In this document: one piece after another, positions 1-64,000 of the stretch | How positions within the stretch are numbered: the first letter of the stretch is position 1 | Layout: each line of letters begins with the position of its first letter | NCBI GenBank assembly: GCA_000990355.1 | Contig: LBSX01000003.1 | Span: 21,489 to 85,488, forward strand | Direction: 5' to 3' | Length of the DNA: 64,000 nt | Origin: Candidatus Magasanikbacteria bacterium GW2011_GWC2_37_14 | Lineage (GTDB): Bacteria; Patescibacteriota; Patescibacteriia; Magasanikbacterales; UBA922 | Made by a program: the position numbers and the translations under genes | Notes under the pieces: model-generated | Databases searched by the model: none | Told to the model about the DNA's origin: nothing | Seen by the model: only the letters and a program-made list of their open reading frames with translations

Positions 1-940
1 TTATTTTTATAAAAGTAAAAAAGGTTCTTCTTCTACTATTAGCACCAAAAATCTAGAAATGTTTGCCGTGGATTTAACAGCTCAAGCAAAACTTGGCAAA
101 ATTGATCCAGTTGTGGGGCGTCAAGAAGAAATTGATCGAGCCACACAAATTCTCACTCGCCGAACCAAAAATAATGTAATTTTGGTTGGTGCCCCTGGGG
201 TAGGCAAGACCGCGGTTGTGGAAGGTTTGGCTGGACGCATTGCCACTGGTGATGTTCCCGAAGTTTTATTAAACAAACGCGTTTTACTTTTACAAGTTGC
301 GGAATTATTGGCTGGCACCAAATATCGTGGAGAATTTGAACAGCGGATAAAAGGTATTGTGCAAGAAATTAAAAATTCCAATCGCACAATTATTTTGTTT
401 ATCGACGAAATCCACACTATTACCGAAACCAAAGGTACCGAAGGTGCAGTTAATTTATCCGACATTCTCAAACCAGCTTTGGCTCGGGGTGATTTACAAT
501 TAATTGGCGCGACCACGCAAAAAGAATACGAACAATATATTCAGCCCGATGAAAGTTGGGATCGTCGTTTTCAAGTAGTGTTGGTAGATGAGCCAAGTGC
601 AGAAGAATCAGTAAATATTTTACAAGGTATAAAGAAAAATTATGAAGATTATCATAAAGTAAAAATTAGTGATGAAGCAATTTCGGCAGCTGTCCGCTTA
701 TCACAAGAATATATCAAAAATCGTCGTTTGCCCGACAAAGCCATTGACATTATGGATGAGGCTTCGGCCATGGTAAATGTAGAAAAAGGTTCACGCCATC
801 ATTCGGCAGCTGCTTTGTTACATTTGGCTTCCAAAAAAGCTTGTGAAAATTGTCAAGAAGAATATCCTGTGGTTGATGTTGATCATGTAAAAGATGTCGT
901 TGCTGATTGGGTAGGTATGAAAAAAGAAGAAATACATTAA
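1..940 (+). CDS. ClpC/ClpB-like AAA+ ATPase, first nucleotide-binding module (D1) only; the 5' end lies outside the window; the ORF stops after the D1 small domain and no D2 follows
   Basis: Walker A GAPGVGKT, Walker B ILFIDEIH, sensor/arginine-finger region RGDLQLIGATT and the D1 small domain DKAIDIMDEA. The reading frame is open back to base 2. A stop at 938-940 comes right after a weak WTGIPVSKL-like remnant (ADWVGMKKEEIH). Confidence 0.8.
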   Translation, partial: YFYKSKKGSSSTISTKNLEMFAVDLTAQAKLGKIDPVVGRQEEIDRATQILTRRTKNNVILVGAPGVGKTAVVEGLAGRIATGDVPEVLLNKRVLLLQVAELLAGTKYRGEFEQRIKGIVQEIKNSNRTIILFIDEIHTITETKGTEGAVNLSDILKPALARGDLQLIGATTQKEYEQYIQPDESWDRRFQVVLVDEPSAEESVNILQGIKKNYEDYHKVKISDEAISAAVRLSQEYIKNRRLPDKAIDIMDEASAMVNVEKGSRHHSAAALLHLASKKACENCQEEYPVVDVDHVKDVVADWVGMKKEEIH

Positions 941-963
941 TAATTTTTATGTTTAAAAAAATT

Positions 964-2073
964 ATGGATACTTTATCTTCTACCAGTACAAAAGTAATTA
1001 GTGGTACTAAGTTATTAGTTGCGGTGTTTGTCATGTTTGGTGCTGGAGCAATTGCTTTGGCTAGTGTACCAGTAAATCAGAACAGCTGGGGTTGTTATCT
1101 TTCTGTTAATGGCACAAAAATCAAAATTGCCAACACCTTCAATGAATGTCATGATTATTATTTGGCACGAGAGTACGCAGGCAGAAGAGATTTTTATAAA
1201 TTATTAAAAAATGATGGTAGAGTAATTAGTGAAGATAAAATAACTAATGCCGATAATGTTGTAGATGTTTTTTATAAAAACGAAGATGACAATAAAATAG
1301 TAACTGGGATTAAATTGGGCAATAATAATATTATTTCTTCAAATAAATGTCAAAAAAATACTTTTTTTGGTATAGAATTATATTGTTTTAATGAATTGGC
1401 AGCTAGTGCCGCAGAACACACAAGTGGTAATTTTATTAAACCAGATAATTATGCGGCAGTTATTAAGTATCTTACTTTCATGAAGTACACCAGTAGGCCA
1501 TTAAAAAATTATCTTACTAATCAGACTATCGCTCCTTTTACTGAATTAGTAAATTACAAAACCAAGATTGCCGATGCTTCAAAAATTTCTTATTTGGAAG
1601 GTATCTACAATGGTTTTGGAGATCATTGTTCGGACGGCAAAGCTGGCGCTTACACTGGACGTAAAACTCTCGATGATCCAATGGTCAATAAAGTATTTTT
1701 TATTTGTCCAAAAAATTTAAATATAGAGCAAGTTAGCACTGATGAAAAATTAAAATTGCAAATTCATATGGCAGGGGTGATGTATCACGAAGCTTTACAT
1801 TTTAGCGCAACAGGCCAGGGGCATAAATATATTATGGAAAATGACAAATGTGTAGTAGACCCTACTAATCAAGGTAATGCTGATTTAGATGCTAATCGTG
1901 TTTATGGCGGACAAATTAGATATTTATTAGATATTTCTAAAAATGATTTAGTTGATTGTTCTAGTGTTCGTAAATATGCCTATGAAAAGGCTGAATTAGA
2001 GATTGCTAAAAGTATTTGTAGTCCATTAAAAAAATTATTGTTAGATACAACCAAAGCTCCAGTTTGTAATTAA
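964..2073 (+). CDS. N-terminally anchored secreted protein with an HExxH motif (putative zinc metallopeptidase); start chosen at MDTLSS
   Basis: Hydrophobic N-terminal anchor LLVAVFVMFGAGAIALA; motif MYHEALHF; no recognisable cytoplasmic domains. Confidence 0.4.
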   Translation: MDTLSSTSTKVISGTKLLVAVFVMFGAGAIALASVPVNQNSWGCYLSVNGTKIKIANTFNECHDYYLAREYAGRRDFYKLLKNDGRVISEDKITNADNVVDVFYKNEDDNKIVTGIKLGNNNIISSNKCQKNTFFGIELYCFNELAASAAEHTSGNFIKPDNYAAVIKYLTFMKYTSRPLKNYLTNQTIAPFTELVNYKTKIADASKISYLEGIYNGFGDHCSDGKAGAYTGRKTLDDPMVNKVFFICPKNLNIEQVSTDEKLKLQIHMAGVMYHEALHFSATGQGHKYIMENDKCVVDPTNQGNADLDANRVYGGQIRYLLDISKNDLVDCSSVRKYAYEKAELEIAKSICSPLKKLLLDTTKAPVCN

Positions 2074-2097
2074 TATATATTAAATTATAAATTATTT

Positions 2098-4236
2098 ATG
2101 CCTAAAATTAATTTTAAAAAACCTATGGAAACAACAACCAAAACCGCCACCAAAGTGGTGTCTAATACAGCGTTAATTGTGGCCACTTTTGTTGCCTTTG
2201 GTGCGGGCATGATTGCTTTCGCCGCCGCTCCCGTAACCAAGGCCGTTACTAGTGGTTCTAGCAATAACAAAGTTTATAGTTGTCGATCGGCTAAAAATGG
2301 TGTAACCATTAGAACTTCTGCAAAAGTTAGATCAACAGCTTTAATTAATGGTTGTAAAACTACTAATAAAGTAAAGAAAAGTTATACTTATACTTGTGTT
2401 TCCAATAAATTATACAAAAAAGCTTGGGGTCCTTGTGTGCCAAAAGTTACCACAATTTTACCGGACTTAATTGTTAAAGATTTTAGTTTTACAGCTGCAG
2501 ATGCTGGATATGGCCCAAATGCCAGGTTGGTAAATATTACAATTAAAAATATTGGTACAGCCAAAGCTACTAGTACTTCGGCAATAGGTTTTACAGTGCA
2601 ATCCTATGGTATTAAGGCCGATGGCACAGTTGTAGAGGGAGAAATGTATGATACATTAAATACACCTACTCTCACAGAAATAAATTCTGATCAAGAAGTT
2701 TCTTTTTCTTTTCCTTCGGACATACCCTCAAGTGGCTTGGCTGATGCAGTAAAAGTAAAAATGGTGGCAGATATGAGTTTTGGCCAAAGTTATCTTAAAG
2801 AAAGTAATGAAGATAATAATGAATTGACAAAAGATTTTAGTTTTACGGCTACCGAAGAAGGTTTGTCAGATTTGGTTATTGAAGATGTAAAATTTACAGC
2901 TGATTATGGGGAATTAACACTAAATGTAGTTAACAAAGGTACTGCGGCGAGTCCAGAAATAACAGTAGACGCCAATGCTAGTCCTGCCGATGAATCGGGC
3001 TTAAGAGTTATTTGGCAAGATGCAGATGGTAAACAATTATCCGCTTTTGGTAGTTATCTTGTTGCTTTAAAACCAGGAGAAAAGAAAGCCTTTACTATTT
3101 CTGCTGCAGGTGGAAATACTGTCAAATTAAATCATATAGTTATCTTTGTTGATAAAACCAATAAAGTTAAAGAGATTATTGAAGAGGATAATAATGCTTT
3201 TGTGGAAGAACTAAAAGTTCCTTTGGTAGTTGCCAACTGTGTTGATTCTGATGCTAAAACTTTTTCTGATCTCAATCAATTATTTATTAAATCAACTACA
3301 AAAGTTAAAGGTGTAGATCAAAAGGCTGACGTTTGTGTTGGTAACTATGTTTTTGAAGGCGCCTGCAACAAAGATGTTTTTGTTGTCTGGCACAAAAATT
3401 GTGCTGAGCTTAATGGTAGCAAATCAACTAATGATTATAAATGTGTGGAAGGAATTTGTGTAAATAAATATGTAGATCCTACTGTAGTACTGTCTGATTT
3501 AGATCTAGTTTTTCGTAATATTGGCACCAATGGTGGCATAGAAATACCAGTGGCTGCCAGCCCCAAAGTTGTTCGAGCTGTGTATGGTTTTGATGGCAGT
3601 ACTACCAATGCCAAACTTAATGTTCCAAAAGATACTAATATTTTTCCAGCTTATTTTATTAATGCAGGAAATGTATATGTACAGAACGGTGTAAAAATTT
3701 CTTTTCTTGATGAAGGTAAAAATGAGCTAGGTTCATATTTGGTTGATTTGGACGCCACTGCTGCTGCTAAAGCTTCTAGTATTAATTTGCCAAACAATCC
3801 TGATATTAAATTTGTTAGAGTTTACTTGGATGTAGACAATAAAATTGCCGAAACCAATGAAAACAATAATGTTTCCGAGCGTGCGGTTGATCCTAGTTTG
3901 TTTAGTTTGCCAGATATTACTTTTTCGGGTGCTATTGCTATTCCTACTTCGGCCAATCCAAAAATAGTGCAAGCATTTTATACTAATTCTGGCACAGCTG
4001 ATTCTGTTTGGACACGGAACGGTGTAAAATTTTCTTTTTTGGATGTTAACAAAAATGAAATTGCTAGTTTATTGGCAAATATGGACGTAGTAAGTGCTAA
4101 TAATTTACAAACCAAAGTGGCAGCAGTAAATTTACCTGTTATTCCGGAAATTAAATATATAAGAGTGTATTTAGATGCTTTTGCCGATAATTACGAATCC
4201 AATGAAGCTAATAATGTTTTGGAAAGAGCAATATAA
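2098..4236 (+). CDS. surface protein with repeated CARDB-like domains
   Basis: The N-terminal anchor is paralogous to the previous ORF (ALIVATFVAFGAGMIAFA). Repeated modules end in E.NE.NN / ETNENNN / SNEANN, typical of CARDB domains. Further internal repeats: DFSFTA..., NLP..P(D/E)IK(F/Y)(V/I)RVYLD. Confidence 0.5.
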   Translation: MPKINFKKPMETTTKTATKVVSNTALIVATFVAFGAGMIAFAAAPVTKAVTSGSSNNKVYSCRSAKNGVTIRTSAKVRSTALINGCKTTNKVKKSYTYTCVSNKLYKKAWGPCVPKVTTILPDLIVKDFSFTAADAGYGPNARLVNITIKNIGTAKATSTSAIGFTVQSYGIKADGTVVEGEMYDTLNTPTLTEINSDQEVSFSFPSDIPSSGLADAVKVKMVADMSFGQSYLKESNEDNNELTKDFSFTATEEGLSDLVIEDVKFTADYGELTLNVVNKGTAASPEITVDANASPADESGLRVIWQDADGKQLSAFGSYLVALKPGEKKAFTISAAGGNTVKLNHIVIFVDKTNKVKEIIEEDNNAFVEELKVPLVVANCVDSDAKTFSDLNQLFIKSTTKVKGVDQKADVCVGNYVFEGACNKDVFVVWHKNCAELNGSKSTNDYKCVEGICVNKYVDPTVVLSDLDLVFRNIGTNGGIEIPVAASPKVVRAVYGFDGSTTNAKLNVPKDTNIFPAYFINAGNVYVQNGVKISFLDEGKNELGSYLVDLDATAAAKASSINLPNNPDIKFVRVYLDVDNKIAETNENNNVSERAVDPSLFSLPDITFSGAIAIPTSANPKIVQAFYTNSGTADSVWTRNGVKFSFLDVNKNEIASLLANMDVVSANNLQTKVAAVNLPVIPEIKYIRVYLDAFADNYESNEANNVLERAI

Positions 4237-4328
4237 TTGTTGGCTCTTGACTCTTCTGTTCATCAGAGTCAACCCTGTCTTCGACTCCGAGGTCGTTCAG
4301 ACTCGAGGAGAGCACACAGCCGAAGGGG

Positions 4329-4357
4329 TTGACAGAATCTTTAATCTGTAGTATAAT
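4329..4357 (+). promoter_or_regulatory. sigma70-type promoter, TTGACA-17 nt-TATAAT, upstream of nusA
   Basis: Exact consensus hexamers with a 17-nt spacer: ttgaca gaatctttaatctgtag tataat. Confidence 0.55.
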
Positions 4358-4363
4358 TGACAT

Positions 4364-4395
4364 AAGACAACATAATTAATATGTTGTCTTTTTTA
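4364..4395 (+). promoter_or_regulatory. leader hairpin (10-bp perfect stem aagacaacat / atgttgtctt, 7-nt loop) followed by TTTTTT, starting at the predicted +1 of the nusA promoter; candidate attenuator or 5' stabiliser
   Basis: Perfect inverted repeat 4364-4373 / 4381-4390, followed by a T-run 4389-4394, 14 nt before the nusA ATG. Confidence 0.4.
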
Positions 4396-4408
4396 ATACT
4401 AATTTTAT

Positions 4409-5689
4409 ATGAGTGAAATAACAAAAGCAATCCAGGCGATTTGCACGGAAAAAGGCCTTTCTTATGAGGCTGTTTTGGAGTCCATTGAAGCAGCTTTGGC
4501 CGCAGCTTATCGCAAGGATTTTGGTAATCGTCAACAAAACATTAAGGTAAAATTTGACCCCGATACTGCCGAGATGAAAGCTTGGGATATTAAAGAAGTG
4601 GTAAAAGATATGGATTTGGAACAGTTGGAAAAAGACCAAGAAGAAATGGCCGTTCGTCGGGAAAAAGCTTATCAAGAAAATCGGGAATTGACTGAAGAAG
4701 AAACCGCTGATTTGTTACACTTTAACCCTAAGACTCAATTAATGTTGACTCCAGCTAAAGAAATAAATAAAAAAGCCAAAGTTGGCGAGACTTTGGAAAT
4801 AGTTTTGGAAGTGCCAGGTGAATTTGGCCGCATGGCAGCCCAAACCGCCAAGCAAGTAATTATTCAACGTTTGCGGGAAGCAGAACGCAATACTGTGTAT
4901 GATGAATTAAAGACCGAAGAAGGGCAATTAATTCAAGGTTTGGTACAACGTCGTGACAAAACTGGCGCCGTAATTATTGATTTAGGAAAAACTACTGGTA
5001 TTGTGCCAATTTCCGAACAAATTCCTCGTGAACAATATCGCACTGGTGTGCGTTTGCGTTTTTATATTGTTTCGGTAAACATGGGTAACCGTGGATTGGA
5101 AATTGTTTTATCGCGTTCGCATGCCAAAATGGTAGAGGCCGTTTTTGTCCAAGAGATTCCCGAAATTACTTCTGGCGTGGTAGTAGTTAAAGGAGTGGCT
5201 CGTGATGCTGGCAATCGTTCCAAAGTAGCAGTATTTACCGAAGATCAGAGTATTGATCCAGTTGGTTCTTGTATTGGCCAGCGTGGCAGTCGCATCAATA
5301 CAATTATCGAAGAATTGGGTGGAGAAAAAATAGATATTATTCAATATAGTGATAAACCAGAAGAATATTTAAAACAAGCCTTATCTCCAGCCAAAATAGA
5401 TAATGTAGAATTGAATGAAAAAACAATGGAAGCCACAGTGAATGTTTCTTCCGAACAATTTTCTTTGGCCATTGGCCGTGGTGGGGTAAATGTACGTTTA
5501 GCCGCCACCCTTACTGGTTGGAAAATAAATGTCGTGGATAATGGCAACGAAGAAAAAGTTGTGAGTAGTGAAGATGACGTCGAAGTGATTGAAGACCTCG
5601 TAAAGGACTCTGGAGAGTCCCACGAGGCAGGAAAAGTTGCTAGTGTGGAAGAAAAAGTAGAGGAAGTTGAAGAGAAAAAAGAGGAATAA
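4409..5689 (+). CDS. nusA: transcription termination/antitermination factor NusA
   Basis: N-terminal domain, S1 and two KH domains (GSCIGQRGSRINTIIEELGGEKIDII; AIGRGGVNVRLAATLTGWKINV); acidic C-terminal tail. Confidence 0.9.
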   Translation: MSEITKAIQAICTEKGLSYEAVLESIEAALAAAYRKDFGNRQQNIKVKFDPDTAEMKAWDIKEVVKDMDLEQLEKDQEEMAVRREKAYQENRELTEEETADLLHFNPKTQLMLTPAKEINKKAKVGETLEIVLEVPGEFGRMAAQTAKQVIIQRLREAERNTVYDELKTEEGQLIQGLVQRRDKTGAVIIDLGKTTGIVPISEQIPREQYRTGVRLRFYIVSVNMGNRGLEIVLSRSHAKMVEAVFVQEIPEITSGVVVVKGVARDAGNRSKVAVFTEDQSIDPVGSCIGQRGSRINTIIEELGGEKIDIIQYSDKPEEYLKQALSPAKIDNVELNEKTMEATVNVSSEQFSLAIGRGGVNVRLAATLTGWKINVVDNGNEEKVVSSEDDVEVIEDLVKDSGESHEAGKVASVEEKVEEVEEKKEE

Positions 5690-5726
5690 TTGTTTAATGG
5701 TTACATTGTTATATTGCTATATTGTT

Positions 5727-5756
5727 AGGAACGCCAAAAAGGCGTTCCTTTTATTA
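5727..5756 (+). terminator. rho-independent terminator of nusA
   Basis: aggaacgcc aaaaa ggcgttcct followed by tttatt. Confidence 0.7.
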
Positions 5757-5835
5757 TTCTCTTTAAATTTTGAATTATCCAAATTTAAAGGGAATTGGCG
5801 ACACGGGAGGAGTCGTCAATTCCCGGGTGTCGCCG

Positions 5836-6381
5836 CTAAAGAGCAGTAGAAGTTTTTTTGTACACGAGAAAGTCATAGAATGTTCCTATATCATTCCTGC
5901 TGGAATCAAGCATTCCAATATGTGTACATTGGACACGACGTCTATGACGGAAGAAGGTGAGATCAAGTACTGGTGCCACCCGGTAAGAATCTGGATCATT
6001 GGTCTTCCACAATGTCCCCAAAAGAATTATTTGGCGTCCGGGTTTTAGACATTTTGGATGCGCCTGCACATAACGCATGCCTTGTTTCCAGCCGACGAGT
6101 CCATAGTGGTTGTCCAGAAAGTACAACAACGCTTCCGTACTTCTAACTGGTTTGGGAAACGTGTGAACAAAGACATCGTCAAGTTCAAAACTTTCATCTT
6201 CATCAACCTTGTAGGCTCGATGAGAAATCCAACCTTCATCAATAAAGAATCCACATTCCTTGGCCACTTGCCGAATCGCACTTTCTTCTTCAGCAAAAAT
6301 ATTGTTTTCCTCCTCAACCTTCTTTAACCAAACACGGAATTCGCCATGGGTCATCTCATTGAGCTCGTCCTGTGTTGTCAT
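5836..6381 (-). CDS. hypothetical protein (181 aa); higher GC than its surroundings
   Basis: Strong Shine-Dalgarno AAAGGAGA 6 nt upstream of the ATG; no family recognised (motifs DNHYGLVGWKQGMRY, LLGTLWKTNDPDSYR). Confidence 0.5.
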   Translation of the reverse strand: MTTQDELNEMTHGEFRVWLKKVEEENNIFAEEESAIRQVAKECGFFIDEGWISHRAYKVDEDESFELDDVFVHTFPKPVRSTEALLYFLDNHYGLVGWKQGMRYVQAHPKCLKPGRQIILLGTLWKTNDPDSYRVAPVLDLTFFRHRRRVQCTHIGMLDSSRNDIGTFYDFLVYKKTSTAL

Positions 6382-6492
6382 CGCAGTTCTCCTTTGTAAA
6401 GGTACGTCTTTTGTCCAGCACCTACTGGACAGGGAAGTATAAGGTTTTTTGTGAATATTGTCGTTATTTAAGTCTATTTGTTATCCACAACC

Positions 6493-6521
6493 TTGATAAA
6501 ATGGCTAATGTATGCTATAAT
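6493..6521 (+). promoter_or_regulatory. candidate promoter TTGATA-17-TATAAT facing the tnpA unit
   Basis: ttgata aaatggctaatgtatgc tataat. Confidence 0.35.
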
Positions 6522-6574
6522 TTTAATATAAAAATGACGTCGGTTTTACCGACAAAATTGTTCACAATTGTTTA

Positions 6575-7209
6575 GCCCTGTAGGGGCATCAGAATAATAG
6601 CCAGGCACTTTAGTGCCTGGAAAGAGATTATTATTTATAATTTAGTCCCGTAGGGACGGCACAAATATGCCAAATACCTTTTCTAATTTATTATTTCACA
6701 TTGTTTTTAGTACCAAAGAAAGAAGAAAATTATTGTCAAAAGAATTGAGAGTTCGATTATTCAAATACATGTCTGGAATAGCCGACAAAAGTAATTTTAA
6801 AATAATAAAATTAGGCGGAATTGATGATCATATCCATTTATTATTTTCATTGAGTCCTGATATGCCTGTAGCAAAAGCAGTACAATTAATAAAAGGCAAC
6901 TCATCTAAATGGTTACGTGAAAATTTTACAGATTTGGATATATTTTCTTGGCAAGTAGGTTATGGCGCGTTTACTGTCAGTAAATCACAGATTGATATTG
7001 TTCAAAAATATATTGCTAACCAAGAAGAGCATCATAAAAAAATGAGTTTTGAAGAAGAATTCGTTGAATTATTAAAAAGGAACAAAATTGATTTTGATTA
7101 TAAATATTTATTTTAGAAATGTGTCGTCCCTATTGGGACTTTTTAAAATAATAAATACATTTTCCAGGCAATAAATTGCCTGGCTACTATCTATCGTCCC
7201 TAACGGGAC
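6575..7209 (+). mobile_element. IS200/IS605-family (or REP/RAYT-like) unit: Y1 HUH transposase gene with three hairpin palindromes on each side
   Basis: Left hairpins: gccctgtaggggc (6575-6587), ccaggcac-ttta-gtgcctgg (6601-6620), gtcccgtagggac (6645-6657). Right hairpins: gtccctattgggac (7126-7139), ccaggcaa-taaa-ttgcctgg (7164-7183), gtccctaacgggac (7196-7209). The middle hairpin carries a compensatory double change (c..g to a..t) that preserves pairing. Confidence 0.6.
6667..7116 (+). CDS. tnpA: IS200-like Y1 (HUH) tyrosine transposase TnpA/RAYT
   Basis: HUH motif HIHLL; N-terminus LLFHIVFSTKERRKLL (cf. YHVVFCTKYRR); catalytic Tyr region SWQVGYGAFTVSKSQIDIVQKYIANQEEHH; 149 aa. Confidence 0.75.
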   Translation: MPNTFSNLLFHIVFSTKERRKLLSKELRVRLFKYMSGIADKSNFKIIKLGGIDDHIHLLFSLSPDMPVAKAVQLIKGNSSKWLRENFTDLDIFSWQVGYGAFTVSKSQIDIVQKYIANQEEHHKKMSFEEEFVELLKRNKIDFDYKYLF

Positions 7210-7229
7210 TTAAATAATGATTTTAAATT

Positions 7230-7952
7230 ATGAACCTCTCAAAAATTTTTCAAGCTTATGGTCTAACCGAAAAACAAGCCAAAGTATATTTGGCTTGTTT
7301 GGAATTGGGTTCGGCCCCCGTGCAAAAGATTGCCGAGAAAGCTGTAGCACCTCGCTCTACGGTTTACGAAGTTTTGGAACATTTAGTACACCTTGGTTTT
7401 ATTAGTACTTTTAATAAAAAGAAAATAAAATATTTTTCTGCCGAAGATCCCCAGCAAATTATTCGTTTGGCAGAAAGCAAAGTTAATACCTTAAAAGATG
7501 CTTTGCCAGAAATGAACGCGATTGTTGGAAAAAGCAGAAAGCGTCCGACTGTGCGTTTTTATCAAGGCAAAGAACAAATGAAAATGGTTTTAGAAGAAAT
7601 GCTTGCCGAGGCTGATGAACTTTTAAGTTTTGCTGCACCTGAGGATTTATTTAGAGAATTAGGCGATTGGTATTTGGATTTTGTAAAAAGAAGAATTAAA
7701 CAAAAAGTTTCTGTGCGTTTGATTGCCACAGATTCCCCGCGGGCGCGTGAACGACAGAAAATTGGTATTGGTGAATTACGCACTGTTAGAATTGTCCCAA
7801 ATATTTTTCCTTATCACAGTAATAAGTGGCTTTGGCAAAACAAAATTGCCATGTTTTCTTTTGCTGGCGACTTAGTTTGTGTGGTAACCGAGAGTAAAGA
7901 ACTGGCCGATATGGAAAGAGCAATGTTTGAGCATTTGTGGAACCGTTGTTAG
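7230..7952 (+). CDS. TrmB-family HTH transcriptional regulator
   Basis: N-terminus LTEKQAKVYLACLELGSAPVQKIAEKAVAPRSTVYEVLEHLVHLGFI, typical of the TrmB winged helix. Confidence 0.6.
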   Translation: MNLSKIFQAYGLTEKQAKVYLACLELGSAPVQKIAEKAVAPRSTVYEVLEHLVHLGFISTFNKKKIKYFSAEDPQQIIRLAESKVNTLKDALPEMNAIVGKSRKRPTVRFYQGKEQMKMVLEEMLAEADELLSFAAPEDLFRELGDWYLDFVKRRIKQKVSVRLIATDSPRARERQKIGIGELRTVRIVPNIFPYHSNKWLWQNKIAMFSFAGDLVCVVTESKELADMERAMFEHLWNRC

Positions 7953-8086
7953 TTTGTAAGTGTATAGGTTTATTAAGTGTACAAGTAAATTTGTAACTTT
8001 AGTTGGATATTGATTTATTTAGATAATATTGTTATAATTGTTTAACTTACAGACTTACTAACTTATTTACTTACAAACTTACAATT

Positions 8087-8851
8087 ATGTCCCAATTTTT
8101 TACCACTATACTCTATCAACCAATATTTAATGGTTTTGTGGCTTTGTACAACCTTATTCCCGATGTGGGCGTGGTAATTTTGATTGTTACAGTTATCACC
8201 AAACTTATTCTTTATCCACTTAATTCCAAATCAATTAAGTCGCAAAAGGCTTTGAATGATTTGCAACCAAAAATGGAAGAAATTAAGAAAAAGTTTGCTG
8301 GCAATCAACAAACTATCGCGGCCGAAACCATGAAGCTTTACAAAGAAAACAAAGTAAATCCCATGGCTTCGTGTTTACCTCTTTTGGTGCAATTACCAAT
8401 TTTTATTGCCCTTTACTATGTACTCCGTAATGGTTTAACCGATAATAATTTTGAGTTGCTTTATTCTTTTGTAAAAAATCCAGGAACAATCAATACTCTA
8501 AGTTTGGGATTTTTTGATCTTAAGACCAAGAGTATTGTGTTGGCAATTTTGGCCGGTGCAGCTCAGTTTTGGCAAACCAAAATGATGATGCGTCGTCAAC
8601 CACCAAAATCAGCGGGGGCTGGTGGTAAAGATGAGGGTATGATGGCCATGATGAACAAACAAATGTTGTATTTTATGCCGTTTATGACCGTGTTGATTGG
8701 TTTTCAATTACCAGCTGGTTTGTCGTTATATTGGTTTTTGTCTACAGTTTTAACTGCTCTTCAACAAGTGCTGGTGTTTAAAAAACATGATTTAGGTGGT
8801 CCTTCGGCGAATGTTCCTGGTAAAGGAATAATTGAAGGAAAAGTGGAATAA
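8087..8851 (+). CDS. yidC: membrane protein insertase YidC (short Oxa1-like form)
   Basis: Conserved YidC core LYPL..KS..S...L..LQPKMEEIKKKF...Q...ETMKLYKENKVNP...CLPLLVQLPIFIALYYVL; five TM segments. Confidence 0.85.
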   Translation: MSQFFTTILYQPIFNGFVALYNLIPDVGVVILIVTVITKLILYPLNSKSIKSQKALNDLQPKMEEIKKKFAGNQQTIAAETMKLYKENKVNPMASCLPLLVQLPIFIALYYVLRNGLTDNNFELLYSFVKNPGTINTLSLGFFDLKTKSIVLAILAGAAQFWQTKMMMRRQPPKSAGAGGKDEGMMAMMNKQMLYFMPFMTVLIGFQLPAGLSLYWFLSTVLTALQQVLVFKKHDLGGPSANVPGKGIIEGKVE

Positions 8852-8879
8852 AAATGTGAGTTTATAAAGTTTGTAAAGT

Positions 8880-8907
8880 AGAGACGTGGCAAGCCACGTC
8901 TTTTTTA
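8880..8907 (+). terminator. rho-independent terminator of yidC
   Basis: agacgtggc aa gccacgtct followed by ttttttat. Confidence 0.7.
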
Positions 8908-9152
8908 TATTGACAGTTTATAATTTTTATGTTATTTTTATTATGAATTACATCGCCAACGGAGGCCGTTGAGGATGAGAAAACGCAGCTGGAAGGGACG
9001 GGCTAATTCGTTGTTGGTTGACTGCTGCAACCAACACGGGGTGTCAACTTTCACTTGCAAAGAATTGCCCCCGCGGTTGCGGAAAAAAAGGAGGCAATGG
9101 CTCGCGCAGTGTGCTCGAGGCGCTAAACAACAGGATACGAGGAGGGAGGAAC

Positions 9153-9335
9153 ATGGGTCGCGGTGAACAGACCAACAAGAACCGTCGCAAGAAGGCACAG
9201 CGAGCCAAGAAGGCTCGCGAGGAACGTCGGAAGACGGGTACGCTCGGGCCGAGTAAGACTGGCACCAAGGTACGCCCATGCCCTGGGTGTGGGCAGATCG
9301 GTGGTAGCCATAAGTGGAACTGTCGTTATCGTTAG
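9153..9335 (+). CDS. small basic zinc-ribbon-like protein (60 aa) in a GC-rich island; start supported by GAGGAGGGAGG 5 nt upstream
   Basis: Sequence MGRGEQTNKNRRKKAQRAKKAREERRKT...RPCPGCGQIGGSHKWNC, with a strong SD. The upstream 210 nt are GC-rich with hairpins (gttggttg-N8-caaccaac, ccgcggttgcgg). Confidence 0.45.
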   Translation: MGRGEQTNKNRRKKAQRAKKAREERRKTGTLGPSKTGTKVRPCPGCGQIGGSHKWNCRYR

Positions 9336-9417
9336 GAGGGCAAAATGCGACAAGCACGACCACCACCTCCCTGTGTATCATAGGGGAAGGTGGAATGATA
9401 AATGGCCACAATGCATC

Positions 9418-9452
9418 ACCTTCTTTCTTTTTAAGAATATTAAAAAGAAAGA
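9418..9452 (+). terminator. 13-bp perfect hairpin (cttctttcttttt / aaaaagaaagaag) followed by a G/T-rich tract; putative terminator of the small island gene
   Basis: Perfect palindrome seen in sequence; it is followed by gtggttttttgtttttg. A similar G/T tract (ggagttttttgtttttttg) follows the next island gene. Confidence 0.4.
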
Positions 9453-9554
9453 AGGGAGAATTTGCATTGTGGTTTTTTGTTTTTGACAAGTGACTTTTTA
9501 TATGGTTAAATTATTTTAAGATTTTGCCCCACAACGGGGTTTGGGAGAATTGCT

Positions 9555-10157
9555 ATGAAGTCTGTGCTGCCTCAGAAAAGACTTGCGCCAGGAACAGGAG
9601 CTATTCTTGCTGACGGCAACTGGCGTTGCCGTTGCTTGAGCAAGAACGTTCATCACGACCTGTTCGGCTACTGCAAGCTCTGCCGTACTACCAAGCCCCC
9701 TCCGGGGAAAGTGAAAGGAGGCATTGGCACAGCCTTGGATCACTGGCGTTGGCAGTGCTCGTGCACCAACAAGGTGCACGACTGGGACATAACCAAGTGT
9801 CCTATCTGCACCTACACCAGGCCGAAAGGTCGTCCGGAGGAAGTGAAGCAGTTCGGTCAATGGCATACCCACTACACTTGGCGCTGCAAGTGTGGCAAGA
9901 AACACTGCCAGCACAATGCCTCGGTGCCTAGTTGTCAGCACTGCCACTGCTGTCGTCCCGACGAATCCAGCCAGCCACCGGAGAAGATAAAACAAGAAGA
10001 GCCTCGCGCTAGTTCGACGTCCAAGAATCAGTGGCTGGATCGCTACTCTTGGGAGTGTGCCCAAGGGCACGTAAACAGCTCTTCAGAACCAGAGTGTTGG
10101 TGCCACAGAGGGGGAAGTCGTCCTCCTTTGGCCGACAGGCCAGATCCACAGTTCTAG
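9555..10157 (+). CDS. Cys-rich protein with four tandem RanBP2-like zinc-finger motifs (W-x-C-x-C-x3-N-x7-8-C-x2-C), GC-rich
   Basis: Repeats GNWRCRCLSKNVHHDLFGYCKLC / DHWRWQCSCTNKVHDWDITKCPIC / YTWRCKCGKKHCQHNASVPSCQHC / YSWECAQGHVNSSSEPECWC. The periodic Cys pattern argues against a spurious ORF. Confidence 0.5.
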   Translation: MKSVLPQKRLAPGTGAILADGNWRCRCLSKNVHHDLFGYCKLCRTTKPPPGKVKGGIGTALDHWRWQCSCTNKVHDWDITKCPICTYTRPKGRPEEVKQFGQWHTHYTWRCKCGKKHCQHNASVPSCQHCHCCRPDESSQPPEKIKQEEPRASSTSKNQWLDRYSWECAQGHVNSSSEPECWCHRGGSRPPLADRPDPQF

Positions 10158-10323
10158 CAGCTGAGAAGGATGGTCAACATGCATAAGTCACGTTCTCCGC
10201 CCTAATCTGGGGGAGGGCGCGCAAGAAACTTCAACGTGTCGCCTTCTTTATTTCTCAATTTGGGAAGTAGAGAAGGGAGATTTTACACGTTGGAGTTTTT
10301 TGTTTTTTTGTTGTACACTAATA

Positions 10324-10394
10324 CTGTCATGCTGAATTTATTTCAGCATCTCTCTTAAAATAAAAAAGATCCTGAAATAAATTCAGGATGACAG
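10324..10394. repeat. repeat family A: double hairpin tgtcatgctgaa-ttta-tttcagcat ... atcctgaa-ataaa-ttcaggatgaca
   Basis: Five copies or arrays in the window (also 43150, 43312, 51286, 51788), always intergenic and immediately upstream of a gene start. Confidence 0.7.
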
Positions 10395-10400
10395 ATTGTT

Positions 10401-11369
10401 ATGATTGACGGTTTAAAAAAATCAATTCTAAAAACCCTCGCCTATTTTGATATTTTTAATCATCCCTTAACCAAAGAGGAACTGTTTAGATACTTACTGA
10501 TTACGGATAATTCTGATTTACGGATAAAATATACTGATTTTATAAAACAGTTAGATGGCTTGCCCGGCGAAGTCCGCCCATGGCGGACGAAGTCGGGGTT
10601 TTATTTTTTACCTGGGCAGGAAAAAAATGTAGCTACACGACAAGCGCGGGTGAAAATTTCAGAACAAAAAATGAAAATTGCCGTACGAGGAATAAAAAAA
10701 ATTGCTTGGGTGCCTTTTGTCCGAGCGGTGTTTGTTTGCAATACTATTGCCATGGGTGTGGCCGAAGAAAATAGTGACATTGATGTTTTTATAATTGTAA
10801 AAAAGAATCGAATTTTTTTGGCACGTGCTTTGGCGACGCTAATCTTAAGTTTGTTTAGAATACGTCGGACTAAAAATAAAATTAATAACAGAATTTGCTT
10901 GAGTTTTTATGTAGCCGATGACCAACTTAATTTAGAAAAAGTCGGGATAAAAGATGACGTGTATTTGATCTATTGGTTAAACAATTTAATTCCAGTGTAC
11001 GACCCAGAAGGTTTACACAAGAGTGTTGTAAAAGCCAACAAATGGGTAGAAAGATATTTAATAAATAGTCTACAGTTATTTGTAACCAGTAGACAGTGGA
11101 AAGTGGACAATGGAAAAGTTGGTAAGTTTTTTAAGAAAATTTTAGAAAAAGTTTGGGGTGCAAAGTATGGTGATTTAATAGAAGCCCAGGCCAAAGGCGC
11201 GCAATTAGCCAAAATGAAAATGAATTATAATAGTGCACAAAATATTCCTGATACTCGAGTGATTGTCTCTGATTCAATGCTTAAATTTCATGAAAATGAT
11301 CGGAGAGAAGAATATAGAGAGAAGTGGTTGGAGAAATGTAGAGAAATTTCTAATTCACCTAATTTCTAA
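10401..11369 (+). CDS. hypothetical protein, possible polymerase-beta-like nucleotidyltransferase fold
   Basis: Motif GVAEENSDIDVFIIV (G[GS]-x-D-h-D-h pattern). Contains an in-frame GC hairpin gtccgcccatggcggac (about 10573-10589). Confidence 0.4.
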   Translation: MIDGLKKSILKTLAYFDIFNHPLTKEELFRYLLITDNSDLRIKYTDFIKQLDGLPGEVRPWRTKSGFYFLPGQEKNVATRQARVKISEQKMKIAVRGIKKIAWVPFVRAVFVCNTIAMGVAEENSDIDVFIIVKKNRIFLARALATLILSLFRIRRTKNKINNRICLSFYVADDQLNLEKVGIKDDVYLIYWLNNLIPVYDPEGLHKSVVKANKWVERYLINSLQLFVTSRQWKVDNGKVGKFFKKILEKVWGAKYGDLIEAQAKGAQLAKMKMNYNSAQNIPDTRVIVSDSMLKFHENDRREEYREKWLEKCREISNSPNF

Positions 11370-11375
11370 TGTCAA

Positions 11376-12797
11376 ATGAAATTTTCAATATCTAATATTT
11401 TGAATATTTTGTTAAAAGTTTTTCTTTTTCTCTTGCCTTGGCAAACGATTTGGATTTATCGTGAGTCTTTTTTGGGTGGTGTAAAATGGGAATATGGCAC
11501 GTTAGGGTTTTATGCTACAGAAATTTTGTTATGGATTATTGTGGTGGTATTTATGATTTGGTATATAAAAAAGTTTAGAGTTCAGAGTTCAAAGTTCAAA
11601 GTTCGTGTGACTAAAGATAGAGTATTTTTGTTTTCAGTCTTATGTCTTATATCTTATGCCATTATTTCTGCTTTCTGGGCGTCGGATAGAGATTTGGCTT
11701 GGCAACAGGGTTTACGAATTTTGGAAATGTTTTTATTATTTTTTGTTTTATATTTAGGACCAGTGGATTTTAAATTAACAGTAAAATGGTTGGTCTTAGG
11801 AGCAATAATCCCTAGTCTTTTGGGTATTTGGCAATTTTTAACGCAGACAACTTTTGCTTCTACTTTGTTTGGTTTAGCCGTTCATCCTGCTTGGCAATCA
11901 GGCACCTCAATTATTGCTAGTGAAACTATTGGCCGATGGCTTCGGGCTTATGGACCTTTTAGTCATCCCAATGTTTTTGGGGGGTATTTAGTGATTGTTT
12001 TGTGGCTGTCATTGCGAGGAGGAGCTCGCGCGACAACGAAGCAATCCCCTGGTGATTTAGAAAAAATAAAAAATATTAATTTACTTGGGATTGCTTCGTC
12101 AGCCGATGCGAATCGGCTTCCTCGCAATGACATGTTTTTCTATCTTACATCTTATGTCCTATGTCTTACATCTTTGTTTTTTACTTTTAGCCGTTCGGCT
12201 TGGTTGGCACTGTTAATTGGATTAGTTGTTTTATGTTGGCGAAACCTCTCCCAACCAGGGAAAGCCTGCCTGCCGGCGAGGCAGGGGTGGGGTCTGTTTT
12301 TAATTATGCCAGTGGTTTTATTTTCTTTGTTGTCCTTTATTTTTTTTCCACTTCTCCAAACTCGTACTAGTAATTCTACTATTTCCGAAACACGTTCAAT
12401 AACCGAAAGAACTACTGGCTATAGAGAAGCTTGGCAAATGATTAAACAAAATCCTGTTTTGGGAGTAGGAGCAGGTAATTACACGGTTGCCTTGTGGAGA
12501 ATGGATAAGTGGCGACCAGTTTGGGAATTACAGCCAGTACACAATGTGCTGTTATTATTTATTGCAGAGTTAGGTTTTGTAGGTGTTGGGTTGTTTTTGT
12601 TAGTAATATTAACATTTTTCAGTTTTCAGTTAACAGATAGCAAATATCAACTACGTTGTTATCTGTTATCTGTTATCTGCATTTTGCCCTTACTGTTATT
12701 TGATCACTACCTCTATTCCTCTTACTTTGGTTTGATGTTAAGTACAGTATTTTTTGCTTTATTTTTAAAAAGTGACACACAGTCTCTCCCCAGTTAA
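11376..12797 (+). CDS. O-antigen ligase (Wzy_C) family polytopic membrane protein
   Basis: At least 10 TM segments; Wzy_C-like motif HNVLLLFIAELGFVGVGLFLL. Carries two GC-rich in-frame insertions and three 7-nt tandem repeat tracts. Confidence 0.6.
   Translation: MKFSISNILNILLKVFLFLLPWQTIWIYRESFLGGVKWEYGTLGFYATEILLWIIVVVFMIWYIKKFRVQSSKFKVRVTKDRVFLFSVLCLISYAIISAFWASDRDLAWQQGLRILEMFLLFFVLYLGPVDFKLTVKWLVLGAIIPSLLGIWQFLTQTTFASTLFGLAVHPAWQSGTSIIASETIGRWLRAYGPFSHPNVFGGYLVIVLWLSLRGGARATTKQSPGDLEKIKNINLLGIASSADANRLPRNDMFFYLTSYVLCLTSLFFTFSRSAWLALLIGLVVLCWRNLSQPGKACLPARQGWGLFLIMPVVLFSLLSFIFFPLLQTRTSNSTISETRSITERTTGYREAWQMIKQNPVLGVGAGNYTVALWRMDKWRPVWELQPVHNVLLLFIAELGFVGVGLFLLVILTFFSFQLTDSKYQLRCYLLSVICILPLLLFDHYLYSSYFGLMLSTVFFALFLKSDTQSLPS
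12008..12131. repeat. in-frame GC-rich palindromic element (gtcattgcgagg ... cctcgcaatgac) inside the O-antigen ligase gene
   Basis: Its right arm cttgggattgcttcgtcagccgatgcgaatcggcttcctcgcaatgac is the exact reverse complement of the left arm of the copies in tsaC and ksgA. Translated as LRGGARATTKQSPGDLEKIKNINLLGIASSADANRLPRND. Confidence 0.7.
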
Positions 12798-12915
12798 TGC
12801 ACATTTTATACACTATTTTGCCTTCCTGCCGGTAGGCAGGGCTAAAATTAGCCATTTTTTTTATTTAGAATAACTTTGACAGTATCTTAAAATTAGGATA
12901 TACTTACTTTATTAA

Positions 12916-13035
12916 GAGCTTAGAGTAGGTAACAAGCTCGCATTGTTCGCCAGCGATTTCGTGTTACTGACAGGCATCATGAAATCATATCTGGACGGCA
13001 TATTGGGCTTGTTACCTACCCTGGGTTTTTATAAA
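12916..13035 (+). promoter_or_regulatory. candidate structured leader: 16-nt arms agagtaggtaacaagc / gcttgttacctaccct enclosing about 70 nt, followed by gggttttt, upstream of the giant gene
   Basis: Long-range complementarity seen directly (12921-12936 with 13008-13023); arms pair except for one G.T wobble at the outer end. Confidence 0.3.
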
Positions 13036-13104
13036 CAGCTTAAACTATAGGCTGTTTTATTTTTTTATGCTATAATTAATTTGTAAAATTTAATTTATTT
13101 ATCT

Positions 13105-16100
13105 ATGTCTTCTAGCCAGAAAATTTTTTTAGGTTATTTTCAAAAAATAACTTTGGTTTTTGTTTTTGTCTTAATAGGAGTTTTGTTTCCACAGGTTTTT
13201 GGTTTAAAAATAAGTGAATCCAAGGCCGTTACTTTTAGTAGTTCGGCTTTAATTAGTGAAGATTCTCCAGGAGTCAAAGACATGGTAAAACTAAAAAAGA
13301 TTAATGGCATATATTATTTAATTAATAAACCAAGTGGGTCTGGACCACTCAAAATGGCCACTTCTTCCGATGGAATAAACTGGAGTTCTTTTTCTAACAT
13401 TGCCAATGGAATTAATTCTGATTATGATTTTGGTTATTATGCCAATGGCGGATATTTTTATGCTGTTTTTTCCAATTTTAACTATACTGATGGGGCTAGC
13501 AGTGAAATAGTAATTACTACTTCATCGGATGCAATTACCTGGTCGGCCACTTCTACTGCTGTTAGTGTTATTGGCGATGGTGGCCCAATTTATTTATCAG
13601 TTTTATCGTCTAGTAATTATTTAACTTTGGCTTATACCAGAGACTTCCCTTTGTCAAAAAATTATGAGTTTCTTTTGGCGACATCTACTAATGGTATTAG
13701 TTGGAGTACATCAACAATTGCTACAGAATTGGAATTAATGGTAGAGGGATTTGTGGCAGATAGTGACGGTAGTATGCATGCTCTTTACAGCTATATATCA
13801 GATGAAAATTATAACACCAGCACTGAAGTATATTTAGAATACGCTAAATCAACTGATGGGGGTGTTACCTGGAGTACTAGTACTTTTGGTAGAACTGATT
13901 ATCAGTTTTACTCTTCAGATCGTACTGCTGCCATTGCCATTGACAGTAATGGTAATCCTGGGGTAGTTTATTACACCATTGATGAGATTGACGAACCAAA
14001 TAGCTGCACTTGGGATGTTGAAGGTGAAGAATGGACGGGGGACTGTAATGTTACTACTTCTATTCGTTATGCTAAATATTCTGGCTCTGCCTGGGCTTCT
14101 TCTACTGTGGTTACCTTTCCATTATTAATTGCTGATACAAGTTATGGTTTAGGTATAAAACCAAGCCTAACTTTTGCCGAAAATAATGAAGCGTTATTTG
14201 TTGGTGCTGGCTCTAATTTTTATCCTTATTTAATTACTAATACTAATACTTTAGATATCAACCAATTTACTATTACTCAAATTGATAGTAAGGCGATGGA
14301 TGGTTATTCACCATGGGATTCGGGTGTAAGTATGATTTTTAATACTAATACTTTGGGAGTTGATATTGCATTTATTGGTGATGACGGGTCGAGTACTGAT
14401 CGAGATGTTTTTTATACCACCAGCACAGCAGTAGTAGCACCTGTATCTCCTACTGGTCTCACTGCCACTCCAAGCACCACTACCCAGATTGATCTAACTT
14501 GGAATTCTACCGGTGGCGCCACTAGTTATATTTTATATGGCAGTGAAGATAATTTTTCTACCACTTCAACTGTAACTACTACTGCTTCAACAAGTTACAG
14601 TGACACTGGTTTGACTGCTAGCATTACTTATTATTATAAAATTGCGGCGATAAATGAGATTGGCACGGGTGTGGCGTCAGCATCGGTTAATACGACCACA
14701 TTGGCAGATGCTCCTGCTTATGATGGCAACCTTCCTTTGGTCAGCAATGATGCTAAAACCAAGTTACTTTGGGTTAATGATGTCTATTATTATGCTTTTT
14801 CTAGTTCTACCGGTAGTGATTATAATGTTTATCTTACTACTTCTACCAATGGTGGGACTGGCACTTGGAGCGAACCCCAATTAATTTTTGCCAGTGTAAA
14901 ACCCACAGTTGGTGGTTCACAAAGTGACAATGGCTTATTTGCCTTTGAATACAATTCATTTGGTAACTATTTTGGTGTTGCTGCTTTTGCTTCTTCTACA
15001 TTCGGTGCGGGTGGTACCTATGAAGTTTGGTTTAGTTCTTCCACAAATGGTTCATCTTGGTCTGCTACTAGTACTGTAGCGAGTGGTTTACCTAGTTCGG
15101 ATGCCGAAAGGCAAATTTATATGGATTTTTCTAGTCAGGAGGAATTTGTTGGTGTTTTTGTAAAATCTACGTTTGGGACTAACTACAAAGTTTATTATTC
15201 TACGAGCACAGGTTCGTCTTGGGACAATAGCGGAGCTTTGACATTTGAAACAGATACTTACCCTGTTTCACTTGGTTTTGGTATATCCGGCACTGGTGTC
15301 TCTCGTCAATTTCATACGGCTTATTATGGTACAAGTGGGAATTTTGATATTATTTATGCTTCTTCTACGGATAATGTTGGTACAAGTTGGACGACCACCA
15401 CAGTTGCTAGTAATGTTTCTATTAGTTTGCCTGGTATTGGAGATGTTCGTTTTTCATATCTAAATAGTTTTACTTTGGATGATAATGGTTTACCGGGTTT
15501 AATATATTATGACATTACTACCAGCACTCCTGATTATCACACAACTTCTAGCCTTATTTATGCCAAGAGAGATGGTAATAGTGTCTGGACGTCTGAGACA
15601 ATAGCTGATGATATAAGCATCACTCTCGTTAGTCATTATTATTTTGAACCAGCCAATCTGACTTTTTACGACACTGACAAGCCGATTATTTTTACTAGTG
15701 AGAGTAATTTATATCCAATGGCTATTGTTAATACCAGTTCGCAGTGGAGTAGTCTTTTTGAAGGTGGATCTGCCATGGGGGATTTTACAGAATTGTCTTC
15801 GGCTTATAATACTACGAGTGAATTTTGGGCGGGATCATATGTAACAGCCGATGGTCAATTATATTTTGTGACGAGTAGCTTGACCTCGTTAGTAGTTATC
15901 CCAGATACTCCTACTGGTCTCACTGCCACCCCAGTTTCTTCAGTACAAATAGATTTAACTTGGAACAGCTCTGCTGGGGCAACTAGCTATGTTTTATATA
16001 GTGCCACAACTAGTGGTTTTGTTGTTACAACCACTGTTACTACCACCGCTTTGACGAGTTTTAGCAATACTGGTTTAACTGCTTCTGCACAATATTATTA

Positions 16101-19100
16101 TAAAGTGGCGGCCGCGAACGCCATTGGTACAAGTATTTCATCAATGGCGGTTAACACTACAACTTTAGCTGGGGCGCCCGCTTATGGTGGTAATCTTCCT
16201 GTTCTGCCTGCCAATTCAATACAGAAATTAGTTTATGCCAACAGTTTATATTATTTAGCCTTTACAAGCAGTACTGGTGGTCTCTGGGATATATATATAA
16301 CCACTTCAACCAATGGTGTGTCTGGAACATGGAGCGAACCAATATTAATAAGTCCAGAAATAGTTAAAATTGACGATAATGGCCCTCAATTTTTTGATTT
16401 TATATTTAATACCACAGCCAATAATCTTGGCTTGGTCTATATCGCCAGTACAACAGGAATAACATATTTTACCACTTCAACCAATGCTATTTCCTGGTCT
16501 ACAGGAGTAAATACTATGTCACCCGTTGGTGGTTATTTCAATTTTGATTATAAAGGTGACAATGTTTTAGTCGTTTCAAAGAATAATACACTAAATGTTC
16601 ATAGTTCACAGTCTTCTTATTCTACTGATGGTGGTTCTAGTTGGGTGACTTCAGCAGTATTTTCCAGAGATGTGAGTGGGGCTGGTGACCCTAGTGGTGC
16701 AATTTTAGGTGCTCAAATTGGTGGTGATGGGAGCGTTCACATGCTGTATTTTAGTAGTGGCGACGGCGGGGCTACTCCCCACCAACTCATTTATGCTTCA
16801 TCCACTGACAATGGTGTTAGTTGGGTAGATACTACGGTTGGTACAGAAATTGGAAATGATGGCCTTGGCTTGGAATGGGGTACATTGAGCTTGGATTCTA
16901 ATGATGATCCGGGTGTATTGTATGCAGAGGCGAATGATTTTGATGGTAGTAACATCACCACTACCATCAGACTGGCCAAACGTTCTACCCTTGGAGTATG
17001 GGCAACCTCAACGATATATTATCCGGCATCGGCAACTGGTGTTTCTGGTTTTCCAAAATATCCAAAATTAGAATTTATCGGTAGTGATTATCCTTTGGCT
17101 TTTCATTTTGGTAATAACTATAACCCAGTTTGGTCTGTAAGCACTACTACTGATCCGTATGTATATACTAATAATACACTAAATGAAGATGTAGTTGGTA
17201 ATAACACTTCACTTGGTTTGGTTTATACTACCAGTACAGAGATAGTGGGCATGTCATATATTGATAATGCAGGGCAGTTATATTTTGCGACCAGTAGTTT
17301 AACATTGCCAGCAGGCATTCCTGCTACACCAACTGGACTTACCGCCACTCCAATTTCCGCTACTCAAATTGATGTGGCTTGGGATAGTTCTGTTGGGGCG
17401 ACTAGCTATAATCTTTATGCTAGTTCGGATAATTTTGTGGCTGATAATAATTTGGTTACAACCACTGTGTTAACTAGTTATAGTCATACGGGTATTCCTG
17501 CGAATTTTACTGTATATTATAAAATTTCAGCTGTAAATGCGTATGGAGAAAGCGCTAGTTCAACTGCTGTTAGCACTACTACTTTATCGGATATTATAGC
17601 CTTTGATGGTAATCTTCCTGCTGTTCCCGGCAATCTTTCTAACACAAAATTATTATACGTAGATAATTTGTATTATTTGTTTTTTACCAGTACCACTGTT
17701 ACCAGTAGTTTTGATCTTTACTTAACTACATCTACTAACGGTGTAGCTGGCACTTGGAGCGAACCGCAGATTATTTTTTCTGAAATGCCGGTCTTTGAAA
17801 TGGATCAGGCAATTGCTACGTTTGGTGCGGAATACAATTCAACTGCCGGCTATCTAGCTTTTTCAGCCATTTCTTCTAGTACAGGGCATATCATTGTGGC
17901 CACTTCTACTAATGGTGTGACTTGGGGTCAAGTGGATACTGGATTAGTGGGGACTTATGGCAATATTATCAACGGCATGAGTTTTGCTTCTGGTACTAAT
18001 TTTGGAGTGGTAGCTTATGATTTTACTAGTTATTTATATTCAACGGATAATTGGCAGACAATTAATACAAGTACAATACCGGTTAATTATGATGATGGTG
18101 GTTTTGTGAGTGGAATTAATGCTTACTACCCTGGTAGTGGTTCGGTGATTGTACAAGCTGTCTATGGTACGACAGCCACTACGACAGACTATATTTTTGT
18201 AACCACTACCAATCATGTAGATTTTGGTACCACCACTTTGGTAACTGGTTTGGATGGAGGCATATGGAATAATAGTTTTGCTGTTGATAGCAGTGGCAAC
18301 GCTGGGTTTGTTTATGTAACTAGTACTGTTGCTAAATTTTTGTATCACAACACAGATGGTTCTTGGAGTACTAGTAATTTGGGTGTGGGGCATCAAGTAG
18401 GTAAGTTTGATTTACAGTTTTTTAACGGTGCACCCTTCGCGGTTTATGCAGGAGCTTACGATTTAGCCGTCTTTGCTTATAGCACAAGTTCACCATATGT
18501 TTTTACAGAAATTACAGATATTGGTGCTGGTAAGACAGTGGGGTCAAATACTAAGATGTCCACAGTGTATGATGATGCCACCAACATTGTAACCGCAGTT
18601 TTTGCTACTGCCAGCAATACATTAATGTTTGTAACTACGAGTTTAGACTTGGCTGTAAGTAGTGGTAGTGCCCCCATCGCTCCTTCCGGACTTGGTACGG
18701 TGGTAGCTACTTCTAGCATAACTATATCTTGGGCTGACAATTCCAGTGATGAAGATGGTTTTGTTATCCAACAATCACTAAATGGCGTTGAATATTCTAC
18801 AATCGCAACCGTATCAGCCAATATTACTTCCACAGTTATAAGTTCACTATACCCTAATACTCGTTATTGGGAGAAAGTGGCGTCCTATAATACTTCTGGT
18901 ACTTCCACCTATACAGCCAGTAATGATGACTACACCAATCCAGTAGCTCCTGGCACACCGACTATTTCCAATGTTTCCACCTCAACACTAACAGCCACTT
19001 GGTCAGATAATTCCAATGGTTCCGGTACTGTCTATTATGTTAATTATACTGGTGGTTTCGTCACTACCTCAGCTACCACCACTAATATTACTGGTCTTAC

Positions 19101-22100
19101 CCCTAATACTGAATATACTTTTGCTGTCCGAACTCAATATTTAAGTAGTTCAACTTTGTATACTAGTTATTCGGCTTCTAGCACACCCACGACAACATTA
19201 TCTGCTGGTTCTGTTCCGAATGCCCCTACTGACATTGTCGTTACCAACATCACCACTTCCACCATGGATATATTATGGACAGATAATTCTTCTGATGAAG
19301 ATGGATTTACTTTAGATTATTCTATCGATGGTGTGTCAAGTTGGATCAGTGGTACGACCACAGAATACACAGTTGTTGTTGACTCTCTTTTACTCAATAC
19401 TCAATACTGGTTTAGAGTGGCGGCCTATAATTCATTTGGTACTTCTACGTTTGTGACAAGTACTGGTGATTATACCAACCCGGTAACTCCTGGCACACCA
19501 ACTATTTCCAACGTTTCAACATCTTCTGTCACCGCCACTTGGTCAGATAGTAGTAACTACGCCGGCACAGTATATTATGTTAATTACGCTGGTGGTTTCG
19601 TCACAACCTCAGCTACTACTACTAATATTATTGGTTTAACACCCAACACTGAGTATACTTTTGCTGTCCGCGCGCAATATTTAAGTAGTTCAACTTTGTA
19701 CACAGAATATTCTGCCTCTAGTACTCCACCAACCACCACTTTAAATGTGGTAGCACCAGAAGCCAGTTTTGATCTTACTATTGGTCAATATGACAACTTG
19801 TTTGCTGCAGCCAGTGGTACTAGTTGGACTTTTGACGTAACTTTTGATTCAGCTCTAGATGAAGGGGATGTAATTCAGTTTATTTGGCCCTGGATGGAAA
19901 ACAGTGATAATTTTAATTTGGATAACACCAGTGTCTCAGCCACAGACGTAACTCTTTATCGTCATTATGATCCGTTTGGTGGCGGTCAAGATGAAGGTGT
20001 GGAACGTTATCATGACGAAGGTACTAACGAAGAAAAATTTTATGGTTATTTGAACAGTAGTCTAAGTGCTGGTTCTAGTATTAGTATTACTTTTGCTGAT
20101 GTGATAAATCCTTACCCATTTAGTGGTAATGGTGGTAGTGGTTTTAGCAATTTACCAATTTATGTAAAAGCTGGTACTCCAGAAGAAATGATGCCAGGTG
20201 GTTCTTTGACAGTAGAAAAATTCTCCACTAGTACCGCAATTTCTCTTGTTAAGGGTGGTGGAGTGATCGTGTCTGATTATAATTCGGGTATTTCTGCTTC
20301 TTCTTATGCTACCAGTACTGAAGCCTCTTATACTTTTGCTTTTACAGCTACTAGCAGTATTCCCAATGGCGGTAATATTGTAGTAGTGATGCCAACGGGA
20401 TTTGATATTTCTGGAGCTTATTTAAGCGGTGATCAAAATATTAATGGGGCCGGAGCGACCGTTTCGAGTACTGCTATTACTACTTCTACTTATCACGATA
20501 TGCAAAGAATTTTTTTGGCGATAAGTAATACTTCCACCAGTCCGGGAGATACCATTACGGTAACTATTGATGGTCTTATCAATCCTAGCAGTAAGGGGGT
20601 TTATCGTGGACTTTATGTCTATACTGCGGAGGGTAATGACGGTTTAATTGACGGTAGTATTGGTGGTTTTGATCCTAGTGAATATGATGGACCACCACCA
20701 GTGGATACCATACATATTGGCGGAGACAATGATATTAGTGTTACTGTTTATAAAGACAATGGTGGCGTTATAACTTTACTTAGTGAAGAGGAAGCGGCTT
20801 TGCTAAAAATTGGTATGGATTGTCCAGATCGGAAGTTTTATGTTGGTAGTCGTTATTTGAATGCTTCAGCTACTGCTAGTTTCCAGAATTTATTGGATTG
20901 TAATTATGCTGTTTGGGTAGAACCAATCAACGAGGATCAAGAAACTATGGCAAGTTTTATGATGAGTTATTTGCCACCAGCTAGAAAGATGATTCAGGCA
21001 ACAGATGGAGCGTCTGTTTCTAGCACTCTTACTTTTGGTCTTCCCGATGCAGTGCTTACCTTGTCACTTAGTAATTTACCGGCAAATTATGATAGTTGGA
21101 TTAGCGCCTATGCTTATTCTGACAAATACATGGGTTTTTCGCCAGTATTTACTGACACCAGTTATACTACTCCAGGTACCAATGGTAGCGGAGTAGGTTA
21201 TGTGAGAATAAATGTTAAACAAGGTGAAAATTGGAAAGTAGGAATTGAAGGTGAAAGTGTTTCTTATAGTGGAAATAATTATTGGCCACCAACTTTTTCC
21301 TCTGCTTATATTGGTAGTTCCACAGTCGCTCTAGGTGATTTTCCTTATATATTAGCAGACAAGACTTTGACAGTGTCTTTGTTGGATAGTGGTAATGATA
21401 ATCCAGTAACGGACGCTTGTGTATCAGTCACACAGTCTAATAGTGGTGGATTTTTTGGGAAATCACAAGGAAATATCTGCCAACCTAACAGTGGTAATAA
21501 TTATGTATTCAAAGTGCCTCAAGGTTCAGTGGTGGTAAATGTTGAGAGATTTGGTAGTAAGATGCAGCAATATCCAGTGTCAGTAGGAGCTTTGGGAGCA
21601 ACTAAGGAAATATATATGGAGGCGCCAGATAATTATATAGCTGTGACCGTGGAAGATAGTGATGGCAACCCTGTAAATGGTGCTGGTGTTTTTGCTTATG
21701 GCCAAGGTGGTCATGCCGAGGGTATGACTGGCACTGCTGGAACTACCACCCTTTATCTTAACTCAGGTATTTATTCAGTAGAAGCTTTTGTACCAGGGTT
21801 TGGACAGCTTACTCGTCAAACGAATATTACTGTTTCAGAAGAAATTAACCCTGCAGTAACTTTTACTTTAAATTCTGGAAGCTTTGAACAAATTTCTGGT
21901 AGAATATATTATGATCTAAACAGTAATGATCAATATGACGATGGTATAGATACGCCAGTAAGCCAAATGAAAATGGGGGCCGGAAGTGATGATGGAACAA
22001 ATAATGGCGGTGGAGCAGAAACTGCTGATGATGGTACTTATACTATTTATGTGCCAAGCACTGGCAACTATAATGTTAGTGGTTGGTCAAAAAATACTGG

Positions 22101-24993
22101 TGGATTAGAATCTCAACCAGTAGTAGTAGGCGATAGTGGAGTGAGCGATGTAGATTGGGCATTGGGCGAAAGTGGTACTTTGGAAATAACTTTACAAAAT
22201 GCTTCAACAATTAGTAAGCTTTTTGCTGGAGTATTTAATCCAACAACTCAGCGTGGTTCGCATACTGGTTCTTGGCTTATTGATGGCACTAGTAAAAAAG
22301 CTAGTATTACTTTGCCAGCCGGTAGTTACCGATTGGATATAGGTTCGCCAGCTTATGGTCCGATTGTAGAAGGCCAAAATGTTACGGTAACTGGAGGTGT
22401 TACAACTCAGCTTACTTACAATGCCGCAGCCTCAGCCACTTGGGTTACTATTAGCGGTACAGTGACTTCCGATGGTAGTCCCGTATCAGGAGTAAATGTT
22501 TGGGCAGCGCGTTTAGCTGGACCTGGACATTATTCCGATCAAACCGACAGTAGTGGTAATTATTCTTTAACAGTACCAGGTAATCGAGCTTATTTTGCTG
22601 GAGTAGAGTATAGTGGTTATATTGCTGATGAGGGAGAAGTATCAATAAGCGTTACGACTGAAAATGTTGATCAAGATTTTACTTTAGCTAGCGCCCCATA
22701 TACGATTAGTGGTAAATTGATTAATCTTTCTGCTACAGCTTTGACTGAAGGTTGGGTATCGGCCAAGAAAACAATTGGCGATCGTGAAGTGTGGAAAGGT
22801 AGTCCGGTAGATGGAGCTGGTAATTACAGTATTAGTGTTAATGCCGGTGATTGGACTCTTTATGGTGAAGCCCCTTGTTATTATCGTAGTTCTGGAACAT
22901 CCTCGGTGGTTGTTGGTAGCAATGCTACTACCAATATTGCTTTAACCGCACGAGCTGGATGTAGTGTTGACAATGGTAAAATTTTTACAGTTATTGATAC
23001 GACTGGCGGACAGATTGTTACCGATGATGCTGTTATAAATATTCCAGCCAATGCTTTGGGCAGAACTGGCAATGCTGTAAACATCCGCATCTCACGTTCC
23101 AATTTGGCAGTTGGTTCTTCCAATGCTACTCCAATTGTACCAATTACTATTACTGCCACCGATAGTAGTGGTTCGTCTATTACCACTTTGAATAGCGCTG
23201 TAGAAATTAAATATAATTATGATGTGACCAAACTACCGGTAGGTTTTGATGAAAGTGATCTTTCATTTGGTTACTTTAGCGATTCTACTGGTCAGTGGGA
23301 AAGTGTGGCTGGCGTGGTGGATACCACCAATAATACTGTGACTGTAGAAGTGGAACACTTTACAGACTTTGGACCACTATTACCTGGTGTTCCTTCAGCC
23401 CCAGAAAATTTAGTAGCTACCGCCGCATCGACTAGCCAGATTGATCTTACTTGGAATACTGCTGCCAATGCGGATTCGTATATTATTTATGCTACGACAA
23501 CTAATTCTGGTGGTACATTTTATGCTGGTGATCAAATAGCTACTGGCGTTACTGAGACTAGTTATAGCCATACTACTTTGGATGCAGAAACGACTTGGTA
23601 TTATGAAGTAGCCGGGTACAATGAAAATGGCGAAGGTGCAAATTCTGATGTAGATAGTGCAACTACTGAAGCTGGTATTGATGGAATAACAGTTAGCCAA
23701 ACTACTCGAACAGTAGCCGAAGATAGCGGTACTGCTACTTACACTGTGGTTTTAGATTCAGTCCCTGGTGCTAGTGTGGTAATAACAGCGTCTGAAAGTA
23801 GTGCTGATTTTTCTGTGTCTCCCTCTACACTCACTTTTACCGTTGGTAATTGGAATACACCACAAACAGTTACGATTACTGCCACTAGTGATACTGATGT
23901 AGAAGGATCGGAAACTGCTGATATTGTTCACACAGCCGTAAGTGTGGTTGAAGATTATAATGGTATCAGTATTAGTAATGTCACTGTGACTGTTACGGAT
24001 AATGATTCAAATGGTAGTAGTGGCAGTAGTTCCTCCGACACCACTCCTCCAACCAACACCTCAATCAAGATTAATGAAAACGCTGTTACTGCACAATCCA
24101 ACCAAGTAATCCTGACTTTAGTAGCCAATGAAGCCACCCAAATGATCTTAAGCAATACTTCAGACTTTGCTGGTGCTACTTGGGAAGCATATGTTTCTAG
24201 TAAAATCTGGCTCTTAACCACTGGCGCTGGTACCAAGACTGTCTATGTTAAATTTAGAGATTCTAGCTTTAATGTTAGTTCAGTTGTTTCTGACAGCATT
24301 GATTACCTTTCGGCCACAGTCGTAGAAATTCCAGCCCCTGTAGTAGTAGTTACTCCACCAACCACTTGTGCTCTTACTACCAAATCTGCTTACAAACTGG
24401 CCACCTCTCCTGCTGTTTACTACATTACTCCTGAATGTACCAAACGAGCCTTTAACAAGTCTAATGTCTTCTTTACTTACTTCACATCATGGAATGATGT
24501 TCAAATCACCACTAAAGAAAAACTAGACTCCATCCCCAACGACACCCTTGGTTTTATGCCCTGGGGCCCTAAGTATGATCCTAAATATGGTGCTCTAGTA
24601 AAGATTGTCACTGATCCTAAGGTTTATTTACTCTTAGGTACAGAAAAGTACTGGATTACTTCCGAAGCAGTCTTTAACACGCTTAAATACTCTTGGAACT
24701 GGATCGAAGACATTGACCCAGACTTACTCAACAAATACACCACTGGTAGTGAAATAACCAACACCACTGTCCACCCTAATTACACCCTAATTAAGTACGC
24801 CAACAATTCTAAGGTTTACCGTCTAGACCCCGGCTCCGCTGAAGCTACGCCGGGCAAGCCAGAATTATATGGTAAACAAGTTAAACGTTGGATACCAAAC
24901 GAAACAATCTTTAATTCTCTTAACTTTAGATTGGATAGAATAGTTACCATACCTGATACAGAAGTTTACGAGATGGGTGAGAATTTAAAGTAA
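13105..24993 (+). CDS. giant (3962 aa) extracytoplasmic protein with three FN3 + BNR/Asp-box beta-propeller-like modules, further FN3 units, carboxypeptidase-regulatory-like and Calx-beta-like domains
   Basis: N-terminal signal/anchor. Threefold repeat PTGLTATP...IDLTWNS..GATSY.LY at about aa 450, 940 and 1420. Repeated S-x-D-x-G-x-(T/S)-W motifs (STDGGVTW, STDGGSSW, STDNGVSW). Ser/Thr-rich throughout. Confidence 0.7.
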   Translation: MSSSQKIFLGYFQKITLVFVFVLIGVLFPQVFGLKISESKAVTFSSSALISEDSPGVKDMVKLKKINGIYYLINKPSGSGPLKMATSSDGINWSSFSNIANGINSDYDFGYYANGGYFYAVFSNFNYTDGASSEIVITTSSDAITWSATSTAVSVIGDGGPIYLSVLSSSNYLTLAYTRDFPLSKNYEFLLATSTNGISWSTSTIATELELMVEGFVADSDGSMHALYSYISDENYNTSTEVYLEYAKSTDGGVTWSTSTFGRTDYQFYSSDRTAAIAIDSNGNPGVVYYTIDEIDEPNSCTWDVEGEEWTGDCNVTTSIRYAKYSGSAWASSTVVTFPLLIADTSYGLGIKPSLTFAENNEALFVGAGSNFYPYLITNTNTLDINQFTITQIDSKAMDGYSPWDSGVSMIFNTNTLGVDIAFIGDDGSSTDRDVFYTTSTAVVAPVSPTGLTATPSTTTQIDLTWNSTGGATSYILYGSEDNFSTTSTVTTTASTSYSDTGLTASITYYYKIAAINEIGTGVASASVNTTTLADAPAYDGNLPLVSNDAKTKLLWVNDVYYYAFSSSTGSDYNVYLTTSTNGGTGTWSEPQLIFASVKPTVGGSQSDNGLFAFEYNSFGNYFGVAAFASSTFGAGGTYEVWFSSSTNGSSWSATSTVASGLPSSDAERQIYMDFSSQEEFVGVFVKSTFGTNYKVYYSTSTGSSWDNSGALTFETDTYPVSLGFGISGTGVSRQFHTAYYGTSGNFDIIYASSTDNVGTSWTTTTVASNVSISLPGIGDVRFSYLNSFTLDDNGLPGLIYYDITTSTPDYHTTSSLIYAKRDGNSVWTSETIADDISITLVSHYYFEPANLTFYDTDKPIIFTSESNLYPMAIVNTSSQWSSLFEGGSAMGDFTELSSAYNTTSEFWAGSYVTADGQLYFVTSSLTSLVVIPDTPTGLTATPVSSVQIDLTWNSSAGATSYVLYSATTSGFVVTTTVTTTALTSFSNTGLTASAQYYYKVAAANAIGTSISSMAVNTTTLAGAPAYGGNLPVLPANSIQKLVYANSLYYLAFTSSTGGLWDIYITTSTNGVSGTWSEPILISPEIVKIDDNGPQFFDFIFNTTANNLGLVYIASTTGITYFTTSTNAISWSTGVNTMSPVGGYFNFDYKGDNVLVVSKNNTLNVHSSQSSYSTDGGSSWVTSAVFSRDVSGAGDPSGAILGAQIGGDGSVHMLYFSSGDGGATPHQLIYASSTDNGVSWVDTTVGTEIGNDGLGLEWGTLSLDSNDDPGVLYAEANDFDGSNITTTIRLAKRSTLGVWATSTIYYPASATGVSGFPKYPKLEFIGSDYPLAFHFGNNYNPVWSVSTTTDPYVYTNNTLNEDVVGNNTSLGLVYTTSTEIVGMSYIDNAGQLYFATSSLTLPAGIPATPTGLTATPISATQIDVAWDSSVGATSYNLYASSDNFVADNNLVTTTVLTSYSHTGIPANFTVYYKISAVNAYGESASSTAVSTTTLSDIIAFDGNLPAVPGNLSNTKLLYVDNLYYLFFTSTTVTSSFDLYLTTSTNGVAGTWSEPQIIFSEMPVFEMDQAIATFGAEYNSTAGYLAFSAISSSTGHIIVATSTNGVTWGQVDTGLVGTYGNIINGMSFASGTNFGVVAYDFTSYLYSTDNWQTINTSTIPVNYDDGGFVSGINAYYPGSGSVIVQAVYGTTATTTDYIFVTTTNHVDFGTTTLVTGLDGGIWNNSFAVDSSGNAGFVYVTSTVAKFLYHNTDGSWSTSNLGVGHQVGKFDLQFFNGAPFAVYAGAYDLAVFAYSTSSPYVFTEITDIGAGKTVGSNTKMSTVYDDATNIVTAVFATASNTLMFVTTSLDLAVSSGSAPIAPSGLGTVVATSSITISWADNSSDEDGFVIQQSLNGVEYSTIATVSANITSTVISSLYPNTRYWEKVASYNTSGTSTYTASNDDYTNPVAPGTPTISNVSTSTLTATWSDNSNGSGTVYYVNYTGGFVTTSATTTNITGLTPNTEYTFAVRTQYLSSSTLYTSYSASSTPTTTLSAGSVPNAPTDIVVTNITTSTMDILWTDNSSDEDGFTLDYSIDGVSSWISGTTTEYTVVVDSLLLNTQYWFRVAAYNSFGTSTFVTSTGDYTNPVTPGTPTISNVSTSSVTATWSDSSNYAGTVYYVNYAGGFVTTSATTTNIIGLTPNTEYTFAVRAQYLSSSTLYTEYSASSTPPTTTLNVVAPEASFDLTIGQYDNLFAAASGTSWTFDVTFDSALDEGDVIQFIWPWMENSDNFNLDNTSVSATDVTLYRHYDPFGGGQDEGVERYHDEGTNEEKFYGYLNSSLSAGSSISITFADVINPYPFSGNGGSGFSNLPIYVKAGTPEEMMPGGSLTVEKFSTSTAISLVKGGGVIVSDYNSGISASSYATSTEASYTFAFTATSSIPNGGNIVVVMPTGFDISGAYLSGDQNINGAGATVSSTAITTSTYHDMQRIFLAISNTSTSPGDTITVTIDGLINPSSKGVYRGLYVYTAEGNDGLIDGSIGGFDPSEYDGPPPVDTIHIGGDNDISVTVYKDNGGVITLLSEEEAALLKIGMDCPDRKFYVGSRYLNASATASFQNLLDCNYAVWVEPINEDQETMASFMMSYLPPARKMIQATDGASVSSTLTFGLPDAVLTLSLSNLPANYDSWISAYAYSDKYMGFSPVFTDTSYTTPGTNGSGVGYVRINVKQGENWKVGIEGESVSYSGNNYWPPTFSSAYIGSSTVALGDFPYILADKTLTVSLLDSGNDNPVTDACVSVTQSNSGGFFGKSQGNICQPNSGNNYVFKVPQGSVVVNVERFGSKMQQYPVSVGALGATKEIYMEAPDNYIAVTVEDSDGNPVNGAGVFAYGQGGHAEGMTGTAGTTTLYLNSGIYSVEAFVPGFGQLTRQTNITVSEEINPAVTFTLNSGSFEQISGRIYYDLNSNDQYDDGIDTPVSQMKMGAGSDDGTNNGGGAETADDGTYTIYVPSTGNYNVSGWSKNTGGLESQPVVVGDSGVSDVDWALGESGTLEITLQNASTISKLFAGVFNPTTQRGSHTGSWLIDGTSKKASITLPAGSYRLDIGSPAYGPIVEGQNVTVTGGVTTQLTYNAAASATWVTISGTVTSDGSPVSGVNVWAARLAGPGHYSDQTDSSGNYSLTVPGNRAYFAGVEYSGYIADEGEVSISVTTENVDQDFTLASAPYTISGKLINLSATALTEGWVSAKKTIGDREVWKGSPVDGAGNYSISVNAGDWTLYGEAPCYYRSSGTSSVVVGSNATTNIALTARAGCSVDNGKIFTVIDTTGGQIVTDDAVINIPANALGRTGNAVNIRISRSNLAVGSSNATPIVPITITATDSSGSSITTLNSAVEIKYNYDVTKLPVGFDESDLSFGYFSDSTGQWESVAGVVDTTNNTVTVEVEHFTDFGPLLPGVPSAPENLVATAASTSQIDLTWNTAANADSYIIYATTTNSGGTFYAGDQIATGVTETSYSHTTLDAETTWYYEVAGYNENGEGANSDVDSATTEAGIDGITVSQTTRTVAEDSGTATYTVVLDSVPGASVVITASESSADFSVSPSTLTFTVGNWNTPQTVTITATSDTDVEGSETADIVHTAVSVVEDYNGISISNVTVTVTDNDSNGSSGSSSSDTTPPTNTSIKINENAVTAQSNQVILTLVANEATQMILSNTSDFAGATWEAYVSSKIWLLTTGAGTKTVYVKFRDSSFNVSSVVSDSIDYLSATVVEIPAPVVVVTPPTTCALTTKSAYKLATSPAVYYITPECTKRAFNKSNVFFTYFTSWNDVQITTKEKLDSIPNDTLGFMPWGPKYDPKYGALVKIVTDPKVYLLLGTEKYWITSEAVFNTLKYSWNWIEDIDPDLLNKYTTGSEITNTTVHPNYTLIKYANNSKVYRLDPGSAEATPGKPELYGKQVKRWIPNETIFNSLNFRLDRIVTIPDTEVYEMGENLK

Positions 24994-25003
24994 TAAAATA
25001 AAA

Positions 25004-25037
25004 ATCCCTCGTAAGAACGAGGGATTTTGTTTGACAT
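25004..25037 (+). terminator. rho-independent terminator of the giant gene
   Basis: aaatccctcgt aagaa cgagggattt followed by tgtttg. Confidence 0.65.
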
Positions 25038-25058
25038 AATTATCGTGTTTGTTATACT
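25031..25058 (+). promoter_or_regulatory. candidate promoter TTGACA-16-TATACT
   Basis: ttgaca taattatcgtgtttgt tatact, about 25 nt upstream of ORF 25084. Confidence 0.35.
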
Positions 25059-25083
25059 AAATATATATTCTTAATATTATTTT

Positions 25084-25368
25084 ATGGGAGAAGGTTTTAG
25101 AAAATTTATTAGAGATGCTGGTAAGATTGGTTTAGTTCTCGGTGCATTACATGGTTCACCAGACAAGGCCGAAGCCAAGCCGATTGTTCCACCCGAGAAT
25201 AATCGTCTTGCGGAGATTATTGATGGTGATAAAAAAGTTGCCGAACGTGATCCAGCACTTATACCGGCTGATGTTATGGAACATTATAGAGAACATAGTA
25301 AAGATGATGATACTGATGCTCGCGATGATGGTGGAGACGAAGCATACAGACCAGAAAAAAGAAAATAA
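25084..25368 (+). CDS. small hypothetical protein with an acidic C-terminus
   Basis: ORF only; somewhat higher GC than neighbours. Confidence 0.3.
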   Translation: MGEGFRKFIRDAGKIGLVLGALHGSPDKAEAKPIVPPENNRLAEIIDGDKKVAERDPALIPADVMEHYREHSKDDDTDARDDGGDEAYRPEKRK

Positions 25369-25385
25369 TTTTTTAATTTTATATT

Positions 25386-25751
25386 ATGGAAGAACAAAAT
25401 CAAACACCGCAATCTGTGTTACCAATACAAATGAAATCTGGGCCAGGTGACGTGCAGGAAAATAAAATTTTAGCTATTATTGGCTATTTGGGTATACTTT
25501 GTCTTATCCCTTTACTTTTAAAAAGAGACAGTCAATTTGCTCAGTATCATGGTAAACAAGGTGTAATGCTTTTGATTGGCTGGGTGGTTATAAATGTGGT
25601 AATGGTGGTGCCAATTTTGGGCTGGATTGTTGGTTTTGTGGGTAATATTGCTTGTTTGGTGCTAATGATTGTAGGTATTGTGAATGCTGCCCAAGGACAA
25701 ATGAAAGAATTGCCTTGGATTGGAAAGTACGCTGGCAAAATAAATCTTTAA
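25386..25751 (+). CDS. DUF4870-like small membrane protein
   Basis: KILAIIGYLGILCLIPLLLKRDSQFAQYHGKQGVMLLI, the characteristic DUF4870/TM2-like core; three TM segments. Confidence 0.55.
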   Translation: MEEQNQTPQSVLPIQMKSGPGDVQENKILAIIGYLGILCLIPLLLKRDSQFAQYHGKQGVMLLIGWVVINVVMVVPILGWIVGFVGNIACLVLMIVGIVNAAQGQMKELPWIGKYAGKINL

Positions 25752-25762
25752 CAGGGTTTATT

Positions 25763-25801
25763 AACACTGGTAGATGAGAGTTTGCCAGTGTTTTATTTTT
25801 T
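25763..25801 (+). terminator. rho-independent terminator
   Basis: aacactgg tagatgagagtttg ccagtgtt followed by ttatttttt. Confidence 0.7.
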
Positions 25802-25837
25802 AAATGTTTTTGATGTAGGATTTAAGACATAGGTTAT

Positions 25838-26194
25838 ATGAGTGATATTGAAAAATGGAGAAAATTAGATGTCTGGTTGAAAGCACATAAATTAGTTGTT
25901 GAAGTTTATAGAATTACAGAAATTTTTCCTAATCATGAACTATATTGTTTGGTCTCGCAGATAAGACGCGCTGCTATTTCTATAGTTGCTAATATTGTGG
26001 AAGGTACAAAAAGGCAAACGTCAAAAGATAGAGTACATTTTTATGTAATGTCAGACACTTCTCTTGAAGAGTTGAAATATTACTTCATTTTAAGTTATAA
26101 TCTACATTATATAGATTTGCAGAAAGCTAGCCTTCTAACTGAGAAGGCTAGAACTGTTGGCCGAATGCTGAACGGACTAATTAAGTGTCAATAA
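25838..26194 (+). CDS. four-helix-bundle protein (23S rRNA-IVS / S23 ribosomal protein family)
   Basis: LDVWLKAHKLVVEVYRITEIFPNHELYCLVSQIRRAAISIVANIVEG; family signature. Confidence 0.7.
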   Translation: MSDIEKWRKLDVWLKAHKLVVEVYRITEIFPNHELYCLVSQIRRAAISIVANIVEGTKRQTSKDRVHFYVMSDTSLEELKYYFILSYNLHYIDLQKASLLTEKARTVGRMLNGLIKCQ

Positions 26195-26234
26195 AATCTT
26201 ATATCCTAGGCCATATATCTTAAACCCGTATAAT

Positions 26235-27386
26235 ATGGAAATACATGAGTTGGTACAAAGTTTAGTAGAATTAAATAAAAAACTTGTAAATTTACAAGTG
26301 ATGTTAAAGTTATCGGAAAAAGAAAAAGAAATAAAAATTTTAGCAGAAAAAATGAATGAAAATGGTTTTTGGAACAACCAAGAAGAAGCAACCAAAGTAA
26401 GCAAACGTTTAAGTTATTTGCAAAATGAACAAACAGAATGGAAAAAATTATCTAGTCAAGTTGTTGATTTGTTGGAAATGGCCAAACTAGATGAAGAAGA
26501 TAAAGATGTAAATTTACGTGAGGAATTGGAAAAACAATACAAAATTATAAATAAAGCAATCAATCATTTGGAATTTAATACTCTAATGAGTGAAAAATAT
26601 GATGACCACAATGCGATTGTGGCCATTCACTCGGGAAGTGGTGGAACCGAAGCACAAGACTGGGCCGAAATATTACTTCGCATGTATTTAAAATATTCAG
26701 AAAACAAGAATTGGAAAATAATGATGATTGATGAAACACGCGGGCAAGAGGCGGGAATAAAATCAGCAGTGTTTAGAGTTGAAGGTGACCCTTCGGCTAG
26801 TGCTCCCCTCGGCGTGAGCTCGGGCCGAACGCAGGGCGGGTTTGTTTATGGACATTTAAAATCCGAACACGGTACTCATCGCTTAGTTAGAATTTCTCCA
26901 TTTGACGCAGAAAAAATGCGTCATACTTCTTTTGCTTTAGTAGAAGTAATTCCGGAGCTGGAGGAAAGCGAAAGTTTACAAATTGATGCTAAAGATTTGC
27001 GTGTAGATACTTTTATGTCTGGTGGTAAGGGTGGACAATCTGTTAATACTACTTATTCCGCAGTACGTATAGTTCATATTCCCACAGGTACCACTGTACA
27101 ATGTCAAAATGAACGCAGTCAACAACAAAACAAAGAAATGGCATTAAAAATTTTACAATCCAAACTACAAAAAATAAAAGATGAGGAAGAAGATAAAGAA
27201 AAACAAAAATTACGTGGAGAATACAAGAGCCCAGAGTGGGGTAGTCAAATTCGTTCTTATGTACTCCACCCATATCACCTAGTAAAAGATTTGCGTACAG
27301 ATTATGAGACGACCGATGACAAAAGTGTTTTGGAAGGGAATTTGGATGAGTTTGTGGAGAGTTATTTAAGGTGGAAAAAGAAATAA
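26235..27386 (+). CDS. prfB: peptide chain release factor 2, encoded without the programmed +1 frameshift
   Basis: SPF tripeptide (RISPFD), GGQ (SGGKGGQSVN), single uninterrupted ORF. Contains an in-frame GC-rich insertion (D PSASAPLGVSSGRTQGG F) at 26788-26840. Confidence 0.85.
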   Translation: MEIHELVQSLVELNKKLVNLQVMLKLSEKEKEIKILAEKMNENGFWNNQEEATKVSKRLSYLQNEQTEWKKLSSQVVDLLEMAKLDEEDKDVNLREELEKQYKIINKAINHLEFNTLMSEKYDDHNAIVAIHSGSGGTEAQDWAEILLRMYLKYSENKNWKIMMIDETRGQEAGIKSAVFRVEGDPSASAPLGVSSGRTQGGFVYGHLKSEHGTHRLVRISPFDAEKMRHTSFALVEVIPELEESESLQIDAKDLRVDTFMSGGKGGQSVNTTYSAVRIVHIPTGTTVQCQNERSQQQNKEMALKILQSKLQKIKDEEEDKEKQKLRGEYKSPEWGSQIRSYVLHPYHLVKDLRTDYETTDDKSVLEGNLDEFVESYLRWKKK

Positions 27387-27387
27387 A

Positions 27388-27500
27388 ATTTTCAATGATC
27401 AATTTACAATTTACAATAAATTATCAATTTTCAATTACCATTAGTGATTGAAAATTGTGTCATTGTAAATTTATTGAAAATTGAAAAATGAAAATTGGTA
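27388..27500. repeat. repeat family C: ~110-bp AT-rich palindromic element (arms tcaatttacaatttacaataaatt... / ...aatttattgtaaattg...)
   Basis: Copies at 27388, 31151, 49590/50005 (split by a gene) and 55201; all intergenic and just upstream of gene starts. Confidence 0.65.
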
Positions 27501-27503
27501 ATT

Positions 27504-28196
27504 ATGAACATTATTGAAAAAGAAAAAGCATTGGATTACTTGCGATCTGGTAAAATAATTATTTTTCCTACCGAAACCTCGTACGGTCTTGGTTGTGATG
27601 CGACCAATCAACAAGCAGTAGATAAAATTTTTAAAATAAAAGGCCGTCGTGGTGACAAACCTCTTTTAGTAATAGTGCCGACAATAGAAATGGCCAAAGA
27701 ATATTTGGAGTGGAATGATTTGTTGGAAAAGATTGCGACAAAATATTGGTTTACCCGCCGAAGCCCTAGCGAAGGCGGGCCTGGTCCACTGACTGTGGTG
27801 GGCATGTCATTGCGAGGAAGCCGGTTCGCATCGGCTGACGAAGCAATCCCAATGGGATCGCCACACCCCTTACTGCGTGGGGTTCGCGATGACAGACTCG
27901 CCAGTGGCGTGGTGTCTAAAGATAAAACTATTGCCGTTCGTGTTACTAATGCCGAGATACCAAAATATTTATCCGAACAATTAGGCAGGCCAGTAGTAGC
28001 GACTTCGGCAAATTTGGCAGATCTAGGTGATGTTTACAGTGGCGAAGAGCTAATAAAAATGTATGAAGGACGAGAAATTCAACCAGATGCAATTATTAAT
28101 GCTGGAATTTTACCATCAAATCCACCAACGACGATTGTAAGTGTAGTTGGGGGAGAGTTGAAAGTATTACGGCAGGGTGAAGTGAAAGTCGTTTAA
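27504..28196 (+). CDS. tsaC: L-threonylcarbamoyladenylate synthase TsaC (YrdC/Sua5 family); ATG at 27504 preferred over the TTG at 27495
   Basis: LRSGKIIIFPTETSYGLGCDATN...KIFKIKGRRGDKPLLV...GPGPLTVV; carries the in-frame palindromic insertion. Confidence 0.75.
   Translation: MNIIEKEKALDYLRSGKIIIFPTETSYGLGCDATNQQAVDKIFKIKGRRGDKPLLVIVPTIEMAKEYLEWNDLLEKIATKYWFTRRSPSEGGPGPLTVVGMSLRGSRFASADEAIPMGSPHPLLRGVRDDRLASGVVSKDKTIAVRVTNAEIPKYLSEQLGRPVVATSANLADLGDVYSGEELIKMYEGREIQPDAIINAGILPSNPPTTIVSVVGGELKVLRQGEVKVV
27806..27893. repeat. in-frame GC-rich palindromic element (gtcattgcgaggaagccggttcgcatcggctgacgaagcaatccca ... cgcgatgac) inside tsaC
   Basis: Near-identical to 31577-31681; encodes MSLRGSRFASADEAIPMGSPHPLLRGVRDD between the conserved PGPLTVV and IAVRV segments. 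Confidence 0.65.
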
Positions 28197-28199
28197 CTG

Positions 28200-28320
28200 A
28201 ATCCTCCTGGAGTTTATCCCGTACCAGGTTACGGGGAAGGAGGAGTACCCCGACTGCGACGTCGGGGGCAGAAGGCGTTCGTTTTCCTCCCCTTTATAAG
28301 GGGAGGATTAAGGAGGGGTA
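28200..28320. repeat. cluster of GC-rich hairpins (ccccgactgcgacgtcgggg; cctcccc-tttataa-ggggagg) upstream of the DUF559 gene
   Basis: Palindromes seen directly; mirrored by a similar cluster downstream of the gene. Confidence 0.5.
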
Positions 28321-28322
28321 GT

Positions 28323-28688
28323 ATGACAGATTTATACAACAAAAAAGAATATACATTCATTAGACGTAAACTAAGAAAAGAAACACCTAAAGGGGAACAA
28401 ATACTCTGGCAGAAATTAAGACGTAAAACATTGGGTTGTAAATTCCGTCGTCAGTATGGTATTGGTAAGTATGTAGTGGACTTTTACTGTCAAGAATTAC
28501 GTTTAGCAATAGAAGTAGATGGTATTACGCACGAAGATAAAGCAGACTACGAAAAAGAAAGAAATCAATTTTTAAAATGTAAAAACATAAAAGTATTACA
28601 TTTTCGTAGTGAAGAAATATTTTACAATTTAGATAACCTTGTTGAAGGCTTGTATAATCTCTGTGAAGAACTTAAAACTAAACTTTAA
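28323..28688 (+). CDS. DUF559 (Vsr-like endonuclease fold) protein
   Basis: ILWQKLRRKTLGCKFRRQYGIGKYVVDFYCQELRLAIEVDGITH matches the DUF559 core; strong SD AAGGAGGGG. Confidence 0.7.
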   Translation: MTDLYNKKEYTFIRRKLRKETPKGEQILWQKLRRKTLGCKFRRQYGIGKYVVDFYCQELRLAIEVDGITHEDKADYEKERNQFLKCKNIKVLHFRSEEIFYNLDNLVEGLYNLCEELKTKL

Positions 28689-28689
28689 A

Positions 28690-28795
28690 CCTTACCCCCA
28701 CCTAGCCTCCCCCTTATAAAGGGGGAGGAAACCACCCCGTCTCCGACCTGCGAAGGTCGGAGACACCCCTCCTTACGAAGGAGGGGTCAGACACT
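28690..28795. repeat. cluster of GC-rich hairpins (cctccccc-ttataaa-gggggagg; gtctccgacc-tgcgaa-ggtcggagac; cccctcctt-acgaa-ggaggggt) downstream of the DUF559 gene
   Basis: Three perfect or near-perfect palindromes at 28706-28728, 28739-28764 and 28766-28786. Confidence 0.5.
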
Positions 28796-30040
28796 GTGTG
28801 TGATTTATTACACTATAAAAATGTAAACCTTGTGTTAGAAAATAGAACACAAAATTTAAAAAAAAACTTTGGTCGCATGTTTTGGATGCAAGCTTTGCAA
28901 AATATTAGTGCTTCTAATTTGATAATTACTTTATTTTATTTGCACCGTGGGTTATCTTTGGCCCAGGTTTTTTATTTATCCATTATTTGGTCTATTACCA
29001 ATTTAGTATTTGAAGTTCCTTCTAGTTATTTAGCAGATTATTGGGGTCGTAAAAAAACTCTTATTTTGGGTATTGTTTTAGGCGGTTTTGGTGATCTTTT
29101 GCTTATTTTTTCACATAGTTTTGCTTTGTTTGCCATTGCCATGTTTTTTATTTCTTTGTGCTTTGCCATGTTTTCGGGAACAGACGAAGCATTGGTTTAT
29201 GATACTGCCAAAGAATTAGGTAGTGAAGAGAAAACTTTAGGTCATTTGGGAAGATATTTTTCTGCACGTACTTTTTTAAAAATTGGTATGCCACTATTAG
29301 CGGCTTTTTTGGCTAAAGATTTATTTGATTGGCAGTTTGTTTCGTTGATTTTGGTTGATTTGACAGCGGGTATTTTATCTTTATTGTTTGCTTGGTTTTT
29401 AGTAGAACCAAAACATTATTTTAAGGTAGAAGAACATGAAGGTCATATCTTAAAAGATGCAGTTAAATTAATTAAAACAGATACAGTGTTGGTGAAAGCT
29501 TTGTTAACTCGCACTGTATTTTTTATTGCCATGTTCATTCTTTGGCGTTTTCATTTACCTTACCTGTTAAGTATTGGTATTACGATATTGCCAATTGGCA
29601 TTATGTGGTCAACAGTACATTTAGTTAATTTTTTGATTAATGTATTTATAATTAAAAAAATTGCTCATAAAAAAGTAATGTCCCGAATAAATAATATTAA
29701 TTTTATAGTTGTTTTAGTAATTTTGCTTGAAGTGGTCTTTATATATTTTGGATTTAATAAATGGTGTATACTATTGGGGTTGGGTTTAGTTTTCTTTTTT
29801 GAATCTTCTCGTTGGCCACTATATTCTCAATTGTACAATGAAAGAAGCTATTCTTTTAATCGTGCTACCACACTTTCATTGGCTAATTTTTTGAAAAGTG
29901 TTTTGGATATACCAGTGTTGTTTGTTGGTTCGATTCTAGTGGGTGTTAGTCCTTTTTATCCTTTTGTATTTTCTTTTATTTTAGTTTTGATGTTTTATGT
30001 TGGAGCAAGATTTTCCAAAAATGATATCCGCACTGTCTAA
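28796..30040 (+). CDS. MFS-type transporter-like polytopic membrane protein (true start probably the internal ATG near 28877)
   Basis: About 12 hydrophobic segments; motif YLADYWGRKKTLILG (MFS loop 2-3-like). Confidence 0.45.
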   Translation: MCDLLHYKNVNLVLENRTQNLKKNFGRMFWMQALQNISASNLIITLFYLHRGLSLAQVFYLSIIWSITNLVFEVPSSYLADYWGRKKTLILGIVLGGFGDLLLIFSHSFALFAIAMFFISLCFAMFSGTDEALVYDTAKELGSEEKTLGHLGRYFSARTFLKIGMPLLAAFLAKDLFDWQFVSLILVDLTAGILSLLFAWFLVEPKHYFKVEEHEGHILKDAVKLIKTDTVLVKALLTRTVFFIAMFILWRFHLPYLLSIGITILPIGIMWSTVHLVNFLINVFIIKKIAHKKVMSRINNINFIVVLVILLEVVFIYFGFNKWCILLGLGLVFFFESSRWPLYSQLYNERSYSFNRATTLSLANFLKSVLDIPVLFVGSILVGVSPFYPFVFSFILVLMFYVGARFSKNDIRTV

Positions 30041-31151
30041 AAACATATATCTAATAATTTTTTTGGTTATTTCATTAATGGCTGGATTTTTGATAACTTG
30101 GCAGTGGCTAGAAACAAGCACTGCTCAGTCATTGGCCATATTATCTTTAGAAGAAATCAAGTCACCACTCCGAGCCAAGGCAGATTTGAAAACTGTAAAA
30201 GCATTATATTTAACAGCTTATTCTGCTGGTAACCCAAAGAAATTAGCTGAGATTATTGATTTAATAAACAAAACCGAGTTGAATGCGGTAGTAATTGATA
30301 TAAAAGATTATTCGGGAAAAGTATTATACAATAGTAATTTGGAATGGGTAAAAAGGTTTGAAGCTAGAGAAAACCGTTTGGGAAATGTACGGGAAGTAAT
30401 TCAAAAATTACATGATAATAAAATATATGTAATTGCTCGTCTTACTGTTTTTCAAGACCCACTATTGGCAAGTAAAAAACCTGAGTGGGCCATAAAATCC
30501 AAAAACGATGGATTGTGGCAAGATAACAAAGGTTTAAATTGGGTAGATCCTACCCGTGTAGAAGTTTGGAATTATAATTTGGCCATTGCCAAAGAAGCTA
30601 TTGGTTTTGGTTTTGATGAAATTAATTTTGATTATGTGCGTTTTCCTTCGGATGGAGATATGAGTTTGGTAGTTTATAATAATGGCGATGAACCAAAATA
30701 TCAAACAATGAAGCGTTTTTATACTTTTTTACGTGAGCATCTAAATAATTATCCAGCTTGGATTTCACTAGATATGTTTGGTTATGTTATGGAACGTACT
30801 GATGATTTGCGTATTGGTCAACGCTTGGTAGACGCGGTAGATTCGGCAGATTTTATTTGTCCAATGATGTACCCTTCACACTATTCTAGAAATTCTTTTG
30901 GGGTAGAAAAACCCGCCGAAATTCCTGGAATAATTATTGATAATGGTATGAAAAAGGGAATGCCGACTTTTGTTAATAAGCGCGCCAAGGTACGTCCTTG
31001 GTTACAAGCTTTTGATTTGGGGGCAGTGTATAGCGATGGCATAAAGATTCGCGAGCAAATTGATGCAGTAGAAAAATATAGTGATGCGGGGTGGCTTTTG
31101 TGGAATGCCAGTAATAGATATACGTCAGCTGGATTAAAGATAGAGTGGTAA
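30021..31151 (+). CDS. putative TIM-barrel glycoside-hydrolase-like protein (GHL/DUF4015-like) with an N-terminal anchor
   Basis: N-terminal TM; NAVVIDIKDYSGKV..., GLNWVDP, FGFDEINFDYVRFP are reminiscent of GHL15-type proteins. This is recall-based and the confidence is low. Confidence 0.35.
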   Translation: MISALSKNIYLIIFLVISLMAGFLITWQWLETSTAQSLAILSLEEIKSPLRAKADLKTVKALYLTAYSAGNPKKLAEIIDLINKTELNAVVIDIKDYSGKVLYNSNLEWVKRFEARENRLGNVREVIQKLHDNKIYVIARLTVFQDPLLASKKPEWAIKSKNDGLWQDNKGLNWVDPTRVEVWNYNLAIAKEAIGFGFDEINFDYVRFPSDGDMSLVVYNNGDEPKYQTMKRFYTFLREHLNNYPAWISLDMFGYVMERTDDLRIGQRLVDAVDSADFICPMMYPSHYSRNSFGVEKPAEIPGIIIDNGMKKGMPTFVNKRAKVRPWLQAFDLGAVYSDGIKIREQIDAVEKYSDAGWLLWNASNRYTSAGLKIEW

Positions 31152-31260
31152 TTTTCAATAATCAATTTACAATTTACAACAAATTTTCATTTAGATAATT
31201 TTCAATGTCAATGATAATTGAAAATTGGTTATTGATTGAAAATTGTGAATTGTAAATTGA
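31151..31260. repeat. repeat family C copy
   Basis: taattttcaataatcaatttacaatttacaacaaatt ... aattgtgaattgtaaattga. Confidence 0.65.
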
Positions 31261-31277
31261 TAATTATTTATTATTTT

Positions 31278-32264
31278 ATGCGTCTTACTCCAACAAAATT
31301 AAAAGAGCTTTGTGAGCAATATGATCTTTCTCCAAGCAAAAAATATGGTCAAAATTTTTTGATTCAAGAACATCCAATTAAAAAAATGTTTGAAGCGGCA
31401 GAAATAAATAAAAACGACCTAGTAGTTGAAATTGGACCAGGTTTTGGAATATTAACTTTTGCTTTGGCAGAAAAAGCCAAAAAAGTAATTGCTTTTGAAA
31501 TTGAAAAAAAGATTGAAAATTATTGGCAAGAAAATAAACCAGAAAATGTGGAAATTATTTGGGGGAATGCGCTCATGTCATTGCGAGGAAGCCGATTCGC
31601 ATCGGCTGACGAAGCAATCCCAAGTTTAGTGAAGAGTGCAAAGGGATTGCCACACCTCGCTCGGGCGGGGTTCGCAATGACAGGTTACAAAGTAATCGCC
31701 AATGTACCGTATCAAATTACTTCGGATTTAATTAGAACTTTATTGGAATTAGAAAATAAGCCTGAGAGCATTACGATTATGGTGCAAAAAGAAGTTGCTG
31801 AGCGTATTTGTGCCCAAGCTGGAGAAATGAGTTTGTTGGCAATTTCAGTACAATATTATGGCGAAGTAAAAACTGTGGCAATTGTAACACGAGGAAATTT
31901 TTGGCCAGAACCAAAGGTGGATTCGGCAATATTGCACATTAAAGTGAGACAACAACCCCCTTGTTCCCCCTTTATTAAGGGGGAAACCAACAAACCCTGT
32001 TTAATTCCCCCCTTGGTAAAGGGGGGTAGGGGGGATATTGACCAAGAACAATTTTTTAAGATTGTTAAAACTGGTTTTTCACAAAAGCGTAAACAATTGT
32101 GGAGCAATCTAAGCAAAGGTCTTAAAATAGAGGGTGAAATGGTAAAAAAAGTGCTTTTGGAAGTGGTTGGCAATGATAAAGTAAGAGCAGAGGAATTGGG
32201 AGTAGAGGAGTGGAAAGAAATTACCACGCGGTTATCCACAACGTCAAAAGAAAAATTGCTGTAA
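31278..32264 (+). CDS. rsmA: 16S rRNA (adenine1518/1519-N6)-dimethyltransferase RsmA/KsgA with two in-frame GC-rich insertions
   Basis: YGQNFL, VVEIGPGFGILT, ANVPYQITS, PKVDSAIL, FSQKRKQL. Confidence 0.8.
   Translation: MRLTPTKLKELCEQYDLSPSKKYGQNFLIQEHPIKKMFEAAEINKNDLVVEIGPGFGILTFALAEKAKKVIAFEIEKKIENYWQENKPENVEIIWGNALMSLRGSRFASADEAIPSLVKSAKGLPHLARAGFAMTGYKVIANVPYQITSDLIRTLLELENKPESITIMVQKEVAERICAQAGEMSLLAISVQYYGEVKTVAIVTRGNFWPEPKVDSAILHIKVRQQPPCSPFIKGETNKPCLIPPLVKGGRGDIDQEQFFKIVKTGFSQKRKQLWSNLSKGLKIEGEMVKKVLLEVVGNDKVRAEELGVEEWKEITTRLSTTSKEKLL
31577..31681. repeat. in-frame 105-bp GC-rich palindromic element (gtcattgcgaggaagccgattcgc ... ggttcgcaatgac) inside rsmA
   Basis: Terminal inverted repeats gtcattgcg / cgcaatgac; the length is exactly 35 codons; inserted between the GNAL and ANVPY segments, where homologues have about 15-20 aa. 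Confidence 0.7.
31955..32036. repeat. second in-frame GC-rich insertion in rsmA containing hairpins ccccc-tttatta-aggggg and cccccc-ttggtaaa-gggggg
   Basis: Encodes PPCSPFIKGETNKPCLIPPLVKGGRG; the hairpin motif resembles those flanking the DUF559 gene. Confidence 0.5.
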
Positions 32265-32309
32265 AGCAATTTTTTTGTTATAATAAGGCCATTAAACGGT
32301 TTAGGTTTT

Positions 32310-33014
32310 ATGCCTGAAAACCAAGAAAAAAAAAGTCTTACCAAAACACAAAAGACAGGGTTTGTCTTATTGTTAATTTTTGCTGTTTTAACAATTGGAT
32401 TAGGTGGTTTACAATTGCGTAATACAATCTACAGTCCTTTTGTCTTAAAACTTTCTGGCCCTGATTCTAGTTTACAATTATTAAATGACGAACAAACTCG
32501 TTTGCAAAGTATAGACACAGATCACGATGGTTTAAATGATTGGGAAGAATTAAATTATTACGAAACTAGTCCTTATTTACCAGACACAGATTCTGATGGC
32601 ATAAATGATAAGACAGAAATAGATAATGGCGATAATCCTCTTTGCGCCAAAGGAGAAGCTTGTGAATCCAGTACTGCCGAATCAGTTGTTGGTGAAGAAC
32701 CAATTACTTCGGCAATTGCTGCTACTGGTGTTACGCCAACCGATGTTATAAATTCTTCTGGTCTTTCTGGCTTTACGGAAGGTGGCGAAGAATTTTCTGC
32801 TTTATTGGCTGCCCTAGAAGATCCACCAAAATTGCGTGAATTATTATTAAAGTCTGGTAGTATTACAGTCGAGCAATTATCAAAAGTAGATGATGCTACT
32901 TTGGTAAAAACTGCCAAAGAATTATTACAAAATCAAATGCAACCTAATAATGAGGTTGTAAATACACCAAGTTCAAATACTTCCACTTTAAATACCACTT
33001 CTACTTTGCCGTAA
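32310..33014 (+). CDS. membrane-anchored protein with thrombospondin-type-3/dockerin-like Ca-binding repeats
   Basis: N-terminal TM; DTDHDGLNDWEE, DTDSDGINDKTEIDNGDNP. Confidence 0.45.
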   Translation: MPENQEKKSLTKTQKTGFVLLLIFAVLTIGLGGLQLRNTIYSPFVLKLSGPDSSLQLLNDEQTRLQSIDTDHDGLNDWEELNYYETSPYLPDTDSDGINDKTEIDNGDNPLCAKGEACESSTAESVVGEEPITSAIAATGVTPTDVINSSGLSGFTEGGEEFSALLAALEDPPKLRELLLKSGSITVEQLSKVDDATLVKTAKELLQNQMQPNNEVVNTPSSNTSTLNTTSTLP

Positions 33015-33017
33015 TTT

Positions 33018-36000
33018 ATGTTTATTTTACACAAAACAAAAAAGTCCCTGTTAGTTATCTTAATAAGTATTTTTATTTGTGTACAACTGTTTGGAGTTTT
33101 GGCTTTTGCCAAACCGGCCAATGCCCAAATGGATTCGGCCATTACTGCAGCTTTTAGTGGCAAATGGACTTGGGAACAAGTTGGTAATTCTTTGTTGGCA
33201 GCTTCATTAGGTGCTTTGGTAAATGGCATGTCTTATTTTATGCGTAAAATGGCTTATGATACTGCCATGTATGTGTCTTCTGGTGGTAAAGGAAAAGGGG
33301 CTTTGGCTTTTAAACAAGGTCCAGCAAAATATTTTGAAAATGTAGCCAAAGATGCTGCAGCTAGTGCCATTGAAGTTTTTGGTGAACCATTTGGTTTAAA
33401 TTTATGTCAAACTCCAGATTTAAGAGTACAAGTTTATTTGCAAGTAGGTTTGCGTAACATGTATGGAGATGGTGGTGGTGGCCAAACCGGCCCACAACCA
33501 AGATGCGATTGGAATAAATTAAGCAATTCTTGGTCTGGTGAAGCTTTTGAAAGTAAATATGGCCCAGGTGGCAGAAAGTTTTTGGCCGAAACTTTTTCTA
33601 ATTCCTTAAGAGTAGAAGACACTGATTTTGGTATAGCTCTTGGAGCTATGGGTAAAATAGACAGAATTAAAGCCAATGCCGAAGCTGGAGCTGCTACTGA
33701 AAGAATTGAAGGTCAGGGCTACAAAGCTTTAACTGGTTTAATTACTGGTAATGTTAAGACTCCAGCTCAAATAATTAAAACTGAAACCGAGGCAATTACT
33801 GCCAAAAATCAAACAGATTTAAGTGCCAAACAAATTGCTGGCATCTATGGTTCTGGAGCTTTACAAATAATTCCCATGGGTGCTTCGGTTTTTATCAACA
33901 CCCTAACTGGTCAACTTTTAAATAAATTAATGAGTGCGGCACAAGGTTTGTTTAGTGACGACAGTGGAGAAGAAAGTACCGACGGTGGCACAACTAATTT
34001 TTTTGCTCAATATGTGCAAGATACTCGTAAAGCCGCAGCCCAAGCTTTTAATTTTTTGTATACAGCAGTACCGCAAAAACAATTAAATACTTACGATATT
34101 ATTTCAGAATTTGCGGCTTGCCCAGATAGTCCCTCTCTAAATAATTGTGTAATTGACACCCAATTACAACAAGCCATTGAGCGCGCCAAAAGCAACAAAC
34201 CTCTAACAATCAAAGAAGCCATGAGTGATACAGAAAAGTTATTAAATAAAAAAGGGTTTTTAATTTCTCCTCGTCGCGAAGTAGATAATACTAATTTTAA
34301 TTGTTATAAAAAAGGCTATTGTTATTCCAATTTACAAAAATTAAGAAAAGCCAGAATTTTGCCAATTGGTTTTGAGTTGGCCGCTTTAAAATCCGATCCC
34401 GATAATCCTTGGACTTTGGAACAAGTGGTAAATGGTTTTGAAGATTGCAAACGAGATGAAAATGGAGAGGCTATACCAGACGTAGGACATCCTTTTTGTC
34501 ATTTAATAGATCCTAATTGGATTATTCGTTCTCCAGAGGCTCATTGCGAGGCCAAAGTAAATGGCCCAATACTCGAAAGTCCAGATACTGCTCGCAGGCA
34601 AACAGAATGTGTAGATATTTCTACTTGTTTGGCAGAAAATGAAAATGGTACTTGTGCTTCACCGTTTAGTTATTGTTTGCGAGAAAAAAATATTTGGCAG
34701 ATTGGCGGGCAATCTTGTAATGATTATTATAGTACTTGTGACACTTATTTCGATAGTACAGGCAAAGCCGTGTCTTATCTTTCTCGTACTTTAGACTTTG
34801 GTGAGTGTAATTTGGATGCTGTTGGTTGTCGGGCTTACAGTTTGGAGCAAGGCGCTGGTGGTGTTTGGCAAAATAGTGAACAAATTATTTTTAATAATAA
34901 ATATTTAAGTCGTCCTCAAACCATATTCTTTAATAAAAATATTGATAATTATAGATGTGCCAATGCCAATGATGAAGGCTGTAGTGCTTTTAATGCCGTG
35001 GGTGCAGATAATTCTCGCGGTAGTTTAACTTATCTTAAAAAAGCTCCAGATTATTTAGGTTGTTACGATATAAATACTTCTACTGGTTCCGCAGTAATTA
35101 ATTGGCCAAAAACCAAAGTAGAATTAAGTTATTTAAATGATCGCTCCGAAAGTTGTAAAAATTTTGCCGGAGTTTGTTTGCCAGACGAATTAGGTTGTGA
35201 AAGTTATACTTCGGGCGATGGCGGGGTAGCTATACCAGGCATAATTGGCTCCAATTATTGTCGTCCTGAATGTGTAGGTTATGACACATACAAACAAGAA
35301 GCAACCAATTTTTCTTCCTCAACTTTTCCATTACATTTTATTCCTGGCAAGGGCACCAAATGTTTGCCACAAGAAGCTGGTTGTGAAGAATTTACCAATA
35401 TAGATACAGTAACCAAGGGTGGTGAAGGTTTGGAATATTATACAGATTTGCGTTATTGCGAAAGACCCGCGGCCAACAATCAAGAAACTTATTATTCTTG
35501 GCAAGGTTCGGCTACCGAGGGTTATGTTTTACGTACTCACAAACTTTTGCCAATAGACCCAGTAGAAGCTGGAATAATTAGCGGGTTGTCTGGTTTTGTG
35601 AGTTCTACTGTTGGTGCCAATGTTAAAAGCACTTTTGTCTCGAGTTCTCCAGCTTATGTAGATGATAGTGTAGAAGCATTAGAAAAAAATTATAATTTAT
35701 GCAATGCCACAAGTTACAATGTTTTAATTAATAATCCTTATAGTAAAGAAGCCAAGAGTGCCGACTGTCGAGCTTTGTACAATAAAAAAGGGGATGTTTA
35801 TTATCGTTTATTAGCCGAAACCGTTACTATTTCCGAAGCTTGCCATCCTTTGCGCAAGACCGAAAGTGAATTATATGTAGACCAAAATATTAGTGTTGCT
35901 AATTGTACTGCCAAAGGTGGCAAGGTAGAGAATAGCCAATGTTTGCGCTGTTATCGTGGTGGAAAACTAGATAGTACTGGTAATGCTTGTATTTATTGGA

Positions 36001-39000
36001 CAATTTCTAAGTCTGGTGAATCTGTTTCTTGTACACCAACAGCCAAAAGTTGTCGGGCCTATACTGGTAATACGGGCAATAATATAAAAGAAATATTATT
36101 TAATGGCGAAGATATTGTTACTTTTGAACCCACGAGTACCGACCCTGGAGCTTTGACTGCGGCAGCCGCTGGTTGGCTTGGTACCAAACAAGTGCGACCA
36201 GAATCAATTCAAGTTGGTCAATATTCTTTGGGTGTACAAGGAGAAATAAAATATGAATTTGCAAGTAACGTAATAGAAAGTAATTCTTGGTATGAATTAA
36301 GTTTTTGGGCCAAAGGTAATACCCAAAATTTAAATATTAGATTTTATGGCAAAAATGCCACTGGTGGTTTTGAAGAGAAGGGTGAATTTACTTATAACCC
36401 CTACGTCCAAGTAAGTGTACCGGCAACTGTGGGTGCTGAATGGCAAGAATATAGTTTGGGCCCAATTTTGTTTAAGGGGAATGGTGAAAAGGAAGTACGT
36501 TTGTCTTTTTCTAGCAATGTTACCAACAAAGAATATTATTTAGACAATATTCGTCTAACCAAAATACAAGATCATACCTATTTAATAAAAAATTCCTGGA
36601 AAACTGTAGAAGGTTACGATGTACCGTTAACCTGTGACAATGAACCTGCCGATGGTTTGCCGGGCGTGGCTTTGGGTTGTAAGGCTTATCGCGATTCACA
36701 GGGTACACCAATTAGCGCCACTGGTTTTGAAAAATTATGTCGCCCCGAAGCTGTAGGGTGTCAAGAATTTTATGATACCTTCAACACTCCCAATGAAATT
36801 ACCACTAGTAGTTATAATGTGTGGTGTAATGGAAATGTCCAAGGTGTGTGTAAATTAACTTCTAGTACTGTTGAACTTGGCAAATGTGAAGTGCCAGTAG
36901 GGCAAACAGGTTGTTTGGTAGACAAAATTGTGGTGCCCGAGGGTGTGGCTTTTCCTAGTGGTATTACCAATGCTTCGGTAGTTACTTCTACTATTATTAT
37001 TCCTGCCGATACTCCTATTGGCCAACAGATTTATTTAACCAACCGCAGGTCTTTTAAATGTTCGGAAAGCGCTCTTGGTTGTACCAAAGTAGCTTTGGAA
37101 TCTCGTACAGTATTGGGCTTAAATAATTCACCTTCACTCTATGATTTTTCCGAAACTTACCTAAAAAATAATCCTGCGAATTATAGTGAAACTCTTTGTG
37201 CTGATTCTTTGGTAGGTTGTCAAGAATTTAAATCAGGAAGTGATATTACTTATTTTAAAAATCCCGAAATTTTGGGCAGTGTGCAGTGTAATTATAAAAC
37301 TTTGGTAGACATTGCTGGTACCAAATATTCTGGCTGGTTTAGAGATGGTGTGGGCACTTGTATCAATAATGCCGATAAATTTTGTCGGGCAGATAAAGAT
37401 TGTGGCACAGGCACCGAAGCCAAATGTAATACCAAAGATCCAGTACCTTGCTATGAAAATTATGTACAAGCTGGCTCAAATTATGGTGTTTGGTCCAATA
37501 GTTCAGACAATTACAAAGGATTGGTGGGTATGTGCCCGGCCGCACAAAATGGTTGTACCGAATTAATTGATCCAGCCGATACTTCACAAAACAATCCCGA
37601 AGGCAAACCTTATTATATTATTTTTAATCGTGACGTAGAAAAGCGCACTGGTGAGTGCGAAGGTAAGGTAAGCTTAAAAGATGGCTGTGTGTTGTTTGAT
37701 CGTACCGATCTCCCCAACAAAATTTATAATGTTGCTGAAACATATAAAAATAGTGAAAATTTAACAGATAATAAATATGGTTCGGTAACTCCTTCGACTA
37801 CAGTGTCGGCTTTGGAACCAAAATTAAAAGCCAATTTAATTTTAAAAGTAGAACGTGACCGTCAATGCAGTGAATGGCTACAGTGTAAGAGTTATGCTGT
37901 AAATTATAACGAAAAAGGCCAACCAACCAATTTGTGTGAAGAATTCAAAAGATGTACACAGTTAAATGATCGTGGTGAATGTATTTCTTGGGTACCAGAA
38001 AATGATGAGTTATATTCTCAAACACTTACCGAAGATTTTTATGTGGGTCGTTCTACAAATTGGTATGCTGAAGATTTTTCGGGGTATAGTTTGCTCAACA
38101 AATATCAAATTGGCAGTTATGTATATTTAAAAATGGGTTTGCCAAATGAACCAACATTTTTGGCACACACGGTTGATGATCGAACAAGACCAGAAGGTGC
38201 TGCTGGTTGTACTGTAGCCTTGGGGGCACAGCCCGACAGCAAAGATGGAGATATTTGTGGTTTGGCCAATGGTGGGCGTTGTTGGCAAGGAAATTGTGTT
38301 TATCCACTTGAGGGATCTTTTACAGAAGAAGCAGTTAAAGCAACTTTTGCTAGTTATTTAGAACAAGGTTCTTGTAAAGCTTATCCCGAAAAAGAAAGTC
38401 CTTTTGAAGTTTATCAAGCTACAGAAGATTTTGGTGATACAGGTGCACCAAAACAATTATTTGGTGTAACAAGTACTATTAGTGGATCTAAGTTTAGATG
38501 GAATTACCCTGGTAGAAAAGATAGTTTTGGTAAAGTTAATATTTGTCAGGATTATAAAGATACAGATGGTAATAATTATAAGTGTTCTTGTGGTTATGTT
38601 AAAGTAACTTATAAAAATAATGTAACTGATTACTGGCCAGCAACCAACAAAATAGAAAGTATTTTACCAAAGGGTGTCTGTAGTGGTGGGTCTTTGGATG
38701 GCATTCCTTGTGATCCAGATTATGGTGACAAAAATCAATGTGGTGATGTTCTAGAAAATCCGGGTCAATGTAGTCGGATTACCGAAAGAACCCAAAGAAA
38801 TGGGCAAACTGGTTTTTGTTTGGAATATGATTTAAGTAGACCACTAGGCAAAGCAAACACAGATTTTAAAAAACAAACCTATGCTTGTCTCACTTGGTTG
38901 CCAGTAGAAGTTTCGGCTTCGGGAATAGACACTTACAATTATTATGAAAAAGCTGGTTATCACCCCGGCATAGACGCCAACGCTTCTCTTGGACAAGTTT

Positions 39001-41765
39001 TTTGTACCGAGTCTACTGCCAATGGCCAGTTTACTTATGACACAACACAATATCAGAATTTGGGTGGAATTGTAGAGTCTAAATGCAGTTATTTATTTAA
39101 TGAATTTGGACAAAGTAGAATAAATACTTCTGACCTTACTGGTGCCTGCGGTCCTAGTGGCGCTGTAACATCAAATTATAGCGGTGATCAATTTGGATTA
39201 AATATGTATACAACACTGTCAAAATTATTAATATATTTTGATACGGGTCTTGAAAATTTTCAAACTAGTTTTGCCTGGCTAGGTGATAAAAATAACTATG
39301 ATAGTGGTTATGTAACCAACAAAAATGTTTATACTTTTATGCAGCTTTTTGGCTGGCATGGAGTGGATAAATTTTTAACTCAAAAAGATGTAATGTCTAC
39401 TAATGGCGCAATATCTGCGCCAGACGTGGTAGTTTGGTATATAAAAGATCCAACTTGGTGGGTAGACACTTTGTTAAGATTGTCTAATACGGGTTGGGAT
39501 TTATCAAGTGATTATTTTACTACAAGAATTCCACATAGTTATAGCTATGATATAAATAAAACAATTTATTTAAATGAAGTACGAAGAATTTATTTGCCAT
39601 CTTTTGCTTTTATTGTGGACGATGGTACTCTGCATGGAGATGCTGGTGATGATATGGTTTTTACCGATGATATTTATATAGATTTTGAAAGATTAAGAAC
39701 CAATGGTTCTCTTTATGATAGATTTCAGAACCCTTGTGTTAAAGGAGGGTCATTAACCTGTATATCGGTAGATGGCCCACGAAATGCTGCTTATAGTAGA
39801 AAAGAAGTTTATGAACCTGGTGCAAGCCATTTTGTAGGCTATGAAGACGATGAAACATTTCCTTATTATACTTTTTATGGTGTAAGGGATGATGGTACAG
39901 AAGTGTATGGTATTTATTTGTTAACTCAAGAATTTTTGGATAAATATCCTGGTGCAACTAATATTTATAAAGCCATGGTCTGGAATATAGATAGAAATAA
40001 TAACGGAGATATTTGGCCAAATCAGCTGGCTGGACGTTATATTCTTACTTGGGAAAATAAAAATGGTGTTTTAACTAAGCCAGGTGAAGGTTATCCCAGT
40101 GTTGAAACCAGTCTAGCAGCAGGCAACGCTTTGTGTGAAAAGATAGTTAATGGTGTTCCAAAATGTGAAATAAACAAAGTTAGTTATCTAGGGGCTTTAA
40201 TAGAATTTATGCCTCGTTGTACAACTTTTAATTTGGTACATAAAAATCAATCTAATGATGATTATGACACCAAGAACAAAGCTTGGACCAATAGAGTTTG
40301 GATCAATGGTGCAGAAAAATATACATTTGACCGAGCAGGGAATGAATATTTTAAACGTGATGGTGCTGGGACTTCGGCTCCTTATGGCGCTACGGCTTTG
40401 TCTGAAACAGACTTTACTGATAAAACGGTTTTAAGAAAATATTGGTATCAAAATTTAGTTTTTGCTGGAGGCTTTCCTTTTGCTTGTTATGACAAGATTT
40501 TTTCTGGTGCTAATTTTGATGTTGTGCCTGTAATCGGTTTATATTTTAGTGGTAATTGGGGAGAAAAAGCGTATTGCAGTGGTTTGCTCGGGCATATTTC
40601 AGAATTAAGAACTTTTAAGCCAATTATAGAAAAGTTTTCTAGCCAAGTAAATATAAATAGTAGTCCATGGGAAAAAGGCTTTGATGGAGAAGATGCTTTG
40701 GCACGTCTTTTTGCGAAAAGTTTTGAAATAAAATTTCGTAGTCCAACTAGTACAGATGAAACAAATTTTGTTAGAGTTGTTGATGGTACTGACAATGCCG
40801 GTGATTTAGGTATTGCTAATAAATATTATAGCGATACCGAATCAGAAGTAACTCTCTTTCCACCACGCATATATTCCTTAAACCCCAACACTTGTAAAAC
40901 TGGTTTATCTAGTGTGCCGTGTACTTATGGCGAAGAAAACAATGTAACTGTGGGCAATAAAAATGGCACCAAAACAGATTATAACAAAGACGGTTCTATT
41001 GATGAAGATTTAACTGGCGACCAAATACCAGAATATAATTATGGGTTAACTAGCTTTTTGGCTTCGGTAAAGTTTTATGCTTTGGCCGACGAAAATCGCA
41101 TGCCAATCAAACGGGTGTTGGTAGAATGGGGAGACGGAAGTATAAAAGATGAGAGAGTTGGCATGTATAGAAATCATTTACCATTTTGTTCGGATGATGC
41201 CGAAACCGCTAATCGCAATTTCTGTTTTGCCAATGGTGTAAACACTCAATTAACTTGTACTACTCCCGAGGATTGCCCTGTTGAGCCTGGCACTGATTAT
41301 TATTGTCACGCTAGTGTTCCAGCAGAACCTCACTTTGGCGTAGCCAAACGCGCTTGTGAAACAAATATTTTTGAACGTGTTCATAATTATACTTGTACAG
41401 ATTTGGATGCTGGTGAAGTTTGGACTTCTACAACAGAACAACTTTCTTCAGATATTAAACAAAAATTACAGCGAATGGGTGTGGCAAATGTTCCTTTTGT
41501 TTGTATTTTTCAGCCCAAAGTTCAAGTTTTGGATAACTGGGGTTGGTGTAATGGAACATGTGGAGATTTAACTGATTATGGTGGAAATAATAATGGAATA
41601 ATAGATGGTAGTGAGTTTGAAGGTTGTTATAATAATACTGACCCAGCTTCTGGCTCTTTAGATTGCGATCCGGGAGTTTCACCTGTCACTAATGAAAAAC
41701 ATTGGACACAATATCAGGGACAAATTATTGTAGTGCCAACTAGTACTGCATCGGGGGGATATTAA
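33018..41765 (+). CDS. giant (2915 aa) Cys-rich secreted protein
   Basis: Signal peptide ending AFAKPANAQ; more than 150 Cys residues in recurring C-x-C / CxxC contexts; no cytoplasmic enzyme motifs. Confidence 0.65.
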   Translation: MFILHKTKKSLLVILISIFICVQLFGVLAFAKPANAQMDSAITAAFSGKWTWEQVGNSLLAASLGALVNGMSYFMRKMAYDTAMYVSSGGKGKGALAFKQGPAKYFENVAKDAAASAIEVFGEPFGLNLCQTPDLRVQVYLQVGLRNMYGDGGGGQTGPQPRCDWNKLSNSWSGEAFESKYGPGGRKFLAETFSNSLRVEDTDFGIALGAMGKIDRIKANAEAGAATERIEGQGYKALTGLITGNVKTPAQIIKTETEAITAKNQTDLSAKQIAGIYGSGALQIIPMGASVFINTLTGQLLNKLMSAAQGLFSDDSGEESTDGGTTNFFAQYVQDTRKAAAQAFNFLYTAVPQKQLNTYDIISEFAACPDSPSLNNCVIDTQLQQAIERAKSNKPLTIKEAMSDTEKLLNKKGFLISPRREVDNTNFNCYKKGYCYSNLQKLRKARILPIGFELAALKSDPDNPWTLEQVVNGFEDCKRDENGEAIPDVGHPFCHLIDPNWIIRSPEAHCEAKVNGPILESPDTARRQTECVDISTCLAENENGTCASPFSYCLREKNIWQIGGQSCNDYYSTCDTYFDSTGKAVSYLSRTLDFGECNLDAVGCRAYSLEQGAGGVWQNSEQIIFNNKYLSRPQTIFFNKNIDNYRCANANDEGCSAFNAVGADNSRGSLTYLKKAPDYLGCYDINTSTGSAVINWPKTKVELSYLNDRSESCKNFAGVCLPDELGCESYTSGDGGVAIPGIIGSNYCRPECVGYDTYKQEATNFSSSTFPLHFIPGKGTKCLPQEAGCEEFTNIDTVTKGGEGLEYYTDLRYCERPAANNQETYYSWQGSATEGYVLRTHKLLPIDPVEAGIISGLSGFVSSTVGANVKSTFVSSSPAYVDDSVEALEKNYNLCNATSYNVLINNPYSKEAKSADCRALYNKKGDVYYRLLAETVTISEACHPLRKTESELYVDQNISVANCTAKGGKVENSQCLRCYRGGKLDSTGNACIYWTISKSGESVSCTPTAKSCRAYTGNTGNNIKEILFNGEDIVTFEPTSTDPGALTAAAAGWLGTKQVRPESIQVGQYSLGVQGEIKYEFASNVIESNSWYELSFWAKGNTQNLNIRFYGKNATGGFEEKGEFTYNPYVQVSVPATVGAEWQEYSLGPILFKGNGEKEVRLSFSSNVTNKEYYLDNIRLTKIQDHTYLIKNSWKTVEGYDVPLTCDNEPADGLPGVALGCKAYRDSQGTPISATGFEKLCRPEAVGCQEFYDTFNTPNEITTSSYNVWCNGNVQGVCKLTSSTVELGKCEVPVGQTGCLVDKIVVPEGVAFPSGITNASVVTSTIIIPADTPIGQQIYLTNRRSFKCSESALGCTKVALESRTVLGLNNSPSLYDFSETYLKNNPANYSETLCADSLVGCQEFKSGSDITYFKNPEILGSVQCNYKTLVDIAGTKYSGWFRDGVGTCINNADKFCRADKDCGTGTEAKCNTKDPVPCYENYVQAGSNYGVWSNSSDNYKGLVGMCPAAQNGCTELIDPADTSQNNPEGKPYYIIFNRDVEKRTGECEGKVSLKDGCVLFDRTDLPNKIYNVAETYKNSENLTDNKYGSVTPSTTVSALEPKLKANLILKVERDRQCSEWLQCKSYAVNYNEKGQPTNLCEEFKRCTQLNDRGECISWVPENDELYSQTLTEDFYVGRSTNWYAEDFSGYSLLNKYQIGSYVYLKMGLPNEPTFLAHTVDDRTRPEGAAGCTVALGAQPDSKDGDICGLANGGRCWQGNCVYPLEGSFTEEAVKATFASYLEQGSCKAYPEKESPFEVYQATEDFGDTGAPKQLFGVTSTISGSKFRWNYPGRKDSFGKVNICQDYKDTDGNNYKCSCGYVKVTYKNNVTDYWPATNKIESILPKGVCSGGSLDGIPCDPDYGDKNQCGDVLENPGQCSRITERTQRNGQTGFCLEYDLSRPLGKANTDFKKQTYACLTWLPVEVSASGIDTYNYYEKAGYHPGIDANASLGQVFCTESTANGQFTYDTTQYQNLGGIVESKCSYLFNEFGQSRINTSDLTGACGPSGAVTSNYSGDQFGLNMYTTLSKLLIYFDTGLENFQTSFAWLGDKNNYDSGYVTNKNVYTFMQLFGWHGVDKFLTQKDVMSTNGAISAPDVVVWYIKDPTWWVDTLLRLSNTGWDLSSDYFTTRIPHSYSYDINKTIYLNEVRRIYLPSFAFIVDDGTLHGDAGDDMVFTDDIYIDFERLRTNGSLYDRFQNPCVKGGSLTCISVDGPRNAAYSRKEVYEPGASHFVGYEDDETFPYYTFYGVRDDGTEVYGIYLLTQEFLDKYPGATNIYKAMVWNIDRNNNGDIWPNQLAGRYILTWENKNGVLTKPGEGYPSVETSLAAGNALCEKIVNGVPKCEINKVSYLGALIEFMPRCTTFNLVHKNQSNDDYDTKNKAWTNRVWINGAEKYTFDRAGNEYFKRDGAGTSAPYGATALSETDFTDKTVLRKYWYQNLVFAGGFPFACYDKIFSGANFDVVPVIGLYFSGNWGEKAYCSGLLGHISELRTFKPIIEKFSSQVNINSSPWEKGFDGEDALARLFAKSFEIKFRSPTSTDETNFVRVVDGTDNAGDLGIANKYYSDTESEVTLFPPRIYSLNPNTCKTGLSSVPCTYGEENNVTVGNKNGTKTDYNKDGSIDEDLTGDQIPEYNYGLTSFLASVKFYALADENRMPIKRVLVEWGDGSIKDERVGMYRNHLPFCSDDAETANRNFCFANGVNTQLTCTTPEDCPVEPGTDYYCHASVPAEPHFGVAKRACETNIFERVHNYTCTDLDAGEVWTSTTEQLSSDIKQKLQRMGVANVPFVCIFQPKVQVLDNWGWCNGTCGDLTDYGGNNNGIIDGSEFEGCYNNTDPASGSLDCDPGVSPVTNEKHWTQYQGQIIVVPTSTASGGY

Positions 41766-41838
41766 TTTTATAACTCATAGAACAGATAGCATGAAGCATT
41801 ATTGACAAAAGTGAAATTGTAAACTATAATCATTATAT

Positions 41839-42102
41839 ATGAACGAAGAATTATTAATACAAAAAGTGATAGGTCTAGAGGCAGATATGAAAGAAGTGAA
41901 ACAAACACTTGGAGAAATTAATGGTAAAATTTCTTTGTTTGATGATTTGTTGTCTGGTCAAGATAAGATGATTCAGCTTTTAACTAGAGTTGATCAAGAG
42001 AGTGTTTTTTTTAATAATAGAATAAGAAGACTGGAAGAAGACAGAGTACAAAAGTTGGAAACAGATATGAAAATAGTAAAACAGCATTTGCAACTTGTAT
42101 AA
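41839..42102 (+). CDS. small coiled-coil protein with an internal duplication (EADMKEVKQTL / ETDMKIVKQHL)
   Basis: ORF with heptad-like periodicity. Confidence 0.4.
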   Translation: MNEELLIQKVIGLEADMKEVKQTLGEINGKISLFDDLLSGQDKMIQLLTRVDQESVFFNNRIRRLEEDRVQKLETDMKIVKQHLQLV

Positions 42103-42116
42103 CAACCACCATTAAG

Positions 42117-42156
42117 AGATCCCTCGACTTCGCTTCGCTACGCTCGGGATGACAGT
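42117..42156. repeat. repeat family B (gtcatcccgagcgtagcgaagcgaagtcgagggatctc, minus orientation)
   Basis: Copies at 54526-54564 (degenerate) and 54580-54618; shares the gtcatcc ... ggatctc termini with family A. Confidence 0.6.
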
Positions 42157-42162
42157 GTAAAA

Positions 42163-42196
42163 TAAAAAATTCACCTTTTGGGTGAATTTTTTATTT
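42163..42196. terminator. bidirectional rho-independent terminator shared by the convergent genes 41839 (+) and 42310 (-)
   Basis: aaaaaattcacc ttttg ggtgaatttttt. Confidence 0.65.
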
Positions 42197-42309
42197 GCTT
42201 TGAATAAAATTATTTTCATTCAAAGTGTGAGTGGTGGAGAGGCCGACCATCCACACCTCCGCGTATCGAGGACGCAGAGAGAGAGGAAGGGAGAGAACGA
42301 GACCGGAGG

Positions 42310-42888
42310 TCACGGGCGCTGGAGGACGATGGGGGTGTCGCCGATGTAGGAGCCCCAGAGCTTGAGCTTGATGACTTCTTCGAGCGAGGCGAAGATCTTC
42401 GGGTTGTTGAGTGGCCCTTGGAGGACCTCCCATTCGCCCTTCTTCGCGAAGAAGTAGACACCGAAGTTCTCGGTGCTGGCGTAGCAGTAGCTGGGGTCCT
42501 TCTCGTAGTCGACGAACTGGTTGATGGTGTAGACGTTGCCGTCGTCATCCACCCAGTTGCCTTCTCGCGACGCCAGCGGCGCGCAGTCGGTCGTCGTGAC
42601 CTCGTCGGTGAGCACCTCTTCGGCGCTCGTGGCGTCCGGCGAGTCGTCCGGGGGGTTGGCGATGCAGGAGTCGCCGCTCTTGATCATGTGCCCGGGGCAC
42701 GTGAACGGGAGCTGGTTGTCCTGCGAGACGTCGTCCTCGAGAATCGAGGTGTCGCCGCCGATGGTGTCGGCGGTGTTGATGACGTCGCCGTCGTAGCTGT
42801 CGCCACCACCACAGGCGGGGACGAAGAGGGCCACCATGAGAGTGACCCAGAAGGAGAGAACCAGCGAGTTGCGGGTCGTCGTGAGCAT
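42310..42888 (-). CDS. GC-rich (~60%) lipoprotein; start at the internal ATG with SD AGGAGG
   Basis: MLTTTRNSLVLSFWVTLMVALFVPAC: signal plus lipobox Cys; SD taggaggcgcacc immediately before the ATG; base composition is atypical for the window. Confidence 0.55.
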   Translation of the reverse strand: MLTTTRNSLVLSFWVTLMVALFVPACGGGDSYDGDVINTADTIGGDTSILEDDVSQDNQLPFTCPGHMIKSGDSCIANPPDDSPDATSAEEVLTDEVTTTDCAPLASREGNWVDDDGNVYTINQFVDYEKDPSYCYASTENFGVYFFAKKGEWEVLQGPLNNPKIFASLEEVIKLKLWGSYIGDTPIVLQRP

Positions 42889-43149
42889 GGTGCGCCTCCT
42901 AGCGCGTTGTTGTTGCCCAGAATAGGGATTTAGTAAATCCACATTCTGGGCAAGCACTAGCAAGGCATAACCATGGGCCTCTTAATTCCACCACACCCTA
43001 AACCACAAGGGTTCAGGGTAAAATTTTTAAAGAGCATTATCCATTTATAGTATAGAACATTAAAACCTTGTCTGTCAAGACAAGGGAAACGATTATAGCA
43101 TATTTTAGCCTTTTTGTCAAGGGTATGCGGTGGATAAACTGTGCACCGT

Positions 43150-43227
43150 TGTCATGCTGAACTCGTTTCAGCATCCCTTACTTATTTAATATTGCCAGGG
43201 GATCCTGAAATAAATTCAGGATGACAG
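43150..43227. repeat. repeat family A copy
   Basis: tgtcatgctgaactcgtttcagcat ... gatcctgaaataaattcaggatgaca. Confidence 0.7.
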
Positions 43228-43311
43228 ACAATGTGGATATCTATATTTTTTCTTTAAACAAACAAAAAAATGTGTTATAATGTTTGTAGTTTAGCATGTA
43301 GTGTAAATCAA

Positions 43312-43406
43312 CTGTCATGCTGAATGTAATTGTCATGCTGAACTTGTTTCAGCATCCCGTGAGATCCTGAAATAAATTCAGGATGACAGCCAAGTTCAGG
43401 ATGACA
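43312..43406. repeat. repeat family A copy with extra half-sites (ctgtcatgctgaa; ttcaggatgaca x2)
   Basis: Immediately upstream of ORF 43420, whose ATG lies in a degenerate half-site (gtcATGctcaaattc). Confidence 0.7.
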
Positions 43407-43419
43407 TTTAAAAAAAGTC

Positions 43420-46400
43420 ATGCTCAAATTCTTTAAACAAAAAAATAAGCAGAAATATCTTTTTGTGCTAAGCGCGGCATTTTTGCTTACGCTAGTTTTG
43501 GTTTTGCCTGTCTCTGCTCAATGGGATCCTGCTGGTTTTCAAAATAGTGTCATGAGTATAATTTCGGATTTGTTTTTGGGCTTTGGTAAATTTTTTATTG
43601 GTAGTGCAATTTTCTTTTTAAAGTTTTTTATTGCCCTAGCGCAATACAACAATTATTTAGATGTACCCACAGTACAGATTGGTTGGGTAATGGTTCGCGA
43701 TGTGGCCAATATGTTTTTTGTGGTTGCTTTGCTCGTGATTGCTTTTGGCACAATTTTGGGGTTAGAACAATATCAATGGAATAAAACTTTGGTCAAACTT
43801 ATTTTGGCCGCTGTGTTTATTAATTTTAGTAATTTAATTTGTGGAATTTTTATCGACATTGCCCATGTCTTTACCATTACTTTTGTAAATGCGATTGCTG
43901 GGGCCGCGGGTGGCAATTTAATCAACATGTTTAAATTGTCCGAGATTTACAAAATGGTTACTGGTGGTGCTACACCACAACCTGGTACTAATTTATCTTT
44001 AGAAGTTTTGATTGGTTCTTTTGCGGCTTTTATTTTTTCTTTAATGGTCGCCTTAATTATGGGTTTTTATGCCCTAATTATGCTTTTCCGTGTAGTAGCT
44101 TTGTGGGTCTTAATTATTCTTTCGCCTTTGGCTTTTATTTTTCAAGTTTTACCCGAAACAGAGGCCCGAGCCAAAGAATGGTGGAAACAATTTGGTAATT
44201 ATGTGTTGGTCGCACCAGTAATGGTTTTCTTTATGTGGTTGGCTTTTGCTACTCTGGGTACTGGTGATGTAGTCACCACACTAGATTTAAAATTAAATGA
44301 ACAAACATTATCCGATGTAGTGGCTTCGCAAGCAACGAACAAAGCCGAAGGTCAGGCCGAATATTCTGGCCCCAATGCTTTGTCCCTAAATGCTGTTACT
44401 ACTTGGGAAAATCTTGCCAGCTTTTTAATCCCTATGGTTTTGCTCTATGTAGGCATACAAAAAGTTCAAGAACTTTCGGTGGCAGGTGGCAGTATGTTGG
44501 CTGGGGCACTTGATACAGTCAAGAAAGTAGCCACTGTGGCTTCGGGTTTTGCTGCCGGCCGGTGGTTGGTTGGCAAAGGTGCTGAAGGTGCCAAAGCCGT
44601 GGCCGGTGGGGTTGGTTTGGGCTTGGTAAAAGGCGCGGGCTATGTGGTTGGTGCCGAAAGAATTGGTAATTACTTTAAACGACAATTACAAGGTTTTCAT
44701 GCTTGGCGGCAAGATTCTGGTTTAAGACCTATACAAAAAGAAGTAGATGAAGAAGTAGCGAAAAAAGATGCCGATGGCAAGGTGATGACAGATGCAGATG
44801 GAAAAGTCATAATGGAAAAAACTGGACGCAAACGTATGATTTACGAACAAGAAGACTTTTTAAATACAGAAACTGGTCAAATGGAAAAGCGTTTCAAAAT
44901 GGAAAAAGTGGCTCCAAAATTTGCTCCTTTACAAAAAATATTTTTTGCTGGAGCAGCCAGAGACACTGCTTCTCGTAAAAAATTAGAAAAAACTACAAAC
45001 TTTGCCAAAAATCGTACCGAATTGTTGGACAAATTAACCAGTGGTGTGCCAACTGCTTGGATGATGGGTGGTACAGAAAAGATCGATGCCTTAGACAGAA
45101 TTGAACAAGGTATGGTTTTGGGTATGAAAGCTCGTTCTGCTGCCAAAACCGAAGAATTTCATGCTATGGGCGAGGCCATGGTTTTGCAAGCGCCACGTTA
45201 CAAAGTAGAAGGTTGGGGTAAAATGACTGGTAAAGATCCAACAATTGCCGAACAAGCAGCCAAGCATTCACAAGCCGCAGTAGTCAACAAAGCCATGGTA
45301 GAAGCCATTAAATCTGGGGCCAAAGCCAGATATATCAAAGGCGCTTTTTCTTTTGGTCCATTTGATCCGGGGAAAGCAACCGGTGTTGATGCTCAAGGCA
45401 ATGCTGTGTATGACCAAGGCCGGAATTTAATACATCAAGCCAATATTTTGGAACACCGAAAAGAAGAAAGTGAATCAATTGTTAGTAATATTAAATTATT
45501 AGATGTTGCCGAAGAATCTGTAGAAGGCAAAGAAGAGCTTGAAAAAGCATTAAAGCGTTTGAAAGCAGAAGGTAGAAGTAAATTACCAGAAATATTACAA
45601 GCAATGCATAATCCTGCTGCCAGGGCGGCTTTTGCCAAAGAGGTTGAAGAATATACCAAAGAAAAAGTTACTGGCGCAGCTCATAATAAATTGTCTGACC
45701 AAGCGGGTAGTATGCATAATTGGGCAGTAAATGGTTTTGATACACCAAGCACAGCTATCAAAAAAGTAGTCGCAGCAGCTGGTGAACCTTGGAAAGGAGA
45801 AGAAAAAGAAAAGGCTGCTTCTATGAGTACAGACGCTTTCCAACATTTATTGTCAGTAGCCATGAATGGCAAACTAGATGATGGACAACGTGGCACAACT
45901 ATGGCTTTAACCGAATTTTTGGTAAAGAATGGCTGGTTAGATGATATGTTGTCGCGGATGGTTAATAAAACTAGAGAACTAGTTGCTGGTAATATTACCA
46001 ATCCAGATGAAGCTAAAGAAGTAGAGGAAATGGCCAAGTGGATGTGTGATGAAAATGGTTGGGGTACATTACAAAGAGACAAGGATACGGGTAAAATTAC
46101 TGGGGTAGACATTGTGAATGAATCTTCCAAAGAAAGAACCAATGATTTACAAAGATTTTTTGCTTCGGGAATGGACAAAACTTCTTTTCAATCAGAAAGT
46201 GCAGTTTTATTGCATAAAAAAATTATGGAAGATAAAAGTGGTGAAGCAGTTGATATAGAAGATGCGGCCAAAGATTTAGCCGAAAGAATGAGAGGCGACA
46301 ATGGCAAGAGTATGGCAGAATATGAAACTGATTACCAGACATATGGAGTAGAAACTTTAAATTGGACACCAGAACGTATTAAACAACAATTTTCTACTTT

Positions 46401-47283
46401 TGAAGATGCTTTTGTAAAAGGTGCAAAAGATGCTCAAACTGCAGTAACTGGTTTTGTAGAAAGATTGAATGAACATGCTGAAGAACAAGAGTACTTAACA
46501 GAATTAAAACCATTGGGTATCGATACTACTCATATTGATGACACTGGTCATACTTTTCATAATCAACGTCGTGGTTATGCTCATGGTCTTTTGGCGCCCG
46601 ATGCCATGGCCAATATGGAAGGTGACATGGTAAAACAAGATGGCGCTACCAAAATGAGAAAACACAAGAGTCATGCCATTGGTTATATGGAAGAAGATAC
46701 TGGTACTTTGCACCGTTTAGAAGGTGATCGGGTGGCAACCATGTATTCGGGTGTAGACAGTAAACAAAAAAATGAGCTTCAGGATGTTCGTATTCAGCGT
46801 CATTTGTTAAAGAACGCGGCTGATGAAGAATTTATCAAGGAAAGTGGAAATTTGATTGTTGGTTCAGCTGATTCTGTTTTGGTTAAAAAGAAATTTAAAG
46901 GTGATAAAGAGGCCGCGGCTATTGATACAGCGCGTGATTGGGCCGTGTTATTAAATAATGGTGGTGAAAAAGCTTTGATGGGATTTTTGGGTACTCACTC
47001 GGGAACTGGCTACGAGGGCGGGGTAAGTGGCAAATTTAATTTAAAACTTTTTGGGGAAGATATTACCAGCGCTGATCAGTTGGTTGAGTGGATTAATAAG
47101 ACTATGGCAGAAGAAGAAAAAAAGAGAGCGGCTGGAGTTTCCAAGAGAGATAAAAGAGATCATCGTAAAATAAAACAAGTTGATTTAGCCTCGATAATTA
47201 GGGGTGTCAAAGCCGCAGCTGCTCAAGCTGTTGCCACTCCAGAAGGAAATGTGGTAGATGAAACCTTGGGTGATGGAGTATAG
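43420..47283 (+). CDS. large polytopic membrane protein, VirB6/TrbL-like N-terminal domain plus a long hydrophilic C-terminal region (putative T4SS component)
   Basis: Signal plus at least 7 TM segments in the first 330 aa; lies in a cluster with VirB3-like and VirB4; assignment by architecture only. Confidence 0.45.
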   Translation: MLKFFKQKNKQKYLFVLSAAFLLTLVLVLPVSAQWDPAGFQNSVMSIISDLFLGFGKFFIGSAIFFLKFFIALAQYNNYLDVPTVQIGWVMVRDVANMFFVVALLVIAFGTILGLEQYQWNKTLVKLILAAVFINFSNLICGIFIDIAHVFTITFVNAIAGAAGGNLINMFKLSEIYKMVTGGATPQPGTNLSLEVLIGSFAAFIFSLMVALIMGFYALIMLFRVVALWVLIILSPLAFIFQVLPETEARAKEWWKQFGNYVLVAPVMVFFMWLAFATLGTGDVVTTLDLKLNEQTLSDVVASQATNKAEGQAEYSGPNALSLNAVTTWENLASFLIPMVLLYVGIQKVQELSVAGGSMLAGALDTVKKVATVASGFAAGRWLVGKGAEGAKAVAGGVGLGLVKGAGYVVGAERIGNYFKRQLQGFHAWRQDSGLRPIQKEVDEEVAKKDADGKVMTDADGKVIMEKTGRKRMIYEQEDFLNTETGQMEKRFKMEKVAPKFAPLQKIFFAGAARDTASRKKLEKTTNFAKNRTELLDKLTSGVPTAWMMGGTEKIDALDRIEQGMVLGMKARSAAKTEEFHAMGEAMVLQAPRYKVEGWGKMTGKDPTIAEQAAKHSQAAVVNKAMVEAIKSGAKARYIKGAFSFGPFDPGKATGVDAQGNAVYDQGRNLIHQANILEHRKEESESIVSNIKLLDVAEESVEGKEELEKALKRLKAEGRSKLPEILQAMHNPAARAAFAKEVEEYTKEKVTGAAHNKLSDQAGSMHNWAVNGFDTPSTAIKKVVAAAGEPWKGEEKEKAASMSTDAFQHLLSVAMNGKLDDGQRGTTMALTEFLVKNGWLDDMLSRMVNKTRELVAGNITNPDEAKEVEEMAKWMCDENGWGTLQRDKDTGKITGVDIVNESSKERTNDLQRFFASGMDKTSFQSESAVLLHKKIMEDKSGEAVDIEDAAKDLAERMRGDNGKSMAEYETDYQTYGVETLNWTPERIKQQFSTFEDAFVKGAKDAQTAVTGFVERLNEHAEEQEYLTELKPLGIDTTHIDDTGHTFHNQRRGYAHGLLAPDAMANMEGDMVKQDGATKMRKHKSHAIGYMEEDTGTLHRLEGDRVATMYSGVDSKQKNELQDVRIQRHLLKNAADEEFIKESGNLIVGSADSVLVKKKFKGDKEAAAIDTARDWAVLLNNGGEKALMGFLGTHSGTGYEGGVSGKFNLKLFGEDITSADQLVEWINKTMAEEEKKRAAGVSKRDKRDHRKIKQVDLASIIRGVKAAAAQAVATPEGNVVDETLGDGV

Positions 47284-47301
47284 TTTTGTAAATACTAGCT
47301 T

Positions 47302-48648
47302 ATGTTGGATAAAAATAATTTAAAAGTAAAAAATTGGTTGCAAAATAAAGAAGCTTTAAAAGAAACTGTTGATTTGGCCAATGTTTTTTTTGTTGGCAAA
47401 TGGCAAGAAGAAAGTGTTTTGGACTGGCTTAATAAATTAAATCAGCATTTAGAAGATTATAATCCCCTAAAAATTGCTAGTGATCTGGATACGGCTTTTG
47501 TAAATACAGTTTTAAATCTTTTAGATTATAATTTACTCAGCGAAATTAAAGATGTCTTAACAAAATTAATTGCCAACAAAACCGAGGCTGAGGCGCAAAA
47601 ATTAGATGAGTTAATTAAACAATTTGAACCAGATTTTTCCAATATTGCCGCTGTTTTACTTTGTTCCTTGCCAACCGATACTAGCGTGGCTTTAGAAGAA
47701 ATAGACTCAAAAGATCTCACCCCTGGTTTTTATCGGTTTTTGGGTCAATCAGTATTGGGCCACGAACATCAAGTAAGTTTTGAAGCTTTTAAAATTTTGG
47801 AAAGTAGTGTTTTTAACAATCAAAAAAACACTACCAAAGACAAATTGATTTTTATTGCAGTGATATTTTTGGCATATAACCAATTTAAAAGTTTAAGTTA
47901 TACCCAACAAATAGAATTATTACTCAGTTATTTTTGGTCAGCAATTGAGGTTGGTGTGCCTGTTGCCGAAATTTTTGCAGAGCAACTGCTTACTGAAAAT
48001 TCTTTGGTTGAATATATTAATACGAGTATTTTGTGGGGCAAGACAATTTTGGAAAGTAAAGAAGTAATTTTTATAGATAAAAATAAGCAAAACTTTTTAG
48101 TGGGGGATCTGGTGATTAAATATCTAATAATGGCGGGCAATGACATTTTGCTTGAAGATAAACAAAATAGTTATTTAGAAAAAATTATTAAAGAAAATAA
48201 TTTAAATAGTGATAAAAAAGAAAAATTAATTAGTTTACTTTCTTTTTATTTGCGTTTAAGCACCTGTAGTTTAGTAGACTATAATGGTTTGTTGCACGAG
48301 CAAGGCCTGGTAAAAACACCTTTTGATTGGCAAGAATTAATTAATAATGGTATCTCTGATTTACAAGCAGAAGAAATAAAAAAATACTTTTCACAGTTAC
48401 ACCAATCTTTGAGCATTAAAATTGAAATAGTTAATTCTTTACAAACCATGTCAAACTGGCGCGAGGAGCCTTATTTTGAAAGAATGCTTGCCCTTAGCCA
48501 ATCATATGAAGATGTTTGCGGGTTGTATTTTGGTCCTTTGGTTTATTTTGATGGCGAAAAAGATAAATGGGATTTTTATGTAGAATTACCCAATGGTTTA
48601 AAAGAAAAGTTTGAAGAATCATTTAAAAAATATGGAATTAAAGAATAA
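47302..48648 (+). CDS. hypothetical protein, paralogous to the next ORF
   Basis: Shared segment LLSYFWSAIEVGVPVAEIFAEQLL vs LLKNYFYTAIVAGVPVKIILDRFL. Confidence 0.5.
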   Translation: MLDKNNLKVKNWLQNKEALKETVDLANVFFVGKWQEESVLDWLNKLNQHLEDYNPLKIASDLDTAFVNTVLNLLDYNLLSEIKDVLTKLIANKTEAEAQKLDELIKQFEPDFSNIAAVLLCSLPTDTSVALEEIDSKDLTPGFYRFLGQSVLGHEHQVSFEAFKILESSVFNNQKNTTKDKLIFIAVIFLAYNQFKSLSYTQQIELLLSYFWSAIEVGVPVAEIFAEQLLTENSLVEYINTSILWGKTILESKEVIFIDKNKQNFLVGDLVIKYLIMAGNDILLEDKQNSYLEKIIKENNLNSDKKEKLISLLSFYLRLSTCSLVDYNGLLHEQGLVKTPFDWQELINNGISDLQAEEIKKYFSQLHQSLSIKIEIVNSLQTMSNWREEPYFERMLALSQSYEDVCGLYFGPLVYFDGEKDKWDFYVELPNGLKEKFEESFKKYGIKE

Positions 48649-49585
48649 TTTTTGGTTTAATTATCAGTTACAAAATTACCACGAAGTTGTTGATTCTTTT
48701 GGTTTGTTAGAAAACAAACGTTTGGAAATTATTTCAAAAATTGGCAAGTTGGGTGAAAGGATTTTTTTATATGTTGATTTTATTTCTAAAAAAATATTAC
48801 AACACCAAATTAAACCCGAAGTAAGTTTTGAAACCAATCTTATTAAATATTTGGATTTAGGATTATTAAATAATTTTATTAACGATCCTTTAAACAAAGA
48901 AAATCGCGATTTGTTTTCCGAACAGCTTTTGCTGGTTTATTCGGCTTTGGGCGGGGCTTTGCCTATAAATGCTTATTCGGTAGAAGAAATGTTACAAATC
49001 AAATCAGCCGAATATTTATATTATGATGATAATATTTTTGTGGGTACTTTACGTTATATTTTTAGTGATTTGGATGTATTTTATAAATATTTACCAAGTA
49101 TTAGCGACTATTTGTTTAGAGATGGCCAAAATTCTATTAAACAAAACTTTGATTGGCACACAGCTTTTATTTATTCGGCTTTAATTAATTTTTGCTGGTC
49201 AAGTTTTTGGTTTTTAAAAAGTGAAGAACAAGAAAATTTGCTTAAAAATTATTTTTATACGGCCATTGTTGCCGGAGTGCCGGTAAAAATTATTTTAGAT
49301 CGTTTTTTGGCTGTGGGCACTGCAGAAGAAAAAGTACGTTGTCAACAATTGTTTGCCAATGGTCTTGAAAATAATTTAGAAGAAGTTCCTTTGAATGGAG
49401 ATTTTACCGAGTGGAAAAAATTATTAGCTATTATCCGTGGTTTTTCGGTGCGAATTAAGGGTTCAAATTCTGGTTTTGAACAAGAAGAATTTTTAAAGGA
49501 ATTTTATCAAAATCAACCAGGGAGAGACGTTTATCGCGGTTGGCTACGAGAAGTTTTGAATATAGTGTTTAGTTTGGAAAAGTAG
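48611..49585 (+). CDS. hypothetical protein, paralogue of 47302..48648
   Basis: See previous entry; overlaps it by 38 nt (the start may be the ATG at 48632). Confidence 0.5.
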   Translation: MKNHLKNMELKNNFWFNYQLQNYHEVVDSFGLLENKRLEIISKIGKLGERIFLYVDFISKKILQHQIKPEVSFETNLIKYLDLGLLNNFINDPLNKENRDLFSEQLLLVYSALGGALPINAYSVEEMLQIKSAEYLYYDDNIFVGTLRYIFSDLDVFYKYLPSISDYLFRDGQNSIKQNFDWHTAFIYSALINFCWSSFWFLKSEEQENLLKNYFYTAIVAGVPVKIILDRFLAVGTAEEKVRCQQLFANGLENNLEEVPLNGDFTEWKKLLAIIRGFSVRIKGSNSGFEQEEFLKEFYQNQPGRDVYRGWLREVLNIVFSLEK

Positions 49586-49589
49586 TACA

Positions 49590-50062
49590 ATTATCAGTTT
49601 TCAATTTACAATTTACAATAAATTTTCAATTAAATAATTTTCAATGAATAAAAGTTCTAACAACTATGATTTGGAAGAACGTACAGCAGTATTTAGTGGA
49701 GAGATAATTAAATTTTGTAGAAGTCTAAAAGAAGATAATGTTACTAGACCGTTGATAAATCAGTTAGTGCGTTCTGGAACTAGTATCGGGGCAAATTATT
49801 GTGAAGCTAATAACGCGAGTTCAAAAAAGGATTTTCAAAATAAAATATTTATTTGTAAAAAAGAGGCACAAGAGACCAAATATTGGTTAAGGACACTTTC
49901 TACCTGTTGTCCAGAAGAAGTAGAAAATTTAAGGAAACTTTGGAAGGAAACACAAGAATTATTGATGATATTTCAAAAAATTGTGAATACTTTAAGAAGT
50001 AAATGATAATTGATAAATTGAAAATTTATTGTAAATTGTAAAATGGTTATTGTAAATTAAAC
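49590..50062. repeat. family C palindromic element split by a four-helix-bundle gene (left arm 49590-49646, right arm 50005-50062)
   Basis: The arms match the empty copies C1, C2 and C4; the 4HB ATG sits in the conserved centre aattttcaATG. Confidence 0.6.
49644..50006 (+). CDS. four-helix-bundle protein (23S rRNA-IVS protein family)
   Basis: LVRSGTSIGANYCEANNASSKKDFQNKIFICKKEAQETKYWLRTL. Confidence 0.7.
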   Translation: MNKSSNNYDLEERTAVFSGEIIKFCRSLKEDNVTRPLINQLVRSGTSIGANYCEANNASSKKDFQNKIFICKKEAQETKYWLRTLSTCCPEEVENLRKLWKETQELLMIFQKIVNTLRSK

Positions 50063-50066
50063 AATT

Positions 50067-51281
50067 ATGAGTAATTCTCCCACAATTCTAGTAAAGAAAG
50101 CTGACGGCACCCAGGTTCGCATGACCATGGAGGAGTTTAAGGTATACAAAAGTGGCGTTAATTCAGATAACAAAAAGCAAATAGCCTTCGTCCCGAGCTC
50201 AGGCCGAGGGGCAGATAGCATAAAAAAAATTGAGACAGCGGTTAAGACAGAAATAAAACATGAAGAGAAATTAGAAAATTTAGAAACTGAGAAATTAGTT
50301 GTTAACGACTTGCCAATGGTGTTGAATACCGAAGCTTTAACAACTACTGCACCAGTAAAAGAGGTGTTTGTAAATGAAGCGGAATATAAATCATTAAACC
50401 ATGAAAACATTAAAGCTTTAAAACAAGTTGAGCCTGTAAAAATAAAACAGCCAGTAATAAAGCCAGAAATAGTAAAAATAAAAAATTGGAAAGAGGATGA
50501 TTATAAATCTTTGCTGGATAGCCCAGAAACAGAAAAAGTGGCTCCAGTTGCTAGTGCGCCAGTAAACAAAAATGAACAATTAGCAGAAAAGATTATTTCG
50601 GCTCTGCCTTTTAAAGTTAATAATGACATTTTAGGTCGTTTGCGTTCTTTGGTACTGTCTCGAGTAAAAGAAATTCGTGATGATGACCAAGTAGTAAGTT
50701 ATGCCACTCGTGCCAAAGAAAATGGGGGACTGGGTTTGGCCGAATTAGCTGCTAGTGATTTGGTTGCTTTAATTAATAAATATTTACCAAGCAAATCAAA
50801 ATTAACCAAGACTGTTTTAGACGACGAAGAATCAGAAGCACCGCAAACTGCTACCAAAATGGCACCCGCCAAAGTCTATTTTCCCCAAACAGAAACCAAA
50901 AAGCCAGAAGTTGTGGGCAAACCAATAATGCAAGATGTAACGCCTCCACCGCCGGTAGAAAAGAGAAGTATGGGCCCTGTAGAAGAGTTTAAATTTATCA
51001 CTGTGGTAGATTTTCGTCGTTTGGCTACTAAACCAGAAGAGTGTACCAGAATTTTAAATGAAAAATTAATTGCTTTAAAAGCAGAATCATATTTAATTTA
51101 TAGCCAAGCAGTGGCTGGCTGGTTTGCTAGTCCATTGTATAGTAAATATTGCGAAGTTTTTAAAAGAAGTTTAAACGAAAAACAAAAAATAAGTGATTTA
51201 TTGTTAATTAAAAATAAAGAAGAATTAACTTTGGAAGAATTTAAAGCCCTATTGGAATTTAGTAGGGGGTTGAATGGTTAG
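50067..51281 (+). CDS. Lys-rich hypothetical protein
   Basis: ORF only; contains the 20-mer cccgagctcaggccgagggg (50192-50211), the reverse complement of a motif in prfB. Confidence 0.45.
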   Translation: MSNSPTILVKKADGTQVRMTMEEFKVYKSGVNSDNKKQIAFVPSSGRGADSIKKIETAVKTEIKHEEKLENLETEKLVVNDLPMVLNTEALTTTAPVKEVFVNEAEYKSLNHENIKALKQVEPVKIKQPVIKPEIVKIKNWKEDDYKSLLDSPETEKVAPVASAPVNKNEQLAEKIISALPFKVNNDILGRLRSLVLSRVKEIRDDDQVVSYATRAKENGGLGLAELAASDLVALINKYLPSKSKLTKTVLDDEESEAPQTATKMAPAKVYFPQTETKKPEVVGKPIMQDVTPPPPVEKRSMGPVEEFKFITVVDFRRLATKPEECTRILNEKLIALKAESYLIYSQAVAGWFASPLYSKYCEVFKRSLNEKQKISDLLLIKNKEELTLEEFKALLEFSRGLNG

Positions 51282-51285
51282 TGTC

Positions 51286-51342
51286 TGTCATGCTGAACTA
51301 GTTTCAGCATCCCAGGAGATCCTGAAATAAATTCAGGATGAC
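51286..51342. repeat. repeat family A copy
   Basis: ctgtcatgctgaactagtttcagcatcccaggagatcctgaaataaattcaggatgaca. Confidence 0.65.
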
Positions 51343-51350
51343 AAAACAAT

Positions 51351-51782
51351 ATGCAACAATTTGTAGTACCACAATTTATTGATGTTGAAGATAAAATTTT
51401 TGGGCCGATTACTACCCGTCAATTTTTAATTTTGTTGGCAGCAGGCTTGCTGATTTTTGTATTCTATAAATTAACAGATTTTGCTTTGTTTGTAACTCTT
51501 ACGGCAGTGTTGGGCGGGTTGGCACTGGTATTTGCTTTTGTAAAAATAAATGGCCAGCCTTTTCATTATTTTTTGTTAAATTTATTACAAACTTTGCGCA
51601 AACCCTCTTTAAGGGTCTGGAAGAAAAATTTGTCTGATGAAGAATTAAATTTTTTACGTAAATTAAATACCGAGAAAGCACCTGAAAAAATTGCTAGAAA
51701 AGAAGTAAAATCTGGGCATATCCATGATTTAGCATTACTCGTTAATACTGGTGGTTTTTATAAACCAGAGGATGAATTGTAA
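51351..51782 (+). CDS. PrgI/VirB3-like small membrane protein of type IV secretion systems
   Basis: MQQFVVPQFIDVEDKIFGPITTRQFLILL followed by 2 TM segments; directly upstream of VirB4. Confidence 0.5.
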   Translation: MQQFVVPQFIDVEDKIFGPITTRQFLILLAAGLLIFVFYKLTDFALFVTLTAVLGGLALVFAFVKINGQPFHYFLLNLLQTLRKPSLRVWKKNLSDEELNFLRKLNTEKAPEKIARKEVKSGHIHDLALLVNTGGFYKPEDEL

Positions 51783-51787
51783 TTATC

Positions 51788-51925
51788 TGTCATCCTGAAT
51801 TTATTTCAGGATCTCCTGTTAGCATTAAAAGTGTTGGGGATGCTGAAATGGTACTTGTCCTGAATTTATTTCAGGATTCAGCATGACAATTGCATTCAGG
51901 ATGACAACCAAGTTCAGCATGACAA
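51788..51925. repeat. array of family A half-sites (tgtcatcctgaa-tttat-ttcaggat; atgctgaa; gtcctgaatttatttcaggat; ttcagcatgaca x2; ttcaggatgaca)
   Basis: Six or more copies of the 12-nt half-site TGTCATSCTGAA or its reverse complement within 140 bp, upstream of the VirB4 genes. Confidence 0.65.
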
Positions 51926-51959
51926 ATAGAACGTTTTGTGTTAAAATGACAAGTGTAAT

Positions 51960-52649
51960 ATGGCCAAGAAACAAGAAATGAAAGGAAGAGTAAATAATAA
52001 GCCTTCGACCCAGGCTTATTTGCCTATTGCCGAAATTAGAGACGGGGTAGTTATCTTAAAAGATGGCACTTTGCGTAGTGTGCTAATGGTTTCTAGTATA
52101 AATTTTGCTTTAAAATCCGAAGATGAACAAAATGCTTTGGTATCGGCTTATGTGGGTTTTTTAAATTCATTGGATTTTCCTTTACAAATATTAATGCAGT
52201 CGCGACGTTTGCAAATAAAACCATATTTAGAAAAATTAGCCAAAATAGAACGTGAACAAACCAATGAATTGTTGCAAGTTCAAGTAGCCGATTACAAGGC
52301 TTTTATCGAAGAATTTGTAGAAATTGGGCAAATTATGACCAAGAGATTTTATGTAGTAGTGCCTTATGACCCCTTATCCAACAACAAAAAAAGCTTTTGG
52401 TCTAGATTTAAAGAAGTTTTAAAACCCGCAATTACTTTGCGCCTAAAAGATGAAAGGTTTAAAAAAAGAATAGAAGATTTGGAAATGCGTTTGCGTCAAG
52501 TAAGGAGCGGCTTAGAAAGTATGGGTTTGCAAATTGTACAACTAGACACCCAATCATTAATAGAATTATTTTATTCCACTTACAACCCCGATACTGCTTT
52601 TAGTGAGCAGTTGGGCAAAATAGGTGATATCCAAATAGAAAATATTTAA
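51960..52649 (+). CDS. VirB4/TraE-family N-terminal domain, encoded as a separate ORF
   Basis: YLPIAEIRDGVVILKDGTLRSVLMVSSINFALKSEDEQ, typical of the VirB4 N-terminus; stop TAA at 52647-52649 followed by ATG at 52651. Confidence 0.55.
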   Translation: MAKKQEMKGRVNNKPSTQAYLPIAEIRDGVVILKDGTLRSVLMVSSINFALKSEDEQNALVSAYVGFLNSLDFPLQILMQSRRLQIKPYLEKLAKIEREQTNELLQVQVADYKAFIEEFVEIGQIMTKRFYVVVPYDPLSNNKKSFWSRFKEVLKPAITLRLKDERFKKRIEDLEMRLRQVRSGLESMGLQIVQLDTQSLIELFYSTYNPDTAFSEQLGKIGDIQIENI

Positions 52650-52650
52650 T

Positions 52651-54519
52651 ATGGCCTTTAAGCCAATGCAAAATTTAAAGATTGATAATACTTTGAGTGG
52701 AGAATCAGTAAAAGAAAAAGCAAAAAAACAAATTGCCGAGGAAATTGTAAGTTTGGAAGAAGAAAAAGTTTATCGTCGCGGTACCGTGGCAATTCGGGAT
52801 TTAATTTCTCCTGCTGGTTTGCGCATCGAAAATAATTATATTCAATTGGGTGATGTATTTTTGCGCACTATTTTTGTAATCACTTATCCACGTTATATTG
52901 CCGTAGGTTGGGGCATGCCGATTTTAAATTTAAACATTACCATGGATGTTTCCATGTTTTTTTATCCAGTGCCTTCACCAATTATTTTAAAACAACTAAA
53001 GAAAAAAGTAGGTGCTTTGGAAGCACAAATTACTGGTGATGCCGAAAAAGGCGCTGCTCGCGACCCAATTCACGAAACTGCCCTTCGCGATATTGAACAA
53101 TTGCGTGATGATTTGACCCAAGGAGTGGAACATTTTTTTCAATTTTCTTTTTATGTAACTGTTTATGCCAAAGATTTAGACGAACTTAACCGGACTACCG
53201 AAGATGTAGAAAATATTTTTGGTTCCAAATTAATTTATAGTAAGCACGTGTTGTATCAAGCCGAACAAGGTTTTACTTCTACTTTGCCCCTCGGCATCGA
53301 CGAATTATCGATTGCTTTCAACATGAATTCTTCGCCAATTGCGGCTTCTTTTCCTTTTATTTCTTCGGAATTAACTTCGGATGATGGAATTTTGTATGGC
53401 ATTAATCGTCATAATAATAGTTTGATTATCTTTGATCGTTTTAGTTTACAAAATGCCAATATGGCAGTGTTTGCTACATCGGGTGCTGGCAAATCTTATA
53501 CCGTAAAGCTAGAAGTATTGCGCAGTTTAATGATGGGTGTGGATATTATTATTATTGATCCGGAAATGGAATATCAGCATTTGTGCGAAGCAGTGGGAGG
53601 TACTTATGTAAATATTTCTTTGGCTGCCGAAAGCAAGGTTAATCCTTTTGATTTACCACGACCAGTGGGTCAGCAGATTTCTACCGAAGATGTAATTCGT
53701 AGTGCCATTATTACCTTAAAAGGCTTAATCCGCATAATGTTCGGCAGTCTCAATGTTACTGAAGATTCCATTATGGATCGGGCTTTAAAAGAAACTTATG
53801 CCAAAAAAGATATTACGCCAGATTCTGATTTGGGTAGTATTGAACCGCCAATTATGCAGGATTTGCTAGAAGTTTTAGAAGGCATGCAAGGGGCAGAAAA
53901 TTTGGTGCTACGTTTAAGAAAATTTACCGAGGGTACTTTTTCGGGATTGTTCAATTCGCCCACCAATGTAAATATGAATAATCAGTTGGTGGTATTTTCG
54001 GTGCGTGATTTGGAAGACGAACTTCGCGCTATGGCAATTTACAATCTTATCAACTATGTTTGGAATATAGTTCGCAGTGAGCGCAAAAAAAGAATTTTAA
54101 TAATTGATGAAGCTTGGTGGTTAATGACTCACGAAGATAGTGCCAAATTTATTTATGCTTTGGTAAAACGTTGTCGCAAATATTATTTGGGGGTTACCAC
54201 TATTACCCAAGATGTGAGCGACTTTTTGCGTTCTCCCTATGGTCAGTCTATTGTAACCAATTCGGCTTTACAACTTTTATTGCGTCAAACACCAGCGGCA
54301 ATTGATATTGTACAAAAAACTTTTATGCTTACCGAAGGCGAAAAATATTTATTATTGGAAAGTGCAGTGGGTGAAGGAATATTTTTTGCTGGTTTAAAAC
54401 ATGCCGCGATTAAAGTAATTGCTTCTTATACCGAAGATCAGTTGGTAACTTCGGATCCCAAGCAATTAATGGAAATAGAAAAAGCTAAAAAAGAATACGA
54501 AGAACAAATGCTTAAATAA
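52651..54519 (+). CDS. VirB4/TrsE-family type IV secretion ATPase (C-terminal part, Walker A/B)
   Basis: Walker A ATSGAGKSYTV, Walker B ILIIDEAWWL, ITQDVSDF; the upstream part RGTVAIRDLISPAGLRIENNYIQLGDVFLRTIFVITYPRYI is typical. Confidence 0.75.
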   Translation: MAFKPMQNLKIDNTLSGESVKEKAKKQIAEEIVSLEEEKVYRRGTVAIRDLISPAGLRIENNYIQLGDVFLRTIFVITYPRYIAVGWGMPILNLNITMDVSMFFYPVPSPIILKQLKKKVGALEAQITGDAEKGAARDPIHETALRDIEQLRDDLTQGVEHFFQFSFYVTVYAKDLDELNRTTEDVENIFGSKLIYSKHVLYQAEQGFTSTLPLGIDELSIAFNMNSSPIAASFPFISSELTSDDGILYGINRHNNSLIIFDRFSLQNANMAVFATSGAGKSYTVKLEVLRSLMMGVDIIIIDPEMEYQHLCEAVGGTYVNISLAAESKVNPFDLPRPVGQQISTEDVIRSAIITLKGLIRIMFGSLNVTEDSIMDRALKETYAKKDITPDSDLGSIEPPIMQDLLEVLEGMQGAENLVLRLRKFTEGTFSGLFNSPTNVNMNNQLVVFSVRDLEDELRAMAIYNLINYVWNIVRSERKKRILIIDEAWWLMTHEDSAKFIYALVKRCRKYYLGVTTITQDVSDFLRSPYGQSIVTNSALQLLLRQTPAAIDIVQKTFMLTEGEKYLLLESAVGEGIFFAGLKHAAIKVIASYTEDQLVTSDPKQLMEIEKAKKEYEEQMLK

Positions 54520-54525
54520 CTAACT

Positions 54526-54618
54526 GTCATCCTGACCGAGTGTAGCAACGAGTGGAGGGATCTCTTAAACAATGTACAAGAGATTCCTCGACTTCGCTTC
54601 GCTACGCTCGGAATGACA
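54526..54618. repeat. inverted pair of family B repeats (gtcatcctgaccgag ... ggagggatctc and gagattcctcgacttcgcttcgctacgctcggaatgaca)
   Basis: The two copies face each other across a 15-nt spacer. Confidence 0.6.
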
Positions 54619-54623
54619 AATTT

Positions 54624-55199
54624 ATGTATATGCTTACACTACGTCAAAGAATTTTTGCTTACATTGGTATTTTTGTTGGTTTGGTGGTGGTTTTTTTGTT
54701 GGCTTATTTATTTATCAACAATAGTGGCGGGGTACGTGATTATGTAACAGAAAAAGGCACAAAAATTTTAAATATTAAACCCACAGGAGAGCAAACACCG
54801 GTGGCTACTACTACTCCAAACGTGGTAAAAGCCGACCCGCTTACTCCCGAGATTTATACCAAACAATTGTCACGAATTTTTGTCGAGCGTTTTAGTAGTT
54901 ATTCCAACCAAAATGATAATCTTCATATTAGCGAAGTAATTCCACTTTGTACCGAAACAATGGTTGCTTGGCTAAAGACACAAAATTTAACTAGTAGTTT
55001 GGATTATGCGGGGGTAACTACCAGAGTAATTGCCAGTAATGTTAGTAAAATTACTGCTACCTCGGCTACCGTGGAAATTCAAGTACAACAAGAAATAGAA
55101 AATAAAGCGGGAAAACAAGTGGTACAAAAAGATGGGCGTGTGGAACTTTTAAAAGTAGGCAATGATTGGAAAATAGATGGGTTGTATTGGCAAAAATAG
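54624..55199 (+). CDS. membrane-anchored hypothetical protein (start chosen downstream of the repeat)
   Basis: N-terminal TM IFAYIGIFVGLVVVFLLAYLFI; last gene of the T4SS-like cluster. Confidence 0.45.
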   Translation: MYMLTLRQRIFAYIGIFVGLVVVFLLAYLFINNSGGVRDYVTEKGTKILNIKPTGEQTPVATTTPNVVKADPLTPEIYTKQLSRIFVERFSSYSNQNDNLHISEVIPLCTETMVAWLKTQNLTSSLDYAGVTTRVIASNVSKITATSATVEIQVQQEIENKAGKQVVQKDGRVELLKVGNDWKIDGLYWQK

Positions 55200-55200
55200 T

Positions 55201-55312
55201 TTAATTTTCAGTAATCAATTTTCAATTTACAAAAAATTTTCAATTAAATAATTTTCAATGTTATTGATAATTGAACATTGTAAATTTATTGAAAATTGTG
55301 AATTGTAAATTG
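55201..55312. repeat. repeat family C copy
   Basis: tttaattttcagtaatcaattttcaatttacaaaaaatt ... aattgtgaattgtaaattgg. Confidence 0.65.
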
Positions 55313-55319
55313 GCAATTT

Positions 55320-55967
55320 ATGCTACATGGATTAATTAGTTTAATTAAAGATTATATTTTTCCCGTATATTGTCTAGGTTGCCAAACAGAAGGTGAGTGG
55401 GTTTGTAAAAATTGTTATAACAACATAAACGCGCAGAGCGTTTTTTGTTTTACAAATTTAGAGGATAATTTTGTTAATTTATTAATTTCGCCTTATCTTT
55501 ATCAAGAAAATGAACTGATCGGCAAAATTATTCAATATTTTAAATATCATTATGCAGAAGAATTAGAGCAGGTAATCTTTAATTTAATAAATAAATTTTT
55601 ATTAGAAAATAAAAATTTATTTGCAGAGATTGATTGTGTTATACCTGTGCCATTACATGCTCGGCGTTTGGCAGAGCGGGGATTTAACCAAGCCGAAGTT
55701 ATTGCTAAAATTTTAGGTGCTATTTTGAATAAGCCAGTTTTAAATAATTTGGGGCGTGTTCGATATACCAAGCAACAAGCCAAACTAAACAAATTGGCTA
55801 GGCAAGAAAATGTGGCTAGTGCTTTTGTGGTTAATGGTAAAATAAGCAATAATATTTTAATTGTTGATGATGTGTTTACTACAGGTGCGACTACAAAAGA
55901 ATGTGCCAAAGTGCTAAAACAAGCCGGAGCTAAAAAAATTATTGCCTTTACTTTGGCACGAGGTTAA
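55320..55967 (+). CDS. comFC: ComFC-family phosphoribosyltransferase-domain protein
   Basis: N-terminal C-x2-C...C-x2-C zinc motif; PRTase motif ILIVDDVFTTGAT. Confidence 0.75.
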   Translation: MLHGLISLIKDYIFPVYCLGCQTEGEWVCKNCYNNINAQSVFCFTNLEDNFVNLLISPYLYQENELIGKIIQYFKYHYAEELEQVIFNLINKFLLENKNLFAEIDCVIPVPLHARRLAERGFNQAEVIAKILGAILNKPVLNNLGRVRYTKQQAKLNKLARQENVASAFVVNGKISNNILIVDDVFTTGATTKECAKVLKQAGAKKIIAFTLARG

Positions 55968-55975
55968 AATTATTA

Positions 55976-56004
55976 TTGACAGAGAATTAATTTTGAGGTA
56001 AGAT
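55976..56004 (+). promoter_or_regulatory. candidate promoter TTGACA-17-TAAGAT upstream of the tRNA pair
   Basis: ttgaca gagaattaattttgagg taagat, about 15 nt before tRNA 1. Confidence 0.35.
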
Positions 56005-56018
56005 AAATTGCAACTTAT

Positions 56019-56105
56019 GGAGAGATGGCTGAGTGGTCGATAGCAGCAGTTTACTAAACTGCAGTCCCCGTAAGGGGACCTAGGGTTCGAATCCCTATCT
56101 CTCCG
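56019..56105 (+). tRNA. type-II tRNA, Ser-like (G73, long variable arm) with anticodon loop TTACTAA, i.e. anticodon ACU by canonical numbering; no encoded CCA
   Basis: Hand-folded: acceptor GGAGAGA / TCTCTCC, D-stem GCT / AGC with an 11-nt loop, anticodon stem GCAGT / ACTGC, 18-nt variable hairpin GTCCCCGTAAGGGGAC, T-arm TAGGG-TTCGAAT-CCCTA. Confidence 0.7.
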
Positions 56106-56158
56106 CCTTCGCGCGCCGAAGCGCGCTTCGGCGGACAAAGTCCGCTAAATTAGACTTT

Positions 56159-56246
56159 GGAGAGGTGTCAGAGCGGTCTATCGTCCAGCTTTGCTAAAGC
56201 TGCAGGGGGCAACCCCTCGCGGGTTCGAATCCCGCCCTCTCCGCCA
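56159..56246 (+). tRNA. tRNA-Ser (anticodon GCU), CCA encoded
   Basis: Acceptor GGAGAGG / CCTCTCC, anticodon stem CAGCT / AGCTG with loop TTGCTAA, variable hairpin GGGGGCAACCCC, T-loop GGTTCGAATCC, then G-CCA. Confidence 0.85.
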
Positions 56247-56407
56247 GGACAATTTAGTATCGGATAGATTCATCTAGCCGAGACTGAAGGGCGACCCTAG
56301 TGTATGATTATTCCTTTTGGTAGAATAAAAGTCGGTATAAAAAGCCGTCTTTTATTTATCCCAAACAAGTGGTACAATATATTCAATGTATTTAAATAAA
56401 TGATAAT

Positions 56408-56605
56408 ATGTCGACGATTGGTAAAAATATAAAAAATTTTAGAGAATTGAAAAAAATATCGCAGGATCGTCTTTCTAAACTTGCTGATATTTCATCTAAT
56501 ACAGTGGCGAAGCTAGAGTTAGATGATAGTACCAATCCAACTATTGATACTTTACAAAAGATAGCTGAAGCACTTGGTGTTAAGGTAGAAGATCTCATAA
56601 AATAA
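56408..56605 (+). CDS. XRE-family (Cro/CI-type) HTH transcriptional regulator
   Basis: IKNFRELKKISQDRLSKLADISSNTVAKLE...IDTLQKIAEALGV. Confidence 0.7.
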   Translation: MSTIGKNIKNFRELKKISQDRLSKLADISSNTVAKLELDDSTNPTIDTLQKIAEALGVKVEDLIK

Positions 56606-56608
56606 TTT

Positions 56609-59305
56609 ATGATCAATTTAGTAACCTTACAAGAAAATCTTGAAAATCTCAGTCAAAACTTTTCTAAAGAATCGTTTATTTTTGATTTGCTTTCTGTGTA
56701 TGAGTTACCCAAAAGCACTATTTCTTTATTGTCGAAAAGTCCTTCAAAATTATCTGGCAAAGAAGATCAGATTATTTTAAAAAACAAAGTACTTTTCCAC
56801 ATAACTACCCTTGAGGAAGATGAGCATGTTGCGATTGATGCACTACAAAAAGATAAGTCTTCATACAAGTTCAACCCGCGATTTATTATCGTTACAGACT
56901 TCGTAACCTTTTTAGCAATTGATACAAAAACAAAAGAAACACTTGATATTCAAATTGAGGATCTTGGCAAGCACTACGCTTTTTTCTTGCCATGGTGTGG
57001 TATGGAAAAATCTCAGCATGTAAATGAGAACCCTGCTGATATTCGTGCCGCCTACAAAATGGATAAGTTGTATCAAGCAATTGTGAACGACAATACTGAA
57101 TACTATAAAAACAACAGCCATGATCTAAATATATTTCTTTCACGCCTTTTGTTCTGTTTCTTTGCTGAGGATACTGGAATATTCCCTAAAACAGGAATGT
57201 TTACTAACTCTGTGACATCACACACCCATGAAAATGGCAACGAAATGGGTATTTATTTTTCAACTTTTTTTGATGTTTTAAATACTAAAGATTCTGAACG
57301 ATCAAAATATGCTTCACATTTCTTAGAATTTCCATATGTAAACGGAGGTCTTTTTGAAAGTAAGATTAAATTACCTACATTTACGGCAAGTTCACGAAAA
57401 CTGATTATTGAATGTGGAAAGTTGGACTGGAGTTCAATTAACCCAGATATTTTTGGATCTATGATTCAAGCTGTTGTTCATCCTGGCCAGAGAGAGAACC
57501 TTGGGATGCACTACACATCCGTTCCAAATATAATGAAAGTTATTGAACCTCTCTTTTTAAATAATCTCTATGAGGAAGTAAAAAATTCAAAGAATGATAC
57601 TAAAAAACTTGTAAAGCTCCGTGAACGAATCGCAAAAATTAAGATATTTGACCCCGCTTGTGGATCAGGTAATTTTCTTATTATTTCTTACAAAGAATTA
57701 TGTAAATTAGAGATTGAAATAATTAGATTACTAAATTTACAAAATTCATTTGCTACACAAGAAGGTTGGAATAGTACAATGTCAGGTATTACCTTAAATA
57801 ATTTTTATGGTATAGAGATAGACGATTTTGCACATGAAATAGCAAAGCTGTCTCTATATTTAGCTCAGCATCAAATAAACATTAAATTCCAAGAAGAGTT
57901 CGGAAAACTTAAACCAACCCTTCCTCTTAAAGAGAGCGGTAGAATCGTATATGCAAATGCAACTAGAATTGACTGGGATGAGGTTTGTCTTAAGAAAGAC
58001 CGTTTTGGGAATGAATATGAAATATATATTATCGGGAACCCACCATATTTAGGTTCAAAAAATCAGGATATTGAGCAAAAAAATGATATGGCTATTACTT
58101 TTAAGGGGGTGGAAGATTATAAAAAGTTAGATTATGTTGCTTGTTGGTTTTACATTGCATCTTCGTATATTCAAAATACAAATGTACAGTATGCTTTTGT
58201 GACTACCAACTCTATTACACAAGGTGAACAAGTATCCCTACTTTGGAACCTTATTTTAAGCAGAAATCAAGAAATTTTTCTTGCGCACCAATCATTCAAA
58301 TGGACAAATAATGCTAAGGGAAATGCAGGAGTTGCTGTTGTGGTTATTGGAATTAGAAATATTAATGATTCTGAAAAGTATCTTTATAACCAGGATCACA
58401 GACAGCTAGTAAAAAACATAAGTCCATATTTAACCAATACTTCAAACATTTTTATTTTACCACGAAACAATTCTTTAGGAAATTTTCCCTTAATGATTAC
58501 AGGTAGTGGTCCTGGTGATGACGGAAATTTGATTTTAGATATAGATGAAAAAGAAAAACTGATTATACAAAATAATAAGATTGAAAGTTTCTTAAAAAAA
58601 TATATTGGAGCGCAAGAATTTATTGGTAATACATATAGATATTGTATTTATATTACACAAGAAAATGTGAGTGCGGCTTATAAAATAACTCAATTAGTAC
58701 AACGATTTGAAAAAGTAAAAGCATTCAGATTGGCAAGTAAAAAAGAAGGAACCAAAAAAAAGGCCGTTACACCACATTTTTTTGATGAAGATCGATACAG
58801 GGATGATGAATTTATTTTAGTTCCTAAGGTAGGTTCTGAAAGACGAGAATATCTCCCAATTGGGTATTTTGATGGAACATTTCTTCCTTCTAACACGACA
58901 AAAGTTATTTATAATGCTAAACCTTGGCTTTTCGGTATCTTGTCTTCTAAAATGCACATTGTTTGGGTAAGAGCAGTTGCCGGAAGGTTAAAAACAGATA
59001 TGCAATATTCAAACACACTATGCTATAACACTTTCCCATTTCCGAATGTAACAGAAAAGCAAAAAGAGTCTCTCTCAAGTCATGTGTACAATATTTTAGA
59101 AGAACGAGAGAGGTATCCAGAAAAATCAATGGCAGAACTGTATGATCCAGATAAGATGCCTAATGGTTTAAGAGAAGCTCATAGATACTTAGATCAAGCC
59201 ATAGATCAGATATACCGAGGTAAACCGTTTGAAAGTGACGATGACCGACTAGCTCACTTGTTCAAACTTTACGAAGAGATGATTATTAGAAAAAATAACG
59301 AATAA
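56609..59305 (+). CDS. MmeI-family type IIL restriction-modification enzyme (N-terminal endonuclease, gamma-class N6-adenine methyltransferase, C-terminal TRD in one polypeptide)
   Basis: Motif order FDPACGSGNFL (I) then IIGNPPYLG (IV). Long colinear similarity to MmeI as recalled: LLFCFFAEDT, FPYVNGGLF, YGIEIDDFAHEIAKLSLYLAQHQ, VTTNSITQGEQVSLLW, FKWTN. Size 898 aa (MmeI is 919 aa). Confidence 0.75.
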   Translation: MINLVTLQENLENLSQNFSKESFIFDLLSVYELPKSTISLLSKSPSKLSGKEDQIILKNKVLFHITTLEEDEHVAIDALQKDKSSYKFNPRFIIVTDFVTFLAIDTKTKETLDIQIEDLGKHYAFFLPWCGMEKSQHVNENPADIRAAYKMDKLYQAIVNDNTEYYKNNSHDLNIFLSRLLFCFFAEDTGIFPKTGMFTNSVTSHTHENGNEMGIYFSTFFDVLNTKDSERSKYASHFLEFPYVNGGLFESKIKLPTFTASSRKLIIECGKLDWSSINPDIFGSMIQAVVHPGQRENLGMHYTSVPNIMKVIEPLFLNNLYEEVKNSKNDTKKLVKLRERIAKIKIFDPACGSGNFLIISYKELCKLEIEIIRLLNLQNSFATQEGWNSTMSGITLNNFYGIEIDDFAHEIAKLSLYLAQHQINIKFQEEFGKLKPTLPLKESGRIVYANATRIDWDEVCLKKDRFGNEYEIYIIGNPPYLGSKNQDIEQKNDMAITFKGVEDYKKLDYVACWFYIASSYIQNTNVQYAFVTTNSITQGEQVSLLWNLILSRNQEIFLAHQSFKWTNNAKGNAGVAVVVIGIRNINDSEKYLYNQDHRQLVKNISPYLTNTSNIFILPRNNSLGNFPLMITGSGPGDDGNLILDIDEKEKLIIQNNKIESFLKKYIGAQEFIGNTYRYCIYITQENVSAAYKITQLVQRFEKVKAFRLASKKEGTKKKAVTPHFFDEDRYRDDEFILVPKVGSERREYLPIGYFDGTFLPSNTTKVIYNAKPWLFGILSSKMHIVWVRAVAGRLKTDMQYSNTLCYNTFPFPNVTEKQKESLSSHVYNILEERERYPEKSMAELYDPDKMPNGLREAHRYLDQAIDQIYRGKPFESDDDRLAHLFKLYEEMIIRKNNE

Positions 59306-59309
59306 TTTT

Positions 59310-61247
59310 ATGAAAACCATTCAAGTCGCAGAAGCAACATACGCACAAACTGGAGAAAGTACCAAAATCAATAGTTTTGGTATGCGTGAAATGCAGGCAA
59401 AAGCATTCGAAAAAAGAACTGCGCAGTACCTCCTTTTGAAAGCTCCTCCAGCATCAGGAAAATCTCGAGCTTTAATGTTCCTTGCTTTGGACAAGCTCAC
59501 TAATCAAGGTATCAAGAAAGTAATTGTAGCTGTTCCTGAAAAATCAATCGGCGGATCTTTCAGCGAAACTAATTTAACTGATAGTGGATTTTTCGCAGAC
59601 TGGAAACCAAATGATAATTATAATCTTTGTACCCCTGGCCTTGATAATGCCAAAGGAAAGGTTGAAGCGTTTAAGAACTTTATGGAAAACAATGAGAAGA
59701 TTCTTATCTGTACCCACGCTACATTTCGTTTTGCTTGTGAACAAATTGAAGATACAAAATTTAATGACATACTCATTGCTATAGATGAATTCCACCATGT
59801 TTCTGCTGATAAAGAGAGTAGTATTTTAGGACGTGTATTGCATGGGATAATGACTAACTCAAATGCTCACGTTATTGCGATGACTGGATCATATTTCCGA
59901 GGTGACGGTGTCGCTGTTTTGTTACCAGAAGACGAGGCTAAATTTCAGAAAGTAACATATAACTATTATCAACAATTGAATGGTTACACCTATTTAAAGA
60001 CTTTGGGCATCGGATATCACTTTTATCAAGGCAGGTACACATCAGCAATCGCTGAGGTTTTGGATACGAATAAGAAAACGATTTTACATATTCCAAACGT
60101 AAATTCTGGGGAATCTACAAAAGACAAACTTAATGAGGTTGATTTGATTTTAGATATTATTGGTGAAGTAGATCATCAAGATCATGAGACTGGAGTTATT
60201 TATGTGAAGCGTGATGGTGATGGGAAAATTCTAAAAGTAGCAAACCTTGTTGATGATTCAGTAGATCGAGATAAAATTTCAAACTATCTTCGTACTATGA
60301 GAAAAGAAGATGACATGGATATTATTATTGCTCTTGGTATGGCAAAAGAAGGTTTTGACTGGCCATATTGTGAACATGCTTTAACTGTTGGTTACCGTAG
60401 TTCACTTACTGAAATTATTCAGATCATTGGTCGCTGTACTCGTGATAGTGCAAATAAGACTCATTCACAGTTTACAAACCTTATCGCACAGCCCGATGCA
60501 AAAGATGGTGAAGTTAAGGTGTCTGTAAACAATATGCTTAAAGCAATAACTTGTTCTTTGCTTATGGAGCAAGTCATGGCCCCTCACTATAACTTCAAAC
60601 CACGCTTTCCAAATGATGATACTGCATTTACTCCAGGTGAAATTAAAATAAATGGTTTTAAAGCACCAAGCACTGATCGTGTACGAGAGATTATTGAATC
60701 TGATATCAACGACCTTAAAGCTTCAATTCTTCAAGATGACCAGATGATTAAGGCATTGCCTGGAAATGTTGACCCAGAGGTAATAAACAAGGTAATGATT
60801 CCAAAGATTATTCAAATCAAATATCCTGATCTCACAGATCTTGAAGTTGAAGAAGTTCGTCAGCATGTAGTAGTTGATTCTGTAATTAAAAATGGAGAAA
60901 TAAAAGAAGTTGGAGATAAGAAATTTGTTCGTATGGCAGGTCAATTTGTTAATATTGACGATCTTAATATCGACCTTATCGACCGCATTAATCCATTTCA
61001 AGAAGCTTTTGAGATTCTTTCAAAGTCAGTTACATCAAATATTCTTAAGGTTATACAAGATACAATTGATTCATCACGAATTGAAATGACACCTGAAGAG
61101 GTTAAGATTCTATGGCCTAAAGCCAAGGAGTTCACCATACAAACGGGTCGAAAGCCCGACATTTCATCATCTGATCCTCTTGAGAAGCGTTTGGCAGAAG
61201 CCGTTCTTTATTTGAAGAAACTTAAGGCTGAACAAATTCAAAATTAA
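59310..61247 (+). CDS. SF2 (DEAH-type) helicase/ATPase, co-operonic with the MmeI-like gene
   Basis: Motif I APPASGKSRA, motif II IDEFHH, motif III MTGSYF, motif VI QIIGRCTR; 4-nt gap to the upstream gene. Confidence 0.7.
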   Translation: MKTIQVAEATYAQTGESTKINSFGMREMQAKAFEKRTAQYLLLKAPPASGKSRALMFLALDKLTNQGIKKVIVAVPEKSIGGSFSETNLTDSGFFADWKPNDNYNLCTPGLDNAKGKVEAFKNFMENNEKILICTHATFRFACEQIEDTKFNDILIAIDEFHHVSADKESSILGRVLHGIMTNSNAHVIAMTGSYFRGDGVAVLLPEDEAKFQKVTYNYYQQLNGYTYLKTLGIGYHFYQGRYTSAIAEVLDTNKKTILHIPNVNSGESTKDKLNEVDLILDIIGEVDHQDHETGVIYVKRDGDGKILKVANLVDDSVDRDKISNYLRTMRKEDDMDIIIALGMAKEGFDWPYCEHALTVGYRSSLTEIIQIIGRCTRDSANKTHSQFTNLIAQPDAKDGEVKVSVNNMLKAITCSLLMEQVMAPHYNFKPRFPNDDTAFTPGEIKINGFKAPSTDRVREIIESDINDLKASILQDDQMIKALPGNVDPEVINKVMIPKIIQIKYPDLTDLEVEEVRQHVVVDSVIKNGEIKEVGDKKFVRMAGQFVNIDDLNIDLIDRINPFQEAFEILSKSVTSNILKVIQDTIDSSRIEMTPEEVKILWPKAKEFTIQTGRKPDISSSDPLEKRLAEAVLYLKKLKAEQIQN

Positions 61248-61248
61248 T

Positions 61249-62403
61249 ATGGATAAAAAAGATTTACTAGATTTAATAGATGATGATGATTTAGGACTTC
61301 TTGATATAGAGAAGAAAACTGTTTCGGTTACGCCGGATGATCGATTATCAGAATCATTTATGGAAATAAATGAGTTCTTTTCATTACATAATATCGAGCC
61401 AAAAAGTGGTGGAGACATTCATGAACATAAACTAGCATCACGTCTCAAACATATTAGAGAAAACAAAGAACAAAGAGACTTTCTTAGTAAGTACGATACT
61501 CATGGTCTGTTAAAAATCGAGAATAAAGACATCGATACAGTAAATGATATTTTTGAAGACGATGATTTAGATCTTCTTTCAATTGAAGATAGTTCTGTTT
61601 TTAATATAAAGAATGTGCCAGAAATAAAACAAGATCGTTCTGATCCTGACTTTGTTGCACAGAGAAAGATTTGTGCTGATTTTGATCAGTATGAACATTT
61701 GTTCGCACAGGTTCAAAGAGATTTGAAAAATGGCACAAAAAATCTCGCGACTTTTGTAGAAAATGAAATGAAACAGGGGGATTTCTTTGTTCTTAGTGGT
61801 GTTTTAATATATCTAGAAAAAATCTATGATCCATACCGAGGTAATAGTCAAAAAATAAATAGAAGAACTCGCTGTATATATGAGAATGGTACCGAATCAA
61901 GTGTACTTTTACGTTCGCTAGGAAAGAGATTGTCTGATGTAGGTTACGCCATAAAAGATAATGTAAATGTTGTAAGTGTTGAAGATGGCGATTCAGAAAC
62001 CGGTTATATTTATGTTCTCAAGTCACTAAGTAACAATCCTAGAATTGCTAGCACAAAAAACCTTTTTAAAATTGGCTTCTCAACCACTAGTGTTGAAGAA
62101 CGTATAAAGAACGCGCAACAGGATCCTACTTATCTTATGTCCCCAGTTTCTATTGTTGCTACCTACAGATGTTTTAATATGAATCCTCAAAGATTTGAGA
62201 GATTAGTACATCGTTTCTTTGGTGATTCATGTCTAGATATTGAGATCACTGACAACAACGGAAAAAACTACAATCCAAAAGAGTGGTTTATTGCCCCAAT
62301 TAGGGTGATTGGGAATGTTATTGAATTAATTATCAAAGGAGAGATTGTTAATTACTTTTATGATAAAAACGCAGAATCAATTATAAAGATTTCTAATCCT
62401 TAA
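61249..62403 (+). CDS. T5orf172/MUG113 (GIY-YIG-related) domain protein with an acidic repeat N-terminus
   Basis: GYIYVLKS...LFKIGFSTTSVEERIKN...PVSIVATY matches the T5orf172 core; N-terminal acidic repeats DLLDLIDDDDLGLLDIE / IFEDDDLDLLSIED; 1-nt gap after the helicase gene. Confidence 0.6.
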   Translation: MDKKDLLDLIDDDDLGLLDIEKKTVSVTPDDRLSESFMEINEFFSLHNIEPKSGGDIHEHKLASRLKHIRENKEQRDFLSKYDTHGLLKIENKDIDTVNDIFEDDDLDLLSIEDSSVFNIKNVPEIKQDRSDPDFVAQRKICADFDQYEHLFAQVQRDLKNGTKNLATFVENEMKQGDFFVLSGVLIYLEKIYDPYRGNSQKINRRTRCIYENGTESSVLLRSLGKRLSDVGYAIKDNVNVVSVEDGDSETGYIYVLKSLSNNPRIASTKNLFKIGFSTTSVEERIKNAQQDPTYLMSPVSIVATYRCFNMNPQRFERLVHRFFGDSCLDIEITDNNGKNYNPKEWFIAPIRVIGNVIELIIKGEIVNYFYDKNAESIIKISNP

Positions 62404-63718
62404 GTAGTGTTAATATTTTATCTTTATAAACAATTCTTGATCTCAAATTTCCAAGCAGTTCTCTCTTCTCGCTAACCGATCCCTCCTTTAAAATATACTT
62501 AGCATAGTTCCGTATATCTGTGTCTTCTCTATTCTTCATTTTATCAGTACTACCAAGTACTGACCTTTGAAATATATTAAATCTGGCAATTTCATTTTCT
62601 AGCTTTTGTCGCATTCCAAGTTCGTTAATATTTACTTTATCCAATATCTTTAATAGCTCAATTATTAAATCTTCCTCTCGTATATACTTATTTTTACAAT
62701 TTCTGTCTCTCGCTCTTGAACATGAATAGTAAATATATCTTGCATGTGTGCCATCTTTTAATTGTTTATATTTTTCTTCAGCAGAAATTCCACTGCCACA
62801 ATACCCACAGGTAAATAACTTAGTAAATGAGAACTCGTGATTTTCTCGAACTATCTGGTCTCTTTTTAATTGGGCTCTAGCTTTTTCAAATAATTCTTGG
62901 GTTATTAGTGGTTCATGTTTTCCTGTATACCAATTTCCACTTCCTCTTGGACTTTCAAATACTCCATAATAAAAACTGTTATTAATTATTCTATATACCC
63001 CAGCCAATGTCAGCGGTTTATTGCCACGAGTATAAAAATTTAGTTCATGCTTTAGCCAATTATATATTTTTCTGCCCGAATAATGTTCATTAGCAACTTT
63101 TTCAAACATTTTTTTAATTGCTGGAGCACGCAGTGGATCAACTATCACTTGGCATTTCTTATCCATTAGTTTTTGATTTAGATATCCAAGTGGTGCCACA
63201 CCTGGCCACAATCCCATTTCTACTCTAGTTCTTAAACCTCGTTTTACATTTATTCCTCTATTATCATTTTCAAGTTTGGCTTGCGATCCCAATATCATCA
63301 ACAGGAACTTTTCGTTTGGATTATTACCAAATCTCTGTCCGAACGTCCTTATTTCTACAAGAGCGCCCGAATCCATTAAATCTACTATTTTCCCTAAGTC
63401 CCCAGCATTTCTGGAAATTCTGTCTGGTGCCCAAGTCAAAATACCATTGAATTTACCTTGTTTTAATTCCTCTATGATTTCATTGAAAATTGGCCTTTGA
63501 CCAGTTTCTTTGGCCGAGTGGGATTCTCTTTTCATTGTAACCACATCTAAATTCTCCTTTTCTGCCAGCTGAAGCATCTCCTTAATTTGGCTATCTATGG
63601 AGAGAACCTGCCTTTCCTCTGATTCTGTTGATTTTCTTGCGTAAAGGCAGTATTTTACCTTAATTTGGGTCGTTATTTTGCCCGTAGACCCCGTGGGCAT
63701 TAGTGCGATATTCATCAT
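62393..63718 (-). CDS. large serine recombinase (resolvase catalytic domain + recombinase domain + zinc ribbon)
   Basis: YARKSTESEERQVLSIDSQ (catalytic Ser region), GILTWAPDRISRN, C-terminal CGYCGSGISAEE ... YYSC. Confidence 0.8.
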   Translation of the reverse strand: MMNIALMPTGSTGKITTQIKVKYCLYARKSTESEERQVLSIDSQIKEMLQLAEKENLDVVTMKRESHSAKETGQRPIFNEIIEELKQGKFNGILTWAPDRISRNAGDLGKIVDLMDSGALVEIRTFGQRFGNNPNEKFLLMILGSQAKLENDNRGINVKRGLRTRVEMGLWPGVAPLGYLNQKLMDKKCQVIVDPLRAPAIKKMFEKVANEHYSGRKIYNWLKHELNFYTRGNKPLTLAGVYRIINNSFYYGVFESPRGSGNWYTGKHEPLITQELFEKARAQLKRDQIVRENHEFSFTKLFTCGYCGSGISAEEKYKQLKDGTHARYIYYSCSRARDRNCKNKYIREEDLIIELLKILDKVNINELGMRQKLENEIARFNIFQRSVLGSTDKMKNREDTDIRNYAKYILKEGSVSEKRELLGNLRSRIVYKDKILTLLKD

Positions 63719-63854
63719 ATACCTAATTAATGACGCTAACTCCCGAAGGAGTCCAGAGCGTCCCGAGTCCTAGCTGTTGGTAACTTTTACAAGCTTTACA
63801 TTTATAGTTAAAGTGGTAAAATCAGTGTATTATTAAGAGTTTTATAATAAAAGT

Positions 63855-64000
63855 ATGCCGCATCTCATCCCGATTGAATTGATTGAAAAAATATCAAAAG
63901 GTCCTTCTGACACAAAAATAGAAAGTGTTTCAAATTTACAAAATTACATCCAAGATCTTCTGGGTGATAGTCATCACACTTTTTTGCAAGGTTCTTATAG
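63855..64000 (+). CDS. 5' part of a hypothetical ORF running off the window
   Basis: Open frame only (MPHLIPIELIEKISKGPSD...). Confidence 0.2.
   Translation, partial: MPHLIPIELIEKISKGPSDTKIESVSNLQNYIQDLLGDSHHTFLQGSY

Follow-up and report, generated by a model that had tools for sequence, protein, structure and literature searches.

A probable intervening-sequence-type cassette, with a four-helix-bundle gene nested between inverted heptamer arrays, in an operon spacer of a Magasanikbacterium

Among the intervening sequences (IVSs) of 23S rRNA, short hairpins without a gene are found in Salmonella, Yersinia, and Campylobacter; the Correia hairpins are cut by RNase III. That an IVS may comprise an ORF, a stem, and heptamers is already known, as is the abundance of stand-alone genes for four-helix-bundle (4HB) proteins. 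In Coxiella, three GACAGAT heptamers and one degenerate unit stand directly before the ATG of the IVS gene, which encodes S23p, the number of heptamers varies between strains, the terminal stem is 28 bp long, and RNase III cleaves at the first repeat; S23p itself, it was concluded there, is probably not made in vivo (PMC4990558). Heptameric repeats are over-represented in many bacterial genomes, as exemplified by GGGAATC in Xanthomonas and TAACTGA in Beggiatoaceae, and replication slippage has been proposed as the cause; these studies did not connect the repeats to 4HB genes (PMC4692102, PMC4679880).

The window analysed here is the whole stretch of 64,000 nucleotides (64 kb; G+C 37%) from Candidatus Magasanikbacteria bacterium GW2011_GWC2_37_14. 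An earlier note on it, made from the letters alone, had described three palindromes of about 110 bp and a fourth, split copy. All four are present (Table 1; copies A, B, and D without a gene, copy C with one) and they belong to one family: with the ORF taken out of copy C, they align over about 120 columns with a mean column identity of 79%, and a core 17-mer, CAATTTACAATTTACAA, searched for with up to three mismatches, has 17 matches in the window against 1.7 expected, a number that none of 100 shuffles reaches. All 17 matches fall within copies A to D. The gene-less palindromes are AT-rich and about 115 bp each. A repeat search of the window gave the arms of copy C as 49589-49643 and 50004-50058 (55 nt, 80% complementary). 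When folded as RNA, the gene-less copies range from −23.6 kcal/mol (z −2.9) for D, through −30.1 kcal/mol (z −5.0) for A, to −33.3 kcal/mol (z −5.6) for B, and copy C, with a short artificial loop in place of the ORF, reaches −36 kcal/mol (z −7.5).

The earlier note had placed every copy immediately upstream of a gene. This is true, but the copies lie equally immediately downstream of one, and at each of the four, the element occupies the whole of the stop-to-start spacer; that of copy C separates ORF 48611 from ORF 50067, both of which are protein-coding. An Rfam search of the window found no rRNA, so the element does not lie inside a 23S rRNA helix, and in the same search the palindromes were covered by no family. 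Two independent assemblies contain the identical sequence of the locus, and the exact 4HB protein is also encoded on groundwater contigs of PRJNA268031.

Table 1. Positions of the four copies in the 64-kb window, with the gene carried by copy C and the neighbours of that copy
Feature	Position	Strand	Remarks
Palindrome A (gene-less)	~27387-27505		fills the spacer between the release-factor gene (26235-27386) and tsaC (27510-28196)
Palindrome B (gene-less)	~31149-31268		between the DUF4015 gene (29997-31151) and rsmA (31278-32264)
Upstream neighbour of copy C	48611..49585	+	stop directly precedes the left arm
Copy C, left arm	49586..49646	+	tandem heptamers TTTTCAA/TTTACAA; the terminal CAATG holds the 4HB start codon
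Copy C, 4HB gene	49644..50006	+	120 aa; PF05635 / TIGR02436 ("23S rRNA-intervening sequence protein" family)
Copy C, right arm	50004..50066	+	inverted heptamers TTGAAAA/TTGTAAA; from the TGA stop to 0-1 nt before the ATG of ORF 50067
Downstream neighbour of copy C	50067..51281	+	shares its strand with the 4HB gene
Palindrome D (gene-less)	~55200-55319		between ORF 54552-55199 and a comFC-like gene (55320-55967)

The product of ORF 49644-50006 is a bona fide four-helix-bundle protein. It matches PF05635 with 58.3 bits (cut-off 33.8), TIGR02436 with 81.8 bits (cut-off 24), and PDB entry 2RLD with an E value of 3.5e-13; PF05635 is the only Pfam family matched, so the protein is not an IS200/IS605-like tyrosine transposase. 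Its AlphaFold model (pLDDT 92.6) has helices at residues 11-27, 34-56, 61-88, and 90-119, with TM scores of 0.80-0.88 to 2RLD, 0.77-0.82 to 2GSC, and 0.73-0.80 to the phage Avd protein (4DWL). The fold also matches Avd within the DGR ribonucleoprotein (8UB7); the 4HB clade of copy C matches the Avd profile weakly or not at all. The ORFs adjoining the 4HB gene have no reverse transcriptase domain, and the repeat list of the window, which was not made for such pairs, notes no near-identical pair of the template/variable type near the gene.

As the earlier note had it, a 4HB gene lies between the arms and starts in the conserved CAATG: the ATG is part of the CAATG that ends the left arm, and the right arm opens with the stop codon, TGA. 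The first six or so codons, with the consensus MxQFSN, are encoded by heptads of the arm (ATGnnnCAATTTTCAAAC). A start codon inside the predicted stem should hinder translation. Across the clade, dN/dS is 0.14, with synonymous sites saturated (pS 0.83), and the median pI is 9.2; these values indicate a basic protein under purifying selection.

Throughout the candidate phyla radiation (CPR), the gene and its arms are conserved together as a unit. The earlier note had suggested as a check that 4HB genes elsewhere be looked at for such arms, and relatives in unrelated neighbourhoods do carry them, so the association was not refuted: three homologues with 76-82% identity, in other CPR genomes, have the same arms, with CAATG closing the left arm and the right arm beginning at the stop codon. 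A metagenome scan gave 79 loci with 4HB homologues (58-83% identity); from these and the earlier loci, 72 distinct elements (contigs) had enough flank to be judged. Heptad arms are visible by eye in nearly all of the 72, and a strict inverted-repeat test (at most 70 nt, above the 99th percentile of shuffles) is passed by 50 of them. In most of the remaining elements, a nested second palindrome is present or an arm is interrupted, and in two related loci, L140 and L162, the left arm is absent. The left-arm consensus of the 72 elements, aAATTttcAATtt.cAaTTTtCAATTTtcAAtaAATTTtCAATG, keeps a fixed register with the ATG, and the right arm is usually fused to the stop codon, as TAATTGAAAATT or TGAAAATT. 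The upstream gene is on the strand of the 4HB gene in 53 cases versus 1, and the downstream gene in 50 versus 5; the median distance from the upstream stop to the 4HB ATG is about 48 nt, which corresponds to about one arm. Some genomes have several 4HB copies on one contig.

The unit of the arms in the clade of copy C is a tandem heptamer, CAATTTW. At a lag of 7, the left arms have an identity of 0.56 and the right arms one of 0.55; neighbouring short lags give about 0.26, and the ORF itself gives 0.20. The arms stay at their consensus despite the saturation of synonymous sites, so their conservation is not neutral and the arms themselves are under purifying selection. The basis of their symmetry is a separate matter. 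Within the clade, the left arm scores 23.4 against its own right arm, 23.0 against the right arms of other members, and 11.3 after shuffling. Since the complementarity of a left arm to its own partner does not exceed that to the right arms of others, what is demonstrated is conservation of sequence and not selection for pairing as such, and pairing follows from the match of both arms to one consensus. Compensatory change was therefore dropped as evidence for a hairpin within the clade, and the argument from symmetry was kept only across clades.

In every lineage sampled, short-repeat arrays, mostly with units of 7 bases, border the genes of the 4HB family. The repeat unit changes with the 4HB clade, and most clades keep the inverted layout. 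A more distant 4HB gene in L041 has GAAATTC and TTTCGAA arms (34 nt, 79% complementary), and a second 4HB gene on L070 has units of the TTCCAAA type. In a second large CPR clade (classical, bAvd-like, with more than 4600 relatives), four out of four independent members have arms of the GAATTAN / NTAATTC kind, one of them with GAATCTG / CAGATTC, and the heptads take in both the start codon and the final codons of the ORF. The query for this second clade came from another contig and is the same kind of 4HB as the second 4HB gene of the window (25838-26194), which the earlier note had suggested testing for arms like those of copy C. The inverted repeats flanking that gene in the window are at chance level (score 11), but four independent relatives of that kind of 4HB do have inverted heptamer arms, of another sequence.

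Outside the CPR, the units found next to 4HB genes are CAGGAGT (Nostoc punctiforme plasmids and Aulosira), GGGTGTA / TACACCC (Calothrix; inverted-repeat score 31 versus a shuffle mean of 9.4), GGGGAGT / ACTCCCT (Nostoc edaphicum; 32 versus 9.9), AGGGAAA / TTTCCCT (Geminocystis), CTGCCYT (Stanieria and Nostoc PCC 7120), an octamer (Picosynechococcus), and AAGGTTY / RAACCTT on a plasmid of Riemerella (Bacteroidota). Pseudanabaena has AAAGCTA before the gene and AAAGCCA after it, in direct, not inverted, orientation. In the cyanobacterial plasmids sampled, the arrays that flank 4HB genes resemble the short tandemly repeated repetitive (STRR) heptamers, and some cyanobacterial 4HB genes stand within operons, in the cas6/cas4 and cas10/cmr3 gaps. 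For comparison, only six period-7 arrays occur in the first 50 kb of pNPUN01, which served as a control; two of the six flank the 4HB gene, a third with the same unit lies some 600 nt upstream, and two further arrays form an inverted pair without a gene.

The same arrangement occurs within rRNA. In Azospirillum lipoferum, the 4HB ORF of the plasmid AZO_p2 lies inside a 23S rRNA gene (Rfam LSU, 403 bits, model positions 963-1449). Inverted AGAGGAC/GTCCTCT heptamers stand on both sides of this ORF, and its ATG is within the array. The element in the window thus has the anatomy of an ORF-bearing IVS, but outside rRNA, and the pointer of the earlier note to rRNA intervening sequences was well aimed, as the comparison with Coxiella and AZO_p2 brings out. 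The explanation that we favour, with moderate confidence, is that an IVS-type cassette, in which inverted tandem-heptamer arrays enclose a 4HB gene, occupies an operon spacer here, and that the three palindromes are its gene-less form. The cassette would be co-transcribed with the neighbouring genes, and its arms would pair in the transcript to give an AU-rich stem of about 50 bp, the loop of which would hold the ORF. An RNase specific for double strands, perhaps RNase III by analogy with the rRNA IVSs, might then cut the stem, which would separate the flanking messages and release that of the 4HB gene. The basic 4HB protein may bind its own heptamer arrays, either as RNA or as DNA; such binding would explain why the clade of the protein and the repeat unit change together.

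The three gene-less palindromes would be the same element without the ORF, and the full and empty forms might be interconverted either by deletion or through the arms, in which case recombination or gene conversion would be at work. That the two are related, as the earlier note had it, is supported by one FtsX-type permease gene pair, between which there is a gene-bearing element in L198 and a gene-less palindrome in L024; the two forms are thus alternative states of one resident element. The MxQFSN codons are also present in empty copies. They were considered as a sign that these copies are deletion products, but since the codons belong to the arm heptads, their retention proves nothing.

A scan with a 27-nt arm pattern over one genome per species found at least 115 stretches. 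Nearly all of the matches listed are in Patescibacteria, from many classes; others are in genomes labelled Ignavibacteria, Bacteroidetes, Bdellovibrionales, and Gammaproteobacteria, which may reflect either real transfer or binning errors. A 4HB gene adjoins the arm in four of these listed matches. Among the 111 listed arms with room for the test, 53 have an inverted partner within 190 nt (shuffles, 0 of 53), and the others are solitary arrays. About 20 of the listed matches lie inside long ORFs, where single arms are in frame, and some of these occur at the same position in homologous genes of L025, L087, and L107. With respect to the flanking genes, the pattern-bearing arm has no orientation bias (28 versus 26 among the matches listed). 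This is a very abundant repeat family in streamlined CPR genomes, located exactly between stop and start codons, and it may affect the expression of operons.

Another possibility is that the palindromes are cis-regulatory elements of the host, that is, intercistronic RNA or DNA signals for processing or stability, a spacer for translational coupling, or the site of a regulator, and that the 4HB protein is this regulator, its gene being autoregulated through its position within one of the sites. We regard this as rather unlikely, but a host regulatory role is still a serious rival, because at orthologous sites the gene-less copies have diverged less than the proteins encoded by the neighbouring genes; a function for the host would account for this no less well than a selfish element would. 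Palindrome D, for example, has an orthologue at the same site in L014 (Magasanikbacteria), where the flanking proteins are just 41% and 50% identical. The conservation of the arms beyond the saturation of synonymous sites, the exact filling of stop-to-start spacers, the lack of an orientation bias in the gene-less copies, and a 4HB protein that is basic and under purifying selection would also be expected of such a system. It is less easily reconciled with a patchy distribution, in which presence differs among related genomes, with single arms that are in frame inside ORFs, and with several 4HB copies per contig in some genomes; moreover, the occurrence of the cassette in the 23S rRNA and CRISPR-Cas operons of unrelated phyla looks like invasion.

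The earlier note had taken the empty copies for MITEs derived from a tiny element with a 4HB gene as its cargo. In its classical form, a transposase encoded elsewhere would move the palindromes in trans as non-autonomous transposons, and one copy would carry the 4HB gene as a passenger; this reading now seems quite improbable. It accounts for a multi-copy, dispersed, palindromic family with four copies in 64 kb, for the arm matches in representative genomes (at least 115, most of those listed being gene-less), and for an orthologous site in L014 that has no element: there, the orthologue of ORF 50067 begins 9 nt after the preceding gene. ORF 48611 is also absent from L014, so this genome was rejected as a clean empty site for copy C, the junction and any target duplication being unreadable. 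However, no transposase lies between the arms in about 190 loci, where the cargo consists of 4HB genes and one GIY-YIG gene, and the association with 4HB is near-universal and clade-specific, which is not what is expected of passenger cargo. The target-site duplications that the earlier note had wished to find are not recognisable at any of the four copies, the ends of which are fuzzy, being heptamer arrays of variable length. Viral contigs have no match to the arm pattern, and so give no evidence for spread by phages.

The history of individual sites also speaks against the MITE reading. Several groups of loci have both flanking genes in common (protein identity 47-85%), and every member of such a group carries the 4HB gene at that site; the presence of the gene at one site across diverged genomes points to long-term vertical inheritance of the gene-bearing copies. 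Full and empty copies likewise occupy the same sites in genomes with flanking proteins that are 41-68% identical, and persistence at this degree of divergence indicates long-term stability rather than frequent transposition. The observation made in the earlier note is thus confirmed, and its interpretation is partly supported.

According to a further explanation, which we find barely plausible, the 7-nt repeats arise spontaneously by replication slippage, their proximity to 4HB genes is incidental, and the palindromes are AT-rich DNA of low complexity. Slippage has indeed been proposed for the heptameric repeats that are over-represented in many bacteria (PMC4692102, PMC4679880), and the copy number of the heptamers varies; but inverted arrays of one unit on both sides of one gene family in four phyla, and the fixed register with the ATG, are left unexplained, and such arrays are rare elsewhere (six in 50 kb of pNPUN01; 17 core matches versus 1.7 expected in the window). 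Finally, that the arms provide the following gene with a promoter or the preceding gene with a terminator, as the sigma-70-like matches around copy C (10 versus 3.2 in shuffles) might suggest, is hardly to be believed, since most of these matches are antisense, copy D has neither a forward match nor a terminator-like site, the near-constant shared orientation of the 4HB gene and its neighbours is what a gene lacking a promoter of its own would show, and arms that are inverted copies of one sequence cannot be promoter and terminator directionally.

The IVS-type cassette may be one case of something wider. The ORF of the 23S IVSs has had no known function since the early 1990s, and the over-representation of heptamers has had no explanation; the present locus and its relatives connect the two. 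In the CPR, thousands of 4HB genes lie between clade-specific short repeats, which are mostly heptamers and mostly inverted, and so do 4HB genes of cyanobacteria, Bacteroidota, and Proteobacteria. A tentative and, in our estimate, less than even prospect is that PF05635 proteins across bacteria are the partners of tandem heptamer arrays, with each clade recognising its own 7-nt unit, that the gene with its inverted arrays is self-maintaining, and that the STRR and other heptameric repeats, together with the short IVS hairpins of rRNA, are its gene-less descendants. If true, this partnership would explain both the function of the IVS protein and the excess of heptameric repeats in bacteria. In the open-access literature, we found neither the IVS layout in mRNA spacers of the CPR nor the very large family of gene-less CPR palindromes described, and no general link across phyla between PF05635 genes and clade-specific heptamer arrays; any of these may have been described earlier elsewhere.

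Several known systems share features with the element. The Avd protein of DGRs has the same fold and is a component of a ribonucleoprotein (8UB7); it differs from the present case, in which the adjacent ORFs have no reverse transcriptase domain. The Rickettsia palindromic elements (RPEs) are also dispersed palindromes whose members can lie in frame inside genes, as single arms do here in L025, L087, and L107, but RPEs carry no gene, and all four copies of this window are intergenic. The Correia elements of Neisseria and the ERIC/IRU elements of enterobacteria are, similarly, imperfect palindromes of about 100-150 bp in transcribed intergenic spacers; they differ in having defined terminal repeats, target duplications, and no protein gene in the loop. 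The cyanobacterial STRR and other heptamers resemble the arms as intergenic tandem 7-nt units with no known function, sometimes in inverted pairs, whereas the CPR arrays are AT-rich and form full palindromes.

The REPIN-RAYT system is a parallel in organisation: inverted copies of a repeat stand on either side of a low-copy gene, the repeat is also dispersed without the gene in intergenic regions, the sequence of the repeat co-varies with the clade of the gene, and inheritance is mostly vertical. However, RAYT is a tyrosine transposase, whereas the protein here is a 120-aa helical bundle without HUH/Y1 nuclease motifs, and the repeats are heptamer arrays and not GC-rich REP hairpins.

The ORF-bearing IVSs of the 23S rRNA of Coxiella burnetii, Leptospira, and AZO_p2 are similar in several respects: a 4HB ORF (S23p, PF05635) is bordered by stem-forming inverted repeats, the start codon adjoins tandem heptamers or falls within them, and the whole lies within a transcription unit, and in its orientation, as is also likely for copy C. 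The 23S IVSs are excised by RNase III, and cleavage at copy C is put forward by analogy with them. They differ from copy C in their location, which is in rRNA rather than between protein-coding genes, and in their arms, which in copy C are longer (about 55 nt), AT-rich, and highly conserved in sequence across the whole radiation. A last difference concerns the protein: in Coxiella, the ORF of the IVS is decaying, whereas the 4HB protein described here is clearly under purifying selection.

In representative genomes, loci matched by the family C arm pattern carry, among the matches listed, only one cargo other than 4HB: in L034 (1316-1811), a 98-aa GIY-YIG-type ORF lies between the left and right arms, in place of a 4HB gene. 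Single heptamer arms of this family are also found within long ORFs (L025, L087 and L107, as well as L012 and L054), where they are in frame and read through (for example, as the peptide IFNFQFSIFNKFSN) and where their position is shared between homologous genes from different genomes of the candidate phyla radiation (CPR). A few matches come from genomes labelled Ignavibacteria, Bacteroidetes, Bdellovibrionales or Gammaproteobacteria, and the presence of the arms there could be due to transfer or to binning error; one of these loci, L070, is labelled Bdellovibrionales and has CPR-like genes.

The second 4HB gene of the window is of the classical bAvd-like type, and an examination of its flanks in the window revealed no significant inverted repeat. 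On other contigs, arms made of GAATTAN heptamers are present around four relatives of this type. In cyanobacteria, 4HB genes with repeat arrays are inserted within the CRISPR-Cas operons of a Pseudanabaena plasmid (L209) and a Picosynechococcus plasmid (L217), the insertion points being the cas6-cas4 and cas10-cmr3 intervals. The Nostoc punctiforme plasmid pNPUN01 (L221) has an intergenic pair of inverted heptamer arrays without a gene (46630-46817; AGGCAGG.. / ..CCTGCCT); in Nostoc PCC 7120 and in Stanieria, arrays of this unit border 4HB genes.

A further case of a small gene inside a palindrome is that of the DUF559 (Vsr-like endonuclease) gene, which has a GC-rich inverted repeat of 40 nt directly on both sides. 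The PrgI-like gene is likewise enclosed by an inverted repeat. That repeat is a member of a distinct hairpin family, TGTCATCCTGAA..TTCAGGATGACA, of which the window contains several copies (see the table).

Features of the window, with positions
Feature	Position	Details
Second 4HB gene	25838-26194	PF05635, 114.9 bits
DUF559 gene	28323-28688	region 28281-28732
Its inverted repeat	28281-28320 + 28693-28732	75% complementary
PrgI-like gene	51351-51782	region 51286-51931
Its inverted repeat	51313-51343 + 51788-51818	perfect, 31 nt
Hairpin family sites	51286-51931, 10324-10406, 43150-43413	
GC-rich repeat, 50-52 nt	12083-12134, 27803-27852, 31574-31625	98-100% identical
ORF with period-7 array	11376-12797	
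Period-7 array	11572-11605	AGAGTTC/AAAGTTC
First giant ORF	13105-24993	3962 aa
Second giant ORF	33018-41765	2915 aa
Acido-Lenti-1 RNA (Rfam)	7164-7210	38.8 bits (threshold 37)
Two tRNA genes	56019-56243	

Only one strict period-7 tandem array exists in the window; it lies inside an ORF, and its sequence is unrelated to the family C arms. The first of two giant ORFs contains internal repeats with a period of about 1.4 kb (families D5 and D10-D12 in the repeat list). The window also holds two tRNA genes and an Acido-Lenti-1 RNA match barely over threshold.

Finally, a GC-rich repeat lies in frame within three ORFs of the window: in tsaC and rsmA it is translated as MSLRGSRFASADEAIP, and in the ORF with the period-7 array, where its orientation is reversed, it reads LLGIASSADANRLPRNDM. 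This in-frame repeat is similar to the palindromic elements found inside genes in Rickettsia.

Follow-up and report, generated by a model that had tools for sequence, protein, structure and literature searches.

Short inverted repeats lie between the genes of a T4SS-like secretion cluster in the CPR bacterium Candidatus Magasanikbacteria bacterium GW2011_GWC2_37_14, and the question raised by this locus is whether they regulate these genes or belong to something else. The initial annotation of the stretch analyzed here (64 kb, referred to as the window) described the repeats, named Family A, as arrays of a 12-nt half-site in hairpin pairs upstream of every transcription unit of the cluster, and proposed that they were an operator array for a dimeric regulator or a MITE delivering a promoter or operator. 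We arrived at a different reading. The Family A sequences are probably copies of a GTC-tagged hairpin repeat with a pan-bacterial distribution, from the CGTC-tagged REP/NTS-SRM class, arranged as nuclease-less inverted doublets of a cassette. The complete form of this cassette would be one in which the repeat brackets, in inverted orientation, the gene (ssn) of a GIY-YIG single-strand DNA endonuclease of about 90 aa.

The repeat unit and its five elements in the window

The repeated half-sites are real. The 12-mer TGTCATSCTGAA has 14 exact and 2 one-mismatch copies in the window, while dinucleotide shuffles gave a mean of 0.62 and none of the 100 reached 16; the core CTGAA-N2-8-TTCAG was found 11 times against 0.54 expected. 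The TGTCATSCTGAA copies group into five intergenic elements, E1–E5, which are compiled in Table 1 together with related repeats. By a crude ORF call the coding density of the window is 93%, and all five elements fall into the remaining non-coding part of about 7% (0.07^5 = 1.7e-6), so the intergenic position reported before is correct. A search of the published literature for the Family A 12-mers returned unrelated primers only.

Table 1. Positions and structure of the Family A elements and of related repeats (window coordinates; the last two rows use the coordinates of locus L251).
Feature	Position	Strand	Structure	Surroundings
E1	10325..10393	.	inverted doublet, 17-nt spacer	200-aa ORF ending 10157; 322-aa ORF starting 10401
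E1, forward G-type hairpin	10325-10350		TGTC-ATGCTGAA-tttat-TTCAGCAT-C	
E1, reverse C-type hairpin	10368-10393		GATCCTGAAataaaTTCAGGATGACA	
E2	43150..43226	.	G-type hairpin 43150-43175; C-type reverse hairpin 43201-43226; 25-nt spacer with complementary ends (CCCT..AGGG)	
E3	43313..43406	.	forward G-type hairpin 43331-43356; 6-nt spacer; reverse C-type hairpin 43363-43388	ends 13 nt before the start (43420) of a VirB6/TrbL-like ORF
E3, orphan arms, one per side	43313-43324; 43395-43406		TGTCATGCTGAA; TTCAGGATGACA; 18-nt period	
E4	51286..51343	.	minimal 58-nt doublet; G-type hairpin 51286-51311; C-type reverse hairpin 51318-51343; spacer CCAGGA	occupies the gap from a 404-aa ORF (ends 51281) to PrgI (starts 51351)
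E5 (array of the initial annotation)	51788..51924	.	forward C-type hairpin 51788-51813; 24-nt spacer	PrgI (ends 51782); TraC-like ORF (starts 51960)
E5, reverse G-type hairpin	51839-51847 and 51877-51888 (arms)			
E5, degenerate C-type hairpin	51856-51876		3-nt deletion	inside the loop of the reverse G-type hairpin
E5, orphan reverse arms	51895-51906 and 51913-51924			
GTC-tagged element, other stem type	42118..42154	-	reverse complement TGTCATCCCGAGCGTAGCGAAGCGAAGTCGAGGGATC; homologous, by eye, to 54525-54562	directly after the stop of an 87-aa ORF
GTC-tagged related element	54525..54562	+	TGTCATCCTGACCGAGTGTAGCAACGAGTGGAGGGATC; one-mismatch match to TGTCATSCTGAA	immediately 3' of the VirB4 stop codon
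Gaps with another repeat, not Family A	49586-49643; 50007-50066			gaps of the cluster
L251, empty doublet	8206-8261			1.7 kb from the complete cassette
L251, complete cassette	9973-10351		forward CTGAA hairpin 9973-9996; ssn 10001-10327; reverse hairpin 10328-10351	Patescibacteria

The unit of Family A is a 26-nt hairpin, not a 12-nt half-site. In the window it is composed of TGTC, an 8-bp stem AT[G/C]CTGAA, a 5-nt loop (CTTGT or TTTAT), the complementary arm and a C, with a tail of C-Y-N after the stem, and the general formula can be written as (T/C)GTC-AT[G/C]CTGAA-loop5-TTCAG[C/G]AT-C. All nine complete window hairpins have the frame TGTC-AT-N6-loop-N6'-AT-C and the C directly after the palindrome; in all nine the GTC tag also stands on one side of the palindrome only, so the hairpin is oriented. 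The two hairpin types do differ by one G/C switch, as reported, and this switch is compensatory inside each hairpin (the partner of ATGCTGAA is TTCAGCAT, that of ATCCTGAA is TTCAGGAT). The usual arrangement is an inverted doublet, in which a forward and a reverse hairpin are separated by a spacer of 6–25 nt with the TGTC tags outward, and all five elements are G-type/C-type heterodimers. E3 and E5 carry extra orphan arms with a period of 18 nt. The "six or more half-sites" once counted in E5 are reached only if the inner arms of 8–9 nt are included; exact 12-mers number four. Under DNA parameters the two hairpins of a doublet fold independently, each with 8 bp and -6 to -8 kcal/mol, leaving the tag single-stranded. 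As RNA a doublet can form a single long stem with one mismatch, and in this fold the outer TGTCAT and ATGACA pair in the manner suggested earlier. No target-site duplications were seen when the five elements were inspected by eye.

The relation of the elements to genes is looser than had been supposed. Elements do end close upstream of start codons, 7–35 nt before an ATG, except E2, which ends 193 nt before the start at 43420. A position upstream of every transcription unit of the cluster is not what we found: Family A is present in 4 of the 26 window intergenic gaps of at least 40 nt, and other gaps of the cluster hold a different repeat. Moreover, E1 lies 33 kb from the secretion cluster and adjoins an unrelated O-antigen-ligase-like gene, while E4 and E5 most likely lie within a single operon (see below).

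According to the promoter form of the MITE proposal, the terminal ATGACA is a -35 box and an insertion gives outward promoters to downstream genes. Two sequences in the window resemble such promoters. One, which has an upstream TG and lies 12 nt before the start at 51960, is ATGACA-17-TAAAAT at 51919-51947; the other is ATGACA-17-TATTTT at 43221-43249. However, these are consensus matches only, in a genome of 37% GC where 42 were found in the region against 28 expected, and E1 has no promoter match. In addition, -10-like hexamers at 16–18 nt after 427 element ends elsewhere number 14, 14 and 19, compared with 11–24 at other spacings, so there is no -10 excess at these ends. The elements are MITE-like, and promoter delivery, incidental at most, is very unlikely indeed to account for them.

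Distribution among genomes and in related operons

We scanned one genome per species with the pattern TGTCATSCTGAA-N3-7-TTCAGSAT and found the hairpin, loop included, at no fewer than 119 genome loci, against about 22 expected from a uniform-composition estimate. The hosts among the matches listed include CPR bacteria, Melainabacteria and Spirochaetes; the lineages named are Gracilibacteria, Saccharibacteria, Nomurabacteria, Roizmanbacteria, Gastranaerophilales and Treponema, and also Bacteroidota, Ignavibacteria, Nitrospirota, Alpha- and Gammaproteobacteria, a Rickettsia endosymbiont and Elusimicrobia. The bare hairpin is also present on 49 IMG/VR stretches, and viral contigs scanned with the composite hairpin+YVYI pattern gave no match.

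Several features that the search pattern does not impose are shared by these copies. Among the matches listed, the palindrome is followed by C in 127 of 134 hairpins (p = 6e-67), 133 of the 134 have complementary bases at the two S positions (73 C:G and 60 G:C), and a few loop types prevail (CTTGT 49, TTTAT 20, CTTGA 20, CTCGT 11). Over the listed loci, the tag GTC marks 218 hairpins, compared with 0–1 for six of seven permuted control trinucleotides and 26 for the seventh, CAG. GTC-tagged hairpins with other stems (ACCCTGAA, ATCCCGAA, ATTCTGAA and ATTCCGAA) occur in the listed loci as well, and canonical NTS/dRS3-type ATTCCCGC stems were found there 13 times (e.g. L005 and L042), which makes such loci mosaic. 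Doublets in the listed loci are tag-outward in 86 cases, tag-inward in 41 and tandem in 30, and 79 of the 86 tag-outward doublets pair different stems. Of 331 complete hairpins, 26 have an orphan 5' arm upstream, on their tag side, versus 2 with one downstream.

We then looked at the placement of the matches listed relative to genes. Of 100 classifiable genome copies, 84 are intergenic; convergent gaps outnumber divergent ones (18 vs 7, against a background of 83 vs 89; p = 0.03), and next to tandem genes neither orientation is preferred (31 same, 28 opposite). Clustering of the ORFs within 2.5 kb of the hairpin in the 119 listed genomes revealed no recurrent neighbor gene, and the neighbors among the matches listed are ordinary, unrelated housekeeping genes. 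A GIY-YIG regex over the listed loci detected one gene, at L005, which lies 6 kb from the hairpin and is flanked by other hairpins.

Magasanikbacteria have many orthologues of the VirB4-like protein encoded in the window, and these allow the secretion cluster itself to be compared. In five contigs (L254, L255, L256, L259 and L260) VirB4 is 81–85% identical to that of the window and the cluster is syntenic, in the order VirB6-like, two or more unknown genes, PrgI, TraC-like N-domain protein and VirB4. A sixth contig (L253, from the closest relative, VirB4 95% identical) starts inside the TraC-like gene and so gives no information on E4 and E5. No Family A half-sites were found in the six orthologous contigs. 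In the five relatives PrgI and the TraC-like gene overlap or are 6–38 nt apart, versus 177 nt in the window, where E5 is located; the gap before PrgI is 3–22 nt, versus 69 nt in the window (E4). Conversely, the TraC-like/VirB4 junction measures 106 nt in L259, with an NTS-type doublet, and 1 nt in the window. These genomes are about 80–85% identical at the protein level, so the empty-site comparison does not map exact insertion points. The presence of different hairpin types at different junctions of the same operon across lineages argues for a spreading repeat and not for a conserved regulatory site. We infer that PrgI, the TraC-like gene and VirB4 are co-transcribed, with E4 and E5 in that operon; because these genes overlap or lie so close together in the relatives (above all at the PrgI/TraC-like junction), E4 and E5 most likely sit inside one operon, not ahead of separate units. 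Judged from these sequences, the window elements would be lineage-specific insertions in the form of nuclease-less doublets, not T4SS operators.

In the operator proposal, the inverted half-sites are bound by a dimeric transcription factor, for example a nearby TrmB- or XRE-type protein, through which the T4SS-like genes are regulated together. In its favor, the half-sites are inverted repeats near start codons, a TrmB-family gene is present in the window (7230-7952), and four of the five elements lie within the 43–52 kb secretion cluster. We nevertheless consider it extremely unlikely. The identical 26-nt hairpin stands beside unrelated genes in many phyla, without a recurrent neighbor in the listed loci, and is enriched between convergent genes, where no promoter sits; cross-phylum spread, random orientation, convergent bias and ordinary neighbors therefore do not fit a secretion-regulon operator. 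It is missing in the six orthologous contigs of relatives, and its strong linkage is to a nuclease gene (next section), not to a regulator. Furthermore, the compensatory nature of the G/C switch indicates that pairing within one strand has been selected, and not a half-site in duplex DNA.

The elements could also act as RNA, i.e. as intercistronic terminators or attenuators, RNase III sites or mRNA stabilizers that set the expression of the secretion genes. Their RNA folds are very stable (-24 to -51 kcal/mol, z = -4.6 to -10.6), E4 and E5 are probably inside an operon and so probably transcribed, and effects of REPs on the stability of mRNA are known (background in PMC3733652). As the main explanation this is unlikely. 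Against it stand the lack of orientation bias relative to tandem genes and the absence of the elements from the orthologous operons; the sense strand has no U-tract, and a single terminator-like match was found, on the minus strand of E1. In Rfam no family matched; the entire window, searched at the gathering threshold, and 51250-51960, searched with E values up to 10, yielded chance miRNA-like palindrome matches only. The conserved single-stranded GTC tag and 3' C are explained by a nuclease, and the Neisseria enzyme SsnA does not bind RNA (PMC11893778). A role at the RNA level is compatible as a secondary effect. Any effects on T4SS expression, whether from intercistronic RNA hairpins or from the -35-like ATGACA end, would be a by-product and not the raison d'être of the sequence.

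Association with the ssn nuclease gene

The literature trail to the Ssn system led through GTCATTCCCGCG, a hairpin that co-occurs with Family A. The NTS of Neisseria, CGTCATTCCCGCGMAVGCGGGAATCYRG, contains dRS3, and NTS-related hairpin repeats flanking small GIY-YIG genes (ssn) are termed Ssn-related motifs, SRM (Chenal et al. 2025, Nat Commun 16:2388, PMC11893778). We scanned metagenomes with CTGAA-N3-7-TTCAGSATC followed by N5-35 and TAYGTNTAYAT (four codons, YVYI/M) and obtained at least 120 loci. A complete Ssn-family GIY-YIG ORF of about 88–100 aa lies directly downstream in 87 of the 120 listed loci (82 unique), and 13 more of the 120 hold a partial or truncated one. The consensus of these proteins is YVYILTNxxxxTLYIGVTNNLxRRxxEHK...GFTxKY...REKQLKNWHRxWKINLI. 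An NGTC tag stands upstream in 103 of the 120 listed loci, though it is not in the pattern. In the listed loci, a reverse GTC-tagged hairpin is located between -23 and +50 nt of the stop codon in 67 of the 82 unique genes, and in 41 of those 67 it is of the same S-CTGAA type as the upstream one.

The proteins associated with the CTGAA hairpin carry PF01541, and one representative shares, across its entire length, 59% identity with P0027. The P0027 gene has tGTCATTCCCGCGCAAGCGGGAATCCAG, one mismatch away from the published NTS, as one flank and a downstream reverse hairpin as the other. The CTGAA-associated Ssn clade has the C-terminal motif KNWHRxWKxNLI, where P0027 has KKWNRQWKIELIE; homologues of this clade occur in Patescibacteria and Saccharimonadales.

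Neither an ssn gene nor a remnant was found in the 64-kb window and the 8 kb upstream of it (profile search, best E = 1.8; positive controls 1e-45), and those 8 kb also contain no Family A copies. The window hairpins may thus have no cognate enzyme. The L251 locus holds both forms, an empty doublet and a full hairpin-ssn-hairpin cassette with the same ends (Table 1), and for this reason the five window elements look like two cassette ends without the gene. Such nuclease-less doublets would stand to the cassette as a MITE does to its IS, or a REPIN to its RAYT. The empty sites in Magasanikbacteria and the L251 doublet beside its cassette support MITE-like behavior relative to the GIY-YIG cassette. 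The MITE reading of the initial annotation was accordingly close to right, with a GIY-YIG ssDNA nuclease as the partner instead of a transposase.

A Y1 (HUH) transposase would be the other enzyme to consider, either a RAYT or the IS200/IS605 TnpA encoded at 6667-7116 of the window (NF033573, 92 bits; PF01797), with Family A as REP/REPIN-type elements that it moves. The doublet architecture resembles REPINs and BIMEs, and such enzymes act on ssDNA hairpins (background in PMC3733652). The window gene, however, has no Family A flanks and possesses its own hairpins, GTCCCTAWYGGGAC, at about 7126 and 7195, and its RAYT-model score is 27 with a cut-off of 80. No Y1 gene recurs near the hairpin among the 119 listed loci; the genes flanked by the hairpin are GIY-YIG genes instead, and the tag is GTC, not GTAG. 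Likewise, the 2013 description of CGTC repeats reports no tyrosine transposase gene with such repeats as its flanks (PMC3733652). We regard this alternative as very unlikely.

For the nuclease-linked repeat, the biochemistry of SsnA suggests how the hairpins would work. SsnA binds the NTS solely as ssDNA, not as dsDNA or RNA, is specific for the stem sequence and cuts a few nucleotides upstream; by mutagenesis, binding depends above all on the 3' C after the palindrome, and cleavage on the three nucleotides that precede the palindrome on its 5' side (PMC11893778). By analogy with Neisseria, each hairpin would fold on its own strand in ssDNA, during replication or in incoming transforming or conjugative DNA. 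A cognate Ssn would bind it, reading the stem and the 3' C, and would nick the strand on the 5' side of the GTC tag, a few nucleotides away from it. The outcome may be less recombination of incoming ssDNA near the flanked genes, spread of the repeat, or both. Cleavage of the CTGAA type is here extrapolated from Neisseria and Wolbachia enzymes that act on other stems.

A further reading is tentative and, in our opinion, doubtful. The doublets and orphan arms might reflect ongoing cut-and-copy spread of the Ssn cassette in CPR, and the hairpins at PrgI and VirB6-like genes might mark surface and DNA-transfer genes, as in Neisseria, for the cutting of incoming ssDNA. If true, Ssn hairpins would be tied to the control of gene flow via the T4SS-like/competence machinery of a CPR episymbiont. 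The restriction of orphan arms to the tag side, which is the side cut by SsnA, would then be a first sequence-level clue to the multiplication of the repeat.

Comparison with known repeat systems

The system closest to Family A is that of NTS and SRM. Both share the frame (C/T)GTC-AT-stem-loop-stem-AT-C with a conserved GTC tag and post-palindrome C, and the Family A hairpin type shares the inverted hairpin-ssn-hairpin architecture. Both also have an intergenic bias (2% of NTS copies are within genes, PMC11893778) and clusters near membrane or surface genes, NTS-type hairpins co-occur with Family A, and the CTGAA-type nuclease is 59% identical to the NTS-flanked homologue. The differences lie in the stem, TCCCGCG in NTS and [G/C]CTGAA with a 5-nt loop (CTTGT/TTTAT) in Family A, and, for Family A, in the CPR host and the lack of ssn in 72 kb (window and 8 kb upstream). 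The published SRM string, HGTCWYN(0-2)YYVSBRHN(0-5)WNVSBRGN(0-2)RNCYNB (PMC11893778), has 0 matches on both strands of the window; it demands a G/C-richer stem, and the [G/C]CTGAA stem breaks its YYVSBRH positions. This stem is very widespread and tightly tied to its own Ssn clade, yet the string misses it, and string-based censuses therefore probably undercount the system.

Family A can be set by description among the CGTC-tagged REPs (Di Nocera et al. 2013, BMC Genomics 14:522, PMC3733652). These have a CGTC or TGTC tag, a stem of 8–9 bp with A-T pairs at its first and second positions, a loop of 4–5 nt and a short unpaired tail, and they are mostly inverted dimers, frequently heterodimers, in five phyla. 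Four families are given there, CGTC-1 to -4; Neisseria dRS3 falls into CGTC-1, and Rickettsia RPE-6 and RPE-4 fall into CGTC-1 and -4. Family A agrees with this textual description in the tag, the 8-bp stem starting with AT, the 5-nt loop and the tail, and also in dimer form, with its 86 tag-outward doublets, 79 of them heterotypic, and the five window heterodimers, and in occurring in several phyla. No dedicated enzyme or transposase was found in that paper, in contrast to the GIY-YIG partner seen here and in Chenal et al. 2025, and CPR, where Family A sits, is not among the five phyla.

REP, REPIN-RAYT and BIME systems of Proteobacteria resemble Family A in being tagged short palindromes that fold in ssDNA and form extragenic inverted doublets or arrays, with a single-copy enzyme gene bracketed by the repeat. 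They differ in the tag (GTAG versus GTC) and in the enzyme (HUH/Y1 transposase versus GIY-YIG nuclease); moreover, REP families are species-specific, whereas the Family A hairpin hardly changes from phylum to phylum. MITEs such as the Correia elements of Neisseria are likewise small, non-autonomous, bounded by inverted repeats and found as intergenic, lineage-specific insertions, and they too may be co-transcribed and may make promoter-like junctions. Unlike them, Family A elements (58–137 nt) show no target-site duplication and end in self-folding hairpins instead of plain TIRs, and a nuclease takes the place of a DDE transposase as their presumed partner.

These comparisons remove a tempting regulatory annotation, since no "T4SS operator" is left in this CPR genome, and place the sequence in a recently characterized system, in which hairpin repeats are read as ssDNA by Ssn GIY-YIG nucleases. 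They also provide candidate enzyme-site pairs of new specificity, which are of practical interest as Ssn enzymes have been proposed as ssDNA tools. The repeat class itself is already known; this member of it is marked by a stem type outside the published motif, the CPR host and the nuclease-less doublet form.

Hairpin repeats at segment borders and on viral contigs

The segment preceding the Family A doublet E2 extends over about 760 nt and has a GC content of 60%, versus 37% for the window. An ORF of 217 aa in it has no Pfam match, and the segment is also present in an independent JGI assembly (L120). Its position between E2 and a GTC-tagged hairpin of another stem type gives it the appearance of foreign DNA enclosed by hairpin repeats. 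The end of E5, the Family A array between PrgI and the TraC-like ORF, is joined to different downstream genes in other assemblies of the same population (L121, 1810–1840; L122, 717–740), which reflects either more copies elsewhere in the genome or contigs mis-joined by assemblers at the repeat. Moreover, predicted viral contigs from IMG/VR contain the bare hairpin in 49 stretches (L261–L309), several of which carry 2–3 copies, and in none of them is the hairpin directly upstream of the start of a gene like the nuclease gene ssn.

Coordinates of the features in the window
Feature	Position	Strand	Remarks
Y1 transposase gene	6667–7116		IS200/IS605-type; adjoins hairpins (region 6380–7230)
Acido-Lenti-1 match	7164–7210		Rfam
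Giant surface-protein ORF	13105–24993		
Second repeat family	27366–27503, 31129–31265, 49568–49704, 50016–50058, 55182–55318		repeats D2, D4, D6
GTC-tagged hairpin	42118–42154	minus	
GC-rich segment	42200–42960		
217-aa ORF	42310–42963	minus	
E2	43150–43226		
23S_rRNA_IVP gene	49644–50006		four-helix bundle
E5 end	51877–51925		
VirB4-like ATPase	51960–54519		two parts
tRNA-Ser genes	56019–56246		two genes
Genes after tRNA-Ser	56609–63718		MmeI-type restriction-modification gene, helicase, T5orf172 protein, serine recombinase on opposite strand

Split ATPase and giant surface protein

The VirB4-like ATPase is divided into a TraC-like N-terminal protein of about 229 aa and a P-loop protein of about 620 aa. 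This split is kept across Magasanikbacteria (the window and the related contigs L254, L255, L259 and L260), and an assembly artefact is therefore ruled out as its cause. The giant surface-protein ORF contains repeats of about 1.4 kb (D5, D11, D12), and its length is 3762, 3870 and 3962 aa across assemblies of the same population (L244, L245, L246).

Other candidate mobile regions

A second repeat family, intergenic and rich in AATTGTAAATTG / TTTACAATTTACAA, is also present, and two of its copies flank the small 23S_rRNA_IVP gene on both sides. In the relative L254, a member of this gene's Pfam family occupies a different junction, that between TraC-like and VirB4, which suggests that the gene together with its repeats is itself mobile. 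The two tRNA-Ser genes and the genes after them look like an island integrated at a tRNA. Around the Y1 transposase gene, the hairpins are TAGTCCCGTAGGGAC upstream and GTCCCTATTGGGAC and GTCCCTAACGGGAC downstream. The Acido-Lenti-1 match barely exceeds the gathering score (38.8 versus 37), and this "sRNA" may merely be the subterminal hairpin region of the transposon.

Follow-up and report, generated by a model that had tools for sequence, protein, structure and literature searches.

A serine tRNA with an ACU anticodon is retained in Patescibacteria and phage-type tRNA arrays

The near-absence of anticodons that start with A, other than that of tRNA-Arg(ACG), is a long-standing puzzle in the evolution of tRNA sets. 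A34 in the Ser/Arg codon box has been stated to be universally missing, in a survey that did not include CPR phyla, and phage tRNAs have been stated to lack the same anticodons (PMC8007984). In a survey of GtRNAdb, split-box ANN tRNAs were sporadic and always found alongside the GNN isoacceptor, and lineage-level retention of A34 was seen only in the four-fold-box tRNAs Leu(AAG) and Thr(AGU) (2026 preprint). The locus described here carries two tandem tRNA-Ser genes, the first of which has the anticodon ACU, with a defence island just downstream. Is this first gene a relic or a working tRNA, which codons would it read, and did the island enter the chromosome through it?

The DNA analysed (the window, 64 kb in full) comes from the chromosome of a Patescibacteria-type bacterium with a low GC content (about 36%). 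Its genes include those for a ClpB-like ATPase, NusA, YidC, a release factor, Sua5/TsaC and a KsgA-like protein, as well as two giant surface-protein ORFs and a PrgI / TraC-like / VirB4-like module; a ComF-like gene lies just upstream of the two tRNA-Ser genes (Table 1). Groundwater metagenomes contain contigs 100% identical to the window, and the closest named relatives in which the tRNA recurs are Candidatus Magasanikiibacteriota and ‘Patescibacteria group’ MAGs. The same tRNA also occurs in three MAGs labelled ‘uncultured Gammaproteobacteria’, a label that we suspect to be mistaken.

Table 1. Positions in the window of the two tRNA-Ser genes, their flanking signals and the downstream island genes, with one further gene mentioned in the text.
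Feature	Start	End	Strand	Details
Sua5/TsaC gene	27495	28196		
Sigma-70-type promoter-like site	55976	56004	+	TTGACA / 17-nt spacer / TAAGAT; consensus match 10/12
tRNA-Ser(ACU), tRNA 1	56019	56107	+	Type-II; ARAGORN Ser(act), RF00005, sequence
GC-rich spacer / 3' trailer between tRNA 1 and tRNA 2	56108	56158	+	
tRNA-Ser(GCU), tRNA 2	56159	56246	+	Type-II, canonical AGY reader; ARAGORN Ser(gct), RF00005, sequence
Junction region, candidate island boundary / att region	56247	56302	+	Comparison with L001
XRE/Cro-type HTH protein (control-protein-like)	56408	56605	+	First island gene
MmeI-family type IIG restriction-modification enzyme	56609	59305	+	PADLOC REase_MTase_IIG, E = 8.5e-301
ResIII/DEAD-type helicase	59310	61247	+	
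T5orf172 / MUG113 (GIY-YIG-like) domain protein	61249	62403	+	
Large serine recombinase	62393	63718	-	Resolvase + Recombinase + Zn-ribbon domains

ARAGORN finds exactly two tRNA genes in the window. Both match the full Rfam tRNA model RF00005 (gathering score 29), tRNA 1 with 57.8 bits and tRNA 2 with 39.8 bits, such that tRNA 1 outscores its canonical neighbour. In tRNA 1, the anticodon stem GCAGT/ACTGC (56046-56050 and 56058-56062) encloses the loop TTACTAA (56051-56057) with the anticodon ACT at 56053-56055, and the long variable arm forms a helix of its own, CCCC-GTAA-GGGG. Leu and Tyr type-II tRNAs have A73, in contrast to the G73 of type-II tRNA-Ser; tRNA 1 has G73 at 56105, followed by CC-T, and does not encode CCA. 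By its covariance score, variable-arm helix and G73, tRNA 1 is a bacterial type-II tRNA-Ser. In tRNA 2, the loop is TTGCTAA with the anticodon GCT at 56193-56195, and G73 is followed by an encoded CCA. The initial annotation had read both genes in just this way, as type-II tRNAs with the G73 of Ser identity, the first with an ACU anticodon and no CCA and the second a canonical Ser(GCU), and every part of that reading holds: covariance folding neither places the anticodon of tRNA 1 elsewhere nor scores the gene as a pseudogene.

Two features flank tRNA 1. A promoter-like site, recognised by its consensus match alone, ends 15 nt upstream and may be used in vivo. The spacer that follows contains an inverted repeat (56107-56123 / 56124-56140) and a motif, CTTCGGCGGAC-AAA-GTCCGC, that begins at 56126 and is also found 3' of Ser tRNAs at two related loci, L005 and L008.

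The initial annotation had offered, as one possibility, that tRNA 1 is a decaying duplicate. Such a pseudogene would derive from a tRNA-Ser by a chance G34-to-A mutation. The missing CCA would fit such a history, as would the expectation that A34 is harmful in a split codon box. We consider here how the gene is conserved. When genomes, one for each species, were scanned with the body of tRNA 1 and the anticodon was left as NNN, six other species genomes matched, and the anticodon was ACT in all six. These copies differ from one another by compensatory changes in the variable arm and the T stem. Ser(GCU) adjoins Ser(ACU) in the species genomes where the contig allows, often together with Ser(UGA). 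Counting the window, Ser(ACU) is retained in seven species-level genomes, plus many metagenome loci, with GC contents of 0.33-0.48.

For a wider view we used a generic pattern (D-loop GAGNGG, anticodon loop YTACTAA, T-loop GGTTCRAATCC), which matched every known Ser(ACU) copy and nothing else locally. This type-II/ACU-loop pattern has one match in the window, against an expectation of 0.00 from 100 shuffles, and it matched at least 120 loci in metagenome contigs and at least 120 in IMG/VR viral contigs. Among the matches listed, ARAGORN called Ser(act) at 117/120 metagenome and 120/120 viral loci. With duplicates removed, these matches hold at least 203 distinct Ser(ACU) sequences, which form 78 clusters at 85% identity. 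Across the 203 listed sequences, the acceptor, D, anticodon and T stems are paired in 98-100%, with pair 27-43 at 85%, and most stem positions show three to six base-pair types; the pattern itself fixed the anticodon loop and the T-loop and has no bearing on the stem statistics. Of the 203, 189 (93%) have G73, the variable region spans 14-23 nt, and A37 is found in 100%, the anticodon loop being set by the pattern. Ser(ACU) thus keeps all the features of an elongator tRNA, namely U33, A37, a standard T-loop, a 7-bp acceptor stem and G73. CCA is encoded in 1/7, 63/118 and 61/120 members of the family groups among the matches listed; because it varies so freely, its absence from tRNA 1 carries no meaning.

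Collectively, these data show that tRNA 1 is an intact, conserved gene under structural selection. As judged from the alignments, the pseudogene reading is refuted by conservation: a gene that scores above tRNA 2, whose anticodon is the same in every species matched while other positions change in a compensatory manner, and that belongs to a family with nearly perfect stems, is most improbably a decaying copy.

We next compared ACU and GCU genes in cellular-type loci, defined as those with few tRNAs and both Ser(ACU) and Ser(GCU) (n=22 among the matches listed). In 22/22 of these listed loci the nearest relative of the ACU tRNA is another ACU tRNA, never a GCU tRNA. Mean identity is 0.80 for ACU-ACU pairs between loci versus 0.68 for ACU-GCU pairs within a locus, and ACU and GCU genes of the same locus are 58-81% identical in related loci. 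The ACU lineage is thus distinct from the GCU lineage, which argues that tRNA 1 and tRNA 2 are not recent duplicates and, from the 22 loci, that Ser(ACU) did not arise repeatedly by G34-to-A mutation. ComF homologues lie near Ser(ACU) in at least nine loci. On this comparative evidence, Ser(ACU) is an old, separate isoacceptor that has been inherited with a conserved chromosomal neighbourhood.

The second setting of Ser(ACU) is different. Phage-type arrays hold up to 27 tRNAs per locus among the matches listed, and Ser(ACU) and Ser(GCU) occur together in only 3/120 of the phage-type loci listed. Across the 120 viral loci listed there are 33 Arg(UCU) genes; in L012 and L017, Arg(UCU) genes sit beside Ser(ACU). 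Ser(ACU) and Arg(ACG) occur together at about ten of the array loci listed, a combination that implies TadA-bearing hosts. The array loci are classed as viral by IMG/VR, and a PHROGs check gave weak confirmation, with a phage-type DNA ligase in one array and endonuclease-like matches in another; we place moderate confidence in a phage origin of the arrays. L248, a contig classed as viral, has the look of a chromosomal island.

Cultured phages gave one clear instance. Rhizobium phage RHph_TM30 (MN988521.1) has an annotated tRNA-Ser(act), with which ARAGORN agrees; tRNA-Ser(act) has thus already stood, unremarked, in at least one GenBank phage record. Most cultured-phage BLAST matches to Ser(ACU) queries turned out to be GCU or UGA tRNAs and were rejected, and among those with the anticodon read, ACU was found only in RHph_TM30. 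Like tRNA 1, the RHph_TM30 gene encodes a naturally occurring type-II tRNA-Ser whose anticodon is ACU; unlike tRNA 1, it is phage-borne and stands alone, no Ser(GCU) gene being close by. Over query positions 1-41 it shares about 90% identity with one viral cluster, and it is not close to tRNA 1.

The initial annotation had also proposed that the tRNA-Ser pair marks the insertion point of a defence island, with a tRNA-Ser as the attachment site. In part, this is borne out. Foreign-looking defence genes do follow the pair (Table 1), their codon usage differs from that of core genes, and variable DNA begins 22 nt after tRNA 2. Identical contigs show that the island continues beyond the window with CD-NTase (CBASS-like), SNase nuclease and ParB-methylase genes; because it runs at least 5 kb past the window end, the large serine recombinase is not terminal. 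A recombinase-bearing block of foreign composition abuts a tRNA gene, as is characteristic of tRNA-targeted islands. Two other loci, L248 and L032, have a homologous recombinase (68-70% identity) at a distance of 4-6 kb from Ser(ACU) and in convergent orientation; the cargo between recombinase and tRNA differs.

What the comparisons do not support is a breakpoint inside a tRNA-Ser. A 99.8% identical strain contig, L001, matches the window through both tRNAs plus 22 nt, to 56268, and diverges at 56268/56269, outside either tRNA-Ser and inside a degenerate tRNA-like element. Positions 56247-56268, identical in L001, correspond to the 5' part of this element, which is complete only in L001; 56269-56302 are loosely similar to L001, and everything downstream is unrelated. 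We considered the L001 element as a third tRNA and rejected it, as it has no Rfam match, is called by ARAGORN only at the 80% threshold and has a fold z-score of -0.73, which is not significant; it is possibly a tRNA-like remnant. L001 carries island-related DNA of its own: its last 141 nt are the MmeI 5' region in inverted orientation, and since 141 is the k-mer length of the L001 assembler, the inversion could be either a real rearrangement or an assembly-graph artefact.

As a check, the initial annotation had suggested looking for a direct repeat of the tRNA 3' end distal to the recombinase. No such repeat is found within 13 kb (the window plus the extension in L257, to the equivalent of 69305), and the distal end of the island lies further on; likewise, the window and its 5 kb extension contain no L001-type 3' piece or distal att site. 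Comparing L032 and L248 with loci that carry near-identical tRNAs did not yield att sites: the flanking DNA has diverged too far, and the alignment is confined to the tRNA and about 100 nt. The locus thus resembles tRNA-gene-associated islands in having a recombinase-bearing defence island of differing codon usage directly downstream of a tRNA cluster, and it is unlike them in that the large serine recombinase is internal, no tRNA 3' repeat was found in the DNA covered, and the breakpoint falls in the remnant. From these comparisons, the DNA beside the Ser tRNA cluster appears to be a hotspot of variation, with a crossover that probably lies in neither tRNA-Ser.

We turn now to the codons that tRNA 1 could read. 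In core genes, AGT is used 27.3 times versus 7.4 for AGC per 1000 codons; AGU is the most used Ser codon and is present in nearly every gene. At cellular-type loci AGT accounts for 24% of Ser codons, a share that is 34% in viral arrays. We looked for co-adaptation specific to AGU and found none, the AGY T/C ratio being mid-range among NNY pairs. AGA, read as Arg together with AGG, is used 8.7 times per 1000 codons in core genes and 20.5 in the island.

To establish what these codons mean, we aligned the codons of homologous genes from different Ser(ACU)-bearing loci. Of 141 aligned AGA codons, 97 faced Arg or Lys (70 Arg, 49 of these CGN, and 27 Lys) and 2 faced Ser; AGG aligned in the same way, and AGU faced Ser codons for the most part, along with small polar residues. 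For this purpose we set aside E. coli orthologues (RF1, NusA, YidC, ClpB), as they gave only 2 aligned codons: conserved genes almost never use AGA, which leaves the comparison without power. These alignments indicate that the code is standard in Ser(ACU)-bearing sequences, with AGA and AGG as Arg and AGU as Ser. The Codetta screen of >250,000 genomes likewise reported no AGR-to-Ser change in bacteria (PMC8629427).

Our preferred reading, to which we assign a probability of roughly 0.6, is that tRNA 1 is a functional, anciently retained, AGU-specific Ser tRNA from a large family found in Patescibacteria and phages. That it is expressed, that it is charged with serine, how A34 is modified and that it reads AGU alone are inferences. 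SerRS does not read the anticodon, and would charge Ser(ACU) through the long variable arm and G73 regardless of it. A34 would stay adenosine, or at least not become a reader of A-ending codons, and would pair with the U of AGU in Watson-Crick geometry, creating a dedicated AGU reader. Ser(GCU) would cover AGC and, by wobble, AGU, and AGA and AGG would be kept by Arg tRNAs. A37 follows U36 and presumably carries the t6A modification; the window contains a Sua5/TsaC gene. In E. coli, an unmodified ACU anticodon read AGU at 9.4% and AGG at 0.36%, with AGC and AGA below detection (PMC11066159). Because G34 already reads AGU, the selective benefit of an additional A34 tRNA is not obvious.

The initial annotation had favoured neither decay nor a second alternative, in which A34 is deaminated to inosine. 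With inosine made by TadA, or a relaxed relative, the tRNA would read AGU, AGC and, weakly, AGA, as an equivalent of G34 with some risk of placing Ser at AGA. The sites that TadA is known to deaminate, in the 7-nt anticodon loops of tRNAs and in mRNAs alike, have a UACG core (UAMG in S. pyogenes) in which G36 is invariant (PMC11472039). The corresponding core of tRNA 1 is UACU, with U rather than G at position 36, and so departs from the documented substrates; it lies one base away from the UACG motif. In favour of inosine, the whole loop, YUACUAA, is a single position off the TadA consensus YUACGAA, and in E. coli an engineered split-box tRNA, Phe(AAA), acquired I34 by deamination (bioRxiv 10.64898/2026.05.15.725136), which suggests that the substrate rules are perhaps looser than the UACG motif implies. 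Reading by I34 would be harmless where the A-ending codon of the box is synonymous, which the alignments of AGA with Arg and Lys do not show here; as AGA and AGG are still Arg codons, an inosine that read AGA would give missense errors.

The two genomic settings bear on inosine in opposite ways. In phage arrays, Ser(ACU) usually replaces Ser(GCU), which fits a tRNA that covers both AGU and AGC, and the Arg(ACG) genes of some arrays imply TadA-bearing hosts. In cellular loci, by contrast, Ser(GCU) is kept beside Ser(ACU), which argues for different jobs, and I34 would offer no decoding gain over G34. A search of the window and of 1.9 Mb of further loci gave no TadA-like match, a result that is uninformative because these are genome fragments. 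An intron-less tRNA-Arg(GCG) is present in one relative, L022, and lineages that do without Arg(ACG) typically have this isoacceptor (PMC8007984); as a hint that A34 is unmodified, this is suggestive but thin. Weighing the normal Arg use of AGA and AGG and the loop without G36, we disfavour I34 reading of AGU, AGC and AGA and think it unlikely.

A different possibility is that the main role of Ser(ACU) is not bulk decoding, and that it serves as a variant resistant to anticodon nucleases or other tRNA toxins that recognise the GCU loop, to the benefit of phages and of cells under attack, or that it acts outside the ribosome, for instance as a seryl donor. Escape from host anticodon nucleases is known for phage tRNAs whose anticodon loops are altered, and Ser(ACU) is abundant in phage tRNA arrays; in cells, it is redundant with Ser(GCU), and codon usage carries no AGU-specific signal. 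However, no nuclease directed at tRNA-Ser(GCU) is known to us, nor did one emerge from this analysis. Ser(ACU) also keeps every feature of a translating elongator tRNA, and since AGU is the top Ser codon, a role in decoding is the simplest reading. We consider a mainly non-decoding role improbable.

How does an AGU-specific Ser(ACU) compare with tRNAs already described? It resembles bacterial Ser(GCU), its genomic neighbour in cellular loci, in its type-II fold, G73, U33/A37 loop, positions 35-36 (CU), amino acid and codon box. It differs in having A rather than G at position 34, in forming a separate sequence lineage and in being predicted to read AGU only, as against AGC and AGU for Ser(GCU). 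The initial annotation had held that A34 is otherwise confined to Arg(ACG), which is too strong: Thr(AGU) of Mycoplasma/Mollicutes and Leuconostocaceae, and Leu(AAG) of Lactobacillales/Streptococcus, are known exceptions and, like Ser(ACU), are cases of a non-Arg A34 retained in AT-rich bacteria. As with these two, Ser(ACU) is retained across many species of an AT-rich lineage and is not sporadic. Thr(AGU) and Leu(AAG), however, belong to four-fold boxes, where misreading is synonymous, and have replaced their GNN isoacceptors, whereas the box of Ser(ACU) is split with Arg and Ser(ACU) coexists with its GNN isoacceptor in cells. Thr(AGU) carries an unmodified A34 in Mycoplasma (PMC11066159), and Leu(AAG) is deaminated by an adapted TadA (PMC11472039).

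The same anticodon has been studied in engineered ACU tRNAs in E. coli (Schmitt et al. 2024, PMC11066159; Agashe-lab preprint 10.64898/2026.05.15.725136). These were active in translation and strongly U-specific (PMC11066159), but are artificial, being built on an orthogonal Tyr backbone or as point mutants of native tRNAs, and a natural version was assumed to be absent. Our literature search found no description of a natural tRNA-Ser(ACU) lineage and no anticodon inventory for the CPR; a paper on Patescibacteria tRNAs gives per-amino-acid counts only.

Ser(ACU) is thus an ordinary Ser tRNA body with an anticodon of a class thought to be excluded, retained at the scale of a lineage, and as such is a lineage-level exception to the stated universal absence of A34 in the Ser/Arg box. 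The more general proposal, that it is a natural, ancient and widespread split-box A34 tRNA of Patescibacteria and phage arrays that is strictly U-specific, with its A34 either unmodified or modified in a new way, stands in our estimate at even odds. Annotation pipelines may flag these genes as suspect, and phage arrays in which Ser(ACU) replaces Ser(GCU) may inform phage codon strategy or the evasion of tRNA-targeting defences. If A34 is unmodified, then a split-box A34 tRNA would be tolerable, and perhaps favoured, for a heavily used U-ending codon. If true, this would overturn the textbook view that split-box ANN tRNAs are universally missing, and would provide a natural system in which to ask why A34 is avoided elsewhere.

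Downstream of Ser tRNAs that lack an encoded CCA, we find a recurrent GC-rich 3' trailer, present in the window and in two database loci, L005 and L008 (see table). It reads ...GCC-TTCGC, then a hairpin, then CTTCGGCGGAC-NNN-GTCCGC, and GGCGGA within it is the complement of the tRNA 3' acceptor strand, TCCGCC. The trailer could serve in processing or regulation. A second motif, ...GAGACGAGAGGATTCGAA..., is shared by several cellular-type loci, namely L248, L049, L090, L067 and L012. In these it lies 3' of Ser(GCU), after a terminator-like hairpin, and approximately 100 nt 3' of Ser(ACU) is likewise conserved within the group.

The 99.8% identical strain contig, L001, carries an inverted match to the MmeI 5' region about 200 nt 3' of the tRNAs. 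The match is 141 nt long, which is also the assembler's k-mer. Either the recombinase has rearranged the restriction-modification gene, or the inverted piece is an artefact of the assembly graph. Two contigs, L256 and L257, show that the defence island continues past the window end, where it carries a CBASS-like CD-NTase gene (SMODS / CD_NTase_C), two small ORFs and genes for an SNase-domain nuclease and for a fusion of ParB_N to an N6_N4 methylase.

Other elements are scattered through the window. A match to the Rfam Acido-Lenti-1 sRNA scores 38.8 bits, barely over the gathering score of 37. The matched stretch lies directly 3' of the gene for a Y1 (IS200-type) transposase and may represent a structured IS-element end rather than that sRNA. 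The 23S_rRNA_IVP family has two members here, one of which additionally matches the bAvd-like family. The bAvd protein is an accessory of diversity-generating retroelements, and no reverse transcriptase turned up in the ORFs scanned. Secondary BLAST matches of L001 also revealed a short repeated element of 30-65 nt in both orientations, an inverted pair of which flanks a PrgI-like gene.

Coordinates of the features discussed (window positions unless a contig is named)
Feature	Position	Remark
GC-rich trailer	56108-56158	L005 and L008 copies: 3' of Ser(GCU)
MmeI gene, 5' part	56650-56790	L001 7185-7325, inverted
Island continuation	L256 17247-18869; L257 7666-13116	
Acido-Lenti-1 match	7164-7210	
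Y1 transposase gene	6667-7116	
23S_rRNA_IVP gene	25838-26194	bAvd-like
23S_rRNA_IVP gene	49644-50006	
Short repeated element	10367-10396; 43166-43388; 51313-51343; 51788-51818	
ClpB-like, NusA, YidC genes	59-940; 4409-5689; 8087-8851	no AGA/AGG
tRNA-Ile(UAU)	L090, at 288	called Ile(tat)
tRNA-Ile(UAU)	L123, at 12149	
tRNA-Ile(UAU)	L214, at 1195	
Sua5/YrdC (TsaC) gene	27495-28196	

The most conserved window genes, encoding the ClpB-like protein, NusA and YidC, have no AGA or AGG codon and encode Arg with CGN; AGA is used freely by island genes and less conserved genes, with the recombinase gene highest at 50 per 1000 codons. ClpB-like AAA+ ATPases with 42-45% identity to that of the window are also encoded near tRNA arrays that include Ser(ACU) at five loci (L060, L080, L052, L114 and L184), which look phage-derived.

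Among the matches listed, Ser(ACU) shares three loci, two cellular-type and one viral, with tRNA-Ile(UAU), whose anticodon is given as lost in prokaryotes (PMC8007984). The arrays among these matches also yielded one call each of Ile(AAU), Tyr(AUA), Gly(ACC), Phe(AAA), Thr(AGU) and Leu(AAG).

The window also encodes Sua5/YrdC (TsaC), the first enzyme of t6A37 synthesis. This modification is expected on tRNAs that read ANN codons, among them both window Ser tRNAs.

What the first reader, a model, noticed from the sequence alone, without database searches (positions are those of the whole stretch)
56408..63718. Integrative defence island next to tRNA-Ser: XRE regulator, MmeI-like IIL RM enzyme, DEAH helicase, T5orf172 protein, large serine recombinase
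Four genes (56408, 56609, 59310, 61249) sit on one strand with 3-, 4- and 1-nt gaps. They are followed by a convergent large serine recombinase, and the whole block starts about 160 nt after a tRNA-Ser gene. That is the layout of an integrated mobile defence island. MmeI-family enzymes are known as single-polypeptide, stand-alone RM systems. A tightly co-transcribed SF2 DEAH helicase and a GIY-YIG-related T5orf172 protein are not part of any named RM or defence architecture I can recall. It could be a split Type ISP-like, helicase-assisted IIL system with an extra nuclease effector. This is the best candidate in the window for an undescribed multi-component defence system.
Basis: partly seen in the sequence, partly recalled or inferred. 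Interest (0 to 1): 0.8.

Follow-up and report, generated by a model that had tools for sequence, protein, structure and literature searches.

The report
YeeABC restriction-like system in CPR island
The three co-transcribed genes are a well-conserved member of the already described YeeA(DnmA)–YeeB–YeeC methylase–helicase–nuclease system, carried here as cargo in a serine-recombinase mobile element that sits next to a tRNA-Ser gene, so it is a known kind of defence system and not a new one.

Summary
In detail: XRE (56408-56605), MmeI-like methyltransferase (56609-59305), SF2 helicase (59310-61247), T5orf172 protein (61249-62403) and a convergent large serine recombinase (62393-63718) follow tRNA-Ser(gct).

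The claim that this is an undescribed system is wrong. The triad is the YeeA(DnmA)-YeeB-YeeC cluster. Morgan et al. 2009 described MmeI homologues lacking the PD-ExK nuclease motif that are always flanked by a DEAD helicase and a GIY-YIG-like protein. Fernandez et al. 2023 confirmed the synteny. Piel et al. 2021 showed phage defence in Vibrio crassostreae.

- The window helicase is 63% identical to B. subtilis YeeB, and the T5orf172 protein is 38% identical to YeeC.
- In 80 species-level genomes the triad is complete wherever the flank suffices.
- The MmeI-like protein has no similarity to the MmeI nuclease segment.
- Its target recognition domain (TRD) is swapped between near-identical cassettes.
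- yeeB has dN/dS of about 0.01.

Likely mechanism (inferred): a split, Type I/ISP-like restriction system.

The island idea is supported in altered form. Relatives of the recombinase lie convergent to tRNA-Ser genes, next to a conserved terminal motif that is also present at 56248-56263. Variable, often defence, cargo lies in between, and XRE-YeeABC fills that slot here. No att repeats or distal end were found.

The parts
56019..56107 (+). tRNA-Ser with the unusual anticodon ACT. It is the first of two tandem tRNA-Ser genes and is not followed by the element motif.
   Evidence: ARAGORN; Rfam tRNA 57.8 bits; no motif after it.
56159..56246 (+). tRNA-Ser(GCT). Its 3' end abuts the mobile element and is the presumed integration target.
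   Evidence: In 40 of the 44 recombinase loci that have a convergent tRNA downstream, that tRNA is tRNA-Ser.
56248..56263 (+). GACAATTTAGTATCGG, the conserved terminal motif of the recombinase element family. It starts 2 nt after the tRNA.
   Evidence: Under the one-mismatch pattern, 54 of 80 recombinase loci have a match downstream of the recombinase. A few of these (L102, L138, L154, L158) look like chance matches. The motif follows 34 tRNA-Ser and 3 other tRNAs, but not the other tRNA-Ser genes in the same loci.
56264..56407 (+). Conserved element-end spacer (GCGACCC box near 56290), a terminator-like hairpin at about 56321-56365, and a TGgTACAAT extended -10 region upstream of the XRE gene.
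   Evidence: Alignment A3; RNA fold z = -2.9; sequence read directly. The promoter assignment is inference.
56408..56605 (+). XRE/Cro-C1 HTH protein, 65 aa. Probably a controller (C-protein-like) regulator of the cargo operon. Not a conserved part of YeeABC.
   Evidence: Pfam HTH_3; PADLOC Control_protein 6e-8. Absent from the 80 genome loci. A 47%-identical XRE heads a Type I RM cargo in the same slot in L148.
56609..59305 (+). YeeA/DnmA-type MmeI homologue, 898 aa: an N6-adenine methyltransferase with a target recognition domain and without the MmeI PD-ExK segment.
   Evidence: - Pfam and PADLOC matches.
- MmeI structure 5HR4 aligns only from query residue 89 onwards, E = 2e-183.
- FDPACGSGNF and NPPY motifs are present.
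- No [DE]xK in residues 1-104.
58442..59047 (+). Target recognition domain (aa 612-813), the hypervariable part of the cassette.
   Evidence: 31% identity to L007 here, against 92% for the N-terminal domain and 86% for the C-terminal domain. Nucleotide alignments break between 58206/58332 and 58944/59024.
59310..61247 (+). YeeB-type SF2 DExH helicase/translocase, 645 aa.
   Evidence: - 63% identity to B. subtilis YeeB and 53% to V. crassostreae YeeB.
- Invariant PPASGKS, DEFHH, MTGSYFRGD and QIIGRxTR motifs.
- dN/dS of 0.012-0.015.
61249..62403 (+). YeeC-type protein, 384 aa, with a C-terminal T5orf172 (GIY-YIG-superfamily) domain. It is the presumed nuclease.
   Evidence: - 38% identity to B. 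subtilis YeeC, E = 3e-73.
- Conserved G252-x-I-Y255, K274-I-G276, R285 and E345.
62393..63718 (-). Large serine recombinase, 441 aa. It is the integrase of the surrounding element, not part of YeeABC.
   Evidence: Pfam; CcrB-like, 1e-37. Its 80 closest relatives (73-90% aa identity) never neighbour YeeABC but face tRNA-Ser.
63856..64000 (+). Start of a CD-NTase (CBASS-type cyclase) gene that runs off the window. The element continues here.
   Evidence: Identical contigs L005 and L006 carry a 292-aa product with SMODS (faint) and CD_NTase_C hits. It is followed by an SNase gene and a ParB-N6_N4 methyltransferase gene.

Best explanation
Genes 56609-62403 are an intact member of the YeeA(DnmA)-YeeB-YeeC family, a three-subunit, methylation-based, restriction-like defence system.

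Proposed mechanism (inferred):
- YeeA is an MmeI-type gamma-class N6-adenine methyltransferase with its own TRD. It recognises an asymmetric site and methylates one strand of host DNA.
- YeeA has lost the MmeI nuclease segment. At unmethylated sites on incoming DNA it recruits or activates the YeeB DExH translocase and the YeeC T5orf172/GIY-YIG nuclease, which cut the DNA. This makes it a split Type I / Type ISP-like machine.
- The XRE protein probably acts as a controller that times expression.

The cassette is cargo in a variable slot of a CPR integrative element. The slot lies between the element's tRNA-Ser-proximal end (motif at 56248) and the 3' end of its large serine recombinase gene.

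Shown: family membership, obligate synteny, intact motifs, TRD swapping, strong purifying selection, and the position of the slot.
Inferred: who cuts, translocation, control by XRE, and integration by the recombinase.
For: Literature:
- Morgan 2009 defined exactly this group and proposed this mechanism. YeeA expressed alone has no endonuclease activity.
- Synteny was confirmed with the helicase at +1 and the T5orf172 gene at +2.
- Inactivating yeeA/yeeB sensitised V. crassostreae to one phage clade.

Direct homology: 63% to YeeB, 53% to Vibrio YeeB including the C-terminal 40 aa that B. subtilis lacks, and 38% to YeeC.

Synteny: at least 586 species genomes encode the helicase. In the best 80 loci the MmeI-like gene lies upstream and the T5orf172 gene downstream wherever the flank allows. 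The same triad occurs on Bacillus and Proteus plasmids.

Sequence features:
- No similarity to MmeI residues 1-106.
- MTase, helicase and GIY-YIG-like motifs are conserved.
- TRD 31% identical against 86-92% for the N- and C-terminal domains.
- yeeB dN/dS 0.012-0.015 at dS of about 1-1.5.

RM-like context:
- Guest genes typical of Type I RM operons (RhuM, Schlafen-ATPase, Fic, YhcG, Abi_C) are inserted between yeeA and yeeB in about 40% of loci.
- A canonical Type I RM headed by a related XRE occupies the same slot in sister element L148.

Element: the terminal motif and the convergent tRNA-Ser are shared with recombinase relatives. 15 of them have only 108-120 nt between the motif and the recombinase stop codon, and about 35 have 0.6-7.6 kb of cargo there.
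Against: - No biochemistry exists for any family member in the searched literature.
- In B. subtilis, deleting yeeB or yeeC did not change phage sensitivity, and the recognition motif is not avoided by phages.
- YeeA keeps a conserved D97...D105-x-K107 in the part of the N-terminal domain it shares with MmeI, so a residual nuclease role is not strictly excluded.
- The distal end of the element, att sites and an empty target site were not found.
- PADLOC has no YeeB or YeeC model.
Confidence: 0.75

Rival explanations
1. The cluster is a decayed restriction system. Only the methyltransferase works, as an orphan epigenetic regulator, which is what was proposed for B. subtilis DnmA. The helicase and T5orf172 genes would be relics.
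For: B. subtilis data show no defence phenotype and no effect on transformation.
Against: - yeeB dN/dS is 0.012-0.015 with near-saturated synonymous sites.
- All helicase and GIY-YIG-like motifs are intact.
- The window YeeB has the C-terminal extension present in the active Vibrio system and missing in B. subtilis.
- The triad is complete in all loci with room.
Confidence: 0.07
2. The three proteins defend against phage without classical cleavage of unmethylated DNA. Possibilities are a BREX-like block of replication, or methylation-status sensing that triggers abortive infection through the YeeC nuclease acting on host or phage nucleic acid.
For: - The MTase core is related to PglX and DrmMI.
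- Phage genomes do not avoid the DnmA site.
- T5orf172 domains have no demonstrated catalytic mechanism in this context.
Against: - There are no BREX or DISARM partner genes.
- The GIY-YIG-like catalytic residues are conserved.
- TRD swapping and Type I-RM-like guest genes point to ordinary RM-type self/non-self logic.
Confidence: 0.13
3. One reading: a stand-alone MmeI-type IIL restriction-modification enzyme that has picked up a helicase and an extra nuclease, forming a previously undescribed multi-component system.
For: Full-length match to the PADLOC Type IIG model, E = 8.5e-301. All five MmeI Pfam domains score.
Against: - The nuclease-bearing N-terminal segment is not homologous to that of MmeI.
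- The architecture was published in 2009 and studied since.
- Direct homology to YeeB and YeeC.
Confidence: 0.02
4. YeeABC lies outside the recombinase element. The element merely integrated next to a pre-existing chromosomal YeeABC locus beside tRNA-Ser.
For: - None of the 74 closest recombinase relatives with room carries YeeABC.
- YeeABC occurs in other CPR genomes without any recombinase.
- The recombinases next to YeeABC in L001 and L007 are only 53% identical to this one, while YeeB is 97% identical.
Against: - The element-specific terminal motif lies on the tRNA side of the cassette and the recombinase on the other side, so the cassette is bracketed by element features.
- In relatives with no cargo, the motif and the recombinase stop codon are 108-120 nt apart.
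- yeeC and the recombinase gene overlap by 8-11 nt in three genomes, which leaves no room for a junction.
Confidence: 0.12

Closest known systems
YeeA(DnmA)-YeeB-YeeC cluster (B. subtilis; V. crassostreae yeeAB; 'second group' of MmeI homologues of Morgan et al. 2009)
   Same: - Same three proteins in the same order and orientation.
- 63% identity to B. subtilis YeeB, 53% to Vibrio YeeB and 38% to YeeC.
- The MTase lacks the MmeI nuclease segment.
- Same Gx(I/V)Y...K(I/V)G motif in YeeC.
   Different: - The host is a CPR bacterium (Candidatus Magasanikbacteria).
- An XRE gene precedes the operon.
- The cassette is cargo of a serine-recombinase element at tRNA-Ser.
- YeeB is full length, unlike the C-terminally shorter B. 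subtilis protein.
MmeI and the Type IIL/IIG single-chain restriction-modification enzymes
   Same: MTase, helicase-spacer, TRD and C-terminal domains align over residues 89-891, E = 2e-183. Single-strand adenine methylation is likely shared (inference).
   Different: There is no D70/E80/K82-bearing N-terminal segment. The protein is obligately linked to a helicase and a GIY-YIG-like protein, whereas true MmeI enzymes have no conserved neighbours.
Type ISP enzymes (LlaGI, LlaBIII) and Type I RM systems
   Same: Combination of a gamma-class N6-adenine MTase with a TRD, an SF2 ATP-dependent translocase and a nuclease. The guest genes are the same as those found in Type I operons (knowledge of the families).
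   Different: - The system is split into three polypeptides.
- The nuclease is T5orf172/GIY-YIG-like and not Mrr/PD-ExK.
- There is no separate HsdS, because the TRD is fused to the MTase.
- The helicase is not an HsdR homologue by Pfam.
tRNA-associated cargo-carrying integrative elements (for example tycheposons; genomic islands at tRNA genes)
   Same: A site-specific recombinase at one end, adjacency to a tRNA, and variable cargo that includes defence genes. A minority of tycheposons (27 of 937 elements) use large serine recombinases.
   Different: This is a different host phylum. There is a conserved ParB-MTase / ~142 aa / ~528 aa / recombinase module. The junction lies at the very 3' end of tRNA-Ser without a detectable tRNA-fragment repeat. 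No relationship to tycheposon hallmark genes was tested.

Membership tests
YeeA(DnmA)-YeeB-YeeC system | MmeI-homologous MTase-TRD protein that lacks the PD-ExK motif in its first ~100 residues | tested here: met
   Residues 89-891 align to MmeI 107-902. Residues 1-88 give no match even at E <= 10. There is no [DE]xK in residues 1-104. Caveat: a conserved D97/D105-x-K107 lies in the region shared with MmeI.
YeeA(DnmA)-YeeB-YeeC system | Immediately downstream DEAD/DExH helicase homologous to YeeB | tested here: met
   63% identity over 605 aa to B. subtilis YeeB and 53% to V. crassostreae YeeB. Both reference sequences were taken from Fig. S5 of PMC9973331, which is machine-read text.
YeeA(DnmA)-YeeB-YeeC system | Next gene encodes a T5orf172/GIY-YIG-like protein homologous to YeeC | tested here: met
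   38% identity, E = 3e-73. Pfam T5orf172 7e-14.
YeeA(DnmA)-YeeB-YeeC system | Conserved co-occurrence of the three genes across genomes | tested here: met
   Across 80 loci from 80 species, both partners are present wherever the contig leaves room.
YeeA(DnmA)-YeeB-YeeC system | m6A methylation of an asymmetric site, and protection against phage | not testable with these tools
   Requires methylome sequencing and plaque assays. Only MTase motif integrity could be checked.
MmeI-type Type IIL restriction-modification enzyme | N-terminal PD-ExK nuclease (D70, E80, K82 of MmeI) in the same polypeptide | tested here: not met
   Published assays found no endonuclease activity for YeeA-type proteins.
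MmeI-type Type IIL restriction-modification enzyme | Stand-alone gene without conserved partner genes | tested here: not met
   The helicase and T5orf172 genes are obligate partners.
Type ISP restriction enzyme | Single polypeptide combining an Mrr-type nuclease, helicase, MTase and TRD | tested here: not met
   There are three separate ORFs, and the nuclease candidate is T5orf172. It may work like a Type ISP enzyme, but it is not a member.
Type I restriction-modification system | Separate HsdM, HsdS and HsdR subunits | tested here: not met
   There are no HsdS, HsdR or HsdM_N Pfam hits, and the TRD is fused to the MTase. For contrast, L148 carries a true Type I system.
Large-serine-recombinase integrative element | Recombinase with Resolvase, Recombinase and zinc-ribbon domains | tested here: met
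Large-serine-recombinase integrative element | Defined attL/attR, and an empty or excised form | tested here: inconclusive
   - One end is defined by a conserved motif abutting tRNA-Ser.
- No distal end, no inverted copy of the motif and no tRNA-fragment repeat were found.
- One relative (L131) is flanked by two identical full tRNA-Ser(act) copies 14.2 kb apart.
PADLOC/DefenseFinder-type named defence systems (DISARM, BREX, MADS, Pbe, others) | Match of the helicase and T5orf172 proteins to system-specific models | tested here: not met
   Only weak partial hits were found: PbeA 4e-11 over 90 aa, and PDC-S57 1e-5. YeeA matches the generic Type IIG model.

The most novel reading that the evidence does not exclude
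The surrounding element may be an undescribed family of small integrative elements of CPR/Patescibacteria. In this reading a large serine recombinase targets the extreme 3' end of tRNA-Ser genes of any anticodon. The elements would share a conserved terminal sequence (GACAAYTTNNTATCGG ... GCGACCCGAGTGC) and a ParB-methyltransferase backbone module. They would keep a plug-in slot between the terminus and the recombinase gene, through which defence cassettes (YeeABC, Type I RM, UvrD- or AAA_13-type systems) are exchanged between elements whose recombinases are only about 53% identical.

Separately, the near-housekeeping conservation of YeeB (dN/dS of about 0.01; 60-74% identity across phyla) could mean that the helicase engages an invariant target or partner, in a way not seen for other restriction translocases.
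Probability: 0.35. Interest if true: 0.45.

Novelty: new member of a known kind. Interest (0 to 1): 0.28.

Why it matters
For annotation:
- Standard defence finders label this locus as a single-protein 'Type IIG RM' and miss its two obligate partners. Systems of this kind are therefore mis-described in at least 586 species genomes.
- The locus shows that an intact, strongly constrained YeeABC system circulates widely in the reduced genomes of CPR bacteria, as exchangeable cargo of a tRNA-Ser-associated recombinase element.

For biology, the family itself is the open question, not this copy. A widespread restriction-like system, proposed in 2009, still has no biochemical mechanism. Its helicase is unusually conserved for a defence gene.

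Tried and rejected
1. Search for an att-type direct repeat of the tRNA-Ser 3' end or of the 56001-56410 region, within the window and in identical contigs reaching window-equivalent 71,247. Only chance matches of 15 nt or less were found.
2. Search for tRNA or spacer k-mers upstream of the recombinase in 80 relatives. Only L131 has a second tRNA copy.
3. An inverted copy of the terminal motif as a distal end was not found.
4. Sequence search of solved structures with YeeB and YeeC gave no hits.
6. Rfam search on 55900-56500 found nothing for the spacer.
7. RNAalifold on 33 spacers predicted no consensus structure. I did not pursue an RNA reading. Some copies show direct repeats of CGAGTG, which look more like protein-binding sites.
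8. Nucleotide comparison of intergenic flanks between the window and L001/L007 revealed no shared att-like sequence on the left. On the right there is only a short TAATTAATGAC box upstream of the recombinase start.
9. Considered and rejected: DISARM, BREX, MADS and Pbe membership, and recombinase-YeeABC co-mobility as a fixed 7.4-kb unit.
Full report
**1. Observation**

ORFs and spacing:
- Four ORFs lie on the + strand at 56408-56605, 56609-59305, 59310-61247 and 61249-62403.
- The gaps between them are 3, 4 and 1 nt.
- A fifth ORF, 62393-63718, is on the - strand and overlaps the last of the four by 11 nt.

ARAGORN finds tRNA-Ser(act) at 56019-56107 and tRNA-Ser(gct) at 56159-56246. The block therefore starts 161 nt after a tRNA-Ser gene.

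- HTH_3 in the first ORF.
- All five MmeI domains in the second.
- ResIII, DEAD and Helicase_C in the third.
- T5orf172 and MUG113 in the fourth.
- Resolvase, Recombinase and Zn_ribbon_recom in the fifth.

The window comes from Candidatus Magasanikbacteria GW2011_GWC2_37_14, a CPR bacterium. This rests on 100% identity of both queried proteins to that record. Base composition shows no clear step at the block.

**2. What the triad is**

A full-text search for T5orf172 plus MmeI led to Fernandez et al. 2023 (PMC9973331) and from there to Morgan et al. 2009 (PMC2731913).

Morgan et al. split MmeI homologues into two groups:
- One group has the PD-ExK motif (D70, E80, K82 of MmeI) and no conserved neighbours.
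- The other group lacks the motif, differs from MmeI in the first ~100 residues, and is 'invariably' next to a DEAD-family helicase (YeeB-like) and a GIY-YIG-motif protein (YeeC-like).

They found no endonuclease activity for YeeA alone. They proposed that the MmeI-like subunit supplies specificity and modification, while the helicase and nuclease subunits cut, in a Type I-like fashion.

Fernandez et al. confirmed the synteny (helicase at +1, T5orf172 at +2). They found no defence phenotype in B. subtilis.

Piel et al. (bioRxiv 10.1101/2021.05.05.442762) showed that yeeAB mediates resistance to one phage clade in Vibrio crassostreae.

**3. Membership tested here**

Figure S5 of PMC9973331 is held as text and gives the B. 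subtilis and V. crassostreae sequences.
- The window helicase is 63% identical to B. subtilis YeeB over 605 residues.
- It is 53% identical to Vibrio YeeB over the full length. This includes the C-terminal ~40 residues that B. subtilis lacks, which Fernandez et al. suspected to matter.
- The T5orf172 protein is 38% identical to YeeC, E = 3e-73.

The MmeI-like protein:
- It aligns to the MmeI structure 5HR4 only from residue 89 (MmeI 107) onwards, E = 2e-183.
- Its first 88 residues alone find nothing at E <= 10.
- Residues 1-104 contain no [DE]xK.
- Across 59 family members the first 90 residues hold no conserved acid-x-Lys motif.
- A conserved D97/D105-x-K107 lies in the segment shared with MmeI. 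There MmeI has D115 and D123 but no lysine. I cannot strictly exclude a role for it.

**4. Recurrence**

Distribution:
- A scan of one genome per species found at least 586 genomes with the helicase.
- In the best 80 loci, which span many phyla at 61-88% identity, an MmeI-like gene is upstream and a T5orf172 gene directly downstream in every locus with enough flank. The only loci missing a partner are cut by a contig end.
- The triad is also on Bacillus and Proteus conjugative plasmids, annotated 'DNA methyltransferase / DEAD helicase / GIY-YIG nuclease'.
- The helicase family is compact. Few full-length 50%-identity clusters exist.

In about 40% of loci, 0.5-6 kb is inserted between yeeA and yeeB. 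The guest genes are RhuM (10 loci), Schlafen AlbA_2 with an ATPase (6 loci), Fic, PDDEXK_3, YhcG/DUF1016, Abi_C and HTH-M78. From general knowledge of Type I RM loci, these are the same kinds of guests found inside hsd operons. That fits an RM-like system.

**5. Is this copy functional?**

Motifs:
- The MTase motifs FDPACGSGNF and NPPY are present.
- The helicase motifs PPASGKS, DEFHH, MTGSYFRGD and QIIGRxTR are invariant.
- YeeC keeps G252-x-I-Y255, K274-I-G276, R285 and E345. These match the Gx(I/V)Y...YK(I/V)G motif marked in Fig. S5.

Comparison with CPR homologues:
- The helicase is 97% identical in protein but only 84-86% in DNA.
- Nei-Gojobori dN/dS is 0.012-0.015 with dS of about 1-1.5. 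This is strong purifying selection and argues against a relic.
- Between the window and L007, the YeeA N-terminal domain is 92% identical, the C-terminal domain 86%, the MTase domain 73% and the TRD only 31%. This is the domain swapping expected of a specificity module.

**6. The XRE and the recombinase are not parts of the system**
- None of the 80 genome loci has an XRE homologue. Only two, both CPR, have a recombinase homologue.
- Other CPR genomes carry 82-94%-identical helicases within complete triads and with no recombinase nearby.
- Of the 80 closest relatives of the recombinase in metagenomes (73-90% aa identity), none of the 74 with room has YeeABC beside it.
- The recombinases next to YeeABC in L001 and L007 are only 53% identical to this one.

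**7. The island idea nevertheless holds, in a different form**

tRNA adjacency in the recombinase relatives:
- A tRNA gene lies convergent to the recombinase's 3' end in 44 loci.
- In 40 of those it is tRNA-Ser. Anticodons gga, cga, tga, gct and act are all represented.

The terminal motif:
- The tRNA is followed within 2-4 nt by a conserved sequence, GACAAYTTNNTATCGG, then a GCGACCCGAGTGC box and a terminator hairpin.
- The window has the same motif at 56248-56263, directly after tRNA-Ser(gct).
- Other tRNA-Ser genes in the same loci, including the window's tRNA-Ser(act), lack it. It therefore belongs to the element and not to tRNA-Ser flanks in general.

The cargo slot:
- In 15 relatives the motif is only 108-120 nt from the recombinase stop codon.
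- In about 35 relatives, 0.6-7.6 kb of cargo lies in between.

Sampled cargo:
- A canonical Type I RM headed by an XRE that is 47% identical to the window's (L148).
- An AAA_13 ATPase.
- UvrD-type and SF1 helicases.
- Some non-defence genes.

Backbone: on the other side of the recombinase, 25 of 48 loci share the module ParB-N6_N4 methyltransferase, ~142 aa, ~528 aa, recombinase.

In the window's genome the ParB-MTase lies beyond the window end, after a CD-NTase gene and an SNase gene.

XRE-YeeABC is therefore cargo in a variable slot of a recombinase element whose tRNA-proximal end is at about 56247. The element extends past 64000. The cassette has been exchanged between elements with divergent recombinases.

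**8. What remains unshown**
- No distal end, att pair, tRNA-fragment repeat or empty site was found.
- One relative, L131, is flanked by two identical complete tRNA-Ser(act) genes 14.2 kb apart.
- tRNA-associated cargo elements that occasionally use large serine recombinases are known in Prochlorococcus as tycheposons. I did not test any relationship to them.
- The mechanism of YeeABC (recruitment, translocation, which protein cuts) is inference from domain content and from the 2009 proposal.

**9. Verdict**
The function guess and the mobile context hold, while the novelty claim and the 'stand-alone MmeI enzyme' reading do not.
- The locus is a new, intact member of a known kind.
- Interest is modest. 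It lies in the unsolved biochemistry of the family, the unusual conservation of YeeB, and the tRNA-Ser-associated recombinase element with a defence cargo slot.

Noticed in passing
window 56247-56370; L095-L174 (for example L098 2249-2373, L136 4068-4192): A conserved ~70-nt sequence directly follows the tRNA-Ser that faces the recombinase: GACAAYTTNNTATCGG, one to three CGAGTG/GACCCGAGTG boxes, often a matching AARTTGT arm, then a terminator hairpin. Rfam has no match, and RNAalifold predicted no consensus structure. It may be the recombinase's site or another protein-binding array.
   Followed up: partly
window 56019-56107; also L114, L126, L131, L150, L172: A tRNA-Ser with anticodon ACT (A at the wobble position, unusual for bacteria) recurs near these recombinase elements. 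In L131, two identical full copies flank a 14.2-kb stretch that contains the recombinase.
   Followed up: partly
L012, L033, L026, L090, L031 and others (between yeeA and yeeB): About 40% of YeeABC loci in other phyla carry guest genes between the methyltransferase and the helicase. The guests are RhuM, Schlafen AlbA_2 with an ATPase, Fic, PDDEXK_3, YhcG/DUF1016, Abi_C and HTH-M78.
   Followed up: partly
window 59310-61247 compared with L001, L007, L091 and L011-L090: The YeeB helicase is unusually conserved for a defence gene. It is 60-74% identical across phyla, and dN/dS is about 0.012-0.015 within CPR although synonymous sites are near saturation.
   Followed up: partly
window 63856-64000 and beyond (L006 7666-13527): Downstream of the recombinase lie a CD-NTase (CBASS-type) gene, small ORFs, an SNase-domain gene and a ParB-N6_N4 methyltransferase. 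In L001 the corresponding region carries Thoeris genes (ThsB-TIR, ThsA-Macro).
   Followed up: partly
L100-L163 (upstream of the recombinase); L001 6876-10041; L007 14436-17614: A conserved co-directional backbone module, ParB-N6_N4 methyltransferase, ~142 aa, ~528 aa, large serine recombinase, is present in 25 of 48 relatives with room. The functions of the two middle genes are unknown.
   Followed up: partly
window 63719-63745; L001 6800-6825; L007 14358-14383: A short conserved box, CATATAYYTAATTAATGAC, lies immediately upstream of the recombinase start codon in elements whose recombinases are only 53% identical. It may be a regulatory or recombination site.
   Followed up: no
window 51351-54519: Type IV secretion-like genes (PrgI, a TraC-like gene and a VirB4/TraG P-loop ATPase) lie just upstream of the ComF-like gene and the tRNAs.
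   Followed up: no
window 13105-24993 and 33018-41765: Two giant ORFs of 3962 and 2915 aa lie further upstream. I did not examine them.
   Followed up: no
window 56609-59305 (PADLOC model PDLC03598): The generic PADLOC 'REase_MTase_IIG' model matches this nuclease-less YeeA protein end to end (E = 8.5e-301). Automated tools will therefore report YeeABC loci as single-protein Type IIG RM systems.
   Followed up: no
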